DNA of 64,000 nucleotides, from NCBI GenBank assembly GCA_041675145.1, contig JBAYUK010000001.1, positions 11,822 through 75,821 on the forward strand. Reading direction: 5' to 3'. Made by a program: the position numbers and the translations under genes. The notes beneath the pieces are model-generated. The model ran no database searches, had not been told where the DNA came from, and saw nothing but the letters and a program-made list of their open reading frames with translations. Below, piece by piece: positions 1-64,000 of the stretch (position 1 is the first letter of the stretch; each line of letters starts with the position of its first letter). Source of the DNA: Patescibacteria group bacterium (GTDB lineage: Bacteria; Patescibacteriota; JACPGU01).

Positions 1-264
1 ACAACGGTTTGGATGTTGATCCTGAACTGATGCGCTTGCATCGATGACGCATGCCTGGTTGGTGAGGCACACATCTTTGACGGCGACCTTGCCTGAGACA
101 TCCGTCATCCCAGCGGCTCCGTTGGGGATCCGTTCCGCATATTCGCGGTAGAACCTTCCTGAGAAGACTTCGGCCGTTTTTGTGTCGGCTTTGGCGGTGC
201 TGGTCATGCCAGCCACGAGTACGGTCAAAAGACCGGTGAAAACAATAAATCGGTTATTCTTCAT
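1..264 (-). CDS. Hypothetical secreted protein, 3' part outside the window
   Basis: Reverse-strand ATG at 264..262 with GGAGGG 4-5 nt upstream. N-terminus MKNNRFIVFTGLLTVLVAGMTSTAKA is a typical signal peptide. The ORF runs to the window edge. Confidence 0.4.
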   Translation of the reverse strand, partial: MKNNRFIVFTGLLTVLVAGMTSTAKADTKTAEVFSGRFYREYAERIPNGAAGMTDVSGKVAVKDVCLTNQACVIDASASVQDQHPNRC

Positions 265-739
265 CTTGCCCTCCTAAGGCAGTTTCTGTGATTTCGATCA
301 CATCTGAGGCTCGAGTTGCGCTCTCCGTGAGACTGTTCATCCTCTCTCGGCAGGATTCCCCGATGTCTCTCATGTATCTACTGCATTTGCTGGTTATTCT
401 GGTTGAAAGGGTGTGCATTCTTTGCGTGCAATCATTACCCAGAGCTTGCATTTTGACACTGCAGTTGTTTGTGACAACTTGCATGGCTTTTGCCCATTTC
501 TTGTCGCCATTATTCATGGCGTCCTTCCAAAGAGCTTCCACTTCATCGACTTCTTTAAGAAGACTCTTTTTTTGTGCTGCCAGTTTGGCAGGGCAAAGAT
601 CGACTGGTGATGACACCGTCTTCGGTTGAGATGCGACAGCGGTTGTATCCTTCGTTTGCTGGCTTCCCACTCGAATGCCGAGAAGAAAAGTTGCTCCTAT
701 ACAGAGAACGAGAAAGAACTTTGTAGTGTTGGTTAGCAT
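254..739 (-). CDS. Hypothetical secreted or membrane-anchored Cys-containing protein
   Basis: ORF 254..847 (-). The likely start is the internal ATG at 739, which has GGAGGG 7 nt upstream and begins MLTNTTKFFLVLCIGATFLLG (signal/TM). No recognisable family. Confidence 0.5.
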   Translation of the reverse strand: MLTNTTKFFLVLCIGATFLLGIRVGSQQTKDTTAVASQPKTVSSPVDLCPAKLAAQKKSLLKEVDEVEALWKDAMNNGDKKWAKAMQVVTNNCSVKMQALGNDCTQRMHTLSTRITSKCSRYMRDIGESCRERMNSLTESATRASDVIEITETALGGQDEE

Positions 740-1011
740 TTTAGCCCTCCTAAAGGCTAGTAGCTTTGTGCTACTGGTTGATGTTTGGGTTTTGAAGGAC
801 CGATAGGGAAGTGAGTGCCCTATTTGGTTTCCTAGATAATATAGCATAAAGTAGGCATAAAGTCAAGTATTTATTTCATAAAGTAGCTAGTGCATGAGGA
901 TGTGTGATTTGCTAGGTTTTACAGGAGTAGAAGAGGGAAGTGAGAGGTATTTGCAAGGAGGAGATATTTCCACTACAATAGGGAACAAATACTTACGATT
1001 AAAGCGATACT

Positions 1012-2325
1012 ATGAAATTACGCGCGAAATTGTGGCTAACGATGTTTGGTATTCTAATCCTCTCTATCCTGGCGGGGACAGTAACCTGGCCAAAGGGTCC
1101 AGACCTTAAAATAGGGTCATACAACCAGAAACTTGAGATCCACCAGGGTCTCGATCTTCGGGGTGGAACGCACCTTGTATACGAAGCGAATATGGAAAAG
1201 ATCCCAGAAAATGAGCGTGCAAATGCACTTGAGGGAATACAAACCGTTATTGACCGCCGTATTAACGCGCTAGGAGTAACTGAACCAGTCATTCAGACCA
1301 CCTCAGGTCTTGGACTGTACCGCGTTATTATTGAGCTTCCTGGTGTAACGGATGTGAATCAGGCAATAGACCTGATCGGACAGACTGCTCAGCTAGAATT
1401 TAGAGAGGGAATTGCTGGTAAGTCACTTTCTGCCGAAGGGCAACCACAGTCATACAGTATCGATGACTGGAAAGATATTGGACTAACCGGCGCTCGTTTC
1501 AAAAAAGCACAAGTACAGATTGATCAGCAGACCTTTAAGCCGATAATCTCGATCCAGTTTGACGACGAAGGAGCAGAGCTCTTCAGTCAAGCTACTTCAA
1601 GAAATGTCGGCAAGCCGATCGCTATCTTCTTGGATGGTGTGCCAATCTCAATTCCAAATGTGCAGACCGCAATTACTGGTGGTAATGCCGTCATTTCAGG
1701 ATCATTTACTGTAGACCAGGCGAAGAGCCTTTCTATTCAGCTTAATGCCGGAGCACTGCCAGTGCCAATTAAGCTGGTAGAACAGAGAAATGTTGGTGCG
1801 ACACTAGGGCAGGACAGTGTACATAAGAGCTTTGTAGCGGGGCTTATTGGTTTACTTGCAGTAGCGCTCTTTATGATTATCTACTACAGGCTGCCTGGTT
1901 TCCTTGCAGTTGTAGCGCTTGTTATCTACTCACTGTTCTTGATCGCTCTCTTTAAGCTTATCCCAGTTACTATGACGCTTGCCGGTATAGCAGGGTTTAT
2001 CTTGTCTATTGGTATGGCGGTGGATGCGAATATTCTAATCTTCGAGCGTATGCGTGAAGAGATGCGCCGTGGCCGACCATATAACACAGCTATTACAGCT
2101 GGGTTTGCTCGTGCCTGGACCTCTATTCGTGACTCAAACGCATCAAGTCTTATTACTTGTATTATTCTCTTTTACTTTGGTACCGGTATTATTAAAGGCT
2201 TTGCATTAACCCTAGCACTGGGAATTGTGGTTTCGATGTTTACTGCTATCACCGTTAGTCGTACGATGCTTATGGTGTTAATTGGTAAGAAGCTCGGAAG
2301 CAAGCAGTGGCTGTTTGGAAAATAG
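1012..2325 (+). CDS. secD: Protein translocase subunit SecD
   Basis: 437 aa with an N-terminal TM, the GLDLRGG and LEFR motifs, and a C-terminal 6-TM bundle. Immediately followed by secF. Confidence 0.9.
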   Translation: MKLRAKLWLTMFGILILSILAGTVTWPKGPDLKIGSYNQKLEIHQGLDLRGGTHLVYEANMEKIPENERANALEGIQTVIDRRINALGVTEPVIQTTSGLGLYRVIIELPGVTDVNQAIDLIGQTAQLEFREGIAGKSLSAEGQPQSYSIDDWKDIGLTGARFKKAQVQIDQQTFKPIISIQFDDEGAELFSQATSRNVGKPIAIFLDGVPISIPNVQTAITGGNAVISGSFTVDQAKSLSIQLNAGALPVPIKLVEQRNVGATLGQDSVHKSFVAGLIGLLAVALFMIIYYRLPGFLAVVALVIYSLFLIALFKLIPVTMTLAGIAGFILSIGMAVDANILIFERMREEMRRGRPYNTAITAGFARAWTSIRDSNASSLITCIILFYFGTGIIKGFALTLALGIVVSMFTAITVSRTMLMVLIGKKLGSKQWLFGK

Positions 2326-2351
2326 AACATTACATACTTCACTTAACTTAT

Positions 2352-3236
2352 ATGAAAATCATTCAGTATTGGAAATTATGGCTTGTTATCTCAGCACTCG
2401 TTACCATTCCAGGTCTGATCGGGCTGGGAGCATGGGGGCTCAATCTTGGTATCGACTTTGAGGGTGGAACGTTAATTGAAGTGCAGTTCCCCGGTAAGGA
2501 CTCGGTAAATATAGATGATGTAAAAGCAGTTTTTGAGAAACAGGGAATAGTAGGTGGACAGTATTCTACCACTGCAAGTAACACCATACTTGCCCGCACC
2601 CATACAATAGATACGACTAAGTACCGCGAACTTTCAGGTCAGCTTAAAGAAAAGATAGGGGAGACCAAAGAATTGCGTTTTGAAGTAGTAGGCCCTACAG
2701 TTTCCAGGGATCTAGCTCGCAAAGCAGTACTCGCTGTGATCTTTGCGTGTTTTGCAATCGTCCTGTATATTGCCTGGGCTTTCCGTACAGTGCCCCGGGA
2801 GTACAGCTCGTGGAAGTTTGGAATGAGTGCTATTGTAGCGCTTATTCACGACTTGCTGGTCGTAATTGGTATTTTTGCAATCCTAGGGCACTACTTACAT
2901 GTAGAAGTAGATAGCCTCTTTATTACTGCTCTTCTTACCGTACTTGGATTCTCAGTTCACGATACGATCGTAGTATTTGATAGAATCCGTGAAAATACGC
3001 GTCGTATGACCGGAGGCATTGCAGAAATTGCCAACCAGTCGATTGCAGAAACCATGGCTCGCTCGATCAACACTTCTGCTACCGTACTGTTTGCCTTGCT
3101 CGCACTCTTGCTCTTCGGCGGTAAGTCTATCTTCTGGTTCATCTTTGCACTCACCATTGGAATTGTAACTGGTACCTACAGTTCAATCTTCGTTGCTTCA
3201 GTTGCAGTTGTCCTCTGGCATAAGAAGGCAAAATAG
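2352..3236 (+). CDS. secF: Protein translocase subunit SecF
   Basis: GIDFEGGT motif and a C-terminal TM bundle homologous to SecD. Start set at MKIIQYW (ATG 2352) rather than the overlapping upstream ATG at 2307. Confidence 0.85.
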   Translation: MKIIQYWKLWLVISALVTIPGLIGLGAWGLNLGIDFEGGTLIEVQFPGKDSVNIDDVKAVFEKQGIVGGQYSTTASNTILARTHTIDTTKYRELSGQLKEKIGETKELRFEVVGPTVSRDLARKAVLAVIFACFAIVLYIAWAFRTVPREYSSWKFGMSAIVALIHDLLVVIGIFAILGHYLHVEVDSLFITALLTVLGFSVHDTIVVFDRIRENTRRMTGGIAEIANQSIAETMARSINTSATVLFALLALLLFGGKSIFWFIFALTIGIVTGTYSSIFVASVAVVLWHKKAK

Positions 3237-3271
3237 TATAGGTTGGGTACATACACAGAACATATAAACAC

Positions 3272-3631
3272 ATGCTATACATTATCGTTGGGTTATTAGT
3301 TGGAGTGCTGGCAGGAGCGGTGTTACCGTTTAATATCCCTATTGAGTATGCGCAGTACTCAGCAGTTGCCATCCTGGCATTGATTGACTCGTTGGTGCAG
3401 GCTTTAACGAACCAGATCGAGGGGCGGTATAACCTGATTCACTTTGTCTTTAATCTCGTTTTCTACAGTATTATTGCCATCTTCTTCGTGTATCTGGGTA
3501 CTAAGATGAACCTGGATCTGTATCTGGGTATCATCATAGTCTTCTTGCTACGCATTATGCAGAACGTGGAAATGCTCAGAGAGTACTACTTCCACCGGCT
3601 ATTTAAAGACAAACGAGAAAAGGAGGGGTAA
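3272..3631 (+). CDS. DUF1290 small basic membrane protein (Sbp-like)
   Basis: 119 aa, about 3 TM. Closely parallels B. subtilis Sbp: 'LVGVLAGAVLPFNIPIEYAQYSAVAILALID' matches 'GLVLGIALGLMTNLTIPSEYSNYLSIAVLAALD', and both have a basic C-terminus. Confidence 0.6.
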   Translation: MLYIIVGLLVGVLAGAVLPFNIPIEYAQYSAVAILALIDSLVQALTNQIEGRYNLIHFVFNLVFYSIIAIFFVYLGTKMNLDLYLGIIIVFLLRIMQNVEMLREYYFHRLFKDKREKEG

Positions 3632-3662
3632 CACCCCTTCTTTTTCTATGTGGAGAATATCG

Positions 3663-3691
3663 TTGACAATATTTTCCATAGTATGTATAAT
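3663..3691 (+). promoter_or_regulatory. Perfect sigma-70 consensus promoter
   Basis: TTGACA at 3663-3668, a 17-nt spacer, then TATAAT at 3686-3691. It lies 72 nt upstream of the 3764 start codon. Confidence 0.55.
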
Positions 3692-3763
3692 AGACCATAT
3701 CGTTGCAAATCGGACAATATTTATCATTGTATCTAAACTGTAATACCAGCGAAGTTTACGCAT

Positions 3764-4861
3764 ATGACACAAGGGGAAGCAACTAAACTTGATGCTATCG
3801 CAGCATTCCAAATGAAGGATGCGCATTTTACCAAATTTGCGCGTGATTTGATTTCTCATCTGAAGGAAAAGCAACAGAAGGTGCTTATGAAGCGTTTTGG
3901 TCTCTCGGGACGCAAGCGTGTAACACTTGATGCTATCGGACGAGAGTTTGGTGTTACTCGTGAACGAGTACGCCAGATTGAAGCTGCTTCTATTACGAAA
4001 CTCAAAAAAATCGCAAAGCTCGAGCACAATCAGGGAACATTTGACCGTATCGTAAAAATCCTTGAAGCTCATGGTGGAGCAATGACTGAGGAATCTTTTG
4101 TAAACTCTCTTATTTATGACTTGGATGACAAGCGCATGGATGAGATGAAAAAGATGATCGGTTTTATTCTTCTTCTTTCAGAGGATGTACATGAAATCCC
4201 TGAAAACGATCATACTCGTGCAGGTTTTGCCTTGAAGAAGTACCACCCAACGATGGTAGCCGACCTTGCGCGTGCCTACACTGAAATTTTAGAATCTCGT
4301 CGTGAAGTGATGGGTGACGAAATCCTTATGCAGGAGATTCTAACTCATAAGGTACATGCGAAGTATGTAAAAGACATCACGCCACAGCTCCTACAGTCGG
4401 TAATCGGCCTCTCACGCCTCATTCACACCCATGATGATGGTAAGAAGGGTCTTGTAACCTGGCCATGGGTTAAGCCTCGTACAATCCGTGACAAGATATT
4501 CTATGTCTTGTCTAAGTCTGGCGAGCCAATGCATTTCTCAGATATCGCAACTGCTATTGAACAGCTTCCGTTTGATAACAAGTCAGTGACGGTTCAGACG
4601 GTTCACAACGAACTGATCTCAGATAACCGTTTTGTCCTAGTAGGACGCGGTCTGTACGGCCTTTCTCACTGGGGATTTGAACCAGGAACGGTTGAGGATG
4701 TGATTGCGAAGATTATGGAAAGCCACGGTACGCCACTTGACCAGAACACACTCGTTGAAGAGGTACTTAAGAAAAAGAAGGTTAAAAAAGCCACAATCTT
4801 GATAAATCTTCAGAGTTCAAAGAAATTCAAAAAAACTAAAGAAGGCTATATATTCGCCTAA
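3764..4861 (+). CDS. Sigma-70 region-4 (HTH) domain protein with an unknown C-terminal domain
   Basis: The N-terminal 'LMKRFGLSGRKRVTLDAIGREFGVTRERVRQIEAASITKLKK' is a canonical sigma-70 region 4.2 HTH. There is no region 2, and the remaining ~280 aa are unassigned. Confidence 0.6.
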   Translation: MTQGEATKLDAIAAFQMKDAHFTKFARDLISHLKEKQQKVLMKRFGLSGRKRVTLDAIGREFGVTRERVRQIEAASITKLKKIAKLEHNQGTFDRIVKILEAHGGAMTEESFVNSLIYDLDDKRMDEMKKMIGFILLLSEDVHEIPENDHTRAGFALKKYHPTMVADLARAYTEILESRREVMGDEILMQEILTHKVHAKYVKDITPQLLQSVIGLSRLIHTHDDGKKGLVTWPWVKPRTIRDKIFYVLSKSGEPMHFSDIATAIEQLPFDNKSVTVQTVHNELISDNRFVLVGRGLYGLSHWGFEPGTVEDVIAKIMESHGTPLDQNTLVEEVLKKKKVKKATILINLQSSKKFKKTKEGYIFA

Positions 4862-4883
4862 AAAGATGAAGACAACATGAGGG

Positions 4884-4930
4884 GGAGCGCAGGATAACTT
4901 GAAAGGGTTATGTGCGCTCCTTTTTCTTAT
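4884..4930 (+). terminator. Rho-independent terminator
   Basis: Imperfect 15-bp stem ggagcgcaggataac / ggttatgtgcgctcc with loop ttgaaag, followed by tttttcttattt. Confidence 0.55.
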
Positions 4931-4997
4931 TTGAAATCAGGCGTTAAGGGCATATAATAAAAAGACACTGTGTATTACTGGGTGCAATTTTTAACTT

Positions 4998-7832
4998 TTG
5001 TATATAATGGCAGACTTCTCTCCTGAAACGTTCTATATGTCGCTTGGTCAGCTGATCTTCTGGATCATCTTTTTTGGTGGCATCTATTTCACCTTCAAGC
5101 TGTTTGCAGCAGCATACTCAAAACGACGCAAAAGGTTTTGGTTGGTGAAGCAGAAATACACTACCTTACTTATTCAGGTGCCGCGTAACAACGAGAAGGG
5201 CCCCCAGTCTGCACAGTTTTTCTTTGCCTCACTCCATGGTATTTACAAGAATGCCAAAGAACGCCTTCAAGAAGGGTCTTTCCAGGAACATATTAGTTTC
5301 GAGATTGTCTCTATCGCGAAATACATTCGCTTCTATATCCATGTCCCGGAGCACCTCAAAGACTTTATTGAGGGACAGCTCTATGCTCAGTATCCCAATG
5401 TTGAGATCAAGCAGGTAGAGGACTATACCTTAACGAAAAGACCAGACGGCCTACACTTTGCAGGAACAGAGCTTGTGCTATCGAAAAAGGACTACTACCC
5501 AATAAATACCTTCCAGAACTTTGAAGTCGACCCGCTGGCGGGAATTACGGGAGTACTAGCTCAAGTTGAAGACGGGGAGCAGATTTGGGCACAGGTTCTT
5601 GCTCGTCCAATCGGCGACTCATGGCAGAAGGGAGCGTTTGCGCATATTTCTCAACTCAAGAGTGGTAAAAAATTCGCCATTTCAGGTAATGGCCTTATAC
5701 CAAAAGCATTTAGTTTTCTGGTGATACTTTTAAAGGCTCTTTTTACTCCACCAACTGATAGTAAGGCTGCACCACCCAAGCTCCCAGGGCCTGTAGAGCA
5801 GGCTATTAAGGCAATTGAAGAAAAGTCTACCAAGCTTGGGTACGAGATTGTGATTCGTATTATGTTCTTATCTAAAAAAGAACCTGAGGCAATGAAGCTC
5901 AAACTCCAGTCTATTGCTGGTGCGTTCAAGCAGTTTAATGCCTCGAACTTAAACGGTTTTGCCTATAAGGGGATATCTCTGGATGACCCAGAGTTTCTAA
6001 ACTCATTTCAGACTCGCAACTTTGAGAAAAAAGGCTTTATTTTAAACATTGAAGAACTCGCTTCTGTGTACCACTTGCCAACCGTCTCGGTTGAAACCCC
6101 AAGTATTGTCTGGGCAGGAAGCAAAAAGGGTGAGCCACCTGCAACGCTGCCTATAGAGGGTGTGGTAGGTCCAGATATTCTAACGGTCTTTGGTCGTACC
6201 AACTTCCGTGGTGAAACGGTTAAGTTTGGTATGAAGTTAAATGACCGCCGTCGTCACATGTATATTGTAGGTCAAACCGGTACGGGTAAATCTACCATGA
6301 TTGAAAACATGGCAATTGACGATATCCGAGAAGGCCGTGGTTTGGCTATTTTGGATCCACACGGATCACTGATTGACAACATCATGAAATATATCCCGGA
6401 TCATCGTATCGATGATGTTGTTATCTTTAACCCAGGAGATAAAGAACACTCAGTTGGTTTCAATTTACTTGAAAGTATCAACGACGAGCAACGCGAGATC
6501 GTGGCTTCAGGTATTATGAGTATTTTCAAAAAGATCTGGGAGAATGTGTGGTCTGCTCGTATGGAATACATCATGAAGAATATCATTCTGGCTTTGATGG
6601 AAACACCAGGATCTACCTTCCTGGGGGCAACTAAAATGTTGATTAATAAGGATTACCGTAAATATATTGTAGATAATGTCACTGACCCATTAGTTAAAGA
6701 ATACTGGGTGGATGAGTTTGAAGGACAGGTAAAAAATAACGCTAAATTTATTACGGAGGCAGTTGCCCCGATTCAAAATAAGATCGGACAGTTCTTGGCA
6801 GTGCCATCGGTGCGTTCTATTGTGGGACAAGGGAAAAGTACCATAGATATCAAAGACATCATGGATAACAAGAAGATCTTCTTGATCAAGATCTCGAAAG
6901 GAGAAATCGGAGAAGATAACATGCGTCTTCTTGGAGCGATGATCATCACCAAGATTCAGTTAACCGCGATGGCTCGTGCTGGTATTCCTGAAGACCAGTT
7001 GTCTGACTTCTTTCTTTATGTAGACGAGTTCCAGAACTTTGCTACCTCATCATTTGCAGACATTCTTTCAGAGGCTCGTAAGTACCGTTTGAGTCTAATT
7101 ATTGCGCACCAGTTCATGGCGCAGATGACCGACGACATCCGCGAGGCGGTGGTAGGTAACGTTGGTACCGCTATTGCGTTTCGTGTAGGAGCAAACGATC
7201 CTCCGCTTCTCGTGCGTCTTTTCGCACCTGTCTTTGATGAGAGCGATCTAGTTAATTTAAGCAACTACCATATTTATGTGAAGCTTCTTGTAGATGGACA
7301 GGTCAACTTGCCGTTCTCAGCAACTACTCTTGCTCGTGAAGAAAGACAGGAGACGAATAATGTAGAGAAAATCATTGCACTCTCTCGCTCAAAGTACACC
7401 AAGCCTCGCTCTGAGGTAGAGCAGGATATTCTTACCTGGAGTACCAGTATGTCGGATGTTAAGAATACTCCAAAGGTAGGTAACGGCGAGATGGGGGAAA
7501 CTATAGCGGTAGCTGCTGATGGCACTATTGAAGTTATTCCAGCGAAGCCCAAGATAGCGTACCGTGAACTCAAAGATAAAAAGGGTGGGATCTGGTACTT
7601 GAGAAAAAAGAAAGACGCAGCAGGGGAGGGAGAAGAAGTGCAAAACACTATACCACCTGAAAAGAATGCAACTCAGCAAGAGGTGACAGACGCCAACGAG
7701 AATATACAGGAAGTAGAAATAGCGCCGCACGAAGTAGCGGAACGAGAAATTCATGATGATCTTAAGGATCTAGACTTCGGTTCTAAAAAAGATACTGGCG
7801 AGATCAAAATTGGGCAGGAGATAGAGCTATAA
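4998..7832 (+). CDS. Membrane-anchored TrwB/TraD/VirD4-superfamily P-loop ATPase (type IV coupling-protein-like), paralog A
   Basis: 944 aa. One N-terminal TM (LIFWIIFFGGIYFTFKLF). A ~400-aa N-terminal domain precedes 'MYIVGQTGTGKSTM...AILDPHGSLID...VVIFNPGDKEHSVGFNLLE', which parallels R388 TrwB 'GATGTGKS...VIVDPNGD...IILNP'. Walker B-like 'LYVDEFQNF' and an acidic C-terminal tail. Confidence 0.6.
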   Translation: MYIMADFSPETFYMSLGQLIFWIIFFGGIYFTFKLFAAAYSKRRKRFWLVKQKYTTLLIQVPRNNEKGPQSAQFFFASLHGIYKNAKERLQEGSFQEHISFEIVSIAKYIRFYIHVPEHLKDFIEGQLYAQYPNVEIKQVEDYTLTKRPDGLHFAGTELVLSKKDYYPINTFQNFEVDPLAGITGVLAQVEDGEQIWAQVLARPIGDSWQKGAFAHISQLKSGKKFAISGNGLIPKAFSFLVILLKALFTPPTDSKAAPPKLPGPVEQAIKAIEEKSTKLGYEIVIRIMFLSKKEPEAMKLKLQSIAGAFKQFNASNLNGFAYKGISLDDPEFLNSFQTRNFEKKGFILNIEELASVYHLPTVSVETPSIVWAGSKKGEPPATLPIEGVVGPDILTVFGRTNFRGETVKFGMKLNDRRRHMYIVGQTGTGKSTMIENMAIDDIREGRGLAILDPHGSLIDNIMKYIPDHRIDDVVIFNPGDKEHSVGFNLLESINDEQREIVASGIMSIFKKIWENVWSARMEYIMKNIILALMETPGSTFLGATKMLINKDYRKYIVDNVTDPLVKEYWVDEFEGQVKNNAKFITEAVAPIQNKIGQFLAVPSVRSIVGQGKSTIDIKDIMDNKKIFLIKISKGEIGEDNMRLLGAMIITKIQLTAMARAGIPEDQLSDFFLYVDEFQNFATSSFADILSEARKYRLSLIIAHQFMAQMTDDIREAVVGNVGTAIAFRVGANDPPLLVRLFAPVFDESDLVNLSNYHIYVKLLVDGQVNLPFSATTLAREERQETNNVEKIIALSRSKYTKPRSEVEQDILTWSTSMSDVKNTPKVGNGEMGETIAVAADGTIEVIPAKPKIAYRELKDKKGGIWYLRKKKDAAGEGEEVQNTIPPEKNATQQEVTDANENIQEVEIAPHEVAEREIHDDLKDLDFGSKKDTGEIKIGQEIEL

Positions 7833-7868
7833 AACAGCAGACAGTGCTATATGGGATAGATGAAAAAA

Positions 7869-7897
7869 TACAGAGACACTCCCTCTGTATTTTTTGT
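7869..7897 (+). terminator. Rho-independent terminator
   Basis: Hairpin acagag-acactcc-ctctgt followed by a T7 run. Confidence 0.6.
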
Positions 7898-7991
7898 TAT
7901 TTATCTTTACTTTTATACACGAATGGTATATAATCTACAATACTAATACAAATATGATCTTTAAATCTTCAGACACAGAAAGGAAGGGGAA

Positions 7992-8315
7992 ATGGCCGAC
8001 GCACATAAACGAGCGCTCGAAAAAGCGCTTGCTATGCTTCGGGAAATAAACCCCAAGCATCCACTACTTAAACTACATTACGATCCACTTACTTTAGTGG
8101 ACGAGAAAGGCTACATGGATCAGGAAACATTGTCAGCTAAGAGAAAGAAACTAGCTGATCATCTCTGGCCATGGCCAAAAGAAGAGGGGACTGCTTGGAG
8201 TAACCTCAAGCCTGAGGTACTCTACATTATGCTGGATACTCTCTACTACTCAGCAGTAATGCGAGCAATCACAGAAAGTAAAATAACACAACCTACGCGG
8301 CAGAAGATGCCGTAA
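7992..8315 (+). CDS. Hypothetical protein (107 aa)
   Basis: ORF with GGAAGGGGA upstream of the ATG; no known family. Confidence 0.5.
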   Translation: MADAHKRALEKALAMLREINPKHPLLKLHYDPLTLVDEKGYMDQETLSAKRKKLADHLWPWPKEEGTAWSNLKPEVLYIMLDTLYYSAVMRAITESKITQPTRQKMP

Positions 8316-8342
8316 TTCAAAAAAAGGAAGAAGGAAAGAACG

Positions 8343-9263
8343 ATGATTGAACAATTCAACGAACACCGGTGGCTTATTGCTAGTTTTCTCTTAGCCATGG
8401 TCGTGATGTATGATGTGGTTCTTAAGCTAAGTAAGCTCTCAAAGACCCTAAAGGCCGCAAGGGTACAAAGGGTAATTGATAAAGAGCGTAGGAGACAGTA
8501 TGACTCAAGGATGAATAGGCTTCACATGAAAAGAAGTGAAAATGAGAGAATGATGCAGAGCACTACGCCTTCCGAGATAAGGAAAATACTGATAAATCTA
8601 GATATTCCTAATCTACAGGTTATCAGCCCGCGTGACGAAGACAATGAGATGTTGTTTAGTAGCATCTTCGCAGAAGGCTACCTGGAAGTAGTTGGAAGGA
8701 CCGATGCAGATATTTTACAAGGTTTACTTCCAACAAATGAATACCGCTTGCATCCCACGATGGTTGCAACACGGAAAGCGACTTTTCCTTCCACAGAAGG
8801 GGTGTTTACTACTCTTGAGTTTAAGATGGGTAACCAGCCGAAAGGGATTGCGCTAAGCTTCATGCGGGAAGAGTTTGAGGGTCACGAGTATCTGCGGGTT
8901 CTGATCTTATCCTTTTTCTTCTCCGAGCTATACGAATTGTACGAGCTTGGAGATGGCAAAAGGATTCAGGAGGTGTTCAAGCAGATTGAAGAACGCTTTA
9001 TGTTCGCGCTACGCATCACTCCGACTGCTGGTGGACAAAAGGATATCAATCAGTACTACCGCGACATGTGGTTTCCACTGGCAACCCGTTGGCTGACTCG
9101 TCTTATCAAGAAGTCTAGCCCCATTGCTGTTGAGCAGTATGCAACTGACATCTGGATTGCGATGATGGACAAGATGAATGGGGCGCGTGATCATGTCTGG
9201 GATAAAAGCGTCTCAGCACACTATACTGGGGACATAGTTCCCAGTTATGAAACTCTGAAATGA
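8343..9263 (+). CDS. Hypothetical membrane-anchored protein, paralog 1 of a 3-member family
   Basis: 306 aa with a single N-terminal TM (WLIASFLLAMVVMYDVVL). Shares 'EFEGHEYLRVLILSFFF', 'ITPTAGG...WFPLATRWL' and 'DIWIAMMDKMNG' blocks with the proteins at 9265 and 11561. Confidence 0.55.
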   Translation: MIEQFNEHRWLIASFLLAMVVMYDVVLKLSKLSKTLKAARVQRVIDKERRRQYDSRMNRLHMKRSENERMMQSTTPSEIRKILINLDIPNLQVISPRDEDNEMLFSSIFAEGYLEVVGRTDADILQGLLPTNEYRLHPTMVATRKATFPSTEGVFTTLEFKMGNQPKGIALSFMREEFEGHEYLRVLILSFFFSELYELYELGDGKRIQEVFKQIEERFMFALRITPTAGGQKDINQYYRDMWFPLATRWLTRLIKKSSPIAVEQYATDIWIAMMDKMNGARDHVWDKSVSAHYTGDIVPSYETLK

Positions 9264-9264
9264 A

Positions 9265-10221
9265 ATGAGGGTTGATATGGAACAAGCACAACAACTACTT
9301 CATCAGTGGATGGAGTCTAAAGACTTTTGGTGGCAGTCGATTCTTCTGACATTCCTCATCGCAGCAACCTTCATCATGTGGTCACTTGCTTTTGGCGCAT
9401 TTCTTGCTGCCAGAAGAAAGAGGAAAGACAAAAAAAGAACAAAAGAGGCAATATACCAGACCTACCAGGAGACCTTTCGAAGGATGGAAAACGACAAAGA
9501 AAAGATCACTGAGGAAAAGGGGAAGGAAGCTATGGATGTTTTTGTTTCCTACCTTGATCTCTTCAGGATCAAGGGCATCTTTATTGCGCCATCCAATCGA
9601 CCTTTCTGGGAAGCATGGAAACATGGAACTGTTGAAATTGTTCGCAGTTATGACCAGGAAAAGATTCAAAACGGAGCTGTTCCTGAAGTGAAGTACATCC
9701 ATGATTCTCAAAAGCTGGTCTCGATTAGGGCTGAAGTAGGAGAAGAGGATAATGTGACCATTGCATTTCCAGTAAGTCACAACAAGAGAATAGAGCTCAC
9801 CTTTGTTCCTCAGGAGCTTGAATTTCATGAGTACCTCAGGATTATGATGCTTGCTCTGTTCTACCGCTTTTTCACAAGCTGCGAAAAATATACCGTGAAA
9901 AGGCTCAACGATGACCATGTCAAAAGCGTGATGGACAGGATTGAAGACAAGCTCTGTTACACCATCACAATCGCCCCTGTAGCAGGACATGTAGAGATTG
10001 AAAAACTGAAGCTTTTTTACGCGAAGACCTGGTGGCCCGAGGTGAGAGCTGCACTAGAGAGCATGAGCGGACAAAGCTGGGCAGACAGGCACATCGAAGA
10101 ATACGAACATATTGCCATCTACCTCTGGGTTCGGCTCATGAACTTCCATTATGGAGAAGATGATCGAAACCGCTGGAGACTGGTGGCCTTTTCTCATCTC
10201 ATGAGGGGATGGAATGTGTAG
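9265..10221 (+). CDS. Hypothetical membrane-anchored protein, paralog 2
   Basis: 318 aa. N-terminal TM (ILLTFLIAATFIMWSLAFGAFL), then 'ELEFHEYLRIMMLALFY', 'IAPVAGH...WWPEVRAAL' and 'IAIYLWVRLMNFHYG'. Start abuts the stop of paralog 1. Confidence 0.55.
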   Translation: MRVDMEQAQQLLHQWMESKDFWWQSILLTFLIAATFIMWSLAFGAFLAARRKRKDKKRTKEAIYQTYQETFRRMENDKEKITEEKGKEAMDVFVSYLDLFRIKGIFIAPSNRPFWEAWKHGTVEIVRSYDQEKIQNGAVPEVKYIHDSQKLVSIRAEVGEEDNVTIAFPVSHNKRIELTFVPQELEFHEYLRIMMLALFYRFFTSCEKYTVKRLNDDHVKSVMDRIEDKLCYTITIAPVAGHVEIEKLKLFYAKTWWPEVRAALESMSGQSWADRHIEEYEHIAIYLWVRLMNFHYGEDDRNRWRLVAFSHLMRGWNV

Positions 10222-10246
10222 CTCCCTCATATACAAACAACGACTG

Positions 10247-10282
10247 ACCGCCCGGTGGAACAATCCACCGAGGCGGTTTTTT
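10247..10282 (+). terminator. Rho-independent terminator
   Basis: ccgcccggtggaacaatccaccgaggcgg hairpin plus T6. Same core as the terminator at 12931. Confidence 0.55.
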
Positions 10283-10430
10283 ATTATACATTAACAAGTA
10301 GGGTCTATTCTTTGATTATTATCGCCATAAGCAATAAAAAGTTATATAATGTAGATATCATCAATCGGATGTGAACCTTTACATCATGCGTTAGATATAT
10401 GCCTTGAAATTCAAAAGAGAGGAGGGGTTT

Positions 10431-11150
10431 ATGACTCCTAATAAACAAGACCCTGTTCCTGAAAGATTAGGGAAGAGGGAAGTATGGAAGCAGGTTATCC
10501 AGCCATTTAAAGAAGACCCTGAAAACATGAGGGGCAGGATAGATTGTGGATACCTGCTTGAGGAATGTGTGGTTGAGCAACTGCGTGGGGCAACAAGACA
10601 GGGGAGTAAGCTTCCTATGTTTCACGAAGTGGTACGACATGACCCTAACTCATTTGAGGACAGGCAAGGTAAGGATATTACTCTGACATGGTTTGACGAG
10701 GATGGGCTCAAAATGAAGACATCCATCGGCATTACCATGAATAAAAGTAGTTTCAAAAGGTTTCAAAAGAAACACCCTGGGGTGCAGATATTTCACTTTC
10801 CAATCGAAGTTTCGTTTGAGACTATGGAGCGCGAAATCCTTGAATACTGCTGCCAGGAGAGTCTGCGTTACCGACAGGTAATTAAGATGATTTCTGGCAA
10901 GGAGAATGCCGACATTTGCTACATAGAGGATGCAGAGCCAAAAAAGATTCGGGAGTTTATCCTGGACAAAACACCTCTTGTGGTCTTCAAGTGCACAACA
11001 GGTCTTATGTACCGAGCACGACTAGTGGAGATGCTATCGGTTATGCCGACTGGCATGGCGCTAGTCTACTTAGGTAGAAAAGACTCAGAGATTAACTTTC
11101 TCGACTGGGAGAGTTGCCTGAGAGCTTTTTTTGTCGTAGATCAGGAATAA
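10431..11150 (+). CDS. Hypothetical cytoplasmic protein
   Basis: ORF 10404..11150. Preferred start is ATG 10431 (MTPNKQ) with GAGAGGAGGGG upstream. No family assignment. Confidence 0.5.
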   Translation: MTPNKQDPVPERLGKREVWKQVIQPFKEDPENMRGRIDCGYLLEECVVEQLRGATRQGSKLPMFHEVVRHDPNSFEDRQGKDITLTWFDEDGLKMKTSIGITMNKSSFKRFQKKHPGVQIFHFPIEVSFETMEREILEYCCQESLRYRQVIKMISGKENADICYIEDAEPKKIREFILDKTPLVVFKCTTGLMYRARLVEMLSVMPTGMALVYLGRKDSEINFLDWESCLRAFFVVDQE

Positions 11151-11198
11151 ACCCAGACGGCAGGGTATGCCGAATACACAAGGAAAAAGGAGACGGAA

Positions 11199-11540
11199 AT
11201 GAACGGAGAATCACTTCAATTGCTGGATATGGAGAAACACATCAAAGAGGAGCTGGCCACGCATGTTCGGGTTTACTTTCGAACCAGCGCAGCAATCCGG
11301 ATGGCTAACCTTGCAGAGGCCACAAGGGTGGCTACATACCTTAATGACGCCGTGCTTGAGGAGATTCAAACGCGGATCATCTGTGGCGGTGAGTCGACCG
11401 GGATGACCTCAAATGAGATTCAAAGGCGGCAGATTGCCATCACGACGATTCTTAAAGGTCTTACACCACAATCTGGCAACGAAAATCTGGATAGCGACAG
11501 AGTGAAGTCAGTTGTGGATGAACTGTATGTCCTGTATTAA
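11199..11540 (+). CDS. Hypothetical protein (113 aa)
   Basis: ORF with AAGGAGACGG upstream; no family. Confidence 0.45.
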   Translation: MNGESLQLLDMEKHIKEELATHVRVYFRTSAAIRMANLAEATRVATYLNDAVLEEIQTRIICGGESTGMTSNEIQRRQIAITTILKGLTPQSGNENLDSDRVKSVVDELYVLY

Positions 11541-11560
11541 ACAGGGGAAAGGAGTCTTTC

Positions 11561-12526
11561 ATGGACTTTTGGAATACACCACTCCCACCATGGGGCATGG
11601 TTATTATCGTAATCGCACTGATTGCGGTTGTGACCAGCCTCATCTACTGGGCAAAACATGCGTTGGATGTACGTATCCAACGCAACCTCGTCAAAGAGCG
11701 TGAGAAGGCGGTAACCCCTCCTTCCAAGTCTCCGGAAGAAATCGAGTACAACCGGATGTGCGAATCTCTGGTCGCGGCTGCCGAGAGAACAAGATCAGAG
11801 CAAGAGGAAAGTCTCTCCCAGTCTTCGGTGCGAACAGTGCAGGCTCACTTTGAGGCTTGCGGGATCGAGGATCTCCTGGTCTACCGAGACTCGATAATCA
11901 AACACGACCCCGCTCCACTCAGTCTCGCATGGGGGGAGGGAAGAGTATCTTTTGACAGACCACGCTTCGATGACAGCAATGAGCATGGAGAAAAGTATCT
12001 CCCGAATGTCTACACCCAATATTTCGTGCAAGACCGTGATGCTTTCACGCCGAGCGTGTACCAGTTTGTAAAACCCACGAAAGAACACGCAATCAAGATT
12101 CAGTTCAGGATTCTCGAAGGGAATAGCCGAGACAGCCTTTCAAGAAGGTTCTTCGTAAACCTGTTCTGTTCTCCAAAGGACGACTTCACCACTCCGGAAT
12201 ATCTCGCGCTTCAGCTCTACGCCAGCGGCAAATACAGCGTCGAAGTTGTAGCTGCTGCCACCCATGAGCTGATGGCGCTTATCGAGAAAGCTCCGGCTGA
12301 AGTCGAGGACGCCTACAAGCTTGCTCTGTACTTTGACACCGTTTGGTTGCGGGCAGTGGCCGAGATGCTAGGCGGGTGGTACTACCGGGAAAAGGGTTTC
12401 CCCAGACATGAAGCAGTGAAGCTTGCCTGCGAGTTATGGATCAGTCTTATGAGTCACATGCACGGGGATGATCTGCGTTGGACCTTGGCTACCCTGACCA
12501 CAGTGGAGCGAACAAAGGAGCGCTAA
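11561..12526 (+). CDS. Hypothetical membrane-anchored protein, paralog 3
   Basis: 321 aa. N-terminal TM (MVIIVIALIAVVTSLIYW), then 'TPEYLALQLYASG', 'APAEVEDAYKLALYFDTVWLRAVAEML' and 'ACELWISLMSHMHGDDLRW', co-linear with paralogs 1 and 2. Confidence 0.55.
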   Translation: MDFWNTPLPPWGMVIIVIALIAVVTSLIYWAKHALDVRIQRNLVKEREKAVTPPSKSPEEIEYNRMCESLVAAAERTRSEQEESLSQSSVRTVQAHFEACGIEDLLVYRDSIIKHDPAPLSLAWGEGRVSFDRPRFDDSNEHGEKYLPNVYTQYFVQDRDAFTPSVYQFVKPTKEHAIKIQFRILEGNSRDSLSRRFFVNLFCSPKDDFTTPEYLALQLYASGKYSVEVVAAATHELMALIEKAPAEVEDAYKLALYFDTVWLRAVAEMLGGWYYREKGFPRHEAVKLACELWISLMSHMHGDDLRWTLATLTTVERTKER

Positions 12527-12560
12527 TAACCAATAGCGTCTCTCAACACAACATGCCGTA

Positions 12561-12911
12561 ATGGTAGAAAGGAAGTATATGGAAAGCCTACTGTTGGTGG
12601 CCCTGATCATTCTTCTGGCAACTCGTGGCTTTCGGGCGACATTTAGCCATGATGGCCAGGAGAGTGATCCTTCGCTTTGCGAACACTACTTTGGCGTCTT
12701 GGACAATGCTCCGGTTCCTCTTGGATACAACGTGTGCGAGTTGCGTGCATTTGGCCAGAAAGTCCGTGTTGCTTTTAAGGGATCAACGGATCTTATGAAA
12801 GGAGAAGGAAAGTTGGTCTTTGATGTGCCTAATGAAACTAGGCTTCCTTTTCCTCCAGGTCGCCTCGTTGTATGGAGACAAGAAGGACTGTGGGTATTTC
12901 GCCCCTTTTAA
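12561..12911 (+). CDS. Small secreted or anchored hypothetical protein
   Basis: 116 aa with N-terminal hydrophobic segment LLLVALIILLATRGF. Confidence 0.45.
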   Translation: MVERKYMESLLLVALIILLATRGFRATFSHDGQESDPSLCEHYFGVLDNAPVPLGYNVCELRAFGQKVRVAFKGSTDLMKGEGKLVFDVPNETRLPFPPGRLVVWRQEGLWVFRPF

Positions 12912-12930
12912 GGGGTTTCTGATAGGGTTT

Positions 12931-12967
12931 AACCCTGCCCGGTGGAGCAATCTACCGGGTATTTTTA
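12931..12967 (+). terminator. Rho-independent terminator
   Basis: ccctgcccggtggagcaatctaccgggt hairpin followed by atttttat. Paralogous to the 10247 terminator. Confidence 0.5.
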
Positions 12968-13518
12968 TGTCAAAATGGTACTATTGACACGAATAGGGTA
13001 TTAGTGTTTTAGTATGGATTTTCTAGGATGTGATAAAAAAAGGGCATAGAGGCAGGTAGGGTAGGGAAATGAAGGGAGTTATATGAAAAACAAATATAAA
13101 AAATTTATATGGAATATTTTTTGAGACAGAAGTTTTGAGGGGATAGTCCACAGTTACCAGAAGGGTGTGGATAACATATGTCGCACAATGTATCTTATGC
13201 GACATAAAGCAGGGGTTTCTGGGGGAAAGCTGGGGCTTGCATGTGGTACGGATTTTGGTGTGTATTTTGCATTGGAATTACTCTTAAAAAAAATAAATTT
13301 ATATTTTTGTATTTCATACTTCTCTCTCAAACTATCTCTCTTTTTTTATAATCATACTTCCCCACCGATTTCTAAATTTTGAGTCTAGGCACCCATAGGT
13401 CCACTTCTTCTTTTTTTAGACAAAATAATAGCGCAGTTTTTAGGCTGCGCCCCGCGAATGCGGATCAAATAGTTCCCCCTACGACGAGACGGAGGCTACC
13501 GTCTCAATTAAAGCCGTA

Positions 13519-13959
13519 CTATGGAGTTTGGATGGTGGTTACTGGGTATTCTTCCAGCAAGAACAGTCCCTGGTTGAGTGTTATAAGACAGGTTTTCCCA
13601 TGGTCGTACTTATTGATATGTGTCTCGATAAGCTCAGTTAGTCTTGGGACAGATATTTCCATGCACTCTACCCAGACCCGAGGCTTGTAGTCGCCCTCTG
13701 CTGTGATGATTGTTTCAACAGTAGTCCTTGGTATGTTGCGCTGAAAAATTTCAAGCCTGGTTGTGGCAGTGATGTACTTGCGATTTAAAACCGACAAGAA
13801 TAGGAAATCTAGTTCCTTAGCCGCTGTCAGTTTGAAGTGATCGATTGCAGACTGGATCAGGTCTTTTGCATTGAATACATCAGATTCTTCCTGAATCACC
13901 AGGTCTCCAGCATCGTTGATGCTGGTAACGAATTTTGATCTTGGTTCCATAGCTACCAC
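13519..13959 (-). CDS. Hypothetical protein (146 aa)
   Basis: Clean ORF with no family. Confidence 0.5.
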   Translation of the reverse strand: MVAMEPRSKFVTSINDAGDLVIQEESDVFNAKDLIQSAIDHFKLTAAKELDFLFLSVLNRKYITATTRLEIFQRNIPRTTVETIITAEGDYKPRVWVECMEISVPRLTELIETHINKYDHGKTCLITLNQGLFLLEEYPVTTIQTP

Positions 13960-14156
13960 CTTTCGTTGTTTTTGTGGGTTGTCTCAAAGCATGGCTCAAG
14001 CATATTCCCCGGTGTTTTTCGGTATATGCTGTATACCATAAATATCACAAGCGGAATGGAAATTCCTGCAAGAAAAATAAGGAACAACGCACAAACAATA
14101 ACTAACCAAAAACATCCTGGACTGGTCTTTCTCTGGGTTTGGTATCCATGTCGCAC
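13953..14156 (-). CDS. Possible small 2-TM membrane protein with GTG start
   Basis: 67 aa with two hydrophobic helices. Start overlaps the ATGTCGCACAAT motif and the ORF overlaps the downstream gene by 7 nt. Confidence 0.3.
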   Translation of the reverse strand: MRHGYQTQRKTSPGCFWLVIVCALFLIFLAGISIPLVIFMVYSIYRKTPGNMLEPCFETTHKNNERW

Positions 14157-14272
14157 AATATTGCTCCTTCTCTGTGTTGTTTAGGTTCGCTTAAGCGTAC
14201 TGCTTGTGGTTATTGTATCATAGGTACTATAAAAGCGCTATTTCTAGCGCTTTTATAGTGTTTCTTGTCTAA

Positions 14273-14827
14273 TTATTCAGCAAATCCCATAGCGGCAGAC
14301 TCGATTGCTGCCCAGTTGGTTTCTTCACCAGCTGGTAGTGCAATGGTTACCTGGTCGCCAGGAGAGATTTTATAATAGGTGACGGATGCGAGGAGAACCT
14401 TGTAGGTCTTCCCTTCTGCCATTACCTTATAATTGCCGTCTTCATATACAAGAGAACCTACCACACGACGGCGATCAATTTGCTTGATCTGTTTGTACTT
14501 AAACGTACCGTCGTCTTCAATAGTGAGTTTGAGAGTATCTCCGGGTACAAATTTGGATTTACTGGCATAATTAGCCGGCACAGGATATTTTTTCTTATCC
14601 GATCCAATCATCATTTCGCCGTCAAAAATACCTTCGATTACTTTCCCTTCGGTAATAATCGAGAGACCTTCAGCTCGAGAGCCAAGATCTGCACTTTTGA
14701 GTTTGCGTCCCTTCGTAGGGATACCTGAGAGTTCTGACAATAGTTCACGAGCTGAGCGCAATTGCGCTTCAGCTGATTCGATCAAATGACGCACAGTGTC
14801 GACACTCTGTTGTTCATCTCGTAGCAT
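14273..14827 (-). CDS. Hypothetical protein (184 aa)
   Basis: Coiled-coil-like N-terminus; no family. Confidence 0.5.
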   Translation of the reverse strand: MLRDEQQSVDTVRHLIESAEAQLRSARELLSELSGIPTKGRKLKSADLGSRAEGLSIITEGKVIEGIFDGEMMIGSDKKKYPVPANYASKSKFVPGDTLKLTIEDDGTFKYKQIKQIDRRRVVGSLVYEDGNYKVMAEGKTYKVLLASVTYYKISPGDQVTIALPAGEETNWAAIESAAMGFAE

Positions 14828-14981
14828 TGTTGCCCCTTCCCTATTTATTTAGTGGTATGTATCTTGGTTTGTAACCCGGCTTTTCACCTGGTTTTCAAGA
14901 TTAATCACATTATACCATAGAAACTAAATATATGCAAGGGTTTTAAATAGTGCAACAGATATGAGTATCTTAATTATTATC

Positions 14982-15698
14982 TTATATCTGATTAGGTACT
15001 GTCGGCGTTGGTTCATTGGTAGGCAATGTAGTACCGCTTCCTGTGCCAGTATTATTTACATCTGGATTTTGTCTGAAGTTTGGATCTGTGACTGGAGACC
15101 CAAGATTAACTCCGCCTGTAGCTGGTGTTACAGGAGAACCAATATCAACTCCAGTAGTACCGGGTAGATGCTGGTCGACTGGCGTTCCACCATCTCCACT
15201 GGGTGTTGGAGTAGGAGCTGGGTTACTTGTCGCAGGAGTTGCGCCGTTTAAGATCAGGTTGTTGGTATATGCCACTAGCGCATAGGACATCATTGCAATA
15301 ACTCCCCCAATAATGGCACCGGAGAGAGCCTTCTTCGCGGTCTCAACTTTCTTTGAGTCCCCTGCTGATGACGTGTACATGAGCCCGGATACAATAATCA
15401 TGAGTACCATAATGAGCGATGAGATTCCCAGAAGGTAGCCAAGAATTTTCTGTGCAAAACACAAGATAAGTGCCCTTCCATCGCCGTCGTTGGCTGCAGT
15501 TGCACACTTCAAGTCGTGTTGGTCTGCAGAAGTAGCGTTTTTCAATACTTCGTCAGGAGTAGCTGGGGTATCTGCACTAATATGTGCTTGTTCTGGTACT
15601 GAACTGAAACCAACAGCGCTCGCATATACCGGTGTAATGCCGAAGTTTACTCCAAGTAGTAGTGCTGTAAACGAAAGGATAAGTATGTGTTTTTTCAT
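14982..15698 (-). CDS. Secreted membrane protein with VirB2/TrbC-pilin-like topology and a Pro/Thr/Gly-rich tail
   Basis: Signal peptide MKKHILILSFTALLLGVNFGITPVYASA. A Cys pair is followed by two hydrophobic helices (ILGYLLGISSLIMVLMIIVSGLMY, IIGGVIAMMSYALVAYT) separated by a ~20-aa loop, then an ~80-aa PT-rich low-complexity tail. Lies 8 nt downstream of ATPase paralog B. Confidence 0.4.
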   Translation of the reverse strand: MKKHILILSFTALLLGVNFGITPVYASAVGFSSVPEQAHISADTPATPDEVLKNATSADQHDLKCATAANDGDGRALILCFAQKILGYLLGISSLIMVLMIIVSGLMYTSSAGDSKKVETAKKALSGAIIGGVIAMMSYALVAYTNNLILNGATPATSNPAPTPTPSGDGGTPVDQHLPGTTGVDIGSPVTPATGGVNLGSPVTDPNFRQNPDVNNTGTGSGTTLPTNEPTPTVPNQI

Positions 15699-15706
15699 AG
15701 TGTTTG

Positions 15707-18211
15707 TTAGCCGGCTCGTAGTCTAATTTCTTCTTCGACAATATCACGGTCGCGTCCGTATTTCAATCGAGATAATTGTGTAATTGCCTCAACCAGTTTC
15801 TGGTTTGGTGGTGGCACTTTACTCATATCTTTAAAGTGGTTCAGAGAAAAGGCACGCAAGCTGGTGTTGTTTGCCAGAAGCTTAATATATGAGTTGAAAG
15901 CCTCAACATTGATCAGGTCGTTAACTGAGAATACCGGATCATAGACCTTAGCCATCTCCTCTGCGTCATCTACGCCGATTCGAAATGAGACCATAGTACC
16001 GGCATTACCAAACACAGCGTCATGTATTTGGGTGTTATTATTCTGTGTGAGCTGTCCAATGTACTGATGAGCAACCGTTAGAGCCAGGCCGTACTTGCGT
16101 GCCTCAGACAGGATGTCAGCCACTGCTTTGGTTGAGAAGTTCTGGAACTCGTCCATATATAAGTAAAAGGTCTTACGATCGGCTTCCTTCATATCTGCAC
16201 GACTCATAGCGGCAAGGTAAATCTTAGAGACCATGATAAGGCCTAGAAGAGACATATTCTCCTCCCCTATTCGGCCCTTCGATAAGTTTAAGAGGAGGAT
16301 CTTTTGGTTGTCCATAATCTCACGCACATTAAATGCGCTTTTTTGTTGGGCAATGATCGGGCGCATAATGTCGTTGGCTATAAACTTCGTCATCTTTGAA
16401 GTTACATATGGTACGACATTGGCAAGAGCTGCCTCCCCTCCTGCTTTCTCTGCTTCTTTAAGCCAGTAGTTTTTGATAATAGGGTTTTGACACTTTGAGA
16501 TTTTGTATGCTCTGAAATCTTCGTCGGAAAGTACTTTTGGAATTTCCATTAGGGTCGATCCACTTTCTACATCTTCCATAACGAGTAAGGCGGCGTTTCT
16601 GAAATATTGCTCAAACATCGGTCCACCAGTAGACTTTAAGTCGTAGAGTTTATCAAAGACATTCATAAGTTCTGAAACTGCCAGAGACCGTTCCTCGGGA
16701 CTATTAAATTCAAGTAAGTTGAGTCCCATTGGTCTCTCATAGTCACCGGGGTTGAAGATAATAACATCTTCTGCCCGTTCGCGTGGGATTTGCTGTAGTA
16801 TGCGGTCAATAGATTCGCCGTGCGGATCGATATAGCAAACTCCCCTGCCTGCTCGAATATCTTGCACACACAGATCCTCAATAAAGGTAGATTTACCCGT
16901 ACCAGACTTACCAATTACATACATATGGCGCATCCGATCCTCTGGTCTCATATAGACTGGAGTGCGCACACCACGAAAAATATTAGTACCAAGGTATAGA
17001 CCCTCTTTAGGTACTTCTGGTGGTGCCGGAGCTCGTTTCGAGGTGAGCCATTTAATGCTTGGCGTTTCTGTATTGCGATTTGGGAGGTGGAATAGGCTCG
17101 CTAACTCATCGCAGTTTAAGATGGACTTTGAGCCGTCATATGGCATTGCTCTGAAGATAAAGTCCTGGGTAATCTGTGTATCTGATCTGCCTTTTACTCG
17201 AATGAGCTTGTTCCCGGTTGGGCTATTGAAGACCGTAAAGGAACTGAGGATATTAGCTAGATGCATCTTCGAGTTGGCAACTTCAGGGCTCGCCACTACT
17301 ACGCGAATAACGGTTTCAAAGCCAACCAAAGAAGCCTTCTCCCCTATCATCTTTATCTTTTGTTCGGTTATAGGCGAGAGAGTTTTTTGTTTTTCTTCCT
17401 TATATTCCTCCGTCTTAGAGGCAGCAGAAGCTAAAGTCTTGCCGAAGCTCAAACTACCCTCCCCTATTTTTTTCCATGTGAGGTCTCCTCCTGAAATCTT
17501 CTTCCCTTCTTGGAGCTGCTTGATATGGAATTCAGATCCCTTATGCCAGGTATTTTTAGCCGGTCGAATCAAAAACTGAATGGATGCTGCTTCCCCACTG
17601 GCTAGCTTTGAAAGTGACGACGTAATGGTATTAAGTGTATCTGTCTCAAATTCCTTATATGTTTTAATCGGCAACGAAACAACATCAGAAAGCGTAAGCT
17701 CTGCTGTCTGAACTTTGGTGGTGTCTGAGAAAATATTGTACCTTTCTACTTCTTCCATGTAGGCATCCGGATAAAAGCTATGGATTTGTTTTTCAACGAG
17801 ATCGACGAGTTCCTGTGGTACGGCAACATAGAAGGTAATTACACCGTCAATTGAGGCTATTTCAAATGAAACATGCGCCCCTTTCTTATACCATGACTTG
17901 TTCAGCTGAGTGTCCGCTATAGAATAGAGCGATGAAAACATCTGAGAGGCACGAGCAACCAAGTCTTTTGGATCTTTTTTACTCTCCTCTTCATCACGAC
18001 TCGATTTTTTTGGTACTAAGATCTGGAGCAGTACCATGTTGACTGAGCGAGAAATCTTCCCCTTCTCATACCGGTACTCTTGCAGGATCTGGTAGAGCAA
18101 GACTGCACAGAGTACAAAAAGCCCTGCTCCGATTAAGGCATAAAAAAGAACCAACGGATTTATTCCCGCAGACCCAGCATCAAAACTTGTAGCATTGTAC
18201 GATACCGCCAT
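15707..18211 (-). CDS. Membrane-anchored TrwB/TraD/VirD4-superfamily P-loop ATPase, paralog B
   Basis: 834 aa. N-terminal TM. 'MYVIGKSGTGKSTFIEDLCVQDIRAGRGVCYIDPHGESIDRIL...VIIFNPGDYERPMGLNLLE' is co-linear with paralog A, the N-terminal domains are also similar, and 'LYMDEFQNF' is present. Confidence 0.6.
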   Translation of the reverse strand: MAVSYNATSFDAGSAGINPLVLFYALIGAGLFVLCAVLLYQILQEYRYEKGKISRSVNMVLLQILVPKKSSRDEEESKKDPKDLVARASQMFSSLYSIADTQLNKSWYKKGAHVSFEIASIDGVITFYVAVPQELVDLVEKQIHSFYPDAYMEEVERYNIFSDTTKVQTAELTLSDVVSLPIKTYKEFETDTLNTITSSLSKLASGEAASIQFLIRPAKNTWHKGSEFHIKQLQEGKKISGGDLTWKKIGEGSLSFGKTLASAASKTEEYKEEKQKTLSPITEQKIKMIGEKASLVGFETVIRVVVASPEVANSKMHLANILSSFTVFNSPTGNKLIRVKGRSDTQITQDFIFRAMPYDGSKSILNCDELASLFHLPNRNTETPSIKWLTSKRAPAPPEVPKEGLYLGTNIFRGVRTPVYMRPEDRMRHMYVIGKSGTGKSTFIEDLCVQDIRAGRGVCYIDPHGESIDRILQQIPRERAEDVIIFNPGDYERPMGLNLLEFNSPEERSLAVSELMNVFDKLYDLKSTGGPMFEQYFRNAALLVMEDVESGSTLMEIPKVLSDEDFRAYKISKCQNPIIKNYWLKEAEKAGGEAALANVVPYVTSKMTKFIANDIMRPIIAQQKSAFNVREIMDNQKILLLNLSKGRIGEENMSLLGLIMVSKIYLAAMSRADMKEADRKTFYLYMDEFQNFSTKAVADILSEARKYGLALTVAHQYIGQLTQNNNTQIHDAVFGNAGTMVSFRIGVDDAEEMAKVYDPVFSVNDLINVEAFNSYIKLLANNTSLRAFSLNHFKDMSKVPPPNQKLVEAITQLSRLKYGRDRDIVEEEIRLRAG

Positions 18212-18345
18212 TGATGTGTGTGTTGGTGGTGTATTGCTTATATAGTACCTCCCCTCCCCTGATTTGTATAGAGGAAATTATCTAGACATACTAGAGTAAA
18301 TAGTATATAATTTAGATACAAATAAAAGGAAAGAAGGTCTTTGAC

Positions 18346-18831
18346 ATGAAACGTATCGTATTTCTCCCAATTATGGTGCTGGCAGTCATAGTGCTTGTTG
18401 CACCAACCCCCTCTTCTGCAGATCAAGCAGAAAAGTTAGAAGGTTTTTTCATGCTCACTACCAACAACCAGTTAGGGCAAGCGTTTGAAAGAGCGTATGT
18501 GAAGCTTCATCGCGAAGGCAATCTCGTTGAAGAGTTGTGTGCTGAGGTGCTTGATCAACAGCCACAACCTCATAGCTCAAACACCCATGTGGCGACCTAC
18601 GATGTTATGCCAGTCATAACACTTCTCAAACTCACCAACGACGGCTTGTGCCCAAAGAACGGAATTGTTGTCTCAAAGTTGCGTTTTCGTAACAATAAGG
18701 CTTTGAGAATCAAAAAGAATATCTTTTACAGCCAGATGTCCCATGCCTGCATGTTTGCAGCTGACCCTGATATTCCTGAAAGTTGGAAGCCGGCAGCAGC
18801 AGCGCTGTGCAAGCGTCACCCAATGTATTAA
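18346..18831 (+). CDS. Secreted Cys-containing hypothetical protein
   Basis: Signal peptide MKRIVFLPIMVLAVIVLVAPTPSSA. Transcribed divergently from ATPase paralog B. Confidence 0.5.
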   Translation: MKRIVFLPIMVLAVIVLVAPTPSSADQAEKLEGFFMLTTNNQLGQAFERAYVKLHREGNLVEELCAEVLDQQPQPHSSNTHVATYDVMPVITLLKLTNDGLCPKNGIVVSKLRFRNNKALRIKKNIFYSQMSHACMFAADPDIPESWKPAAAALCKRHPMY

Positions 18832-18870
18832 CTCTCTCCGCACTATGCGCGTATCTCGTAAAAAACAAAG

Positions 18871-18896
18871 GCCACCCTCCGGGGTGGCTTTTTTTG
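18871..18896 (+). terminator. Rho-independent terminator
   Basis: gccaccctccggggtggc hairpin plus T7. Confidence 0.65.
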
Positions 18897-19053
18897 ATTT
18901 CCTTACTTGGTTTTCTCTTCTTATGTTTAAGCACATAAGAGAATAATATTGACATAATCTATGAATAATGTTATTATGCATAAAGGCATTCCAGGTATTA
19001 CGAGACTGATGTCGGTCACCGACACTGAACTCTGAGCCTACAGGAGGTATGCC

Positions 19054-19677
19054 ATGCACATTTCCATGAAGATTGGGCTTGAGCCCGGTCAACAAACCAA
19101 CGACTTGCTGAAAAGGATCGGCAAAGCACAAGTGAGCAAGGTGGAGGCTGGAGATATTGTTATCCAGGAATCTGAACTTTTTTCTCCACTTCTTAAGCCA
19201 TGGTTGGATGAAGTTCCTGTCGAACTGACCAAATGGGTGACCCTCAAGTTTGATATCCTGAGCTACGGAGGAGGCGGTGATCGCTTCATCCAAGGCATCC
19301 ATTACTTTGATGATGGAGCTACCATACTTCAAGTCGGGATGATCAAAGAAGTAGTCCAGGGTTCGAGCACTTACAAGCTGTGCTGTTCGCTCAGGTCTTC
19401 TTCAGTTCATTCAGCTCGAAACACTTTTGCTGCATTCGTTGCGGACCCTCACAGCTTTACCCCATCCAAGGAGTGGCCAAAGCTGGATGTTGTTCCTGGG
19501 ATTGCAAATGACCAGCTGACAGTTTTCCTTCAAGATCAGGGTCTTGCCGCCAGGGTTATCCACGCGTGGGCCTTACGAGCCATTCCTGGCTACGCCTGGT
19601 TCCAAAATATCCGCTACAAGTGGATCAAGCTTCGGGGCGGGAATTACGATAATCTCCCCATTCCCCTCTCCTCCTAA
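19054..19677 (+). CDS. Hypothetical protein (207 aa)
   Basis: AGGAGG 6 nt upstream of the ATG. Preferred over the overlapping antisense ORF 18673..19332. Confidence 0.5.
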   Translation: MHISMKIGLEPGQQTNDLLKRIGKAQVSKVEAGDIVIQESELFSPLLKPWLDEVPVELTKWVTLKFDILSYGGGGDRFIQGIHYFDDGATILQVGMIKEVVQGSSTYKLCCSLRSSSVHSARNTFAAFVADPHSFTPSKEWPKLDVVPGIANDQLTVFLQDQGLAARVIHAWALRAIPGYAWFQNIRYKWIKLRGGNYDNLPIPLSS

Positions 19678-19697
19678 ACAGGATCTCATGAAAACTA

Positions 19698-19729
19698 GAA
19701 CCACCCTCCGGGGTGGTTCTTTGTTTTTG
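19698..19729 (+). terminator. Rho-independent terminator
   Basis: agaaccaccctccggggtggttct hairpin plus a T-run. Same ccaccctccggggtgg core as the 18871 terminator. Confidence 0.65.
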
Positions 19730-19783
19730 TCTCATTTGATTCCTCTTCTTTGGGTGGTATAATAGAGGTAAATTTACCATTTA

Positions 19784-20554
19784 TTGACTGCAATGCCAAG
19801 AATTCTTGCTACGACTCTGTATGATCCGCGCGGTTTTTACCTTCCGATTATCACGAGATGGTTTCCACAAGTGCGCCAACACTTCGATAAGGTTATTGTA
19901 GTGGGAAATGTAAATATGTTTCCTGAGACCAAAGAGTTTTTGCTCTCACATGGTGTTGAGCTTCTAACACTTTCCGAGAATAACATTGGGCATGTGTATC
20001 GTCATGCACTCCATGCTGCTAGTGTATATGGCGATGTTTTATACTGTGACTTAGATCGCGCACTGCACTGGGTGGCATTTTACCCTGAAGAATTTAAAGA
20101 TATGCTAGAGTCAGTTGAAAAGCACGACTGGGTTGTGCTTGAACGATCTAAAAGAGCTTTTAGTTCCCATCATAAGCAGCTAAAACAAACTGAACCTATC
20201 TTTAATGGGGTACTTGATCTCATCACATCGTGGGGTGTGCATGATTATCTATCTGGAGCTTTCTTTATAAAAAAGTCATTAATAAGCTTTTTGACTAATG
20301 ACCTTGAAGGCACAGATCAGTCGTGGTGGGGTGAATACTACTTATCTCTATATAAAAAGAACACGAAACCAGAATTCAAGGCATATGAGGGACTTGAATG
20401 GGAGACCCCGGATCGCTATCAGGTAGGGATAGAAGCAGCTGGCGGATTTGACCAGTGGAAGCAAAATTTAGAGAACAGTGGTCGTGAGTGGGAGAATAGA
20501 GTTAACTTTCTTCAGCAGTTTATCGATGGAGCACTCAAGATTTATCGCAAATAA
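19784..20554 (+). CDS. Hypothetical protein (256 aa)
   Basis: Clean ORF with no recognisable motifs. Confidence 0.5.
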   Translation: MTAMPRILATTLYDPRGFYLPIITRWFPQVRQHFDKVIVVGNVNMFPETKEFLLSHGVELLTLSENNIGHVYRHALHAASVYGDVLYCDLDRALHWVAFYPEEFKDMLESVEKHDWVVLERSKRAFSSHHKQLKQTEPIFNGVLDLITSWGVHDYLSGAFFIKKSLISFLTNDLEGTDQSWWGEYYLSLYKKNTKPEFKAYEGLEWETPDRYQVGIEAAGGFDQWKQNLENSGREWENRVNFLQQFIDGALKIYRK

Positions 20555-20588
20555 AAAAGACCTTTTGATGCGCAGAGGTCAAACTGCG

Positions 20589-21005
20589 TTAGGCTGTAAC
20601 TTTGAATGTTTTTCTTATGAACTCGAGGAAGACGCCGTACGGTCTACCGATTACGGCAGATAAGATCGCAACAGTTGTGCATGCTGTTGCGATTTGTTTT
20701 TGATCAGCCCCAGCGTGTGCGAGCACTACTGCGTATGGTATGACTCGCATAATAACTGAAACCGCGATATCTACCACAGCTTTTTTAATCCAGTCTTCTT
20801 CACCTACCTGCCAGTGTTCCATCCCTAGTTTTCTCAGCCAGGCATAGGGCTTGACCATAACTAGTAAGACAGGAATGGCTGCGAGTCGTGTGTGAAATGT
20901 CTGTGCTATGGTCAGGTGAGAGAGTCCTAGCTCAATTGCGGATCCAAATAATGTGGAAAACACAATCATAGCAATGGTGTCCGCAAGTAATGCGCGGTAC
21001 TTCAC
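20589..21005 (-). CDS. alaE: AlaE-family L-alanine exporter-like small membrane protein
   Basis: 138 aa. 'ADTIAMIVFS...RLAAIPVLLVMVKPY...GADQKQIATACTTVAILSAVIGRPYGVFLEFIRKTFKVT' is co-linear with E. coli AlaE 'ADTFAMVVYC...RLVAIPVNILIAWPY...[39 protein letters not shown]'. Confidence 0.6.
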   Translation of the reverse strand: MKYRALLADTIAMIVFSTLFGSAIELGLSHLTIAQTFHTRLAAIPVLLVMVKPYAWLRKLGMEHWQVGEEDWIKKAVVDIAVSVIMRVIPYAVVLAHAGADQKQIATACTTVAILSAVIGRPYGVFLEFIRKTFKVTA

Positions 21006-21043
21006 GAGGTCCTCCTTTGTGTTTGGATTGGGAATGAGCGAAG

Positions 21044-22699
<1,656 letters not shown>

Positions 22700-22700
<1 letters not shown>

Positions 22701-22922
22701 CAAACGGAAACCCAGTTTTCACTGGGTTTCCTCGGGCGCCTAATGGCGATAATGTATTAATTATACCAACAATACATTATTTAGCAAGTGTGATGTTGCA
22801 AGATAAGTAGACAAACGCAAACCCAGTTTTCACTGGGTCTGCTTAAGCGCCTAATGGCGAAGATATATTTACTATACCTGGTCTATACTATTTGGCAATG
22901 TTATTGTGCCACCTAGACTTGC
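22700..22922. repeat. Two-copy 111-bp tandem duplication of the murA 3' end and terminator hairpin
   Basis: Copies start at 22700 and 22811. Each holds the hairpin aaacccagt-tttc-actgggttt and gcgcctaatggcg. The distal part of copy 2 is the murA coding 3' end, and copy 1 carries a diverged version. Confidence 0.6.
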
Positions 22923-24149
22923 TATTTTATCTGTAAAATGTTCGTATCCCCGTAAGATATGTCCAATGTTTGTAAGTTCTGTTTCTCCTTTTGTAATAAG
23001 GCCAGTAATGGCAAGTGCGCACCCAGCCCGTAAGTCTGTAGATACTACATGTGCTGGATGAAGGATTTTTCCGCCATGAATAGTAATACTTCCCTCTATA
23101 AAAGATATACCTGCCCCCATTTTCAAAAGTTCGTGAGCATAAGCAAAGCGTTGCGGGTAAATGGTTTCTGTAATGGTCGAATCTCCAGGGATAGTAAGTG
23201 CGAGAACTGCAAACAGTGACTGGAGGTCGGTTGCAAGGCCTGGGTATGGCTCGGTTGTAATATTAAAAGGCGTAAGAGTTTCTCCTCGCTTGGCTGTAAT
23301 AGTATTACCAGATACTGAAATCTCACAGCCAACTTCTTTCAAGATATCTAAAACACCTGTAATATGGTCAGGTTCAGTGTCTGTTACGGTTACCTCTCCC
23401 CCACTGGCAAGACCTGCAATAAGGTATGAGATGGTCTCGATACGGTCTGGGATCACACTTACTTCACAGCCTGAAAGGTTTGCAACTCCCGTGATGGTGA
23501 TGGTACTGGTACCGATCCCCTCTATCTGCGCGCCCATCGCAACAAGCATGGTGGCCAGTTGAACACATTCAGGTTCACGGGCTGCATCATGTATGGTAGT
23601 TATTCCCTGAGCAAGAACTGCTGCCATCATGACATTATCTGTTCCAAGAACAGTTGGTCCCATGGGGCCAGAAAGTGTAATTTCTGATCCAATCAGCTTC
23701 TCTGTATGGGCATAAATTTCCTGGTCTTTTTGATCAATAATAGCGCCAAGCTGTTTCATGCCAAAGAGATGAAGGTCAACCGGGCGTTCTCCAAATGAGC
23801 AACCACCAGGAAGTGAAAGAGTCGCCTCTCCACAGCGAGCAAGTAAGGGCCCTAAGATAATAATTGAGGCACGCATCTTCTCGATCAAGTGGGCAGGGGC
23901 AATCGAGCGTAATGGTTGTTCTTGGGTAATAATAGCGGTACCATCTATAAGCTCCACTTTTTTTCCAAGTGAGGTTAAGAGTTCTACTAAGACAGCGGTA
24001 TCAGAAAGATCTGGTACACGGTGAATCGTAACGGGTTCGTCAGTTAAAAGGGATGCAATCATAACAGGCTCAAGCCCATTTTTTGAGCCTTGAGCCTGTA
24101 TGGTTCCTGAGATCGTTTGTCCTCCTACAATATGGAAAGAGGGTGTCAT
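22872..24149 (-). CDS. murA: UDP-N-acetylglucosamine 1-carboxyvinyltransferase
   Basis: 425 aa. 'HIVGGQTISGTIQAQGSKNGLEPVMIASLLTDEPVTIHRVPDLSDT' is a typical MurA N-terminus, and the EPSP-synthase-like repeats are present. Confidence 0.9.
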   Translation of the reverse strand: MTPSFHIVGGQTISGTIQAQGSKNGLEPVMIASLLTDEPVTIHRVPDLSDTAVLVELLTSLGKKVELIDGTAIITQEQPLRSIAPAHLIEKMRASIIILGPLLARCGEATLSLPGGCSFGERPVDLHLFGMKQLGAIIDQKDQEIYAHTEKLIGSEITLSGPMGPTVLGTDNVMMAAVLAQGITTIHDAAREPECVQLATMLVAMGAQIEGIGTSTITITGVANLSGCEVSVIPDRIETISYLIAGLASGGEVTVTDTEPDHITGVLDILKEVGCEISVSGNTITAKRGETLTPFNITTEPYPGLATDLQSLFAVLALTIPGDSTITETIYPQRFAYAHELLKMGAGISFIEGSITIHGGKILHPAHVVSTDLRAGCALAITGLITKGETELTNIGHILRGYEHFTDKIASLGGTITLPNSIDQV

Positions 24150-24152
24150 GGT

Positions 24153-25472
24153 TTATTTATAGCTTCGTTTGAATCCGCCGGGACGACTTGGACGAGAAAA
24201 GTTTCGACCAGGACCGCTTGGCCCTCGGCCTCCAGAACTTGGACGAGATGATGATGAGCGACCTGCGCCACCAAACGAACGACCACCAGAACGAGGTCCT
24301 GACTCAAAGTCGCGACTGGTTGGAAGTGGCTTTCTCTTTGGTGGGAGCTCTTTAGGTAGTGAAATGATCGGGATCATTTTTTTAATCAACTTTTCAATAG
24401 TAACTACGGTGCGGCGCTCGCCTCCTGCAGCAAAAGAAATGGCACGGCCAGTACTACCTGCGCGACCAGTTCGTCCAATACGGTGAACATAGTCTTCTGG
24501 GTTTTCAGGGAGATCGTAGTTAATAACAATGGAGATGTCTTTCACATCAATACCACGAGCAGCAATATCTGTTGCTACTAAGATACGGTATTTACCGCTC
24601 TTAAAACCATCGAGTGCCTCACGGCGCTGAGCAAGAGACCGGTTTGAGTGAATTTCAGCTGAGGTGTGGCCGAGGTGACGGATTTCTGCTGCGATTTTTT
24701 TAGCACCAAACTTAGTACGAGTAAAGATAAGTACTGTTCCCTGGTTCTCGTAGAGCAAGTGCTCGAGTAGCTGCATCTTGGTATCGCGGTCGGCAACATA
24801 GATTTCTTGAATAACATTAGCATTAGCAGTTCCTGCTGGCGCTACTTCAATACGAAGTGGCGTCTTCATGTGGTGTGCTGCAATCTGTGCAATTTCCGCC
24901 GGCATGGTTGCTGAGAAGAGCAATGTTTGGTGAGTTGGTGGAGCAAGACTTAAAATTTCTTTAATCTGCTTCATGAATCCGATATCAAACATGCGGTCGG
25001 CTTCATCTAGTACAATCATAGAAACTTTATTCAGATTGTAGTTTCTGTGTTGAATATGGTCAGCAAGACGCCCTGGTGTTGCAATCACGATATTTGGCTC
25101 ACGACGGAGTGCCGCAATCTGTGGGCCTTGTGCCGCACCACCAATAATAACGGCAGTTTTAAGCCCTAAGGGACGACCAATCTTTTGCATCGTTTCCTCT
25201 ACCTGGAGGGCGAGCTCACGAGTTGGTACGAGAACCAGTCCCTGGTCTTTCGTATCAATAAGCTTCTGGATCATCGGAATTCCAAAAGCTAGTGTTTTAC
25301 CGGTTCCGGTTTGGGCAATACCAACGAGATCTTTCCCATCAATGGCATGCGGAATAACCTGACCTTGGATCGGGGTAGGAGTAGTAAAGTACTTTGCTAA
25401 GATATCCTTAATATCTGGATCTATTGGGAGATCCATAAACGATACATTGTTCGCGTTTTTTTCCTGTGTCAT
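24153..25472 (-). CDS. DEAD-box ATP-dependent RNA helicase
   Basis: Q-motif 'TPIQGQ', Walker A 'AQTGTGKT', and DEAD, SAT and HRIGRTGRAG motifs. Has an RG/S-rich C-terminal tail. Confidence 0.9.
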   Translation of the reverse strand: MTQEKNANNVSFMDLPIDPDIKDILAKYFTTPTPIQGQVIPHAIDGKDLVGIAQTGTGKTLAFGIPMIQKLIDTKDQGLVLVPTRELALQVEETMQKIGRPLGLKTAVIIGGAAQGPQIAALRREPNIVIATPGRLADHIQHRNYNLNKVSMIVLDEADRMFDIGFMKQIKEILSLAPPTHQTLLFSATMPAEIAQIAAHHMKTPLRIEVAPAGTANANVIQEIYVADRDTKMQLLEHLLYENQGTVLIFTRTKFGAKKIAAEIRHLGHTSAEIHSNRSLAQRREALDGFKSGKYRILVATDIAARGIDVKDISIVINYDLPENPEDYVHRIGRTGRAGSTGRAISFAAGGERRTVVTIEKLIKKMIPIISLPKELPPKRKPLPTSRDFESGPRSGGRSFGGAGRSSSSRPSSGGRGPSGPGRNFSRPSRPGGFKRSYK

Positions 25473-25692
25473 AGTAAGTAACTGGTTGGATTATCTCCAA
25501 CCAACATGCGCCTTACGCATAAAAATTAAGCGACCCGTTATTTCTGCTGGGTCACTCACATGACACATAGATACGAGTCCATGACGGTAACCGTCTTGTA
25601 TAATGTACTAATCATAGCATGAACCAGGTTATTTGTCAAACAAAAAAGAGCCACATGAATGTGGCCCTCTAAATGCGAACTTGTTGGACGAT

Positions 25693-27015
25693 TTATTTCA
25701 TAACAACCTTTAGTGCCTCATCAAAGACACTGAAGCAGTTAATGATTTCGTCTTTGCTGACTGAAAGTGGTGGTTGAAAACGAATGACATGACTGAACCC
25801 AAGAGTGCTCACTGTCAGAACATCACGGGCAAAGCACTCCTTGATAAACTTCATAGCTGTGTCTTCATTCGGAAGTTCAATTCCCCCTAAAAGACCAAGA
25901 CTTCTCACTGCAACTGCTGGGTGATTGCCATTGAGCTGGGAAAGACAGGTCGTCAGGGTTTCTCCCATTTCTTCTGCGTGTGAAACCAGGTTTTTCTCGT
26001 CGATTTCTCGCAGGGTGGCTAAGCCAACTGCGCTAGAAAAAGGGTTGCCCCAAAATGTATTGAGGTAAGAGGAGTAAGTATCAGCGTCCCCGTATTCCTT
26101 TTCCCAGATGCTTGTCTTAACAAGCATTGCGGCGGAAGGAACATAGTCACCTGACAGGCACTTAGAAAGAAGGATCATGTCAGGGATCACCTCTTCTTCA
26201 TGTTCGGTGGCAAACCACTTCCCTGTCCTGCCTAGTCCTGTTTGAATTTCATCCATGATAAGCAGGATATTGAACTCCTCGCATAATCCTGCGATTTCTT
26301 GGATATATCCAGGAGCGTATGGGATAACACCTCCTTCTGCTCGGATAGGTTCCATGATGATAGCTGCCAGTCTTCCGGCATTTTTTCCGATAACTTCAGC
26401 AAGGTTTTCCGTCTCCTCTGGAAGAACAAGAATATTGTTCTTAAGCAAGGGCAGTCCCGGTCTCTGGATCTTTTTGTTGATAGTGACAGACAGTGCTCCG
26501 GTGCTTTTGCCGTGAAAGCCTCGAGGAACACACCCAATCAGGACTTGGTCTGGATCTTCTTTGATGGCTGGCTTTTTTCGGTAGGCATGCAAGCATGCAA
26601 GTTGAAGGGCAGCTTCAACCATTGCAGATCCAGATACCCCTAAGTTAATTGCATAGTCACGATTGAAGATTGTTCTGCCGAGCCTATAGAGCGCATCTAG
26701 GAGCCCAATGGTGGATTCTTTGAATATCACCTGGGACATTGATGACCCAGGGATAAGCAGAGGGATGAGGGCGTTTTGCACTGCAGTGTTGCCGTGCCCA
26801 AGTCCTGATGCTCCAAAGGAGCAATAGGCGTCGAAAACTTTCTTCAGGTTTCCTTGCCAGTCCCTTACCATCAGTTCACATCCGTTTCCCGAGACCAGGG
26901 TCACATTCAGGCCAACGCCAGCAAGAACCATAGTGAAGGCTCTGTGACCTGTGCGGGTCATGACCTCAATGGGGTTTAAGGTTTGTTGTGTCGCTGGAAA
27001 TATGCGTTGATGCAT
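25693..27015 (-). CDS. Class-III PLP-dependent aminotransferase family protein
   Basis: 'IMDEIQTGLGRTGKWFA' and 'LLSKCLSGD' (PLP lysine) motifs. Terminator hairpin gggccacattcatgtggctc plus T6 downstream on the minus strand. Confidence 0.8.
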   Translation of the reverse strand: MHQRIFPATQQTLNPIEVMTRTGHRAFTMVLAGVGLNVTLVSGNGCELMVRDWQGNLKKVFDAYCSFGASGLGHGNTAVQNALIPLLIPGSSMSQVIFKESTIGLLDALYRLGRTIFNRDYAINLGVSGSAMVEAALQLACLHAYRKKPAIKEDPDQVLIGCVPRGFHGKSTGALSVTINKKIQRPGLPLLKNNILVLPEETENLAEVIGKNAGRLAAIIMEPIRAEGGVIPYAPGYIQEIAGLCEEFNILLIMDEIQTGLGRTGKWFATEHEEEVIPDMILLSKCLSGDYVPSAAMLVKTSIWEKEYGDADTYSSYLNTFWGNPFSSAVGLATLREIDEKNLVSHAEEMGETLTTCLSQLNGNHPAVAVRSLGLLGGIELPNEDTAMKFIKECFARDVLTVSTLGFSHVIRFQPPLSVSKDEIINCFSVFDEALKVVMK

Positions 27016-27146
27016 ACTCCCTCCTTTCTTTCCTTTTTGATTGTGGTGTTTGATTTGTCGAAGGGCATTTGCCTTTGAGACTCCCCTAGTATATCAAAAA
27101 AGCCCCTGATTTGCATCAGAGGCTTTTGATTTTCCTAGTTTCAAGA

Positions 27147-27581
27147 TTATTTACGCTTCTTCTTTGCTTTTGCTTTCGCCTTTGGAGCTGCCTTCTTGGT
27201 AGCTTTGCGCTTTGCTGTCTTTTTCTTTGGCATTTCCATCATCATATCTCCCATCATGTGCATGTTGTGATCCATAGCGGTCTCACCTTCAAAACAACAG
27301 CTACCGTCTGAACAATCACGGCAGTGTGGGAAGAACATCCCAATAAGGTATCCAAGAGCGTATCCAACTATTGCCGTAAAGACAACGAGCATCAAGGCAG
27401 AGATTACATCGAATGGTCCTACAGTATAGGCAAGACTAATCATGTGCAAAGATAATACCCAGTCCATAATTGGCTTTGCGATACCGAGTGCTACAAGGAT
27501 AGCCCACATAAGGTGAAGTCCTGAGAGTAGCCCAGCACCAACGAGCCCCGTGCGATTTGGAGAACAGTTATGCATGTACAT
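27147..27581 (-). CDS. Membrane protein with a Cys cluster, a Met/His-rich segment and a Lys-rich tail
   Basis: About 3 TM, then 'PHCRDCSDGSCCFEGETAMDHNMHMMGDMMMEM' and 'KKKTAKRKATKKAAPKAKAKAKKKRK'. Confidence 0.5.
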   Translation of the reverse strand: MYMHNCSPNRTGLVGAGLLSGLHLMWAILVALGIAKPIMDWVLSLHMISLAYTVGPFDVISALMLVVFTAIVGYALGYLIGMFFPHCRDCSDGSCCFEGETAMDHNMHMMGDMMMEMPKKKTAKRKATKKAAPKAKAKAKKKRK

Positions 27582-27637
27582 GTGTGTTTGTGTTTAAATA
27601 CTATTACAATTAATTTGGCATACTTTCAAACCTTTGT

Positions 27638-27670
27638 CAACAATAACAAAAATCCGCCCGGAGGCGGATT
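27638..27670 (-). terminator. Rho-independent terminator downstream of rplL
   Basis: On the minus strand: aatccgcc-tccg-ggcggatt followed by tttgttattg. Confidence 0.6.
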
Positions 27671-27693
27671 CTCGTTAAAGTGATTTTTTAAAA

Positions 27694-28098
27694 TTACTTT
27701 AGGGTAACAGTACCACCAGCTTCAGTAAGCTTTGCCTTGATAGTTTCTGCTTCTTCTTTCTTTACATTCTCTTTGATGACCTTTGGAGCACCGTCAACAA
27801 GATCCTTTGCCTCTTTAAGGCCAAGCTCTGGCATTACTTCACGAATTGCCTTAATAACACCGATCTTGTTTTCGCCTGATGCAGTAAGTTCAACGTTGAA
27901 TGATGACTTCTCTTCTGCTGGAGCTGCGTCTACTGCGCCTGCTGCTGGACCTGCCATCATCATAGGAGCTGCTGCTGAAACACCAAACTTTTCTTCAAGT
28001 GCTGAAACGAGGTCAGCAACATCAATCAATTTCAACTTTTCGATTTCTTCAACCAACTTAGTTACTTCCTTTGAATACTCTTTTTTCTCGTCTGACAT
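27694..28098 (-). CDS. rplL: 50S ribosomal protein L7/L12
   Basis: 134 aa with an Ala/Pro hinge and C-terminus '[14 protein letters not shown]'. Confidence 0.95.
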
Positions 28099-28124
28099 AA
28101 AATCTCCTTATTTCTAATTACTAA

Positions 28125-28643
28125 TTATGCTGTTTTCTCACTAATTGCTTTAAGAGCGCGTACCAGTCCAGATGCCGGATTGTTGATGGTGCGAACAAGC
28201 TTGGTTCCAGGGTTCTGAAGGACACCAAGGAGTTTTGCGATCAATTCTTCCTTGCTTGGAATATCTGCGAGCTTCTCGATCTGAGACTTCGTTAAAAACT
28301 TACCATCGGCAAATCCACCGAGGATTTTGAGACTTGGGTTCTTCTTCGTAATCGCCTTAATGGCTTTGGGAATAGTAACCTCATCTTCAAATCCGTATGC
28401 CATAGCGAGCGCTGCTTTGTTTACAATCTGCTCAACAGTTGCTTTATCGCCGAAAGCGATTTCAGCTAGTGTTGATTTGGTGATTGCAAAGTTACCGCCT
28501 TGCTCTTTAATACCACGGCGTAGTGACTCCAAGTCCCCTACCTTCATACCTTTATAGTCGGTAAAAACGATAGCCTTAGACTTTGAAATATCTGATTTAA
28601 CCTTGGCTAAATCCGCGTCTTTTTGTGCTTTACTTTTTGCCAT
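28125..28643 (-). CDS. rplJ: 50S ribosomal protein L10
   Basis: 172 aa with 'AIVFTDYKGMKVGDLESLRR'. Located upstream of rplL. Confidence 0.9.
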   Translation of the reverse strand: MAKSKAQKDADLAKVKSDISKSKAIVFTDYKGMKVGDLESLRRGIKEQGGNFAITKSTLAEIAFGDKATVEQIVNKAALAMAYGFEDEVTIPKAIKAITKKNPSLKILGGFADGKFLTKSQIEKLADIPSKEELIAKLLGVLQNPGTKLVRTINNPASGLVRALKAISEKTA

Positions 28644-28858
28644 GTATCTCCTTTGCGCATTAAAAAATCTGCGTTATCCGCAGACATAATCAAAAGTCGA
28701 CCTGTGACTCTTTTGATTCCTGCACAGGATTTATCCCTTTCGGGTACCGGTGGTCTGGGGAAACTATGTGGTAATTATAACGCATGAATGGGGTATTAGT
28801 CAATATCTAGTAGAGCACTCCCCTCCTATGGTATAGTCCGGGTATACGCACCTGAATA
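28644..28858 (-). promoter_or_regulatory. 5' leader of rplJ-rplL, possible L10 autoregulatory leader
   Basis: A ~215-nt untranslated region upstream of rplJ with several stem-loops, for example gataacgcagatt and caggaatcaaaagagtcacagg. Assigned by position only. Confidence 0.3.
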
Positions 28859-28922
28859 TTGCAGACACACAAAAAACTACTGGGCACTACGCTTACTACA
28901 AGGAGGCTTGCTTTGAATAATG

Positions 28923-29440
28923 ACTTCCCCGGCACATCCCTTATACTCGGTATAGGGGTAGACCATAGCATTGGTAATGCTGGTGCATCCCCGTTGTGGC
29001 AACACACCAGCCAGCAGATTGAACTGGTTCGGTTTTTAACCGGATCAAGTAAAGAAAAAGGCGTGGTTGTTATTGGAGAAAACGCCTGGTCATTAGCCAA
29101 AGAAGCAGACCACGATCTGCCATGGGATTGCCCTACCATAGTTCTCAGTCAAAACCGGAAATTCACCCTTGAGAAATCTGAAGGCAAAGTTGCCCGCAGC
29201 TTAGCCGGGGTGAAAAAACTCGCCGGCAAGGATCGTCGAATCTGGGTGGTAGGTGGTTACGAAACGTTTGTCAGTTTCCTGCCACATGCCACGATGCTGT
29301 ATGTCAACATCTACCCCGTATCTCTGGGTGGTGACCTGAAGTTCATTCCCTCAGCTCTTCACTGGAACCAGTCAGGTGCCGGCAATATGTTTGCTGAGTA
29401 TGGCACCAAAACACTCACCTTCGCTCGGAATTCAATTTGA
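28923..29440 (+). CDS. Dihydrofolate reductase-family protein (divergent second copy)
   Basis: ORF 28859..29440. Likely TTG start at about 28923 with AGGAGG 6 nt upstream. 'LILGIGVDHSIGNAGASPLW', 'VVVIGENAWSL' and 'RIWVVGGYETFVSFLPHATMLYVNIYPVSLGGDLKFIP' follow the DHFR pattern (IGxxNxLPW, VIMGRxTWESI, VIGGxxxYxxxLP...LYLTxI...GDTxFP). Confidence 0.55.
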
Positions 29441-29457
29441 GCGTTTCACCGAAATGG

Positions 29458-29488
29458 GACCCGCACACTTTGTGTTGCGGGTTTTTTG
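29458..29488 (+). terminator. Rho-independent terminator
   Basis: acccgcacactttgtgttgcgggt plus T6. Confidence 0.65.
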
Positions 29489-29600
29489 TTGTGTAAATTT
29501 GTGTATACCAAGCTAAAATGTTATACTATATTTGCTAACAAAGCACAGTGAACCTGTAAAACTAGCACACAAAAATTTCTTCGCCTAAGGAGGGCACAAC

Positions 29601-30533
29601 ATGTTTACGTATCAGAAAGGCCTAAAGAAGGTGCACAAAAAAGGCATCATTAAAAAAGGACCGCAAGCGCATCCGACCTATTTCTACCCTGGGGTTGAGA
29701 TGCGATTCAACTTGAGAAGGGGCTTCCCTCTTCTCACTATTCGCAGCCTCAAAGGAAGTTGGAACGCCATTATTTCGGAGTTGCTCTGGATTCTATCTGG
29801 TAGCACCAACGCCTATGAGCTGCGAGACAATTATGGCGTTAAACAGCTTTGGCAAAACTATATTGGTCCATGCACTGCACTGCACGCCAAAAACAGGTAC
29901 AAGGGGCGTGCTCCAGGTGAGCTTGGGCCAATTTATGGTCACCAAATGAGAAATCATGGTGCTACCATGAGAAAAGACGGAACATTCAAAAACGATGGCC
30001 TTGATCAGCTCAACATGATTGTTCAGATGCTGAAGGTTATGCCCGAGAATCGTCGCATCATGGCTACCACTTGGAACCTTCGGGATTGCAATGATGATAA
30101 GGATGTGACGAAGGAGAAGACCTACATCGTTCCTTGTCATGGGTCTCAACTCCACTTTTCTGCTCCACAGGATCCAGGGAACCCTAAGCGGCGTCTTCTC
30201 AACCTTGTGCACTTCCAAAGGTCTGGAGATATGCCAATCGGCATTCCGTTTAACATCGCCGAATATGCACTGCTGATGTTTCTGATCGGCAAGATCACTG
30301 GTTATGTGCCGAATGAACTGATTCACTTTGTGTCAGACGCACAGATCTACAGTAACCAAGTTCCGTGGATTGATCCACTGCTGGCGCCGAAACCTTTGGC
30401 TTTGCCAACAGTGACCGTCCCGGATATTTCAGATCTAAGTATTGGAACCATCAAGGAGCTCAAAGCATCTGACTTTGGACTTCATGATTACAACCCGCAT
30501 CCGGCGATTAAAGACATCCCGGTAGAACTGTAA
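29601..30533 (+). CDS. thyA: Thymidylate synthase (ThyA family)
   Basis: 'MRFNLRRGFPLLTIRSL', 'ISELLWILSGSTN', 'LGPIYGHQMRNHG', active-site 'IVPCHGSQ', and 'IPFNIAEYALL' with the uracil-specifying Asn. AAGGAGGG RBS upstream. Confidence 0.85.
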   Translation: MFTYQKGLKKVHKKGIIKKGPQAHPTYFYPGVEMRFNLRRGFPLLTIRSLKGSWNAIISELLWILSGSTNAYELRDNYGVKQLWQNYIGPCTALHAKNRYKGRAPGELGPIYGHQMRNHGATMRKDGTFKNDGLDQLNMIVQMLKVMPENRRIMATTWNLRDCNDDKDVTKEKTYIVPCHGSQLHFSAPQDPGNPKRRLLNLVHFQRSGDMPIGIPFNIAEYALLMFLIGKITGYVPNELIHFVSDAQIYSNQVPWIDPLLAPKPLALPTVTVPDISDLSIGTIKELKASDFGLHDYNPHPAIKDIPVEL

Positions 30534-30542
30534 GGAGGCTCT

Positions 30543-31574
30543 ATGTCAGAACAGAAAATACCCGCCCTTGTGACGGCTATGACCTTCGAACGAGTGATCG
30601 GCTATCAGGGTTGTATGCCTTGGGGTCGCAACTCTCAAGACTTAAAAGCGTTTAAAGCGCTGACCACTAGTGATCCTGTCGGCAACGTGGTGATCATGGG
30701 ACATACAACCTGGAATAGTTTGCCTGAAAAGGCACGGCCACTTCCCGATCGTTTTAATATCGTGATGAGTAACGACAAATCTCTCACGGTGTTGCCTGGC
30801 GCATTCGTGGCGCACAGTGTCGAGGAAGCGCTCGCCCTTGTGCCAGATAACTACGCAGTCTGGGTGATCGGAGGCATGTTCATCTACAACCTCTTCGAGC
30901 CCTATGCTGACAAGATCTACATCACCCTGATCAATGAAGAACACATCGGTGATGCGTTCTTTCCACTTACCGCTGGTGACGAGTGGCAGGAGAACTATGA
31001 AGCGTGCCTTGAACTTGGTGGTAACATCACCAGGAACGAATACCGGCGCATTCTGCCTTCTGCTCGGTTGCTTCGCGTGCAGCAGGCCGTTGCAAATGCT
31101 GAGCAAAACGTTTCAGACATAGAAGTGGTTAACACAGCCAACGCACAGTCGGCTGAATACCAAAAAGATTTGCAGCAAATTCAGAAAACAGGCATCTGTC
31201 CGTTTTGTCTCGGTGGTAAAACAGATCTGAGCAACCCACTGCTGATGGAAATAAATGATTGGCGACTGATGCCAAACATCTTCAGCTACAAGGAAGCCAA
31301 GCACGCCTTCTTGCTTATTCCTGTTCGCCACATGACGGATGTCTCTGAGATGACCGTGAGTGACTTTCTGGGAGTTCAGGCGCTGGTTGCGTGGGCTCGT
31401 AAGAACTACGGCATCCCAGGTGGCGCAATTGCCTTAAGCGCAGTTGCAATGCGTTTTGGTCCTACGCCTAGCACGGGGGCAACTGTCACCCACTTGCATG
31501 GGCATTTCATCACTCCCCACCTTAATGCGGAAGGAACAGCGGCTAGTCCGCATGTCAACTTCCCGATTGGGTAA
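30543..31574 (+). CDS. folA: Dihydrofolate reductase fused to a C-terminal HIT-like (histidine triad) domain
   Basis: N-terminal ~165 aa carry 'CMPWGRNSQDLKAFKALT', 'VIMGHTTWNSLP', 'RFNIVMS' and 'VWVIGGMFIYNLFEPYADKIYITLINEEHIGDAFFP', a canonical DHFR. The C-terminal ~175 aa carry 'CPFC' and the triad 'HLHGHFI'. Confidence 0.7.
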   Translation: MSEQKIPALVTAMTFERVIGYQGCMPWGRNSQDLKAFKALTTSDPVGNVVIMGHTTWNSLPEKARPLPDRFNIVMSNDKSLTVLPGAFVAHSVEEALALVPDNYAVWVIGGMFIYNLFEPYADKIYITLINEEHIGDAFFPLTAGDEWQENYEACLELGGNITRNEYRRILPSARLLRVQQAVANAEQNVSDIEVVNTANAQSAEYQKDLQQIQKTGICPFCLGGKTDLSNPLLMEINDWRLMPNIFSYKEAKHAFLLIPVRHMTDVSEMTVSDFLGVQALVAWARKNYGIPGGAIALSAVAMRFGPTPSTGATVTHLHGHFITPHLNAEGTAASPHVNFPIG

Positions 31575-31589
31575 GAAAACAATTAACAG

Positions 31590-31624
31590 AAGGGCTTCTC
31601 CGTATGGTGGAGCCCTCTTTTTTT
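31590..31624 (+). terminator. Rho-independent terminator
   Basis: agggcttctccgtatggtggagccct plus T8. Confidence 0.65.
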
Positions 31625-31726
31625 ACATAAATTTGCTAAATCTAGCCAAATATGGCATAATTTCCATAGACCCTAGACTAAGTCTTGGAAAAACGTCCAT
31701 TTACATATCATGGAAAGGATTGATGT

Positions 31727-32005
31727 ATGCACCCATTACTTCAGACGCTTATTAGCGCTCTACTTCTTGTGCTGATGTTTAGTGGAGGCTACTACGCCAG
31801 CGGGTATATTATCCGCTGGAATGAGAAGCATCTCACTGGCACCGACATAGATAAAAAAAGACTGTGGGCCGCAGTTGAAACCAATGCGGACTACCGGCTT
31901 CACTGGGGCAGGAATATTGCTCATCTAAGAATTGTGATGACTATTCTCTCCCCTATCACCATCGGCAAGGCGATCTTCCTACGCATTCGCGGAGGATCGC
32001 TATAA
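31727..32005 (+). CDS. Small membrane hypothetical protein
   Basis: 92 aa with N-terminal TM LISALLLVLMFSGGYY. Promoter TTGCTA-17-CATAAT lies upstream at about 31633-31661. Confidence 0.4.
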   Translation: MHPLLQTLISALLLVLMFSGGYYASGYIIRWNEKHLTGTDIDKKRLWAAVETNADYRLHWGRNIAHLRIVMTILSPITIGKAIFLRIRGGSL

Positions 32006-32032
32006 ACACAATCGTCACACCCAGAAAGGGGC

Positions 32033-32836
32033 ATGAAAATGAGCGAAGAAAATGCACTGGTTAAAGTTGATAAAAGTTCCAGGCGGGAAACGGCTATCGA
32101 GCAAGCAAAGAGAATGGTCGAAGCATGCTTCTTGAAGGAAAATCGAGAAGAAAGAGTGCAGGGCTATCACCTGAAACTCAAAGAGGCCGAAGAGGAGCTG
32201 AAGTCGCTCCTTCCTATAGAAGGACAAGTGGTAAAGGGCATACTAGAGAGAAAAATTAGGCGCCTCAAGTACAGGATTGCAGACCCCGAGTTTGAGGAGC
32301 GCTACCCTCTTCTAAGTATGGAGGTGTTAAAGATGAGGAATGCTGAAGGATTCCCAGTGTTTGCTCCATTCTTTTTGGATTGCCAGACATTCTCGCTTTA
32401 CTTCAGCGGTGGTCGTGCCTACAGAGACGAAAGGGGTGGTGAAGTTATGAGACTACCCTCTGATATGAGGGCGATGTACCAAGATATCTTTGCCAAATGG
32501 AAAAAGGAAGCTAATAGTGTGCATTACTTTAGCGCCAAGATCACAGCACAGTTCAGTGGCGTGATACCACAAGCTGTTCGTAAAAGGATTGAACAAGTTT
32601 TGCCGGATTTTCAGCCAGGAAAGAAAAAAGTGTCGTTCTGGAATCGATTCGCTGGCCCTCAATCCACTCTCAATATTTTCTTACTTGCAGAAGTAAGGCG
32701 TTGGGAGGTGGATAAGGTGGTTATCCAGAACCCTGATCCCTTGGTAGTTGGGTACAGATACGGAGAGCTGCGACTGATTGACCATTTCGACGAAACTCCG
32801 ATGGAAGAGTATATTCGGCGGGAATTTACTCTCTGA
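32033..32836 (+). CDS. Hypothetical protein (267 aa)
   Basis: Clean ORF ending at a terminator ccccctcactgaaaggtgaggg plus T7. Confidence 0.5.
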   Translation: MKMSEENALVKVDKSSRRETAIEQAKRMVEACFLKENREERVQGYHLKLKEAEEELKSLLPIEGQVVKGILERKIRRLKYRIADPEFEERYPLLSMEVLKMRNAEGFPVFAPFFLDCQTFSLYFSGGRAYRDERGGEVMRLPSDMRAMYQDIFAKWKKEANSVHYFSAKITAQFSGVIPQAVRKRIEQVLPDFQPGKKKVSFWNRFAGPQSTLNIFLLAEVRRWEVDKVVIQNPDPLVVGYRYGELRLIDHFDETPMEEYIRREFTL

Positions 32837-32957
32837 CCCATTTCTTTTCAACTTAGAAGTTTCCCCCTCACTGAAAGGTGAGGGTATTTTTTTATCCGAA
32901 ACAACAAAACGCCCTGGAAAACCAGGGCGTTGTTTGTTTCGCAAGTAGCACATGGCG

Positions 32958-33833
32958 CTACTCGATGTTAGATGGTTCAAGCTGCACATGGATGACTTCA
33001 ACGCCGAAAGCGTGGAAGACTTCCGGCACATCCAGCGAAGCATGACCTTCAAGGAAATACACTTTCTTGACGCCAGCGGCTGCGATAAGTTTTGCGCAGA
33101 CGGGGCATGGAAAGGTAGAGATGTAGAGCGAGGTTCCCTCAAGAGACATACCTATTCGGGCTGCCTTTGAGATGATGGCCTGCTCGCTGTGAATGGCTGA
33201 GCAGAGCTCGCCGTTTTTTCCAGGCTCACAAGCATCACGGGGGTCGCCGTTGTAATATGGCGCCCACTCATTGGGGAGGTGCTGGTTGTGGTCTGCGAGC
33301 AAAATAGATCCTTCCAGCACAATCACGCCACCAACTTGTCTCCACCAATCGGAGGCAAGGCTCGCTTCACTTAAAGCGATACCCATCATCTCCTGGCTGA
33401 ATGTATCAGTGCTCATGGAGATATTGGGACTGACTGGCTTTTGGGTGAAAACATTCTTGCGATCCCACTGAAGGAAGGATGGGTCAACATGAATGGTTGG
33501 ATGCCGATCTGCAAGGAAACTTGAGAGGTATTCCTCGGTGACACCAAGAGACACTTCATCGCTTCCACAGTAAACCTCTTCAAGGTCGCAGTGTTTGGTG
33601 ATGTCCGACACCGAGCCCACACTGGTGAAGACCATGCGTGGTTCAATGCCGTGCAAGATGGTGGCCGCAACATCGCTGGGAAGCGCACGGATGTCAGGGC
33701 ACCGCTGGTAACTGGAGGCAAGTTTCAGGCTTGGGATGAAAACCATCTCTACTTCCTGATCTGCCCACTTTTTAACCAGCGAAAGGTTACCGCTGTGAAC
33801 AACGGGGTAGTTTAAGATTCCGATACGATACAC
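32958..33833 (-). CDS. dCMP/cytidine deaminase-family protein with a ~150-aa N-terminal nucleotidyltransferase-like extension
   Basis: C-terminus 'CSAIHSEQAIISKAARIG...YISTFPCPVCAKLIAAAGVKKVYF' has the HxE...PCxxC zinc deaminase motifs of ComEB/dCMP deaminase. N-terminus 'RIGILNYPVVHSGNLSL' resembles a degenerate GxFxPxHxGH motif. GTG start with AAGGAAAC RBS. Confidence 0.65.
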   Translation of the reverse strand: MYRIGILNYPVVHSGNLSLVKKWADQEVEMVFIPSLKLASSYQRCPDIRALPSDVAATILHGIEPRMVFTSVGSVSDITKHCDLEEVYCGSDEVSLGVTEEYLSSFLADRHPTIHVDPSFLQWDRKNVFTQKPVSPNISMSTDTFSQEMMGIALSEASLASDWWRQVGGVIVLEGSILLADHNQHLPNEWAPYYNGDPRDACEPGKNGELCSAIHSEQAIISKAARIGMSLEGTSLYISTFPCPVCAKLIAAAGVKKVYFLEGHASLDVPEVFHAFGVEVIHVQLEPSNIE

Positions 33834-33865
33834 ATTGTTTCCTTTGTTGTTTATTCAAGCAAGAT

Positions 33866-34581
33866 CTATTGCTGAGATTCACCCTTTTCTTCCCGTATTC
33901 GGGTAATTTCCTTGGCGGCCTTGAGGATGTTTGCTGAGAACTTTGGATTCCCTGCTTCGATTTTTTTGACCAGATCGGGATAACCCAATATGGTGGTTGC
34001 GATCTCTTCACAGATGTCAGTTGTTGATCCCGGTGCTTGACGAGGGATGAGATTGATGCGTGTGCAATAGAACCCAATTTCCTTGAGTTGCCTTTTTGGG
34101 TAACTCTCTTTAATAGCGGTGAACACATCAGGGAGAATTTCTTTAATGAGTTTGTAAGCCCAGATGCCTTTTTCGTTCACATCGTCAACAAAAGTCACGA
34201 TATCGACCGCACTCGTATGGGCGCACATTTCCGCGCGTTCATACTGATTGGTGTATGGTCGACTGGCATGCTTGTAGCGCTTTACCGATTCGTCGGTGTC
34301 TATCCCTAGAATAAGGAGGTCACCTTCTCTTTTTGCTTTCGCCATGTAGCGCATGTGTCCAATATGGGTCATGTCCATAGTCCCCATAGTGCAAGCAATT
34401 CGTGCACCAAATTGCCTCTTTTCTCTGACGAAAGTTCCAAGGTCGTTGGAGTCAAGGATAATTTTCCTTTGAACTTCGACCGGCATTGCTTCGAATTTGG
34501 AAAAGTCCATTTTCCCAATCACCGGATCTTTCTTAATCCGATCAAGTTTTAATGGGTGTTGCAATATTTGCTCGAGATTCA
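33866..34581 (-). CDS. Cytidylyltransferase-family (HIGH-motif nucleotidyltransferase) protein
   Basis: 'ACTMGTMDMTHIGHMRYMAKAKREGDLLILGIDTDESVKRYK' matches the TagD/HldE-type GxFDxxHxGH...GDxLxVxxxxD motif. Start chosen at ATG 34581 (MNLEQ) with GGAGGC upstream. Confidence 0.6.
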
Positions 34582-34785
34582 TGGTTGCCTCCTTAAGGCG
34601 TAGTTTTTTACTCGGATTGTCAAGGTGCCACAGGCACATAGAGATGAGGGCGCTATGCCCTCATGGGTATGGTAGCATACAAAAAGAAGGGCGGGCAATC
34701 TTGCAAAGTTTGCCTATTTTATGTATAAAATTACCCGCCAGACTCATGTGAGTGTGGCGGGTTAGAAAGTGGCTTATTTGAGCTG

Positions 34786-36531
34786 TTATTGCATCTTGAT
34801 GAAAATGCTGGATGGTTGAGTTCCCTGGTTGGCTCGTTGCGGTTCCTCGATCTTACTGAGAAAGCACGTGTCCATTGTGCGCCCAAGGAGTGCACACTTC
34901 CAGGTAGCGTGGATACTGCAATTCTCCACATGATCATCCTGGTCAAAGACGAAGGACTCGGGGTCATCTGCACACTGGCCGAACAAGTCCCCTTCCTTCA
35001 TGGTGGATTTGTATGTGTACAGATACTTATGGTGTTCGACAAAGTCATGCTCGGTTAGTTCCCAGATGAACTTCTCGTGTGCTGCATCGATTGTTTTTTT
35101 AAGCCAGGCAGACCTATCTTCACTAGGAGACATACTTTCATCCGGAAAGAATATTGGTCCATGCGACGCCCTTGCATCAACTTGAGCATGTTTGTTAAAG
35201 AATGCAACACGAGGCCTAGTGCATAGCACTATTTTTCCACTCATGTTGCGTACTGTCCCGTCATCTATACAGAACACAATACGCTCCATTTTGTCTGTGA
35301 CGCCCTTAGGCTCAGTTTCCCAGGAAAACATTCCCTCCTTGCTTTTAACCCAGGTTATTGGGAGTGTGCGCGTGCTGTATAGCCGTTCTCCCTTTCGTGC
35401 CCAAAACGGACTCGTGATCATGAGTTGCGGGATCTCCGCAATGTAGCTCGTCTCCTTCCCTTCTTCGGATGGGTTGGGATCCTGTATAGTAAAGGCCATC
35501 TCAATGGTTGCGTTATTGACCTTTGTTTGTGTAGCTTGAGCTTTAGCTACTACCATGCCGTTTTTATACAGCTGGATCCAGATTTTGCCCAAGCGCTTAG
35601 TAAACTCACCCTTGGTTACTTCGACGGTGCCACTTAATGCAAAGGTGTTCTGTATGTTCTCAGTAGTGATGCTGGGCACACGGTTGAACTTCAAAATCTT
35701 TGTGTTGCGCAGTGCCACCGTCTTGCCTTCTTGCAGTGCCGAGTAAAGACTGGCCTGGGTAAGGTCGTTTGCAAAGATGGCGGTAGTGATCAGCCCCATA
35801 CCAGAAGCGCGCCATGATCCGTCTGAGTGGAAGTCTTGTCCTCCCACCACAAACTGGTGCCGGCCTTTTTTAACGCCAGCAAGCAACAGTGAGAGGTCGT
35901 GGGTGTAGTTGACTGTCCCGCCAGTTGCAAGCGCCTTGATGTCGAGCCCGACCGTGTTCATCATTTCAATGGCATCAAATTGGTCAGCGCTGTCCCACCA
36001 GTTTTTGCAGTCTTTCGGGTGGTTGTAGACACAGATACCTTTCTCGTAATGGATGATATCTATAACACGTGCTACATCCCCTTCGCCGTATGTGTCTTGG
36101 TAGGTGTAGGACTCGGTGGTGGTTACTGGTGAAAACGCATTCATATGGCAGTAGCTTTTGGCGGGATTCTTCGCAACAGTCACTTCGCGTCCTGGGTAGA
36201 TGACGAAAATGTGATCTTCGTTTAAGATGTTGACTTCCTCCAGGTAGTCAGAAAACGAGTTTACTCCTGAGTGTTGGTGGAAGTTGTAAAACAGCTTTCC
36301 TTCCCGGTGGTGTAGGCTTTGCGGGGTAAAGAAACAGTCCCCGTGTTCACTCATGAAGATGAACTGCAGACCGAGTTGCTTGGCGCGTGTTTTGATTTCA
36401 CTGATGCCAAATTCACCGTCGCTATATGCAGAGTGGACATGTTCCCAGCCGGTATACGGCGTGTAGTCTTGGGCATGTGCCCGGTGGATCATAAGGAATA
36501 ACCCTATGATAAGTAGTATGCGCATGCGCAT
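34786..36531 (-). CDS. Secreted PHP-domain metal-dependent phosphoesterase (581 aa)
   Basis: Signal peptide MRMRILLIIGLFLMIHRAHA. PHP motifs 'HVHSAYSDGEFG' and 'IFMSEHGD', with a large C-terminal beta-rich extension. Confidence 0.65.
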   Translation of the reverse strand: MRMRILLIIGLFLMIHRAHAQDYTPYTGWEHVHSAYSDGEFGISEIKTRAKQLGLQFIFMSEHGDCFFTPQSLHHREGKLFYNFHQHSGVNSFSDYLEEVNILNEDHIFVIYPGREVTVAKNPAKSYCHMNAFSPVTTTESYTYQDTYGEGDVARVIDIIHYEKGICVYNHPKDCKNWWDSADQFDAIEMMNTVGLDIKALATGGTVNYTHDLSLLLAGVKKGRHQFVVGGQDFHSDGSWRASGMGLITTAIFANDLTQASLYSALQEGKTVALRNTKILKFNRVPSITTENIQNTFALSGTVEVTKGEFTKRLGKIWIQLYKNGMVVAKAQATQTKVNNATIEMAFTIQDPNPSEEGKETSYIAEIPQLMITSPFWARKGERLYSTRTLPITWVKSKEGMFSWETEPKGVTDKMERIVFCIDDGTVRNMSGKIVLCTRPRVAFFNKHAQVDARASHGPIFFPDESMSPSEDRSAWLKKTIDAAHEKFIWELTEHDFVEHHKYLYTYKSTMKEGDLFGQCADDPESFVFDQDDHVENCSIHATWKCALLGRTMDTCFLSKIEEPQRANQGTQPSSIFIKMQ

Positions 36532-36599
36532 GAGTCTTCTCCTTTGTGTTGTGATGTCAAAGAGCGTGTCTGTAGTATACCAAAAATAGCCGGGTATGG

Positions 36600-37247
36600 C
36601 TATTTTTTACCGTTGCAGGTGGTAGGATCCCACAGTCCCCTGTTGTTGCTTTTAGCATCAGACTGGGCTTCTTTAAACTGAGCCTGATACTGGTACGGTG
36701 TCTGGTAGGTGTACTCATACGCATATCCTTCCTCTACCATGAGCTGGTTGAATAGCGTCCCGTCTGGCAGATACACATAGCGCAAAAGCCTCCCGTATTT
36801 GTCGCGACTATCCTGGGTCGGGTCGGGTTCAAGCGCTATCTGTGTACCGGTAAGAATTTCCTTAGCGTGTTTACTGGCCTCCTGGCCAAAACACTCCACT
36901 GGCTTTCGTGGGTCTACCGTCTCGGGTGTGTTAATGCCGATTAATCTAATCTTTTCGTCCTTCCCATTGATATGTGCTATGAGGGTATCGCCGTCCACTA
37001 CCAGCACTACCGGAACAAGGTCTGATGCCTGTGGGGTAGTTGGTGGTGGAGTAGTGGGGTGTGTAGCTACCTCTTTTTCTACTCCCCTCTCTTTTTGGGT
37101 TGAGTGGGTATTTTGCGTAGCTACTTCTTTTTTCTCTGCGGGTGGTAGTGTAGTCTCGGCATGCGCATACCAGGCAGAAATGAAGAGGAGGATACTAAAG
37201 GTAAGATATGATAGGAGTTTTTTGGTAGTCATAGAAATACTATACAC
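36600..37247 (-). CDS. Secreted thermonuclease (staphylococcal nuclease/SNase family)
   Basis: Signal/TM followed by a Pro/Thr linker. 'VVDGDTLIAHINGKDEKIRLIGINTPE' and 'YGRLLRYVY' are SNase catalytic motifs. Confidence 0.75.
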   Translation of the reverse strand: MYSISMTTKKLLSYLTFSILLFISAWYAHAETTLPPAEKKEVATQNTHSTQKERGVEKEVATHPTTPPPTTPQASDLVPVVLVVDGDTLIAHINGKDEKIRLIGINTPETVDPRKPVECFGQEASKHAKEILTGTQIALEPDPTQDSRDKYGRLLRYVYLPDGTLFNQLMVEEGYAYEYTYQTPYQYQAQFKEAQSDAKSNNRGLWDPTTCNGKK

Positions 37248-37275
37248 AAAAAAAGAGGCGTTGGCCTCTTTTTTC
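37248..37275. terminator. Bidirectional terminator hairpin
   Basis: A7-agaggcgttggcctct-T6. Confidence 0.55.
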
Positions 37276-37300
37276 TTTCACGGTTTTTGCAAGTCTGATA

Positions 37301-37996
37301 TTATCCAAGCTTGCTTGTTTCTACCTTAATTCCGGGTCCCATAGTTGACGAGATCGCAATTGACTTAATGAGTGGACCTTTCACTGAAGACGGCTTATTC
37401 GCTACGAGAGCAGTAACAAAAGTATCAAAGTTTTCTTTGAGCTGAGCGGTCGTAAATGATACCTTTCCAATACCGGCATGAATACCAGCCAGTGAGTCAG
37501 CACGAAACTCGATTTTTCCTTTTTTGAAGTCACGAATAGTGTCTGCAAAGTTCGGTGTAACGGTACCAACCTTTGGGTTTGGCATCATACCACGAGATCC
37601 AAGAATCTTAGCGACCTTAGCAATCTTTGGCATCATGTCAGGGGTTGCTACCGCGATATCGAATGCGAGCCAGCCCTTGGTAATCTTTTCAATAAGTTTT
37701 TCAGTACCCACTTCGTCTGCTCCAGCATCAGTTGCTGCCTTTTCGTCTTTTTCTGAGACAAAGGCAATAACGCGTACTTTTTTACCAGTACCGTTAGGGA
37801 GAGTGGTAGTAGAACGGATACCCTGGTCAGCCTTAGTAGGGTTGGTGGTAAGCTTCACGTGTACTTCAACCGTACCATCAAACTTTGCAGTGTTGGTTTT
37901 TTTCACTAACTCAAGTGCTTCCTCTGTTGAGTATTTCTTGAGTAGGTCGAGACCTTCCACTGCTTTCGTATATTTTTTTCCGTATAGTTTTGCCAT
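37301..37996 (-). CDS. rplA: 50S ribosomal protein L1
   Basis: 'MAKLYGKKYTKAVEGLD...' is a typical L1. Start set at the internal ATG (MAKLYG) of ORF 37301..38017. Confidence 0.9.
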   Translation of the reverse strand: MAKLYGKKYTKAVEGLDLLKKYSTEEALELVKKTNTAKFDGTVEVHVKLTTNPTKADQGIRSTTTLPNGTGKKVRVIAFVSEKDEKAATDAGADEVGTEKLIEKITKGWLAFDIAVATPDMMPKIAKVAKILGSRGMMPNPKVGTVTPNFADTIRDFKKGKIEFRADSLAGIHAGIGKVSFTTAQLKENFDTFVTALVANKPSSVKGPLIKSIAISSTMGPGIKVETSKLG

Positions 37997-38047
37997 ATAT
38001 CTCCTTCTGTGGTGCAAGCGACAGAGTCTCCCACAAATTAGGTAGTA

Positions 38048-38473
38048 TTATTTCTCTACTTCAACGCCCATTTGCATAGCAGAGCCTGCAATGATGCGCT
38101 TTGCCATTTCAAGGTCAGTAGTATTTAAGTCAGGCATCTTTGCCTTCGCGATGTCGCCAAGCTGAGCCTGGGTTAATTTTCCTACCTTCTTCTTGTTCGC
38201 AGTCGGTGATCCTGATTCAAGACCAAGTGCCTTTTTGATCAAGTTGGTTACCGGCGGCTGCTTAGTGATGAAACTAAATGAACGGTCGTCATAAACAGTA
38301 ATCACACATGGAACAATCACATCACCCATAGATGCAGTATGATCGTTAAATGCCTTACAGAACTCCATGATGTTCACGCCGTTTTGACCGAGCGTAGAAC
38401 CGACCGGAGGGGCTGGGTTTGCCTTTCCTGCTGGGATCTGGAGCTTAATGAGATTCTTAATTGCCTTTGCCAT
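38048..38473 (-). CDS. rplK: 50S ribosomal protein L11
   Basis: '[25 protein letters not shown]'. Confidence 0.95.
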
Positions 38474-38522
38474 AGTGGTAGTTTACTAGTAGTGCACAGA
38501 AGCGTGCGTAACAGTTGAATAA

Positions 38523-39263
38523 TTAGATTTTCTTAACCTGAAGGAAGTCGAGCTCCACGGGAGTTTCGCGACCGAAGATGTTAACCAGCGCCTTAACCTT
38601 ACCTTTTTCTTGATCCACTTCAGAGATGGTCGCTTCCATGTCTTTAAATGGTCCGTCGGTAATTTTAACATTCTCACCTGCTTCAAGGTCGATGCGGTAT
38701 TTCGGTTCGTCAGTACCCATGCGCTTCAAGATTAGTTCTACTTCTTCTTCAGAAATAGAAACAGGGTCAGCACCAGTTCCGATAAATCCTGTTACATTAG
38801 GAGTGTTGCGTACTACATACCATGAGTTCTTCGTCATGATCATGTTCACCAAGATATATCCTGGGAAGATTTTCTTTTCTACCTTCTTGCGCTTTCCGCC
38901 CTTGATCTCAATCTGCTTTTCTTTCGGTACGACAACATCAAAGATTTTATCTTTCATGTCGAGCGTATCAATACGGTGCTTGAGCGCATCAGCTACCTGA
39001 TCTTCGTATCCAGCGTAGGTATGGATAACATACCACTGACGGTGCGTATCTCGTTGCTTGTCTTCAGCGAGGATTTTACCACCGTATGCTTTACGGTCTT
39101 CGTCGTCTTCGTCTATCTCTCCTGCTTCGGTCTCAGTCTCGGTAACCTCGGCTGCAGTTTCTTCGATAGCTGCAAGATCTAGTTCTTGGTCATCTGAAGT
39201 AGCAGGAGTTGCCTCCTGTATAGCCTCAAACTCTTCTGGTTGTGTGTGTTGAGTGTCGTCCAT
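38523..39263 (-). CDS. nusG: Transcription termination/antitermination factor NusG with an acidic N-terminal extension
   Basis: NGN domain '[14 protein letters not shown]', KOW '[22 protein letters not shown]', and a ~75-aa Asp/Glu-rich N-terminus. Confidence 0.85.
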
Positions 39264-39282
39264 GTGAAATGCTAGTTTCTTA

Positions 39283-39495
39283 TTACGATGTAAATGATAG
39301 CAGTGCTTTTACGCCTGCAGCCAAACCGTAGTCAAATAGTCCAATCAGTACGGCTCCAGCAACAATACAGCCAATAACAAGGAGTGTTTTGCGTAGTACT
39401 TCACTGCGAGTCGGCCATACCACACGAGTAAGTTCAGTGTAGGCTTCTTTTATAAAGCGAGTAAGAAAAAATGAGCGTGCCATAGTGCTTACCAA
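39283..39495 (-). CDS. secE: Preprotein translocase subunit SecE
   Basis: 70 aa with '[31 protein letters not shown]'. Confidence 0.85.
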
Positions 39496-39800
39496 GTAAT
39501 GTTATCGATAGAAATTTCAGTTTTTTGCTGACGGTGTCCCTTCTTGCGACGGTACCCAGTCTTTGGCTTGAACTTGTTTACTTCAACCTTATCATCCTTG
39601 AACTGCTTGATAATAGTGGTAGTTACTGTAGCACCAGTAACAACTGGAGTACCCACTACTACATTATCTTTATCTGAAACGAGCAAAACATCAGTGAAAG
39701 AAAAGGTACTTCCTGCTTCACCAATAATCTTCTCGATTTCGAGCTTCATTCCTTCCGTTACAACATATTGTTTTCCGCCTGTTTTGATGACTGCAAACAT
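39489..39800 (-). CDS. rplU: 50S ribosomal protein L21
   Basis: 'MFAVIKTGGKQYVVTEGMKLEIEKI...'. Start at ATG 39800 with GGAG upstream. The 3' end overlaps the secE start by 7 nt. Confidence 0.8.
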   Translation of the reverse strand: MFAVIKTGGKQYVVTEGMKLEIEKIIGEAGSTFSFTDVLLVSDKDNVVVGTPVVTGATVTTTIIKQFKDDKVEVNKFKPKTGYRRKKGHRQQKTEISIDNITW

Positions 39801-39973
39801 GGTAATTACTCCTTCAAAAAAAGACCTCTCGGCCCAGTTAGTATCAGTTGGATTCATTATACTAGGAAAAATCCCCTGAGTAAAGTGTTTTTTCCTGGAG
39901 GCACTAATAAGGCATAAGGCAAAGAAATACCCCCGGAGTTCGGGGGTGTTCAAGGGTTATTTCGTGTGTAAGA

Positions 39974-40463
39974 TCAAGGGAGATTCCTGGCTATCTCTTG
40001 GAAGCAGGCAACGGTCTTTTCAATTGTTTCGTTGGCTGGTTTCAGTTTGGCAAAGAATGTTTCAGCTGCAACTTGGACAACAAATGTTTCAGGAAGCCTA
40101 ACTCGCTCACTCATGACATAGTCAAAAGATCTGATAACCCGATCCTGAGCCTTGTAAGTCAGTGTTTCTGGAGCGGTATTGAAACACGGCTCGGTCATGA
40201 TTGCTGTTTCAATAGTCCCAATAAGGGTGAAAAACTGACAGACTGCTTTGAGCCAGGTCATCTTTTTTGAGGTTACCCCGTCGGTTCCAGTCGCCTCAAT
40301 GAGGTATGCCAGGTTATTGAGAATTGCAGGCATTTCAGCCATAACCTTGGGATTCATACATGCGATGGCGATATTGAGACGGTTGGTGGCGATGGAGTAG
40401 GATTTCTCCCACTCACCATCAAAGGTCTTTTGAGGTGGTTTTTGGTAGGTGGCGACGACCATG
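39974..40463 (-). CDS. Hypothetical protein
   Basis: ORF 39974..40525. Preferred start ATG 40463 (MVVATYQ) with GGAGGGAATACTC upstream. Confidence 0.45.
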
Positions 40464-40586
40464 AGTATTCCCTCCTTTGGGAAGTAGAGTTTGTGGTTGC
40501 AGTCTGTAAAAGAGCAGGGCGTCACATAGTAAAAGAGACGCCTCAGCGTCCCTTTATACTACACTATTTATACAAATCTGTCAATG

Positions 40587-43535
40587 TTATTTCTTAACAG
40601 ATACAATAATACTAGCTCCTTCAATTTCTGAAGTAAGCGTGGCATCCGGATTTGGTAAATTCGTCTTTGCTATGTCATGGAGATTGCCTTGATTCATAAT
40701 CTCCTCACCATTTTCTACAAGAATTTTCTGGATATCTGGACTTTCGGTTTCAATTGAGCAATGCACAAGGTCAGAGAAGCCATACCGTGCTTCTTTTCTG
40801 GCATCCTGAATAAGACGGATAAGATCGTTTTTCATGGCTTCTGCTCGCAAGCTTGGCGTGATAGTGAGGTCGAGCGCTATATGAATTCCCTGGTCGTCGC
40901 GCTGTGCCCACTCCCCTTTCGGTATCTGCTCGGTACTATTTACTGCCTTTACATTAAGTTCGTCAGCAATAATTGCGCGCAATTCGTCTGGAACCGTTGC
41001 TTTGAATTCAATATTTTGTACTAGCAGTTCTGAAAGTGGCTGACGGTTCTTTATTTTATGTTCTTTGCGTAAAGAGTGACCCATTTCGACAATCTTTTGC
41101 ACTCGTGACATGCTTGCTTCAAGCTCTAGGTTAATGAGTTTCTCATCGGCTTCTGGGAACGTGCTCAAGTGTACAGATATGTTCCCTGTTAGTTTCTGGT
41201 ACAGTTCTTCTGATAGGAACGGAGTAAAAGGAGCAATAAGCTGAGAGATGGTTACGAGTGTCTCGTGAAGTATAGCTAGGAATACCGTAGCATCATCTCG
41301 CTTTTTGTTTCGTCTTACATACCAAGTAGAAAGCTCCATTACAAAGTCCTCGATTGAACGAGTAGCAGTAAAGATATCGTATTGGTCAAGTGAAGTAGTC
41401 ACTTTTTTTACAAGTCCCTCTCTTTTGGATATAAGCCACTGATCAAAGAGATTAGTGCTCTGTACTTTCTTAGTATTTTTTGGATCAAAATTATTAAGAT
41501 TGGCATAGGTTACAAAGAACGAGTACGTATTCCAGAGTATTAGGAGGAACTTGCGTACCTGTTCCTTGATGTCATCCTCCCCTACTCTCTTTGTTTCGCC
41601 TGGTTGGTTGACGGTATACATATACCAGCGGATAGCATCAAAGCCATGCGCATCAGCAATGGCAATTGGGTCGAGTACATTGCCTTTTGACTTACTCATC
41701 TTCTGTCCCTTTGAATCCAGGATGTGACCTAAACAAATGACATTCTTAAAGGCAGGACCACGATCTAGAATGGTTGCAATAGCGTGCAAGGTATAAAACC
41801 ACCCGCGAGTTTGGTCGATAGCTTCTGAGATAAAGTCAGCAGGAACTGGAGTACCGGTTGCATACGGCATTGATCCTGAATCAAACCAGACATCTAAAAC
41901 TTCAGGTACGCGATGCATGGGGCGCCCCTGAGAGTCAGGGATAATAATCTGATCAATGTACGGACGATGAAGATCGATGGTAGGTGTTGTGGTGCTAATA
42001 CCTGTCTCAGAGTCTAGGATCGGTGAACTCTTTGAGTAGACCGCATCAAAGTTAGTGGCACGCTCTTTAAGCTCCGCAATTGAGTTAATAAAGGCATATT
42101 CAGAGCGGTCTTCATTTTCCCAGATTGGCATCGGAGTGCCCCAGAAACGGTCACGAGATAGGTTCCAGTCTTTGATGTTTGCAAGCCACTCACCGAAACG
42201 ACCTTCTTTGATATTGTCTGGTACCCAGTGGATGTGTTCGTTGTTTTGAAGGAGTTGATCCTTGAGTCGACTCATAGCTATAAACCAGGAATCCTTGGCA
42301 TAGTAGATGAGTTTACTATCACAGCGCCAGCAATGTGGGTAGCTGTGTTTGTAGAGTTCTTTTTTGAAAACACTTCCCTGTTCATCCAAGTATTTGATAA
42401 TGTTCTCATTTTGATTTACCGCCACTTTTCCTGCCCACTGAGTAACTTCCGGAGTGAATACTCCTTCTTTAGTGACAGTAAAGAGGATAGGAAGATTATG
42501 TTCGACTTTAAGGTTGTAGTCATCCTCACCAAAGGCTGGTGCAATATGTACGATACCAGTACCATCGGTGTCTGAGACAAAGTCTCCAGCAATCACTTGG
42601 TAGGCATTATCTTCTTGAGATAAGTTAAAGAGAGGTTTGTATTTTTTGCCGATAAGGCTTGAGCCAGTATATTCATTAAGAATTGTATATTGCTCCTCGC
42701 CAAAGAGTGCAGAAAGTCGCTCTTTAGCTACGATAAAACGAACGAGCTTTCCTACTCCTTCGTCTTTTTTCTCGATTACGACATAGGTTAGTTTTGGATT
42801 TACTGCCACAGCAACATTACCAGGCAGTGTCCATGGTGTGGTAGTCCAGGCAATAAGGCGTGTTCCAGGCTCATCTAATAGCTCAAATTCTACATACACC
42901 GTCTGATCGGTAATGTCTTTATATCCCTGCGCTACTTCATGAGACGAAAGCGCAGTTCCACAGCGGTAGCAATACGGTACTACTTTGTGCCCGCGATACA
43001 TGAGGTCTTTTTTCCAGGCTTGTCCTAGCACTCCCCAGACTGACTCGATGTATTTATTCTCATAAGTTACATATGGGTCGTCCATATCGAGCCAGAACCC
43101 CATGCGACGAGTAAGTGTTTCCCATTCAGTAGTGTATTGCCAGACAGATTCATGGCAGAGACGGTTAAACTCTGCGATACTCTCGTCCTTGGTTGCCTTC
43201 AGTGTCTCAATCTGTGGCTTGCCTGAAATACCGAGTTGCTTTTCTACTTGTAGTTCAACTGGCAGGCCATGAGTATCCCAGCCAGCACGACGAGGCACCA
43301 CGTATCCCTGCATGGTCTTGTAGCGTAAAATAGAATCTTTAAAAGCACGAGCGAGGACATGGTGAATTCCTGGCATTCCGTTAGCGGTCGGCGGTCCTTC
43401 GTAGAATACAAATTCACCCTTTGGTGAGGGTTTTTCTAAAGATTTTGCAAAAATATGACGATCCTCCCAGAACTGTAGGATTTCTTGTTCAAGTTTTGGA
43501 AATGAGATTTTAGGATCAACTGGTTGAAATGGCAT
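40587..43535 (-). CDS. ileS: Isoleucine--tRNA ligase
   Basis: HIGH region 'PPTANGMPGIHHV', 'WTTTPWTLPGN', and 'KMSKSKGN'. Start at ATG 43535 (MPFQPV); about 982 aa. Confidence 0.9.
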   Translation of the reverse strand: MPFQPVDPKISFPKLEQEILQFWEDRHIFAKSLEKPSPKGEFVFYEGPPTANGMPGIHHVLARAFKDSILRYKTMQGYVVPRRAGWDTHGLPVELQVEKQLGISGKPQIETLKATKDESIAEFNRLCHESVWQYTTEWETLTRRMGFWLDMDDPYVTYENKYIESVWGVLGQAWKKDLMYRGHKVVPYCYRCGTALSSHEVAQGYKDITDQTVYVEFELLDEPGTRLIAWTTTPWTLPGNVAVAVNPKLTYVVIEKKDEGVGKLVRFIVAKERLSALFGEEQYTILNEYTGSSLIGKKYKPLFNLSQEDNAYQVIAGDFVSDTDGTGIVHIAPAFGEDDYNLKVEHNLPILFTVTKEGVFTPEVTQWAGKVAVNQNENIIKYLDEQGSVFKKELYKHSYPHCWRCDSKLIYYAKDSWFIAMSRLKDQLLQNNEHIHWVPDNIKEGRFGEWLANIKDWNLSRDRFWGTPMPIWENEDRSEYAFINSIAELKERATNFDAVYSKSSPILDSETGISTTTPTIDLHRPYIDQIIIPDSQGRPMHRVPEVLDVWFDSGSMPYATGTPVPADFISEAIDQTRGWFYTLHAIATILDRGPAFKNVICLGHILDSKGQKMSKSKGNVLDPIAIADAHGFDAIRWYMYTVNQPGETKRVGEDDIKEQVRKFLLILWNTYSFFVTYANLNNFDPKNTKKVQSTNLFDQWLISKREGLVKKVTTSLDQYDIFTATRSIEDFVMELSTWYVRRNKKRDDATVFLAILHETLVTISQLIAPFTPFLSEELYQKLTGNISVHLSTFPEADEKLINLELEASMSRVQKIVEMGHSLRKEHKIKNRQPLSELLVQNIEFKATVPDELRAIIADELNVKAVNSTEQIPKGEWAQRDDQGIHIALDLTITPSLRAEAMKNDLIRLIQDARKEARYGFSDLVHCSIETESPDIQKILVENGEEIMNQGNLHDIAKTNLPNPDATLTSEIEGASIIVSVKK

Positions 43536-43665
43536 ACAGAATATAATAGTAATGAACTCCCCTATTATATTCCATTCCATTCTTTTCTGAAATAGGTATG
43601 TGTGCATAAGACATAATGAAACCCGCCTTTGTGGGGCGGGTTCAACGAGGTTCGTTTCGGAATTA

Positions 43666-44235
43666 TTAGAAGGCGAACAGAAGATCATCCTTGTTTTCCG
43701 TTTCTTTAGGAGGAGTCTTCTCTTGCGCTTTTTTATTGGTAAGCAGTGGATCCAGCTCGTGGCAAAAGGTTCTTGCCTTTGCCTGAATTTCTGCTGGATA
43801 CTCCTTAAGTGAATCTTGGTCGCAGATATCCGGCATCATGACAAAGAATTCTTTTTCCCAGTTCCCTTTCCGTTGCATAAGAAAAAGTTGTCCGTTGCTC
43901 GCACGGGCGGCAATGACCTTTTTCTTAGGTGGGGTGCATTCATTTAAAGACTCCACCAACCACATTTGAATAAGTTCAATGCGGAAGGAAGCAATCTCCA
44001 TTTTTTTACGAGCTCGAAAGTCGGCGCAGACTGAGGAGTAGACGATATCGTCGTAGGCTCCGAGAAACACTTTTTCCGTTTTGCGCTTCACTTCCGGGTT
44101 GTTGGTGGTGACGAAAAACAGCTTTGCGGTGGTCACCTGTGGTTCTGGAGGCTGGTTGGTTCCCTTTGCAGGGGTGGCAAAAGCCACAGTCCCTACTAAG
44201 CAAAGTAAAGCCTTAGTTAAGTGCTTTGTTGGCAT
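43666..44235 (-). CDS. Secreted hypothetical protein
   Basis: Signal peptide MPTKHLTKALLCLVGTVAFATPAKG. Terminator hairpin downstream on the minus strand (gaacccgccccacaaaggcgggtttc). Confidence 0.5.
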   Translation of the reverse strand: MPTKHLTKALLCLVGTVAFATPAKGTNQPPEPQVTTAKLFFVTTNNPEVKRKTEKVFLGAYDDIVYSSVCADFRARKKMEIASFRIELIQMWLVESLNECTPPKKKVIAARASNGQLFLMQRKGNWEKEFFVMMPDICDQDSLKEYPAEIQAKARTFCHELDPLLTNKKAQEKTPPKETENKDDLLFAF

Positions 44236-44828
44236 CTCACTCTCCTTTTCATGAGGTCGATAGCTTCTTGTGCTAGGTCCGCGACAGTTTTTTCGGGTGT
44301 GACCGAAATCATAATGAGTCGGCTCTTGCTCCGGTAGTAGGACAACATCGGGACGGTGAGATTGAGCCAGTTTTCCCAGCGGTTGGAAAAAATAGCAGGA
44401 TCATCATCCACCCTATCCTCTTTTGCAAGTCGTTCTTTGTTGCGGTCAGTACACAGTCTTTTAGATGCATCTAGATGCAAAATGACTGCCAGTGGCAAGC
44501 CCTTGCGCTCAAGCATAGCGTCCAATGCTTCTGCCTGATCGCAGGTTCTGGGGCTGTCAATTAACATCCCAACCCTAGGCTTGTATTTGTCCATGTTCCA
44601 TTCAAGAACATCACAGACGACTTCTGCTGAAACAAGGTTGCCAGAGGGCTTTACACGCAAAATTTCCTCTGTGTGATAGCCCTTTAGTGCAACATGCTCA
44701 TCCATAAGTTTACTTAAGAGGACATAATGAAGAATAAGGCGTTTTGCCATTTCAAGTCCAAAGAGTGTTTTTCCAGAACAAGGTGGTCCAACCACCCCTA
44801 TTGATTCGTTGGTTTCGAGTAGTGACAT
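44217..44828 (-). CDS. Nucleoside monophosphate kinase (adenylate/cytidylate kinase family)
   Basis: P-loop 'IGVVGPPCSGKTLFG'. Start at ATG 44828 (MSLLETNE) rather than the 365-aa ORF start. Confidence 0.6.
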   Translation of the reverse strand: MSLLETNESIGVVGPPCSGKTLFGLEMAKRLILHYVLLSKLMDEHVALKGYHTEEILRVKPSGNLVSAEVVCDVLEWNMDKYKPRVGMLIDSPRTCDQAEALDAMLERKGLPLAVILHLDASKRLCTDRNKERLAKEDRVDDDPAIFSNRWENWLNLTVPMLSYYRSKSRLIMISVTPEKTVADLAQEAIDLMKRRVRCQQST

Positions 44829-45084
44829 GCTGCTTCCTTCCCGCCTTTGGCGTTTACGATGTGAGTTTTTAAGAGTGCGTTTTGGGACAAAAAATCGGAG
44901 AAAATCCTCCGATGAGTAGTATACACGAAATGAGTAAATAAGGGAATAAAAAAGGGAGTCGCTCATATGATGCGACTCCCCAAGCTTGGGGTCTGGCGAC
45001 CCGGGAACTCCAGAGGCTGGAGTCTCGCCCACAAGGCGATAGATGTCACTCCCGACCGGGAGTGACCAAGAAATGGCAGATAAA

Positions 45085-45654
45085 TCAGCGGTTGATAGGC
45101 CGGCTGACCTCGGTGGAAGCGGAAGCCAAACGAAAGTTGTCCGTGCTATGGCAACTTGAATCCACCCGGAATTCATTGGTAAACAGCTGAACATTTTTAT
45201 CCTTGTCCAGGTATTTAACCTCGAGAGTGACGAATTCGGCATCCCGAATGGAGTATGGAGAGGTCGAGATGACCGTTCCCGTTTCGTCCTGCCGGGCGTA
45301 GCTGTACACCTCAAGGTCGGTTGCGTTGTCTCGCAGAACCACCTCTTTGGTGTCGTAGTTGTTCCCGGTTAGGAAATGACCGTCCAGCCAAATGTTACCA
45401 TCGGCGTAATTGAAACACCGCAGGGTGTGATCTGCCGGATAGACCGTGGCGCCGAAGTCATGGCCATCGATCTTAACATCGATGACAACCGAGAATGTCA
45501 GGGGTCGTCCCGTGACATTGTTCACCGCCTTAAAGTCCACATCGTAGCGGCCGTCCGGAATGGTGAAGGGCGTGGAATACGCCCAGCCTGTGGTTTGTGA
45601 CCAGTCATCCATGTGAAGTGGAATTCTGGTCAGTTCCCGACTGGCGGAAACCAC
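45085..45654 (-). CDS. Hypothetical protein in GC-rich island
   Basis: 189-aa ORF with beta-rich composition. An alternative start at MDDWSQ is possible. Confidence 0.45.
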   Translation of the reverse strand: MVSASRELTRIPLHMDDWSQTTGWAYSTPFTIPDGRYDVDFKAVNNVTGRPLTFSVVIDVKIDGHDFGATVYPADHTLRCFNYADGNIWLDGHFLTGNNYDTKEVVLRDNATDLEVYSYARQDETGTVISTSPYSIRDAEFVTLEVKYLDKDKNVQLFTNEFRVDSSCHSTDNFRLASASTEVSRPINR

Positions 45655-45711
45655 TGAGAGATCCCAGGAAGTTCCTTGCAGGTGTTGGTACCCTAGTCCC
45701 TGAGGAGCAGT

Positions 45712-45996
45712 TTACCTGATGAACCAGCCTGGTTCGATCGATTGGACCCGAGCGGTTGAGAGCTCTTTTTGAAGGGCTTCCTGTTCCCCGATCATGGCCT
45801 CGAAGTCTCCCGGAGTGGGAGGCAACGGCATGGGGATTTCCCCGATGAGGATTCCCGGGCCTGGTTGGAGGACCTGATCTGCGGTCGGAGATTGAGGAGC
45901 CAGGCTGCTGCCTGATCCCCCGCAGCCAATCAGGCCGGAGAAGAGGGTGGTTGCCGTCATTGCGGCAAGGAGCAAGGAACGGATTCCTGTTTTCAT
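45712..45996 (-). CDS. Small lipoprotein
   Basis: Signal peptide with lipobox 'LFSGLIGCGGSGSS'. Confidence 0.55.
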   Translation of the reverse strand: MKTGIRSLLLAAMTATTLFSGLIGCGGSGSSLAPQSPTADQVLQPGPGILIGEIPMPLPPTPGDFEAMIGEQEALQKELSTARVQSIEPGWFIR

Positions 45997-46047
45997 GGTA
46001 GATCCTTTCGCCTCGTAGAGACTTGCGGTAGGTCGCCACCCATTTTT

Positions 46048-47052
46048 TTACTGAATGGTGACTGGCGAAGCCGGGCGAACCGGTGTCTGAGTCACTCCAA
46101 TGCCGACATTGAACCCTGTGTCTACCAGATCAATGTCAGCCGGCTGTTCAAGTGAAAGGTTGATTGTTCCGCTGGCCGTAACAGAGATATCCGCTTTGAC
46201 AGTGATGTCCTTGGTTGAGCCAGACGCGATTGCGGTGGCAGTTGGAATGGTGAAAACAACAGTGTTTCCGTATACCACGCCAGATTGTCCAATGTTAACT
46301 CCATTCGTATAGAGCCTGAAATTGCTTAGATTGCTCAACTGAGCAGATCCGATTTGTCGCAAGTTCAGACGACGAAGTGAAGCGTTTCGACCTTGAACAG
46401 TCAGATTTGAGCTCCAGATGGTGACGACTTGCGCACCTCCTCTTGGCACTGAGCCGCCTGAAGGAGTGACCGATCCGAAGGTGGCAGATGCCAGTGTGGC
46501 AGTTGCCGTCGTAAACAAGTTTCCTGACAGGTTGGCGATTGTGTTGATATCGTCACTTGTCTTGAAGGTCAGAAGTTCTGCTTGCACAATCATTCCGCCT
46601 TGATTTCCGACATCCACACGAACCGAAATTTCTTTGGATTCGCTGATAGCAAGTCCAGAGACTCCCCAAAATATTGCCGTTGATCTTCCGGACCCTGCAG
46701 GCGCCCAGTTAATCATCTCGCCAGTGGCGGCATCGAAGAGGTAGGTCTTGTTAATGGTTCCGGTCATTGCCAGACGCATCTCCGTGATAGATGTTGCGTC
46801 CGTTCCCGTGTTGGTGAATTTGAATCGGGCGATTTCTCGTCCGACTTCACCTGTGACAAGAGTCCCGGAGGTCGGGTTTCCGGCCGAAAGCTCAGAATTA
46901 ACCATGATTCTGGAAGGAATCACGCAGTTACAGGGCGGATTTACCGGTCTCGGGGTGTTCCCGATAACCTTAGTTCCTCCTCCACAGCCAACAAGGCCGG
47001 AGAAAACGAGCACCGCAAGTACGGTGAGAAGTAGGGTGTTTTTTAGACGCAT
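46048..47052 (-). CDS. Large Thr/Ser/Gly-rich lipoprotein (334 aa)
   Basis: 'MRLKNTLLLTVLAVLVFSGLVGCGGG' lipobox. Promoter TTGACT-17-TACAAT upstream on the minus strand at about 47095-47123. Confidence 0.55.
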   Translation of the reverse strand: MRLKNTLLLTVLAVLVFSGLVGCGGGTKVIGNTPRPVNPPCNCVIPSRIMVNSELSAGNPTSGTLVTGEVGREIARFKFTNTGTDATSITEMRLAMTGTINKTYLFDAATGEMINWAPAGSGRSTAIFWGVSGLAISESKEISVRVDVGNQGGMIVQAELLTFKTSDDINTIANLSGNLFTTATATLASATFGSVTPSGGSVPRGGAQVVTIWSSNLTVQGRNASLRRLNLRQIGSAQLSNLSNFRLYTNGVNIGQSGVVYGNTVVFTIPTATAIASGSTKDITVKADISVTASGTINLSLEQPADIDLVDTGFNVGIGVTQTPVRPASPVTIQ

Positions 47053-47172
47053 GAGCGCCTCCTTATAAATTTGATTCCCGATCTGTGAAGGTGCTTATCC
47101 TTTACATAGAAATTGTACACTAAAGTGTACTAAAAGTCAAGTATATTTATGTAATATATTGTGTAAATACGG

Positions 47173-47409
47173 CTATTTCTCTATTTCCACCACTTTAGTT
47201 CTGGCGGTATGGCCTTTGAGAATGGTAATTCTTCCCTTCCCTACCTTGAAATGGTCTGCTAGGAAGGCTATGAGAGCCTCATTGGCCTTTCCCTCTACAG
47301 GAGGGGCAGCTACCTTTATTTTAAGTACCTCATTCCCGAATAGGTCGGTTTGGGTACCGGCTATCTCGGACTTCTTGGCATTCGGAGTGAGGTGGATAGT
47401 GAGTTTCAT
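47173..47409 (-). CDS. DUF167 (YggU/UPF0235) family protein
   Basis: 78 aa with 'LKIKVAAPPVEGKANEALIAFLADHFKV'. Confidence 0.7.
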   Translation of the reverse strand: MKLTIHLTPNAKKSEIAGTQTDLFGNEVLKIKVAAPPVEGKANEALIAFLADHFKVGKGRITILKGHTARTKVVEIEK

Positions 47410-47434
47410 AAGAAAAAATAGGGACTCCCCTATT

Positions 47435-47980
47435 TTAATATTCGAGCTTAAGTTCGGCTTTTTGAGCTAGTTGCCCGATCCATTTCTCGTGGCGATCTCC
47501 TTTGTGCCGTAAAACCGCGAGTTCATCACTAGTTTTCTCTGTTTTACTCATAAAGCCGTCAACTGAGCTTTGTAGGCTTGAGAACATGCCACGCATTTCA
47601 TCAAGTGCCTTGTCGTGTTTTTCTACAGAAACAAAAATCTTTTCCATACTACTTAGTAAGTTATCTTTAGTTGGGAATACTTCTGACATAGTACCAATCA
47701 TATTCTCCTTGGTAGGAAAGACCTCTGACATAGTACCAATCATGTTCTCTTTGGTAGGAAATACCTCTGACATACTGCCAATCATATTCTCCTTAGTTGG
47801 AAAAACCTCAGCCATACTAGGAATGAGGTTTTCCTTTGTTGGAAAGACTTCAGACATACTACTAATCATATCTTTCTTGGTTGGAAAGATCTCCGTCATA
47901 GCACCGATAATTTGTTGGATATCTTCGTCTGTAAGCATGTCTTTAGTATAGCTAAGTAAGCTAATAGACTGCAAGGGCAA
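47435..47980 (-). CDS. Protein with six tandem 13-aa repeats (MSEVFPTKENMIG)
   Basis: Repeats 'SMSEVFPTKENLIPSMAEVFPTKENMIGSMSEVFPTKENMIGTMSEVFPTKENMIGTMSEVFPTKDNLLSSMEKIF'. C-terminal coiled-coil-like region. Confidence 0.55.
   Translation of the reverse strand: MPLQSISLLSYTKDMLTDEDIQQIIGAMTEIFPTKKDMISSMSEVFPTKENLIPSMAEVFPTKENMIGSMSEVFPTKENMIGTMSEVFPTKENMIGTMSEVFPTKDNLLSSMEKIFVSVEKHDKALDEMRGMFSSLQSSVDGFMSKTEKTSDELAVLRHKGDRHEKWIGQLAQKAELKLEY
47665..47920. repeat. 39-bp tandem DNA repeat, about 6.5 copies
   Basis: Units of the form ttggtaggaaagacctctgacatagtaccaatcatgttctc, with 80-90% identity between copies. Confidence 0.7.
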
Positions 47981-48027
47981 ATAGTGTGGATAAGCAATAA
48001 AACAGCCCCGGTGTGGGGCTGTTTTAT

Positions 48028-49194
48028 CTACTTCATCTTGCGTCGTATAAAGGTTGGGATATCGAGGTCATCCTGATCTTTTTTTGGTGCGCTGGTAGGT
48101 GCGCTAAATGGGTTCGAGTGAGTGCTTGGACTTGAACTACGAGGTTGGCGGTCTATGACCATAGTATCTTCCTCTTCATCAAGGCGACGGCGTTGCCCCT
48201 TCATCTTGATGCTATCAAAGCCAGTAGCGATAACCGTGATCTTAACCTCAGACTGCATAGATTCATCAATGACCGCACCAAAGATCACATTTGCATCCTT
48301 ATCTGCTGCTTCGGTAATGATCTTAGCTGCCTCGTCAATTTCGTACATGGCAAGGTCTGGGCTACCGGTGATGTTGAATAGAATACCCTTTGCTCCTTCA
48401 ATAGAGAGCTCAAGAAGAGGGCTATCAATTGCGGCGCGAGCGGCTTCGATAGCACGAGACTCCCCTGTTCCGCGACCAATACCCATCAGGGCTGATCCAG
48501 CGTCCTTCATGATAGCTTTTACGTCAGCAAAGTCGACGTTAATCATACCATGGTAGGTAATCAGGTCTGAGATACCCTGAACAGCCTGGCGGAGAATATC
48601 ATCAACAACAGTAAAGGCTTCTGTGAGAGAGGTCTTTTTATCAATCACCTGCATAAGGCGGTCATTTGGGATAACGACAAGCGTATCTACTTTCTGCTTC
48701 ATTTCCTCGATACCGAGTTCAGCAGACTTAGCACGGCGCAACCCTTCAAAGCCAAAAGGCTTAGTGACTACTCCGACTGTTAGAGCACCCATTTCCTTCG
48801 CAATAGCAGCAATAGAGGGAGCAGCACCGGTTCCGGTACCACCGCCCATACCACAGGTAACAAAGACCATGTGTGCACCGCGAAGTGCTTCGTAAAGTTC
48901 TTCTTTATTTTCTTCAATAGCACGGCGACCGATATCTGGGTCAGCTCCAGCTCCCAGACCCTGGGTAACATCTTTACCGATCTGGATTTTGACTGGCGCC
49001 TGTGAGTGATAGAGTGCTTGCGCGTCGGTATTGACCGCAATGAATTCAACGCCCTTAATTCGGGCATTTATCATGCGTTCTACCGCGTTACATCCGCCTC
49101 CCCCCACGCCGATGACTTTAATACGCGCGAACACATCCCCATCAGTGCCAACAATCTTGTTTGAATCATGAGAAATCATAGAAGATTTTTTCAT
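48028..49194 (-). CDS. ftsZ: Cell division protein FtsZ
   Basis: '[10 protein letters not shown]' and '[10 protein letters not shown]'. Confidence 0.95.
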
Positions 49195-49286
49195 TATATA
49201 AACTCCTTTGAAGCGTTAGTGGTTCGCTGTGTTAGTATTGCCCCTACTATAGCACAGTTACCAGGCGCTTGCAATTCGAGTGGTTA

Positions 49287-50540
49287 TTACCGTTTTTTCA
49301 TAATATTTTTGAACATATCCGAGAATCCCTTGCCTTTTACCTGGTCAAACATCCCTTTCATGAAGTTTTCTGCCTTATGTTCCTCAAGACCCCAGATAGC
49401 AAGCCCTATGGCAGTAGCAAAAGAAGGGTTGGCAACCATATCTTTATCTATGGAGTTAAGAGAAGTAAGAATTGACCCAACTTGTGCGGGAAGGCGCAGA
49501 CTCTCACGAGCAACATCAACGATGCCGTCGATACGACTTCCTCCCCCGGTAATAACTGCACCAGCAGGAAGAAGCCCATCTCGCCCAATGCGACGCAACT
49601 CATCTTTTACCATCGTAAAGATTTCTTCCAGTCGTGCGTTGATGATCTCAAGAATGTATTTGCGACTAATTTCCTGACCTTCAAGCATAGGGTCCAAGTG
49701 AGCCAGTTCTAGTATTTCTTTTTCACTCGCTACAGTTGGAAAGGCTGAGCCATATTCTATCTTTACCTTCTCAGCAGTTTCAATTGAGGTGCGCAAACAG
49801 ACTGCGATATCATTGGTGATCGTTGTGCCACCCAGTGGAATTGAATGAGTATGGAGTACCTCTCCTTCTTCAAAGACGGCAATTTCTGTGCTTGATCCCC
49901 CGATATCTATCAGAACTACTCCCGCTTCCTTTTGCTTGCGCGAAAGAATAACCTTTGAACAGGCAAGAGAAGCAAGAACGAGCTCTTCAACATCTGCGCC
50001 AGCCTGGTACGCGCATTTAAGAAGGTTTTTTACGACTGGTGAGCTAGCAGTAATTACATGAGCATCTACCTCAAGGCGGATTCCCTTCATGCCAAGTGGG
50101 TCTTTAATGCCTGACTCGCCATCTACAATAAAGAAGCGTGGCAAGATATGGATGACCTCACGGTTAGCAGGCATAGAGAAAGCTTTGGCTGCCTCGATCA
50201 CTCGATCTATATCTTCTTTGGCAATCTCACCAGTAGAACGAGAGACGGCTACGACTCCCCGACTGTTTGATGAATGAACGTGCTGGCCTGAGATAGAGAC
50301 TACCGCACGGTCAATTGGGATGCCTGCCATGCGTTCTGCTTCTTCCAGGCTATTTGAGATAGCTGCAATGACCTCATCGATGTCGACAACCATACCACGG
50401 CGCATGCCAGCAGACTGTACATCTCCAAAACCTAGGATCATAACATCATTAGTTTCTGGGTCTTGGGTTGTTACAACTGTAATAACATTGGAGTTTCCAA
50501 TATCAACGCCAACCGCTATATGTTTTTTCGGAGAAGCCAT
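49287..50540 (-). CDS. ftsA: Cell division protein FtsA
   Basis: Actin-fold 'VGVDIGNSNV', 'DIGGSSTEI' and 'GGGS'. Lies upstream of ftsZ. Confidence 0.9.
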   Translation of the reverse strand: MASPKKHIAVGVDIGNSNVITVVTTQDPETNDVMILGFGDVQSAGMRRGMVVDIDEVIAAISNSLEEAERMAGIPIDRAVVSISGQHVHSSNSRGVVAVSRSTGEIAKEDIDRVIEAAKAFSMPANREVIHILPRFFIVDGESGIKDPLGMKGIRLEVDAHVITASSPVVKNLLKCAYQAGADVEELVLASLACSKVILSRKQKEAGVVLIDIGGSSTEIAVFEEGEVLHTHSIPLGGTTITNDIAVCLRTSIETAEKVKIEYGSAFPTVASEKEILELAHLDPMLEGQEISRKYILEIINARLEEIFTMVKDELRRIGRDGLLPAGAVITGGGSRIDGIVDVARESLRLPAQVGSILTSLNSIDKDMVANPSFATAIGLAIWGLEEHKAENFMKGMFDQVKGKGFSDMFKNIMKKR

Positions 50541-50673
50541 ACTAAAAAATAATGCAAAAAAATTGTATCTGGGTCTATGCCTGTTTATCTGTAATACTAT
50601 GCCAGTTGTTTTGATTAATCAATAACAAAGCGGTGATAATTATACACAGGGTAAAAATATCCTGTACTACAAG

Positions 50674-51342
50674 CTATAATTTCGGTATGTCTTCTTTTTC
50701 TCCCGTGAGTGTGTTGTAGTAGCGCTCACCACCCCATAAGCCTCGTTGTGCTTGTTTTGCTTCTGTTTCAAACGAGGTGAAGTCTCCTGCTCGAATGAGG
50801 GACGGAGTAACAGGAAATTCGTGAGCTAGACCTGCTCTTAGCATTTCAATATTAATATTTTTCCGCTCAAGATACACAATACCTCGAAGTCGTCCAAAAT
50901 CGTCTTCCGTATTCTCGCTGTCTGGCAACAATAAGATTTCACGATGTTCTACCATCGAGCGCAAAAAGTCTGTTGCTTCTAAGCCATACTCCTCGTCCTT
51001 GTCTGGAGCTTTGATGCCAGCTAGACGCACCCGAGTAGTGCCATCGATAATGAGCGTGCTTCCGTCAATAACAGCGGAGACGAGGTAGGATTTAAGTCCT
51101 GCTGGGGGAAGGTCTTGTATTCTTGTGGTAGTCTCGCGTTCATCTTCGTGTATAACAGATAAGCTCTGGTCATCTTTTACGAAGGGTAGATGAGGCCACG
51201 GCTTTGCAGGAAGTATTTCAAGTGGTGTATTGGATGCGGCTGAGGTGGTTAGTTCAAAGCTGGCAATAGCAAAAAGACCAGCCGACACCACGGTAAGTAT
51301 GATCATGCTTGTTGCTGTTTGTTTGAGATGGTAGTGCCACAT
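50674..51342 (-). CDS. Membrane-anchored thermonuclease (SNase family)
   Basis: TM 'MIILTVVSAGLFAIASF', then 'VIDGSTLIIDGTTRVRLAGIKAPD' and 'FGRLRGIVYL'. Start at ATG 51342. Confidence 0.7.
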   Translation of the reverse strand: MWHYHLKQTATSMIILTVVSAGLFAIASFELTTSAASNTPLEILPAKPWPHLPFVKDDQSLSVIHEDERETTTRIQDLPPAGLKSYLVSAVIDGSTLIIDGTTRVRLAGIKAPDKDEEYGLEATDFLRSMVEHREILLLPDSENTEDDFGRLRGIVYLERKNINIEMLRAGLAHEFPVTPSLIRAGDFTSFETEAKQAQRGLWGGERYYNTLTGEKEDIPKL

Positions 51343-51343
51343 G

Positions 51344-51880
51344 TTATTTTGCGTTTGGTCTCCTGCCGCGAGTTTTGTGATATCGTAACAGTATTTTATT
51401 CTCAAGCGTCTCAAGATTTAAAAAGTCGTCGGTCTTAGCGAGTAGCGCTGCTGAAGCTGATCTCTCAAAGGCTGCTACCTCTACTAATTTTCCGTGGTTT
51501 TGTAAGTATTCAACCAGTGGGATATAGTCTCCATCACCAGATACGAGAATGAGTGAGTCGATGGATGGTGCCATTTTAATCATATCCATCGCAAGACCTA
51601 CATCCCAGTCGGCTTTTTTCGTACCGTCAGCAAAGGTCTGGAGATCCTTGGTCTTTACTTCGTACCCTGCTTTATTGAGAGCGTCAAAAAAGCTTTGCTC
51701 TTCTGGCATTTGGGCCTTTACCGCGTAGGCAATGGCTCGGATGAGCTTGCGCTCCCCGACCGATTCTTTTAAGATGGCACCAAAGTTTACCTTCGAGCCG
51801 TAGAGGTGGCGAGCTGAATAGTACATGTTCTGGACATCTACAAACACTGCTACGCGCTGTTCCTTGTTTTTTATTATCAT
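51344..51880 (-). CDS. NYN-domain (LabA-like, PIN-like) protein
   Basis: 'VAVFVDVQNMYYS' and 'LILVSGDGDYIPLV'. Confidence 0.7.
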   Translation of the reverse strand: MIIKNKEQRVAVFVDVQNMYYSARHLYGSKVNFGAILKESVGERKLIRAIAYAVKAQMPEEQSFFDALNKAGYEVKTKDLQTFADGTKKADWDVGLAMDMIKMAPSIDSLILVSGDGDYIPLVEYLQNHGKLVEVAAFERSASAALLAKTDDFLNLETLENKILLRYHKTRGRRPNAK

Positions 51881-51911
51881 AGGTATAGTTAGTTACTTGT
51901 ATAGTATGTTC

Positions 51912-52697
51912 TTATGTACTCTTCTTCAATAGTATTTCTGGCGTTCTAGTCCTCTTGTTTTTGTAGTACTGTGTAATGTCTGTTATGTGATGATGGAAGT
52001 AGTGTCCTACTAGGTCGATTATTATCTTGATCGCAATTAAAGCCATGGCGTACGGTAGCGTATCGGTGCTCGAAGCCTGTGTAAGCGCATCATTTCCTGT
52101 GTAGGTACTCTCTGGTAGTGATGCTAGTGCGCTATTTATTACATGTACCGCAATGGCGTGTGATGTAATGGCAATCAACATAACACGCAGGGTATTACCT
52201 AAGATTCCAGACATAGTGTTGGAACGAGGGTCGCGGTTTACGGCAAAGGAGTAGGTGTGCGATGCAAATAGAAGTAATACCCCTATAGTAAATGGAGAGA
52301 TAATCCTCCATATTTCAGGTAAAAGGTTATCTGTAGTGGTACTCTGCTGGGCATCAAATATGTATGAGAAAACTAGGGTTGAGAAATGGTAGTAGAAAAG
52401 AATGCCAGTAGTTGTGAGTGCTCCAAAACATGCCGTACAGAAGATTACTACCTTTTTAAATAAGATAGCAGCTTCTTGGTTACTAAAGACTACAGGTAAA
52501 CTCTTTGGATGGAGTATTGAGTCTGGAAGTGTGTAGTTGCGGTGAAGGCGTAAAATACTAAAGAAGATGATAAAAACACTCTGCCAAATATATCCAGCTA
52601 TAACAGCAAAGAGCGGAACATGCTGGTATATTGCAAGCGCAATGAATACAATATTGCTTATAAGTAGAACTATTCCTGAAATATTTTTTGTGTTCAT
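51912..52697 (-). CDS. Polytopic membrane hypothetical protein
   Basis: 261 aa with about 7 hydrophobic segments. Confidence 0.5.
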   Translation of the reverse strand: MNTKNISGIVLLISNIVFIALAIYQHVPLFAVIAGYIWQSVFIIFFSILRLHRNYTLPDSILHPKSLPVVFSNQEAAILFKKVVIFCTACFGALTTTGILFYYHFSTLVFSYIFDAQQSTTTDNLLPEIWRIISPFTIGVLLLFASHTYSFAVNRDPRSNTMSGILGNTLRVMLIAITSHAIAVHVINSALASLPESTYTGNDALTQASSTDTLPYAMALIAIKIIIDLVGHYFHHHITDITQYYKNKRTRTPEILLKKST

Positions 52698-54154
52698 TAT
52701 TTGTTTTTCTTTTGTTTCTTAAGATATGCTTCAAGTGTTACTAGTCCTTCTTTCTTGTTTTTAAACTTCTTTTCAAGTTGCATGTCATACAGTGCGTTCA
52801 TTATCTCCCCTACTTCCTTGGTTCCACGGGAAATACCCATCGCCTTCATGATGATATGGCCATCTACAATCTTTTTAGGTAAGATCTTTTTGTTCTTGGA
52901 GTTTGCTAGTGCTTCTTTATAGAACTTTACGTTGCGGAAGTAGGCCGATAAGTTCGGAGGTAAGATCTTACCGTTCTTAGAGAGTAGTGATGAGTTAGCA
53001 TCTACCCAAAACAACTCAAGCAGGTCCCCAAAATAGGGATGTCCTAGGTACTTTAAGCGACGAGCCTCACGCATCTTCGGGATAGTTCCCTGTAAAAGAT
53101 GAAACTTTACCAACCACGCTACCTTGTCGATATCATCGTTGCTGAACTTGAGTCTCTTCATGATGTCTGTTGCCATAGTAGCGCCAACTGAGTCATGTCC
53201 ACTAAAACGAATGCGGTCATCACTCCCCTTTTCTGGGTAGGTGACGGTATGGGGTTTAGCTACATCGTGCATGAGAACTGACCAATAAAAGACAATATCT
53301 TTCTTTGCTTTGTTGCGAATAGTGGCATTTTTGTCTTGTAGGGCTGGTCGCATATGCATGTTACGCAAAGTAAGCAGGATATGGTTCCAGACATTCCCCT
53401 CTGCATGGTGATTTGGAGGCTGAGCAGTAGATTCAGCTGGATCAAACTCTGGCATGATTTCATGCAGTAGTCCTGAGTCTTTTAGCATCACAAACCCTGC
53501 CGCTGCGTTTTCAGATAGCAGTATTTTGTTGAGTTCATCACGAATCCGCTCGGAAGAAACGGTATTGATATCGCTTGCGTGTTTGCGAATCGCGTTCCAG
53601 GTAATGTCTTCTATATAAAAATTAAGCTGGGTGGCAAAACGAATGGCACGCATAAGACGCAGGGCATCTTCTTTGATACGCTCCTCAGGCTCACCGATAA
53701 AACGGATGGTTTTATCTTGTATATCTTGTAGGCCTGCAACATAGTCAATGACTGCATCCTTGTTCTTTATTGCAGTTGAGGATGCAAACATACCGTTTAT
53801 AGTAAAGTCACGGCGCAGGGCGTCTTCTTGCGCTGTGACTCCCAGAGTAACGCTTGCAGGATGACGGTGGTCAGTAGTACCGTGATCTTCACGAAAAGTG
53901 GCGATTTCAAACATCTGCTTTCCGATAACAGCAGCAATAACGCCAAAGGCCGCACCGATCTCAAGGTGCTTGATACTATTCTTTTCAAGGATCTTAATGA
54001 CTTCGGTAGGCTTAGCGCTGGTAGCAATATCTATGTCATGTGTTTTGCGCTTCAAGATTTTATCCCGCACAAACCCACCAGCAAAGTATGCTTCATGACC
54101 AGCTTTTTTAAGAAGCTCGAGAATATGTTGTGCGTTCTTTTCAAGAGTTGGCAT
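52697..54154 (-). CDS. cca: CCA-adding tRNA nucleotidyltransferase with HD domain
   Basis: 'AYFAGGFVRDKILKRKTHDIDIAT', 'RRDFTINGM', and an HD motif 'LMHDVAKP'. Confidence 0.85.
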   Translation of the reverse strand: MPTLEKNAQHILELLKKAGHEAYFAGGFVRDKILKRKTHDIDIATSAKPTEVIKILEKNSIKHLEIGAAFGVIAAVIGKQMFEIATFREDHGTTDHRHPASVTLGVTAQEDALRRDFTINGMFASSTAIKNKDAVIDYVAGLQDIQDKTIRFIGEPEERIKEDALRLMRAIRFATQLNFYIEDITWNAIRKHASDINTVSSERIRDELNKILLSENAAAGFVMLKDSGLLHEIMPEFDPAESTAQPPNHHAEGNVWNHILLTLRNMHMRPALQDKNATIRNKAKKDIVFYWSVLMHDVAKPHTVTYPEKGSDDRIRFSGHDSVGATMATDIMKRLKFSNDDIDKVAWLVKFHLLQGTIPKMREARRLKYLGHPYFGDLLELFWVDANSSLLSKNGKILPPNLSAYFRNVKFYKEALANSKNKKILPKKIVDGHIIMKAMGISRGTKEVGEIMNALYDMQLEKKFKNKKEGLVTLEAYLKKQKKNK

Positions 54155-54202
54155 GGTTTTATGTAAGAAATACGAAGCCAGTGTTTAGTGTTTTCTTTAT
54201 AG

Positions 54203-54991
54203 CTATGGAAGTGTACTTAGTTTTTTCACTATTGCATCACCAAATCGTTTTGTAAGTGCTTCGGAGTTGAATGTCTTAAGAGTCTCTTGTGCTTGAAGGT
54301 AGTATTCACGAGCTTTCTTGGGAGACTCAAGCCCAACTGCTGCTTCTCCTGCCATGCATTGTGCCTCAATTAATTTATATCCTTTACCTTGATCTTTTGC
54401 TTCTTGGATTAGGCCTTGATCTAAGAGTACTATTGCTAATTTGAAGTCCCCTTTCTTTATTAAGAAGCTACAGTAATCAAGTTTGGTAATTAACTGCCAA
54501 TACTTATGATCTGATGAGTCTGCTGCGGCAAGAGCATATCCAAATTCTTTCTCCGCTTCGTTAAAGCGTTCCATATCTGTATAGAGAAGTCCAAGTTTAC
54601 TATGAGTAATACCAAGAAGAGCGTCCTTTTCTTTGCTCTCAAAGGTACTAGCCTTTATTAGGTCAATGGAATTACTAAATGCGCTTTCTGATTCGGAAAA
54701 CTTCTTCCAGTTCTTAAAGTTAATACCACGATCTCGAGCAATACCTATAAGCTGATCATGCATGTTATTCTTAACGGCAATAGTATAGGCTTGAGCGTAA
54801 CAATCTTCGGCCTTATCGTATCGCTCTTCGTTGAGGTAGCAGATTCCAATAGAGTTAAGTGCATTCACTGCTATTTCTGGGTCTGTATTATCTATATATG
54901 TAGACAACATAGCTATTGCTTCACTGGTTCTACCAGCGTCACGCAACATGGCAGCTTGATGCATTTCTTCAAGAGTTAGCTCTTTATTCAT
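54203..54991 (-). CDS. TPR-repeat protein
   Basis: Repeated A/Y/G/L-spaced 34-aa units. Confidence 0.6.
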   Translation of the reverse strand: MNKELTLEEMHQAAMLRDAGRTSEAIAMLSTYIDNTDPEIAVNALNSIGICYLNEERYDKAEDCYAQAYTIAVKNNMHDQLIGIARDRGINFKNWKKFSESESAFSNSIDLIKASTFESKEKDALLGITHSKLGLLYTDMERFNEAEKEFGYALAAADSSDHKYWQLITKLDYCSFLIKKGDFKLAIVLLDQGLIQEAKDQGKGYKLIEAQCMAGEAAVGLESPKKAREYYLQAQETLKTFNSEALTKRFGDAIVKKLSTLP

Positions 54992-54996
54992 TGTTC

Positions 54997-55887
54997 TTAT
55001 TTCTTTTTCGTATCTATTTTTATAGTCGGAGCAGGAATAGCTGTGTTGGGTGTAGCGGGATTTACCTGATCTACGGGAATTTGTTCAACGGTCACTCCCC
55101 CACCACCTGAGGTGGTAATACCGAGCGGGTTAAATTGCTTATTAAAGTCTGAGATACCCATTAAGGAAATCTTTTTAATAACATCACCCTGGGTAATTTT
55201 CTGCGCAATATCGAGTCCCTTTAGGACATGGCCAAAGACGGTATGCTTTCCATCTAGCTGTGGTTGGTCTTTGGTTGTGATAATAAAGAACTGGCTACTA
55301 TTCGTATTGGGACCAGAATTAGCCATAGAGATAGCCCCTATAGTATTCTTAACTGACTGACGAGTCTCGTCGTACTGGTAGCCCTGTGCTTTTAAGGCTG
55401 TAATAGCTTCATCAGTAAGCCCGAGAGACTTTGGGTTGATCTCGTCTGGGAAGTATTGTCCGGTGCCACCAGAACCATCATTACTGGGATCAGTGTCTTT
55501 CGTATTCGGGTCTCCGCCTTGGATCATAAAGTCTGAAATAACGCGGTGAAAGGTAGTACCAGTATAGAAGTTTTCTCCCACAAGTTTCTCGAAATTAGAA
55601 ACTGTAAATGGTGCAGCTGAGCGGTAGAGTTGAACATAGATTGAGCCTTTGTCGGTTTCAATGACCGCAACCTTGTCGTTCTCTGGTTCCTTGGCATGAT
55701 CTATTACTTGAGCATCAGACTTTTTTGCGTGCTTGTTTTTGTATACTGTAGCGCCAATACCAGCTCCAGCAACGAGAACAATGCCTAAGATAATAAGAAC
55801 CCATGTACGAGTCTTCTTGCCTTTTGCGCTTTTATCTACGCTTGCCTGAATTTTATTGATTTGCTTTGTTCTTGATTTTCTTCCCAT
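54997..55887 (-). CDS. Membrane-anchored cyclophilin-type peptidyl-prolyl cis-trans isomerase
   Basis: N-terminal TM, then 'FHRVISDFMIQGGDP' and 'SMANSGPNTNSSQFFI'. Overlaps hisS by 35 nt. Confidence 0.8.
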   Translation of the reverse strand: MGRKSRTKQINKIQASVDKSAKGKKTRTWVLIILGIVLVAGAGIGATVYKNKHAKKSDAQVIDHAKEPENDKVAVIETDKGSIYVQLYRSAAPFTVSNFEKLVGENFYTGTTFHRVISDFMIQGGDPNTKDTDPSNDGSGGTGQYFPDEINPKSLGLTDEAITALKAQGYQYDETRQSVKNTIGAISMANSGPNTNSSQFFIITTKDQPQLDGKHTVFGHVLKGLDIAQKITQGDVIKKISLMGISDFNKQFNPLGITTSGGGGVTVEQIPVDQVNPATPNTAIPAPTIKIDTKKK

Positions 55888-57223
55888 AATCTTCTTCCTC
55901 CCGTGTTCTTAGTTTTACCATATGATAAAGTTTTTCAGCTAAATCTGAAATATCTACTGTTTCTTGAATACCATCGCGCATATCGCGAATCATGGCAACA
56001 TTATGCATAGCCTCACGCTGTCCGATGATTACGGTATAGAGCGCTCCTACCTTATCCGCGGCCTTAAGCTGTCCTTTTAGGGTGTCTCGTCCGATGGCAA
56101 CACCGGTTGAGATATCGAGCTTACGCAAAGCCATTACTGCACCAAGAGCCAGTTTCTTTGATTCTTCACCGAGATGAACGACATAGACACTCACTCGAGA
56201 TTTTGGTTTTGGAATCTTAATGAGGTTAGTCTTCAAAAAGTCTACAATACGGTCAACTCCCACTCCAAAACCAATAGCAGGAGTTTCAGGACCACCTAGT
56301 TCTTCAACTAAGTAGTCATAGCGTCCACCACCACCAAGACTGGCGGTGCGGCGGTGATCGTCTTTTGTTGAGAACTCAAAGACGGTACGACTGTAGTAGT
56401 CGAGACCTCGCACTAAGGTTGGCATTAGGTTGTATGGAATTTCCATATCGTCGAGGTGCTCAAGTACCGTCATAAAATGGGTACGACAATCGTCGCTCAT
56501 AAGGTCCACAATAGCAGGAGCAGAAGAAACGATAGTCTGGCACTTATCTTCCTTACAGTCGAGAATACGAAGCGGGTTCTTCTTGAGTCGCTTTTTACAG
56601 TCATCACACAGCTTTGACTCCTTCTTTTTGAAGTACTCAGTTAGTGCCTTCTTGATTTTTGGACGATCTTCACGAGAACCGAGTGAGTTTACATTTAATA
56701 CAAGGTTTGGAATACCAAGACGATTCATCGTCTGCCACAGATTAGAAATCAAAAGCGCATCGATTAATGGATCGATCTCGCCAAAAATTTCAGCACCAAA
56801 TTGGGTAAACTCACGGTAGCGTCCTGCCTGTGGGTTTTCGTGTCTGAAACAGCGACCCATCGTAAAGAGCGCTACTGGCTTAGGTAGTATTTGCATTCCA
56901 TGCTCGATGTATGCGCGTACTACTCCAGCGGTCAGCTCGGGGCGAAGCGATACAATAGTACCGTCTTTGGTTGCCTTTTTATCCTTGCCGGCCATTTTAG
57001 CGGTATCAAAAGAATACATCTCTTTATTCACAATGTCTGAGTCCGGTCCTACTCCACGGTCAAAAAGGTCGGCTCGTTCCAGGATTGGAGTCTCAATACG
57101 GTCAAAACCAGCAGATAACATGCCGGTCTCAAGCGTATCGGTGACAAAATCCCAGTACGGCGTATCTTCAGGGGTTATGTCCTGAAAACCTTTCAGCCGG
57201 TTAATTGGTTGAATTTTAGCCAT
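55853..57223 (-). CDS. hisS: Histidine--tRNA ligase
   Basis: Class II motifs 'FRHENPQAGRYREFTQFGAEIFG' and 'GGGRYD'. Confidence 0.85.
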   Translation of the reverse strand: MAKIQPINRLKGFQDITPEDTPYWDFVTDTLETGMLSAGFDRIETPILERADLFDRGVGPDSDIVNKEMYSFDTAKMAGKDKKATKDGTIVSLRPELTAGVVRAYIEHGMQILPKPVALFTMGRCFRHENPQAGRYREFTQFGAEIFGEIDPLIDALLISNLWQTMNRLGIPNLVLNVNSLGSREDRPKIKKALTEYFKKKESKLCDDCKKRLKKNPLRILDCKEDKCQTIVSSAPAIVDLMSDDCRTHFMTVLEHLDDMEIPYNLMPTLVRGLDYYSRTVFEFSTKDDHRRTASLGGGGRYDYLVEELGGPETPAIGFGVGVDRIVDFLKTNLIKIPKPKSRVSVYVVHLGEESKKLALGAVMALRKLDISTGVAIGRDTLKGQLKAADKVGALYTVIIGQREAMHNVAMIRDMRDGIQETVDISDLAEKLYHMVKLRTREEEDYGKKIKNKANQ

Positions 57224-57309
57224 AGTTAGCTTTTTTGCGTATATAAAATGACACCCCTACATTATAGCATGGGGTGTCAAGAGGAGATACGGTGAGTGCT
57301 AGGTTTTGC

Positions 57310-57918
57310 CTAGGTACTTACCGTCATTTCTGTTCTTGCCATGGGAAAAGGCCCATGGTAGATATAGGAAGTTTGTCCAGCATTCCTTGTGGTTTCCACT
57401 AAGGAAATGTTCTCGATTTCGATATCCAGTGGTGACATTTCATCGACCCGGATATCTTGTTTGGCCGGTTCGCGCGTTTTCCATTTGGAAAGAAGAATGT
57501 GTGGTTCGTATTCTTCGTCCAGAATTTCCTGAGGCAGCGGCAGAAGCCTCATCAGATAAGACCGTAGAGCGATCAGCTCCTGGGTCTTGTAGCATTCACT
57601 CCACAGTCTGGAAAACTGAGGTTTTCCTCTTGGTTCGTCTTCCAGGATTCGTGGTCCACCAAACGTTAATTTGAACTTCTCGTTTTGGTAGGCCGCAAGC
57701 GTCACCAGGGATTGCACATCAGCAAAGTTGTTCTCTGGGACATAAAAGGGTGGAATGATGTTCAGGTGAAGACGCCTCGTGTCTTGCCACGGAAGCTTTG
57801 TCTTTTGGTCAGCCATCCACTGCTTAAATCGGTTTTGAGCCTCTATGGGCAAAAAACCAGCAACAAATAGCCGTTTCGTTTTCCCGTTATCTCCGGGTTC
57901 ATCAGGTTGTTGGTCCAA
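57310..57918 (-). CDS. 2H phosphoesterase (RNA 2',3'-cyclic phosphodiesterase, LigT/ThpR-like)
   Basis: Two H-x-T/S-like motifs: 'LHLNIIPPF' and 'EPHILLSKW'. Confidence 0.6.
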   Translation of the reverse strand: MDQQPDEPGDNGKTKRLFVAGFLPIEAQNRFKQWMADQKTKLPWQDTRRLHLNIIPPFYVPENNFADVQSLVTLAAYQNEKFKLTFGGPRILEDEPRGKPQFSRLWSECYKTQELIALRSYLMRLLPLPQEILDEEYEPHILLSKWKTREPAKQDIRVDEMSPLDIEIENISLVETTRNAGQTSYIYHGPFPMARTEMTVST

Positions 57919-58038
57919 GGGTTCCTCCTAGAATTGTATTTTGCGTGGACTGTGTGAAAGTATACCAAAGTAGTGAGAAATAGCAATATCCCGGATAAAC
58001 CGGGATATTGAGACTGATTTCATGTTTTTTAGAATGTC

Positions 58039-58449
58039 TTACTGTGCGGTAGCGTCTGCTTGCATCATACCAAATAAGTTACCGTCAGTATCTTTCGCGT
58101 AGGCTAAATACCCCATTCCTTTAATCGGCATCTTTGGAAGTGCGAGTACTCCACCGTGCGCTATAGCTTTCTCTAGTATTGCATCAAGGTCTTCTACATA
58201 CATAGTACACACATACGCGTTAACTGCTTCTCCACCAACAGGAGCTTCCCCTCGGCGCTTGACCACTCCTCCATTAATTCCTTCAACTCCATTAGGACCA
58301 GTAGTAACTAGCCAGTATCTATTTTCTTCAGGAAGAGTAACGCCAGGGATAATCCATTCTTTTATTTCCCAGCCAAACACTGCGCTATAAAAAGTGGCAA
58401 TTTTTTCTGGATCAGTTGCATGTATTTCAAAGTGGACTGGTCTATTCAT
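58039..58449 (-). CDS. VOC/glyoxalase-family protein
   Basis: 'VHFEIHATDPEKIATFYSAVFGWEI'. Confidence 0.7.
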   Translation of the reverse strand: MNRPVHFEIHATDPEKIATFYSAVFGWEIKEWIIPGVTLPEENRYWLVTTGPNGVEGINGGVVKRRGEAPVGGEAVNAYVCTMYVEDLDAILEKAIAHGGVLALPKMPIKGMGYLAYAKDTDGNLFGMMQADATAQ

Positions 58450-58487
58450 ATATGTAAGTTAGTTGATAGTAGTCTAATTATAAATAA

Positions 58488-58889
58488 TTATTTTAGATTT
58501 AAGTATGTTACTGTTATTTGCAACACAGTAGCAAATACAACCCAGGCACAATACGGGATATTGAAGAGACTCGCCCATTTTAGGTATGGGTAGATGGCAA
58601 CTAGCGCCCAGATAAGCGTAACGAGTGTAAGGAGAATGTCTCCTGTTGCGAGCAGGTTGTTTTTAAGACCAAACTGAATTGGAGTAAAGGCGAGGTTGAA
58701 AATAAGGTTAAGTACGAGAGGTAGCGCTACGATCGCAGGGATTTGTTTGGTTATGACTTTATACAATACTGTTCCGTATGTGACGGCAATAATACAGTAA
58801 AGAACAGTCCACACTGGTCCAAAGAGCCAGCTTGGTGGCGCCCAGGTGGGTTTGATTAATGTCTGATACCATTCATATGCATTATTCAT
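58488..58889 (-). CDS. TspO/MBR-family tryptophan-rich membrane protein
   Basis: 'WYQTLIKPTWAPPSWLFGPVWTVLY' plus Trp-rich TM helices. Confidence 0.7.
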   Translation of the reverse strand: MNNAYEWYQTLIKPTWAPPSWLFGPVWTVLYCIIAVTYGTVLYKVITKQIPAIVALPLVLNLIFNLAFTPIQFGLKNNLLATGDILLTLVTLIWALVAIYPYLKWASLFNIPYCAWVVFATVLQITVTYLNLK

Positions 58890-58918
58890 GGGGTGTTGTG
58901 TTTATTTATATATACGTA

Positions 58919-60742
58919 CTATACAAGTTTTCCCGAGTTTTTTACACTACTCGAAAGAATTACAAGTTTAGCAAGTTTGAGTTCGTCATAGGTATACTTA
59001 CCATCTAGTTCCTCGTAGACTGGTCCGAGTTTATCCGTTTCAAGATCTGCGAAGGCGTGCTTTATCTCATGCAATCCAGATAGTACCTTAGGAGTTAAGA
59101 CTTGAGCGGGACTACCTATACTGATCTTTTGGTTTTTAAGTAGCTTTTCGATATGGGAAAGAATAGTATCTTGTTTGAGCTCTCTGATCTTTGCTATTTC
59201 AGTAATATTTTTTCCTTGGTTCCACAGTACAAGAGTCTCCCCTGTCGTATCTTTCTTACTTTTTGCTTGGAGAGGAACGAGATCATCTATGGCAATCTTT
59301 GCGATACTTCCGCCAGCACGAGCGATAAAGTCATGGGAGAGTCCTTCTAATTCTTCACTGCTCATCTGCGCCATGGTAGCAATAGTGGTATCTGAGCCGT
59401 GTCTAAACTCGGTGTCCTTTTCGAGAATCTCTGGGTGAACTTGCAAGGCTCTTTGGTTGTATCCCAGTAAACGAAGACCTGTAAGGGTGCGCACGCGAGA
59501 AAGTGCCACATAGCCCTGGCCATAGGCAAAGCTGTCTGCTAAATCCATAATTGCTGCGTCCAAACTCATACCTTGGCTTTTATGTACCGTAATTGCCCAG
59601 GCCAGTCGCAAAGGGATTTGTGAGATGGCAGCTTTGACCAGGCCACCGTCTTCAACAGCCCAGGTAGCAGGCTTGATTTCAATCCGTTTTCCACTTTTTG
59701 TAAGAATGATAGGGTTCCCGCTTGTTTTGTCAAAAATACTAATAGTAGCCAGTGTCCCGTTTACATAGCCGTCCTTTTGGTTATTCTTGGTGCACATAAC
59801 GGTGGCACCAATTTTTAACTCAAGTTTTTCAGGAGATAGACACCCTTTTTTGAGTGAGACTATGAGGTTCTCTTGTCCTACTGCGGTCATAGAAAAAACC
59901 CGAGACTGTTCTGGTAGACGATCTAACTCAGTAAGGTTGATACGATCCACATCAGCGTTATGTGAGTAGAGTTTGGTAATGTTCTTGCCACTCGTAGCGT
60001 TATCTAGAATCCGCTGGGTTAAGATATCGTGGTGAGTAGACGTCACCTGATTACTGCGAATAGCAGACAGAAGATCAAGAAAGACTGGGTCTTCTTGTCT
60101 ATGCTGCTCAGATAGATAACAGGTCATAGCAGATGACTTCTTCCATGAGCTTGCGTCATAGGCAAAAATTGGTTGCGCCATGTCGTCAAAAAAAGAGTCT
60201 TGAGGATTATGGTTTACTGCTTGCCGCACAATTGGAGGTAGCTGGAAAAAGTCTCCCACAAAGATTACCTGTAGTCCGCCGAATGGCTGGTCATTCATGC
60301 GTGCTTCACGACACACACGCTCAACTAAGTCGAGTGTAGTAGCGGGAAGCATTGAGATCTCGTCAATTACTAAGATATGTGCTCGTCTGATGCGTTTTCC
60401 AACTTGGTCTGAGCCGGTAATTTTGGCCAGTTCTCCACGAGAGAGATATGATTTAATACCAATTCCGCTCCACGAGTGAATAGTCATACCGTGGATATGG
60501 GTAGCAGCAATGCCGGTTGAAGCAGTTATAGCTACTTCAAGTCCATGCTCGCGAGCCCAGTGAATATATTGGTTGATAGTGTAGGTCTTACCCGACCCTG
60601 GTTCACCAGTCAAAAAGACATTCACGCCAGTTTTAAGAATTGTAAGTGCTTGCTCTTGTGTCATTGAAGTATTGTGCCTGATAGTGCCCATAGGGGCAAT
60701 GCTGGATATGTGAAGTAGGTTAATAGGGCTATTATCTAGCAT
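58919..60742 (-). CDS. Pif1/RecD-family 5'-3' DNA helicase with a C-terminal extension
   Basis: Walker A 'LTGEPGSGKT', 'VIDEISM', 'HKSQGMSLD', and a ~170-aa C-terminal tail. Confidence 0.8.
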   Translation of the reverse strand: MLDNSPINLLHISSIAPMGTIRHNTSMTQEQALTILKTGVNVFLTGEPGSGKTYTINQYIHWAREHGLEVAITASTGIAATHIHGMTIHSWSGIGIKSYLSRGELAKITGSDQVGKRIRRAHILVIDEISMLPATTLDLVERVCREARMNDQPFGGLQVIFVGDFFQLPPIVRQAVNHNPQDSFFDDMAQPIFAYDASSWKKSSAMTCYLSEQHRQEDPVFLDLLSAIRSNQVTSTHHDILTQRILDNATSGKNITKLYSHNADVDRINLTELDRLPEQSRVFSMTAVGQENLIVSLKKGCLSPEKLELKIGATVMCTKNNQKDGYVNGTLATISIFDKTSGNPIILTKSGKRIEIKPATWAVEDGGLVKAAISQIPLRLAWAITVHKSQGMSLDAAIMDLADSFAYGQGYVALSRVRTLTGLRLLGYNQRALQVHPEILEKDTEFRHGSDTTIATMAQMSSEELEGLSHDFIARAGGSIAKIAIDDLVPLQAKSKKDTTGETLVLWNQGKNITEIAKIRELKQDTILSHIEKLLKNQKISIGSPAQVLTPKVLSGLHEIKHAFADLETDKLGPVYEELDGKYTYDELKLAKLVILSSSVKNSGKLV

Positions 60743-60787
60743 TTTTGCAGATAGTCTGGTATACTAATATGACCACAAAAGAAGGAG

Positions 60788-61252
60788 TTGTACGTGAATA
60801 ATAAGAATGGTCGGTATGTGATAGTCGGGGAAGCTAAGCTTCACACAAAGAACTTTGCCTGTGATATGAGAGGTGCCTCACCCTCACATTTGGTTGTAGT
60901 CCACACTACTAACCCAGAGATGGTTTTTACAGCAACACTTCCAGAGGAAATGAAACCAATTGAAAGTGTATTACTTGACTCTGTGCGTTTTGTTAAGAAA
61001 TGGTGGAAAGATACCTATGAGGTGACGCTTACGGATATTCAGCGCCAGCACCTATCGAATACCGCATTGCCTGGTCTGTCGTTTGCTTCGCGCGTGTCGT
61101 TGGTATTTTCTATAAGGCGTGCCAAGAGACGACGCATGGTCCATAACGAACGACCGACTTGGAGTGTGACTTTACGAATCTATCACAAAAGGGTGCGACC
61201 TGAAGAAGTGGACGAGCTAAAATGTGCATTCAAGCATATTATGCACGACTAG
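60788..61252 (+). CDS. Hypothetical protein (154 aa)
   Basis: ORF with AAGGAG RBS. Confidence 0.45.
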   Translation: MYVNNKNGRYVIVGEAKLHTKNFACDMRGASPSHLVVVHTTNPEMVFTATLPEEMKPIESVLLDSVRFVKKWWKDTYEVTLTDIQRQHLSNTALPGLSFASRVSLVFSIRRAKRRRMVHNERPTWSVTLRIYHKRVRPEEVDELKCAFKHIMHD

Positions 61253-61371
61253 CCACAGTTGCGAAATCCAAAATCCACTGATGCAGTGTTTACACTTTCA
61301 AACGAAGCGCAACAAGCGCTCAAAAACAAAGACTATTCCGCGTTTCTGATTAAGACACGCTAACCCTGCTT

Positions 61372-61408
61372 TGGCAGTTGAACGAACCCGCGTCAGGTGA
61401 CGCGGGTT
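61372..61408. terminator. Bidirectional terminator
   Basis: aacccgcgtcaggtgacgcgggtt followed by ttatttttttg. Confidence 0.6.
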
Positions 61409-62116
61409 TTATTTTTTTGCCATGTAGTGTGCTTTTTGATGTGGAGAAAGGCGCTCAATAGCATAGCGTAAGGTAGTACGCGGCATGGTTTTGTAGTGGG
61501 TATCTAGAAAATGCGTTAGCACTTTTTCATCTATACGCTTCCCTACTTCGCGCAACATCCAGCCAACTGCCTTCTGGATTAGGTCATGGGTATCTTGTAA
61601 GAGAATAGTAGCAACAGTAATAGTTGGAGTACTATTTCCTGCATAGATAAAGGCAAGTGTACTGATTATCGCAATCCGCTTCTCCCAGAGGTTATTCGAG
61701 TGAGCAAGGGTGGTTAGTATCTTCCAGTTATTTTGTGAGACTAAAAAGTCCCCTACTATATTACTACAGGTAACATCCACTAAGTCCCAGTTATTGATCC
61801 AATGAGTTTGTGTTAAGTAAAAGCTACAGATATCTTTTTTATCTTTTGCGTCTGCGTTCTTGTACTGGATAACGAGAATAATGAGTGCAGTTAGGCGTTC
61901 TTCATGTATTTCAGAGTGCAGTAACTTGGTTAGTTCGACTCTCGGCAACTCGTGATACGCACGAGCTATCTTTCTCTGTTCGGGCACCGTGATGCCTAAA
62001 AAGATATCTCCTTCTCCGTATTGCCCTGTACCGGTCTTAAAAAAGCCCGCAAGCAACTGTGCTTTGGCGGGGTTAGCGTGTTTTCTAAGTTCTGTCTGTA
62101 TATGTGAGTGAGTCAT
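61409..62116 (-). CDS. DNA alkylation repair protein (AlkD/AlkC HEAT-like repeat family)
   Basis: 'ELRKHANPAKAQLLAGFFKTGTGQYGEGDIFLGI', a typical AlkD N-terminus. Confidence 0.7.
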   Translation of the reverse strand: MTHSHIQTELRKHANPAKAQLLAGFFKTGTGQYGEGDIFLGITVPEQRKIARAYHELPRVELTKLLHSEIHEERLTALIILVIQYKNADAKDKKDICSFYLTQTHWINNWDLVDVTCSNIVGDFLVSQNNWKILTTLAHSNNLWEKRIAIISTLAFIYAGNSTPTITVATILLQDTHDLIQKAVGWMLREVGKRIDEKVLTHFLDTHYKTMPRTTLRYAIERLSPHQKAHYMAKK

Positions 62117-62118
62117 AT

Positions 62119-62991
62119 TTAGATAACAATTTCGCGCAAGCGTCTCACCCGTTCTGCAATCGGTGGATGAGTAGAAAACAAGTTACTGGCAAAACCAGCC
62201 TTAAATGGATTTGCAATAAACAAGTGGGCAGTAGCCGCACTCGCGTTGGTCAGCGGTGCTTTTGATCCACTAATCTTTTCCAAAGCTCTAGCAAGGCCTT
62301 CTGGGTGTCTGGTCATCATTGCGCCTGATGCGTCAGCTAAATACTCGCGTCGACGAGAGATAGCAAGTTGAATGAGTTGGGCTACTATCGGCGAAAGGAT
62401 AATTAAAATGAGGCCGATAATCATAATCCACTCCCCTCCCTCTTTCCTCTTACTCCCGGATAATAGTCTGCCGTGCATAAACATGTTGGCGATTAGCGAG
62501 ATAGTACCCACCAATACCACAACAATAGTCATAACGAGAATATCGTAGTTCTTTACATGCGAGAGTTCGTGAGCTATTACTCCCTCAAGCTCTTCGTTTT
62601 CGAGCGCTTCAATAATACCCGTTGTTAGTGCAATAGAGGCGTGCTTTGGGTCTCTACCAGTTGCAAAAGCGTTTAAGGCCTGGGACGGAATAATATATAC
62701 CCGAGGCATCGGGATACCAGTGGTAATAGTAAGGTTTTCTACCAAACGCCAGATTTTTGGATTATCTTCTTTCTTTATTTCACGGGCACCGGTTGAAGCA
62801 AGTGCGATCTTGTCCCCCGTGTAGTAACTAATAAGTGCTGAGACTACAGAGAAACCAATCGCAAAGATGAAATACTCCATACCGTAACCAAGGTAAAACC
62901 CAAGAAACCATCCGATGCCCAGTATAAGGGCAAAAAAGATGGTCATGAGCAGGACGGTTCGTTGTTTATTCGCCGTGATCTGAGAGTACAT
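62119..62991 (-). CDS. htpX: Zinc metalloprotease HtpX (M48)
   Basis: 'HELSHVKNYD' HEXXH motif plus 4 TM. Confidence 0.85.
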   Translation of the reverse strand: MYSQITANKQRTVLLMTIFFALILGIGWFLGFYLGYGMEYFIFAIGFSVVSALISYYTGDKIALASTGAREIKKEDNPKIWRLVENLTITTGIPMPRVYIIPSQALNAFATGRDPKHASIALTTGIIEALENEELEGVIAHELSHVKNYDILVMTIVVVLVGTISLIANMFMHGRLLSGSKRKEGGEWIMIIGLILIILSPIVAQLIQLAISRRREYLADASGAMMTRHPEGLARALEKISGSKAPLTNASAATAHLFIANPFKAGFASNLFSTHPPIAERVRRLREIVI

Positions 62992-62994
62992 GGA

Positions 62995-63564
62995 CTATGC
63001 AGAGAGGTCTACTTTTACATTTTGTCGTTCAACTTCATTCTCTACTTCAAAGAACTTGAAAGCAGTGAATTTGAGCATGCCAGCAATAAGGTTTGCTGGG
63101 AAACGCTCGATCTTCGTGTTGAAGTCACGCACATTGCCGTTATAGAAGCGGCGAGATGATTGGATCTTGTTTTCTGTGTCAGAAAGTTCGTCCATAAGTT
63201 GAGCAACATTCTGGTTTGCCTTAAGATCTGGGTACGCTTCAAATGCAACCTGAAGTTTTCCAATTGCACCAGAAAGAAGTCCTTCGAGTTTACCGCGACC
63301 TTCAGTGTCTCCTGAGTCTTTTGCTGACATTGCCTGAGAACGGTACTGAGTAATGGTCTCAAGTAATGACTTCTCGTGAGACATGTACCCCTTTACTGAC
63401 TCAATCAGGTTCGGGATTAGGTCATAGCGGCGCTTGAGCTGGACATCGATATCGCTCCACGCTTCTTTCACGCGATTCTTAAGGGTTACGAGGCTGTTAA
63501 ATAAGCCAATAATCCAGAGTACGAACAGGGCTGCTATAGCGAGCACGATCATAAGAGTTGTCAT
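62995..63564 (-). CDS. lemA: LemA-family protein
   Basis: N-terminal TM followed by 'NSLVTLKNRVKEAWSDIDVQLKRRYDLIPNLIE'. Confidence 0.85.
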   Translation of the reverse strand: MTTLMIVLAIAALFVLWIIGLFNSLVTLKNRVKEAWSDIDVQLKRRYDLIPNLIESVKGYMSHEKSLLETITQYRSQAMSAKDSGDTEGRGKLEGLLSGAIGKLQVAFEAYPDLKANQNVAQLMDELSDTENKIQSSRRFYNGNVRDFNTKIERFPANLIAGMLKFTAFKFFEVENEVERQNVKVDLSA

Positions 63565-63634
63565 GGGATGAAATAGTTACGATATATTACCTTGATTGTA
63601 CAAGGAAGTTTCATTTCTGTCAAAGAAGGTACGC

Positions 63635-64000
63635 TTACTTTACGGTAACGGTGGTGCTTTTCTTCTTTTCTATAGTAATGTCTGCGCCTTTGAGGTCGAT
63701 TTTAATTACATCACCTTCCGTGATGGTGTCAGCAATAAGCCGTTCAGCTAAGCGATTTTCAATTTCTTGTTCGATGAGGCGCCTCACGGGTCGTGCGCCA
63801 TATTCTGGATCAAATCCACGTTCGGCAAGTGACGCTCTCAGCTTTGCCGATACTTCAACGGTAATATTTTTTTCCTTTTTAACGCGGGTGATAAGCTTCG
63901 TAAGCTCTAGTCCTACGATTTCGTTAATGTCAGACTTGGTGAGGGGTTTAAAGACAATGGTGCTGTCGATGCGGTTTAGAAACTCAGGCTTAAAGTGTTT
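63635..64000 (-). CDS. Clp/Hsp100-family AAA+ ATPase, C-terminal fragment with the 5' part outside the window
   Basis: The reverse-strand translation ends '...GFDPEYGARPVRRLIEQEIENRLAERLIADTITEGDVIKIDLKGADITIEKKKSTTVTVK*', which is a ClpB/ClpC D2-small domain. Confidence 0.7.
   Translation of the reverse strand, partial: KHFKPEFLNRIDSTIVFKPLTKSDINEIVGLELTKLITRVKKEKNITVEVSAKLRASLAERGFDPEYGARPVRRLIEQEIENRLAERLIADTITEGDVIKIDLKGADITIEKKKSTTVTVK

What the first reader, a model, noticed from the sequence alone, without database searches (positions are those of the whole stretch)
28923..31574. Two DHFR-family genes flanking thyA, one fused to a HIT (histidine-triad) domain
The canonical FolA (30543..) carries a C-terminal ~175-aa domain with CPFC and HLHGHFI, the HIT nucleotide-hydrolase/transferase signature. 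To my knowledge this fusion has not been described as standard. It could couple folate reduction to hydrolysis of a nucleotide conjugate such as Ap4A or an NMP-adduct. The upstream 28923..29440 product is a second, highly diverged DHFR-fold protein (IGNAG...SPLW; VVVIGENAW; WVVGGYETFVSFLP...LYVNIYP...GDLKFIP). It may be a trimethoprim-insensitive paralog or a pterin or riboflavin-type reductase.
Basis: partly seen in the sequence, partly recalled or inferred. Interest (0 to 1): 0.55.

Follow-up and report, generated by a model that had tools for sequence, protein, structure and literature searches.

The report
DHFR fused to thymidylate-cluster HIT enzyme
A candidate-phyla-radiation bacterium encodes a normal dihydrofolate reductase fused to a histidine-triad nucleotide enzyme, and this enzyme belongs to an unstudied subfamily that sits in the thymidylate (DNA "T") synthesis gene cluster of over a hundred species, which suggests a missing step or control in a pathway thought to be fully known.

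Summary
Gene 30543..31574 encodes a real two-domain protein. Its N-terminal domain is a canonical DHFR with all catalytic residues. Its C-terminal domain is an intact zinc-type HIT domain (CPFC, H263, HLHGHFI). The upstream gene (true start TTG 28913) is a real DHFR homolog, but it has lost Asp27, Arg57, Thr113, Thr46 and Phe31. It is therefore not a working or trimethoprim-resistant DHFR.

The fusion is not unique. 46 of the 150 best HIT relatives in metagenomes are DHFR-HIT fusions. The larger result is the context. In 112 species genomes this HIT subfamily lies beside thyA (93%), a long dCMP deaminase (88%), a cytidylyltransferase-like enzyme (73%) and DHFR (72%), and often beside dUTPase and SHMT. 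The deaminase carries a previously unrecognised nucleotidyltransferase-fold N-domain. Most genomes are Patescibacteria, about 15 are Actinomycetota, and one separately found locus is a DPANN archaeon. A HIT-ThyA fusion also exists.

The HIT enzyme therefore most likely acts on the pyrimidine nucleotide side of thymidylate synthesis, not on folate. Its substrate is unknown. I found no publication on it. I rate it a new variant of a known kind with moderately high interest.

The parts
28913..29440 (+). Degenerate DHFR paralog (175 aa, TTG start, AAGGAGG SD at 28901-28907). It forms its own transcription unit.
   Evidence: Pfam DHFR_1 28.6 bits. 28% identity to the fusion's DHFR domain, E 3e-13. 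Key residues lost: D27Q, R57C, T113N, T46A, R44E, and F31 to V or L. SD and start. The chance that a 175-codon frame stays open at this base composition is about 1e-4.
29456..29491 (+). Intrinsic terminator after the DHFR-like gene (hairpin followed by U6).
   Evidence: RNA fold -19 kcal/mol, z -2.5. Sequence.
29601..30533 (+). thyA, thymidylate synthase (310 aa). Its stop codon lies inside the SD of the next gene.
   Evidence: Pfam E 7.5e-60, TIGR03284 above cut-off. E58, Y94, R126, R127, C146, H147, R166, S167, D169, N177 and Y209 are kept. R21->P. SD AAGGAGG before the ATG.
30543..31052 (+). DHFR domain of the fusion (aa 1-170).
   Evidence: Pfam DHFR_1 118 bits. All catalytic and ligand residues are kept. 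AF2 model pLDDT mostly 90-97 in this domain. Foldseek: 3jw3 TM 0.88, 2.3 A. SD AAGGAGG lies 5 nt before ATG 30543.
31053..31127 (+). Inter-domain linker (about aa 171-195), predicted as a low-confidence helix.
   Evidence: pLDDT 52-56 for aa 171-190. About 20 aa longer than in the orthologs.
31128..31574 (+). HIT domain (aa ~196-343): C219xxC222, H263, R304-F-G306, G312-A-T-V, H317-L-H319-G-H321.
   Evidence: Profile hits to solved HIT, Fhit and GalT chains. Pfam HIT in 4/4 orthologs. Matches the family profile at E 1.2e-56. Family conservation table.
31588..31625 (+). Intrinsic terminator after the fusion gene (hairpin followed by U7).
   Evidence: RNA fold -17.1 kcal/mol, z -2.9. Also listed.
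32958..33833 (-). Long dCMP deaminase (291 aa). aa 1-137 (33423..33833) form a nucleotidyltransferase-fold N-domain with the motif PVVHSGN. The family consensus is PV(L/I)HxGY, and the window protein carries Asn in place of that Tyr. aa ~140-291 form the deaminase domain.
   Evidence: Pfam dCMP_cyt_deam_1 E 3.8e-14. The N-domain has no Pfam or PDB sequence hit. AF2 pLDDT 86.5, pTM 0.78. Foldseek hits to TagD, Fom1 cytidylyltransferase, HldC, PPAT, PanC and NMNAT. At least 399 full-length homologs.
33866..34639 (-). Cytidylyltransferase-like enzyme (257 aa, T-H-I-G-H motif). In homologous loci it is translationally coupled to the deaminase.
   Evidence: Pfam CTP_transf_like E 1.6e-13, rfaE_dom_II 9e-23. 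PDB: ECT 2e-13, HldC 8e-9, TagD 5e-7. Genes overlap in L002-L004 and L132-L135.

Best explanation
Gene 30543..31574 encodes a genuine bifunctional protein.

Shown by sequence and fold: the N-terminal domain is an ordinary NADPH-dependent dihydrofolate reductase. It recycles the dihydrofolate made by ThyA, whose gene lies 9 nt upstream and is translationally coupled to it.

Shown by sequence: the C-terminal domain is a catalytically intact histidine-triad nucleotidyl-transfer enzyme. It has a GalT-like Cys2His2 zinc site (C219, C222, H263, H317) and the nucleophile His319.

Shown by comparative genomics: it belongs to a distinct, unnamed HIT subfamily that is a fixed member of a conserved thymidylate gene cluster. 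The cluster holds thyA, folA, this HIT, a long dCMP deaminase with a nucleotidyltransferase-fold N-domain, and a cytidylyltransferase-like enzyme. dut and glyA are often present too.

Inferred: the HIT forms a covalent (deoxy)pyrimidine-NMP-His319 intermediate and cleaves an alpha-phosphate conjugate (NMP-X, NDP-X or dNTP). That conjugate is probably made or used by the neighbouring cytidylyltransferase-like enzyme. The reaction would deliver dCMP/dUMP to the deaminase/ThyA steps, or release dTMP from them.

The fusion to DHFR arose by joining two adjacent cluster genes (dhfr->hit). It fixes co-expression and proximity within a thymidylate enzyme complex, and it does not imply that the HIT domain acts on folate or NADPH.

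The upstream 175-aa gene is a lineage-specific DHFR paralog. It has lost the catalytic and substrate-binding residues, but it is kept as an expressed protein with its own SD and terminator. It is most likely non-catalytic or neofunctionalised.
For: Domain identities.

The fusion recurs:
- 4 full-length orthologs at 29-34% identity.
- 46 of the best 150 representatives of the HIT profile are DHFR-HIT, and about 100 are standalone proteins of 140-165 aa. 682 representatives score E<=1e-10.

Cluster conservation:
- A motif scan of GTDB species genomes gave 112 loci with a strong HIT. Within the same 8-kb block, thyA is present in 104, the long dCMP deaminase in 98, the CTP_transf_like gene in 82, DHFR in 81 and SHMT in 30.
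- dUTPase is present in 28 loci.
- The gene directly upstream of the HIT on the same strand is thyA in 47 loci and dhfr in 42.
- The reciprocal test, seeded on the deaminase, found ctp + deaminase + HIT (E 1e-49 to 1e-60) + ThyA in 4 of 4 loci.

Other fusions link the same set of genes: HIT-ThyA (P0134), and apparently DHFR-ThyA (L030) and CTP_transf-deaminase (L092); these last two are single stop-to-stop frames read here, not called genes.

An Aenigmarchaeota locus keeps ctp, deaminase, HIT and ThyA with no DHFR nearby.

Catalytic and Zn residues are 97-99% conserved across 153 family members.

Operon signals.

Upstream paralog: with the open-frame argument.

CPR folA genes complement E. coli delta-folA (PMC11974145).
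Against: - No substrate is known for this HIT subfamily. The proposed reaction rests only on gene neighbourhood and motif logic.
- The nearest curated families score far below their cut-offs: ATP adenylyltransferase 16 bits against 290, plus weak HinT and GalT matches.
- The window's own HIT domain is weak against Pfam (E 0.057). It has a 5-aa insertion with low pLDDT (aa 299-302), and the usually conserved His255 is shifted by one residue.
- The inter-domain geometry is uncertain (pTM 0.61).
- For the upstream paralog, no diverged ortholog exists, so purifying selection could not be measured.
Confidence: 0.6

Rival explanations
1. Carrier-linked route. The cytidylyltransferase-like enzyme tags a cytosine deoxynucleotide (dCTP + X-phosphate -> dCDP-X/dCMP-X). 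The long deaminase binds the tag with its nucleotidyltransferase-fold N-domain and deaminates the conjugate. ThyA may even methylate the conjugate. The HIT then removes or transfers the tag, giving dUMP/dTMP, or dTDP/dTTP if phosphate or pyrophosphate is the acceptor.
For: - Every overlap or fusion links consecutive steps of this chain: ctp-deaminase overlap or fusion, HIT-ThyA fusion, DHFR-HIT and DHFR-ThyA fusions.
- The deaminase N-domain has a nucleotidyltransferase fold but lacks the second His of HxGH. This fits a binding domain rather than a catalytic one.
- The HIT has a GalT-type zinc site, and 29% of the family has HxHxQ, as in transferases and phosphorylases.
- Cluster ThyAs have mostly lost two of the four phosphate-binding arginines: R21 is kept in 12 of 102, and R127 is Thr in 73 of 102.
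Against: - This is entirely inferential and no such conjugate is known.
- R21 and R127 equivalents are known (from my own knowledge of L. casei TS mutagenesis) to tolerate substitution.
- dUTPase, dNK and thymidylate kinase sit beside the cluster in L134, so the classical route is present.
- The window's own ThyA keeps R126 and R127.
Confidence: 0.17
2. The HIT is a generic Hint/Fhit-like hydrolase of Ap4A/Ap3A or NMP-phosphoramidates. It would be a housekeeping or alarmone-clearing enzyme, and its fusion to DHFR would couple folate reduction to that hydrolysis or be incidental.
For: The best solved-structure matches include Hint-type HIT proteins and Fhit. The window protein has the full HxHxHxx motif. 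NCBIfam's most frequent weak match is the Ap4A phosphorylase family.
Against: - A generic housekeeping HIT would not sit beside thyA in 93% of 112 genomes, nor be fused to both DHFR and ThyA.
- The subfamily has its own signature (N-terminal helix, CPFC, RFG, GATV in place of GQ[ST]V) and reaches no curated family cut-off.
- The archaeal locus has no DHFR nearby.
Confidence: 0.15
3. The HIT domain is a non-catalytic nucleotide sensor that regulates DHFR, ThyA or the deaminase (for example by binding dTTP or dCTP).
For: The third motif residue varies between His and Gln across the family. The classical dCMP deaminase is allosterically controlled by dCTP and dTTP (established knowledge).
Against: The nucleophile His319, His317, the Zn ligands and R304/G306 are 97-99% conserved across 153 members. 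That pattern is typical of an active enzyme.
Confidence: 0.06
4. The upstream DHFR-like gene is a working but unusual reductase, either a trimethoprim-insensitive DHFR or a pterin/riboflavin-type reductase.
For: It keeps the DHFR fold markers G15, W22, G43, L54, G95-G96 and D122. It also keeps a strong SD and a terminator.
Against: - D27Q, R57C, T113N, T46A, R44E, S49L, and F31 replaced by V or L.
- The NCBIfam trimethoprim-resistance models score only 13-23 bits against cut-offs of 300-400.
- No RibD_C hit.
- A fully canonical DHFR is encoded 1.1 kb away.
Confidence: 0.07

Closest known systems
Bifunctional DHFR-TS (protozoa, plants) and the thyA-folA gene pair
   Same: DHFR is physically or genetically coupled to thymidylate synthase so that dihydrofolate is recycled. 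Here thyA and the DHFR gene are translationally coupled, and L030 appears to carry a DHFR-ThyA fusion, read as one stop-to-stop frame.
   Different: The fused partner in the window is a HIT nucleotide enzyme, not ThyA. No such DHFR architecture was found in the papers searched.
Nit-Fhit 'Rosetta-stone' fusion (PDB 1ems)
   Same: A HIT domain is fused to a metabolic enzyme in some lineages and is separate in others, which implies a shared pathway. 1ems is among the profile hits.
   Different: The partner is different (nitrilase against DHFR or ThyA). The HIT here is not in the Fhit branch: it has a CPFC zinc site, GATV in place of GQTV, and variable H/Q.
GalT and Ap4A phosphorylase (ATP adenylyltransferase, Rv2613c type) branch of the HIT superfamily
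   Same: CxxC...H...HxH zinc-site layout. 29% of the family has HxHxQ. The CPFCPG string aligns with GalT 6k5z. The most frequent NCBIfam match is ATP adenylyltransferase.
   Different: It is a single 145-aa HIT domain rather than the tandem half-barrels of GalT. Scores are far below family cut-offs. The genomic context is unrelated to sugars or Ap4A.
Hint/HinT nucleoside phosphoramidases
   Same: Size, the HxHxHxx motif and an N-terminal CxFC. These give the best solved-structure E-values (3oj7, 5uvm).
   Different: There is an extra conserved N-terminal helix (N-A-R..Y...L..I). RFG replaces N-x-G, and Ala replaces the conserved Gln. The gene is fixed next to thyA.
Phage T4 cd-td-frd genes and the dNTP-synthetase complex
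   Same: dCMP deaminase, thymidylate synthase, DHFR and dUTPase activities are co-encoded, with evidence of physical association (fusions here).
   Different: The cluster is cellular, and no phage hit was found by tblastn. It adds a HIT enzyme, a cytidylyltransferase-like enzyme and a nucleotidyltransferase-fold domain on the deaminase, none of which T4 has.

Membership tests
DHFR / FolA (Pfam PF00186): fusion N-domain | Profile match above Pfam's gathering score | tested here: met
   118.2 bits against GA 25, aa 9-152. The NCBIfam equivalog NF008037 scores 90.8 bits, below its cut-off of 168.
DHFR / FolA: fusion N-domain | Catalytic acid (Asp27) and ligand residues M20, W22, F31, T35, T46, R57, G95-G96, Y100, T113 | tested here: met
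   All are present. R44 is His, as in a minority of the orthologs.
DHFR / FolA: fusion N-domain | DHFR fold | tested here: met
   AF2 pLDDT mostly 90-97 over the domain. Foldseek 3jw3 TM 0.88, rmsd 2.3 A.
DHFR / FolA: fusion N-domain | NADPH-dependent reduction of dihydrofolate | not testable with these tools
   Other CPR folA genes complement E. coli delta-folA (PMC11974145).
DHFR / FolA: upstream ORF 28913..29440 | Profile match above Pfam's gathering score | tested here: met
   28.6 bits against GA 25, but only aa 70-162 match. PDB phmmer hits are DHFRs, apart from one weak hit near the E-value limit.
DHFR / FolA: upstream ORF 28913..29440 | Catalytic acid and folate/NADPH-binding residues | tested here: not met
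   D27Q, R57C, T113N, T46A, R44E, S49L, and F31 replaced by V or L. It is a homolog, but it should not be filed as a functional DHFR.
HIT superfamily (Pfam HIT PF01230 and DcpS_C PF11969; same clan from my own knowledge) | His-phi-His-phi-His-phi-phi motif with the central nucleophile His | tested here: met
   H317-L-H319-G-H321-F-I323. H317 and H319 are 99% conserved in 153 relatives.
HIT superfamily | Significant profile similarity to HIT families or structures | tested here: met
   The window domain alone is below GA (HIT 14.5 bits, DcpS_C 20.3). All 4 fusion orthologs hit PF01230 (best 6.4e-7). Family profiles hit 3oj7 at 1.4e-7, 5uvm at 2.4e-7 and Fhit at 1.5e-5.
HIT superfamily | alpha+beta HIT fold | tested here: inconclusive
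HIT superfamily | Covalent nucleotidyl-histidine intermediate | not testable with these tools
   Needs biochemistry.
GalT branch of HIT | HxHxQ motif | tested here: not met
   The window has H321. The family has 68% H and 29% Q.
GalT branch of HIT | Zn site made of CxxC + His + first His of the triad | tested here: met
   C219, C222, H263 and H317 are present and 97-99% conserved. CPFCPG aligns to GalT 6k5z. Metal binding itself was not tested.
GalT branch of HIT | Two tandem HIT half-domains in one chain | tested here: not met
   There is a single HIT domain. A few relatives are tandem (P0066, P0087, P0116).
Ap4A phosphorylase / ATP adenylyltransferase (NCBIfam NF052622) | Score above the curated cut-off | tested here: not met
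   Best E-value 4.2e-5; member 1 of the 30 scored 16 bits against a cut-off of 290. 12 of 30 members match weakly.
Thymidylate synthase ThyA (TIGR03284): gene 29601..30533 | Score above the cut-off, catalytic Cys146, and dUMP-specifying Asn177 | tested here: met
   152.2 bits against a cut-off of 108.35. C146, H147, R166, S167, D169, N177 and Y209 are present.

The most novel reading that the evidence does not exclude
Patescibacteria, some Actinomycetota and a DPANN archaeon may make thymidylate through a so-far unknown, conjugate-based branch. In this reading a cytidylyltransferase-like enzyme, a deaminase with a nucleotide-handle-binding domain and this HIT enzyme process an alpha-phosphate-tagged pyrimidine deoxynucleotide. 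ThyA's altered phosphate pocket (R21 and R127 mostly lost) would be adapted to that substrate. The DHFR-HIT, HIT-ThyA and CTP_transf-deaminase fusions would then be the footprints of one multi-enzyme complex.
Probability: 0.15. Interest if true: 0.85.

Novelty: new variant of a known kind. Interest (0 to 1): 0.62.

Why it matters
Thymidylate synthesis (dCMP deaminase/dUTPase -> ThyA -> DHFR/SHMT) is textbook metabolism and a major drug target. It is assumed to be complete.

This analysis finds three extra conserved components locked into that gene cluster across a very large bacterial radiation, about 15 Actinomycetota (including cultured ones) and one archaeal locus:
- an unnamed HIT enzyme;
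- a cytidylyltransferase-like enzyme;
- a nucleotidyltransferase-fold domain on the dCMP deaminase.

The fusions link these components to each other. This points to an uncharacterised enzymatic step, a salvage entry point or a control mechanism for dTMP supply in organisms that depend on scavenged nucleotides.

Four cultured actinomycetes carry the cluster: Streptomyces phyllanthi, S. hintoniae, Actinocorallia aurantiaca and Actinomadura spongiicola. The question is therefore directly testable by genetics and biochemistry.

The work also corrects annotation. These proteins are currently labelled only 'dihydrofolate reductase', 'deaminase' or 'hypothetical'.

Tried and rejected
- **Phage or mobile-island origin of the block between rplJ and rplA.** Rejected. 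rplK (42 loci), nusG (32) and rplA (13) are recurrent neighbours of the cluster in other genomes. tblastn found no phage match. PADLOC gave no hit beyond a 57-residue deaminase-core match and an SNase model.
- **HIT as a substitute for dUTPase.** Rejected. dUTPase lies beside the cluster in 28 loci.
- **HIT plus nucleotidyltransferase as a bypass of thymidylate kinase.** Disfavoured. Tmk and dNK sit beside the cluster in L134.
- **The 179-aa ORF upstream of thyA in L001 as an ortholog of the window's DHFR-like gene.** Rejected. It is a second HIT paralog (hhalign 98%).
- **The weakly scoring DHFRs in other clusters as relatives of the degenerate paralog.** Rejected. Those rows keep Asp27, Thr46 and Thr113, and all but one (L069) keep Arg57.
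- **dN/dS on the paralog.** Impossible. The only other copies are 100% identical DNA.
- **The search for related loci with HIT alignments.** Failed twice because no stretch was conserved enough. I replaced it with a hand-made degenerate motif scan. About 8 of its 120 matches were chance hits, as expected.
- **Structure prediction with locus-derived sequences.** I redid it with database homologs.
- **Single origin of the fusion.** A rough NJ tree scatters the fused forms (32 state changes). The tree is too weak to decide between repeated fusion and poor resolution.
- **Literature.** Six full-text searches found no paper on this fusion or cluster.

Full report
**What is in the window**

The window comes from a Patescibacteria (CPR) chromosome. 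The fusion protein is 100% identical to an NCBI entry named 'MAG: dihydrofolate reductase [Patescibacteria group bacterium]' on a 428-kb contig. The surrounding genes are housekeeping genes: nusG, rplK, rplA, rplJ, rplL, IleRS, tgt, an EPSP_synthase-family gene (aroA- or murA-type), and others.

On the + strand, the ORF listing gives ORFs at 28859..29440, 29601..30533 and 30543..31574.

Pfam assigns these as follows:
- DHFR_1 to the first ORF (28.6 bits, just above the gathering score).
- Thymidylat_synt to the second (E 7.5e-60).
- DHFR_1 to residues 9-152 of the third (E 3.6e-34), with only a marginal DcpS_C/HIT-clan hit for its C-terminal part.

**Gene boundaries and expression signals**

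- The upstream gene most likely starts at TTG 28913, five bases after AAGGAGG. This is the 175-aa form called in other assemblies (P0009).
- It is followed by an intrinsic terminator at 29456-29491.
- thyA has its own AAGGAGG. Its TAA stop lies inside the AAGGAGG that precedes ATG 30543.
- A second terminator follows the fusion gene at 31588-31625.
- The transcription units are therefore [DHFR-like] and [thyA-folA::HIT].
- NCBI's shorter start (Met13, 331 aa) would remove the first beta-strand of DHFR, so 30543 is preferred.
- Two independent assemblies (ENA, Logan) are 100% identical to the window over 20 kb, and the NCBI MAG encodes the identical protein. The fusion junction is therefore not an assembly error.

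**The fusion protein**

N-terminal domain:
- Aligned with E. coli and L. casei DHFR and 45 other fusion proteins, it keeps M20, W22, D27, F31, T35, T46, S49, R57, G95, G96, Y100, T113 and D122.
- An AlphaFold2 model built on 46 fusion sequences has mean pLDDT 86.6. It shows two confident domains joined by a low-confidence helical linker at about residues 171-195.
- Foldseek against the PDB matches this domain to bacterial DHFRs at TM 0.88 and 2.3 A.

C-terminal domain:
- It carries C219-P-F-C222, H263, R304-F-G306, G312-A-T-V and H317-L-H319-G-H321-F-I.
- A four-sequence profile of the fusion C-domains hits solved GalT (6k5z, 3.8e-6), a HIT protein (5uvm, 4.6e-6) and Fhit.
- All four members hit Pfam HIT (best 6.4e-7).
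- A 30-sequence profile of standalone relatives hits 3oj7 (1.4e-7), 5uvm, HP0404, Fhit, GalT and Ap4A phosphorylase.
- It is therefore a HIT-superfamily domain with a GalT-like Cys2His2 metal-site pattern.
- It reaches no curated NCBIfam family. The most frequent weak match is ATP adenylyltransferase (Ap4A phosphorylase), where member 1 of the 30 scored 16 bits against a cut-off of 290.

**How common the fusion is**

A word-indexed search found only three other full-length fusions. An exhaustive HMMER search of 1.84 billion cluster representatives with the HIT profile gave a different picture:
- 1698 hits at E<=1e-3.
- 682 hits at E<=1e-10.
- 91 hits at E<=1e-30.

Of the best 150 hits, 46 are 276-340-aa proteins (most 300-340 aa) with an N-terminal DHFR, shown by phmmer with E. 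coli DHFR. About 100 are standalone proteins of 140-165 aa. A few are tandem HIT-HIT proteins. One (P0134) is a HIT-ThyA fusion.

**The conserved cluster**

The contigs that encode the fusion orthologs show this order: thyA, DHFR-HIT, then convergently a ~280-aa dCMP deaminase and a ~195-aa CTP_transf_like gene. A standalone HIT (P0012) occupies the same slot between thyA and the deaminase, with a separate DHFR and SHMT nearby.

I back-translated the family motif R-x-G-x5-G-[AG]-[TS]-[VI]-x-H-[LF]-H-x-[HQ] and scanned one genome per GTDB species. With HMMs built here, 112 of these loci hold a strong member of the subfamily. Within the same 8-kb block:

| Neighbour | Loci (of 112) |
|---|---|
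| thyA | 104 |
| long dCMP deaminase | 98 |
| CTP_transf_like | 82 |
| DHFR | 81 |
| SHMT | 30 |

These counts are lower bounds, because the blocks are cut at fixed 8-kb boundaries.

- dUTPase recurs in 28 loci.
- The gene directly upstream of the HIT on the same strand is thyA in 47 loci and dhfr in 42. Seven of those 42 are fused.
- The reciprocal test, seeded on four long-deaminase homologs from long contigs, found ctp overlapping the deaminase, the HIT (E 1e-49 to 1e-60) and ThyA in all four.

Taxonomic spread:
- Most carriers are Patescibacteria: Saccharibacteria, many Paceibacterota/Parcubacteria lineages, Kazan, WWE3, Uhr-, Ames- and Moranbacteria.
- About 15 are Actinomycetota. These include cultured Streptomyces phyllanthi, S. 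hintoniae, Actinocorallia aurantiaca and Actinomadura spongiicola.
- One deaminase-seeded locus is an Aenigmarchaeota MAG. There, ctp, the deaminase and the HIT accompany a ThyA fused to MtrA-like and pterin-binding domains, and no DHFR is nearby.

**The other cluster proteins**

- The CTP_transf_like protein keeps the T-H-I-G-H motif. Its closest matches are ethanolamine-phosphate, heptose-phosphate and glycerol-phosphate nucleotidyltransferases.
- The N-terminal 137 residues of the deaminase have no Pfam or PDB sequence match. An AF2 model (pLDDT 86.5, pTM 0.78) matches the HIGH-type nucleotidyltransferase fold: TagD TM 0.65, Fom1 cytidylyltransferase TM 0.63, plus HldC, PPAT, PanC and NMNAT. 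E-values are only about 2e-3. The family motif is PV(L/I)HxGY in place of HxGH (the window protein reads PVVHSGN), which suggests nucleotide binding rather than catalysis.
- Among 102 cluster ThyAs, the catalytic set E58, Y94, C146, S167 and D169 is invariant, and R166 and N177 are nearly so (101 and 99 of 102). The phosphate-binding R21 is kept in only 12, and R127 is Thr in 73. The window's own ThyA has R21->P but keeps R126 and R127.

**Interpretation**

Shown:
- A canonical DHFR is fused to an intact HIT enzyme.
- This HIT subfamily is tightly and reciprocally linked to thyA, a two-domain dCMP deaminase and a nucleotidyltransferase.
- The set is also linked by HIT-ThyA, and apparently by DHFR-ThyA and CTP_transf-deaminase fusions; these last two are single stop-to-stop frames, L030 and L092, and the L092 one is in a high-GC genome and needs checking.

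Inferred:
- The HIT acts on the nucleotide side of thymidylate synthesis through a covalent NMP-His319 intermediate. It cleaves or transfers an alpha-phosphate conjugate that is connected with the neighbouring nucleotidyltransferase.
- The DHFR-HIT fusion is a simple joining of neighbouring genes. It ensures co-expression and proximity, not a folate-dependent HIT reaction.

The more radical reading is that tagged deoxynucleotides are the true intermediates, and that ThyA's depleted phosphate pocket reflects this. The fusion pattern is consistent with that reading, but it is unproven. Classical enzymes (dUTPase, dNK, Tmk) sit beside the cluster in at least one genome.

**The upstream paralog**

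- It is a true DHFR homolog.
- It has D27Q, M20S/P, R44E, T46A, S49L, R57C and T113N, and F31 is replaced by V or L depending on the alignment.
- It keeps the fold markers G15, W22, G43, L54, G95-G96 and D122.
- All of the roughly 85 other cluster DHFR rows tabulated that cover these positions keep D27, T46 and T113, and all but one divergent row keep F31 and R57. No diverged ortholog of this paralog was found, so it appears lineage-specific.
- At 28% identity it still has an intact 175-codon frame (chance about 1e-4), a strong SD and its own terminator. This argues that it is maintained as a protein.
- It should not be called a functional or trimethoprim-resistant DHFR.

**Novelty**

Six full-text searches found nothing on a DHFR-HIT fusion or on a HIT enzyme in the thymidylate cluster. 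A 2025 study showed that CPR folA genes complement E. coli delta-folA, but it does not mention a HIT partner (PMC11974145). Database names for these proteins are 'dihydrofolate reductase', 'deaminase' or 'hypothetical protein'.

I rate it a new variant of a known kind: a new HIT subfamily and a new domain architecture in a known pathway. Interest is moderately high because it exposes unexplained conserved components in a core pathway and can be tested in cultured actinomycetes.

Noticed in passing
window 32958..33833 (-), N-domain 33423..33833: The dCMP deaminase carries a 137-aa N-terminal domain with no Pfam or PDB sequence match. Its predicted fold is a HIGH-type nucleotidyltransferase with a degenerate PV(L/I)HxGY motif (PVVHSGN in the window protein). 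At least 399 homologs share this architecture and are annotated only as 'deaminase' or 'hypothetical'.
   Followed up: yes
window 33866..34639 (-): A cytidylyltransferase-like enzyme (THIGH motif, nearest ECT/HldC/TagD) is always paired with the long deaminase and usually overlaps it. The window copy is about 60 aa longer at its N-terminus than its homologs. Its substrate is unknown.
   Followed up: partly
L010-L129 thyA genes; window 29601..30533: Cluster-associated ThyAs have mostly lost two of the four dUMP-phosphate-binding arginines (R21 kept in 12 of 102; R127 is Thr in 73 of 102). The DRTGTGT loop is replaced by x-[PIQR]-[QH]-G-x-x-A. The catalytic residues are nearly invariant.
   Followed up: partly
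window 31727..32005 and 32033..32836 (+): Two ORFs (92 and 267 aa) with no Pfam, NCBIfam or PADLOC match lie between the fusion and the deaminase. In other genomes these two genes are adjacent, so this is a lineage-specific insertion. Strong bidirectional hairpins lie at 32865-32931.
   Followed up: no
window 28125..28643 (rplJ) to 37301..38017 (rplA): The rplKA and rplJL ribosomal genes are separated by an 8.6-kb block holding the thymidylate cluster plus PHP and SNase genes. Linkage of the cluster to nusG-rplK-rplA recurs in 13-42 other genomes, so this is old synteny.
   Followed up: partly
window 34786..36531 (-) and 36600..37247 (-): A 581-aa PHP-domain protein and a staphylococcal-nuclease homolog (PADLOC candidate model 'SNc+LTD', E 8e-48) lie next to the cluster. 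They may be nucleic-acid scavenging enzymes that feed nucleotide salvage.
   Followed up: no
L001:2392-2931; also L011, L012, L016, L018, L023, L040, L064, L074, L079, L083, L107, L120: A second HIT ORF lies in the same cluster in 12 species genomes, usually a more diverged paralog (in L083 the two copies score alike); L001 has one as well (HKHRHIIV motif there). A few proteins are tandem HIT-HIT (P0066, P0087, P0116).
   Followed up: partly
L135 (Aenigmarchaeota MAG GCA_016932615.1) 11697..13148: An archaeal ThyA is fused to MtrA-like and pterin-binding (DUF4346) domains. It sits beside the same ctp, long deaminase and HIT trio, with no DHFR nearby.
   Followed up: no
L021, L024, L076, L092 and other Actinomycetota loci: The whole cluster occurs in about 15 Actinomycetota, including cultured Streptomyces, Actinocorallia and Actinomadura. 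S. phyllanthi also has a dCTP-deaminase-like gene next to it. Saccharibacteria live on actinomycetes, so horizontal transfer is worth testing.
   Followed up: no
window 14982..18211 (-): There are type IV secretion-like genes: a TrbC/VirB2-type pilin and an 834-aa VirD4/TraG-like coupling ATPase.
   Followed up: no
window 27147..27581 (-): A small membrane protein has a Met/His-rich stretch (MDHNMHMMGDMMMEM) and a lysine/alanine-rich tail. It lies between rplL and an aminotransferase, and its function is unknown.
   Followed up: no
window 44217..45314 (-): A 365-aa protein has an adenylate-kinase domain only in residues 174-331, preceded by about 170 aa with no family match.
   Followed up: no
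window 30543 vs 30579: The NCBI annotation of this MAG starts the fusion at Met13 (331 aa). The SD position and the DHFR beta-strand 1 support ATG 30543 (343 aa), as called in the ENA and Logan assemblies.
   Followed up: yes
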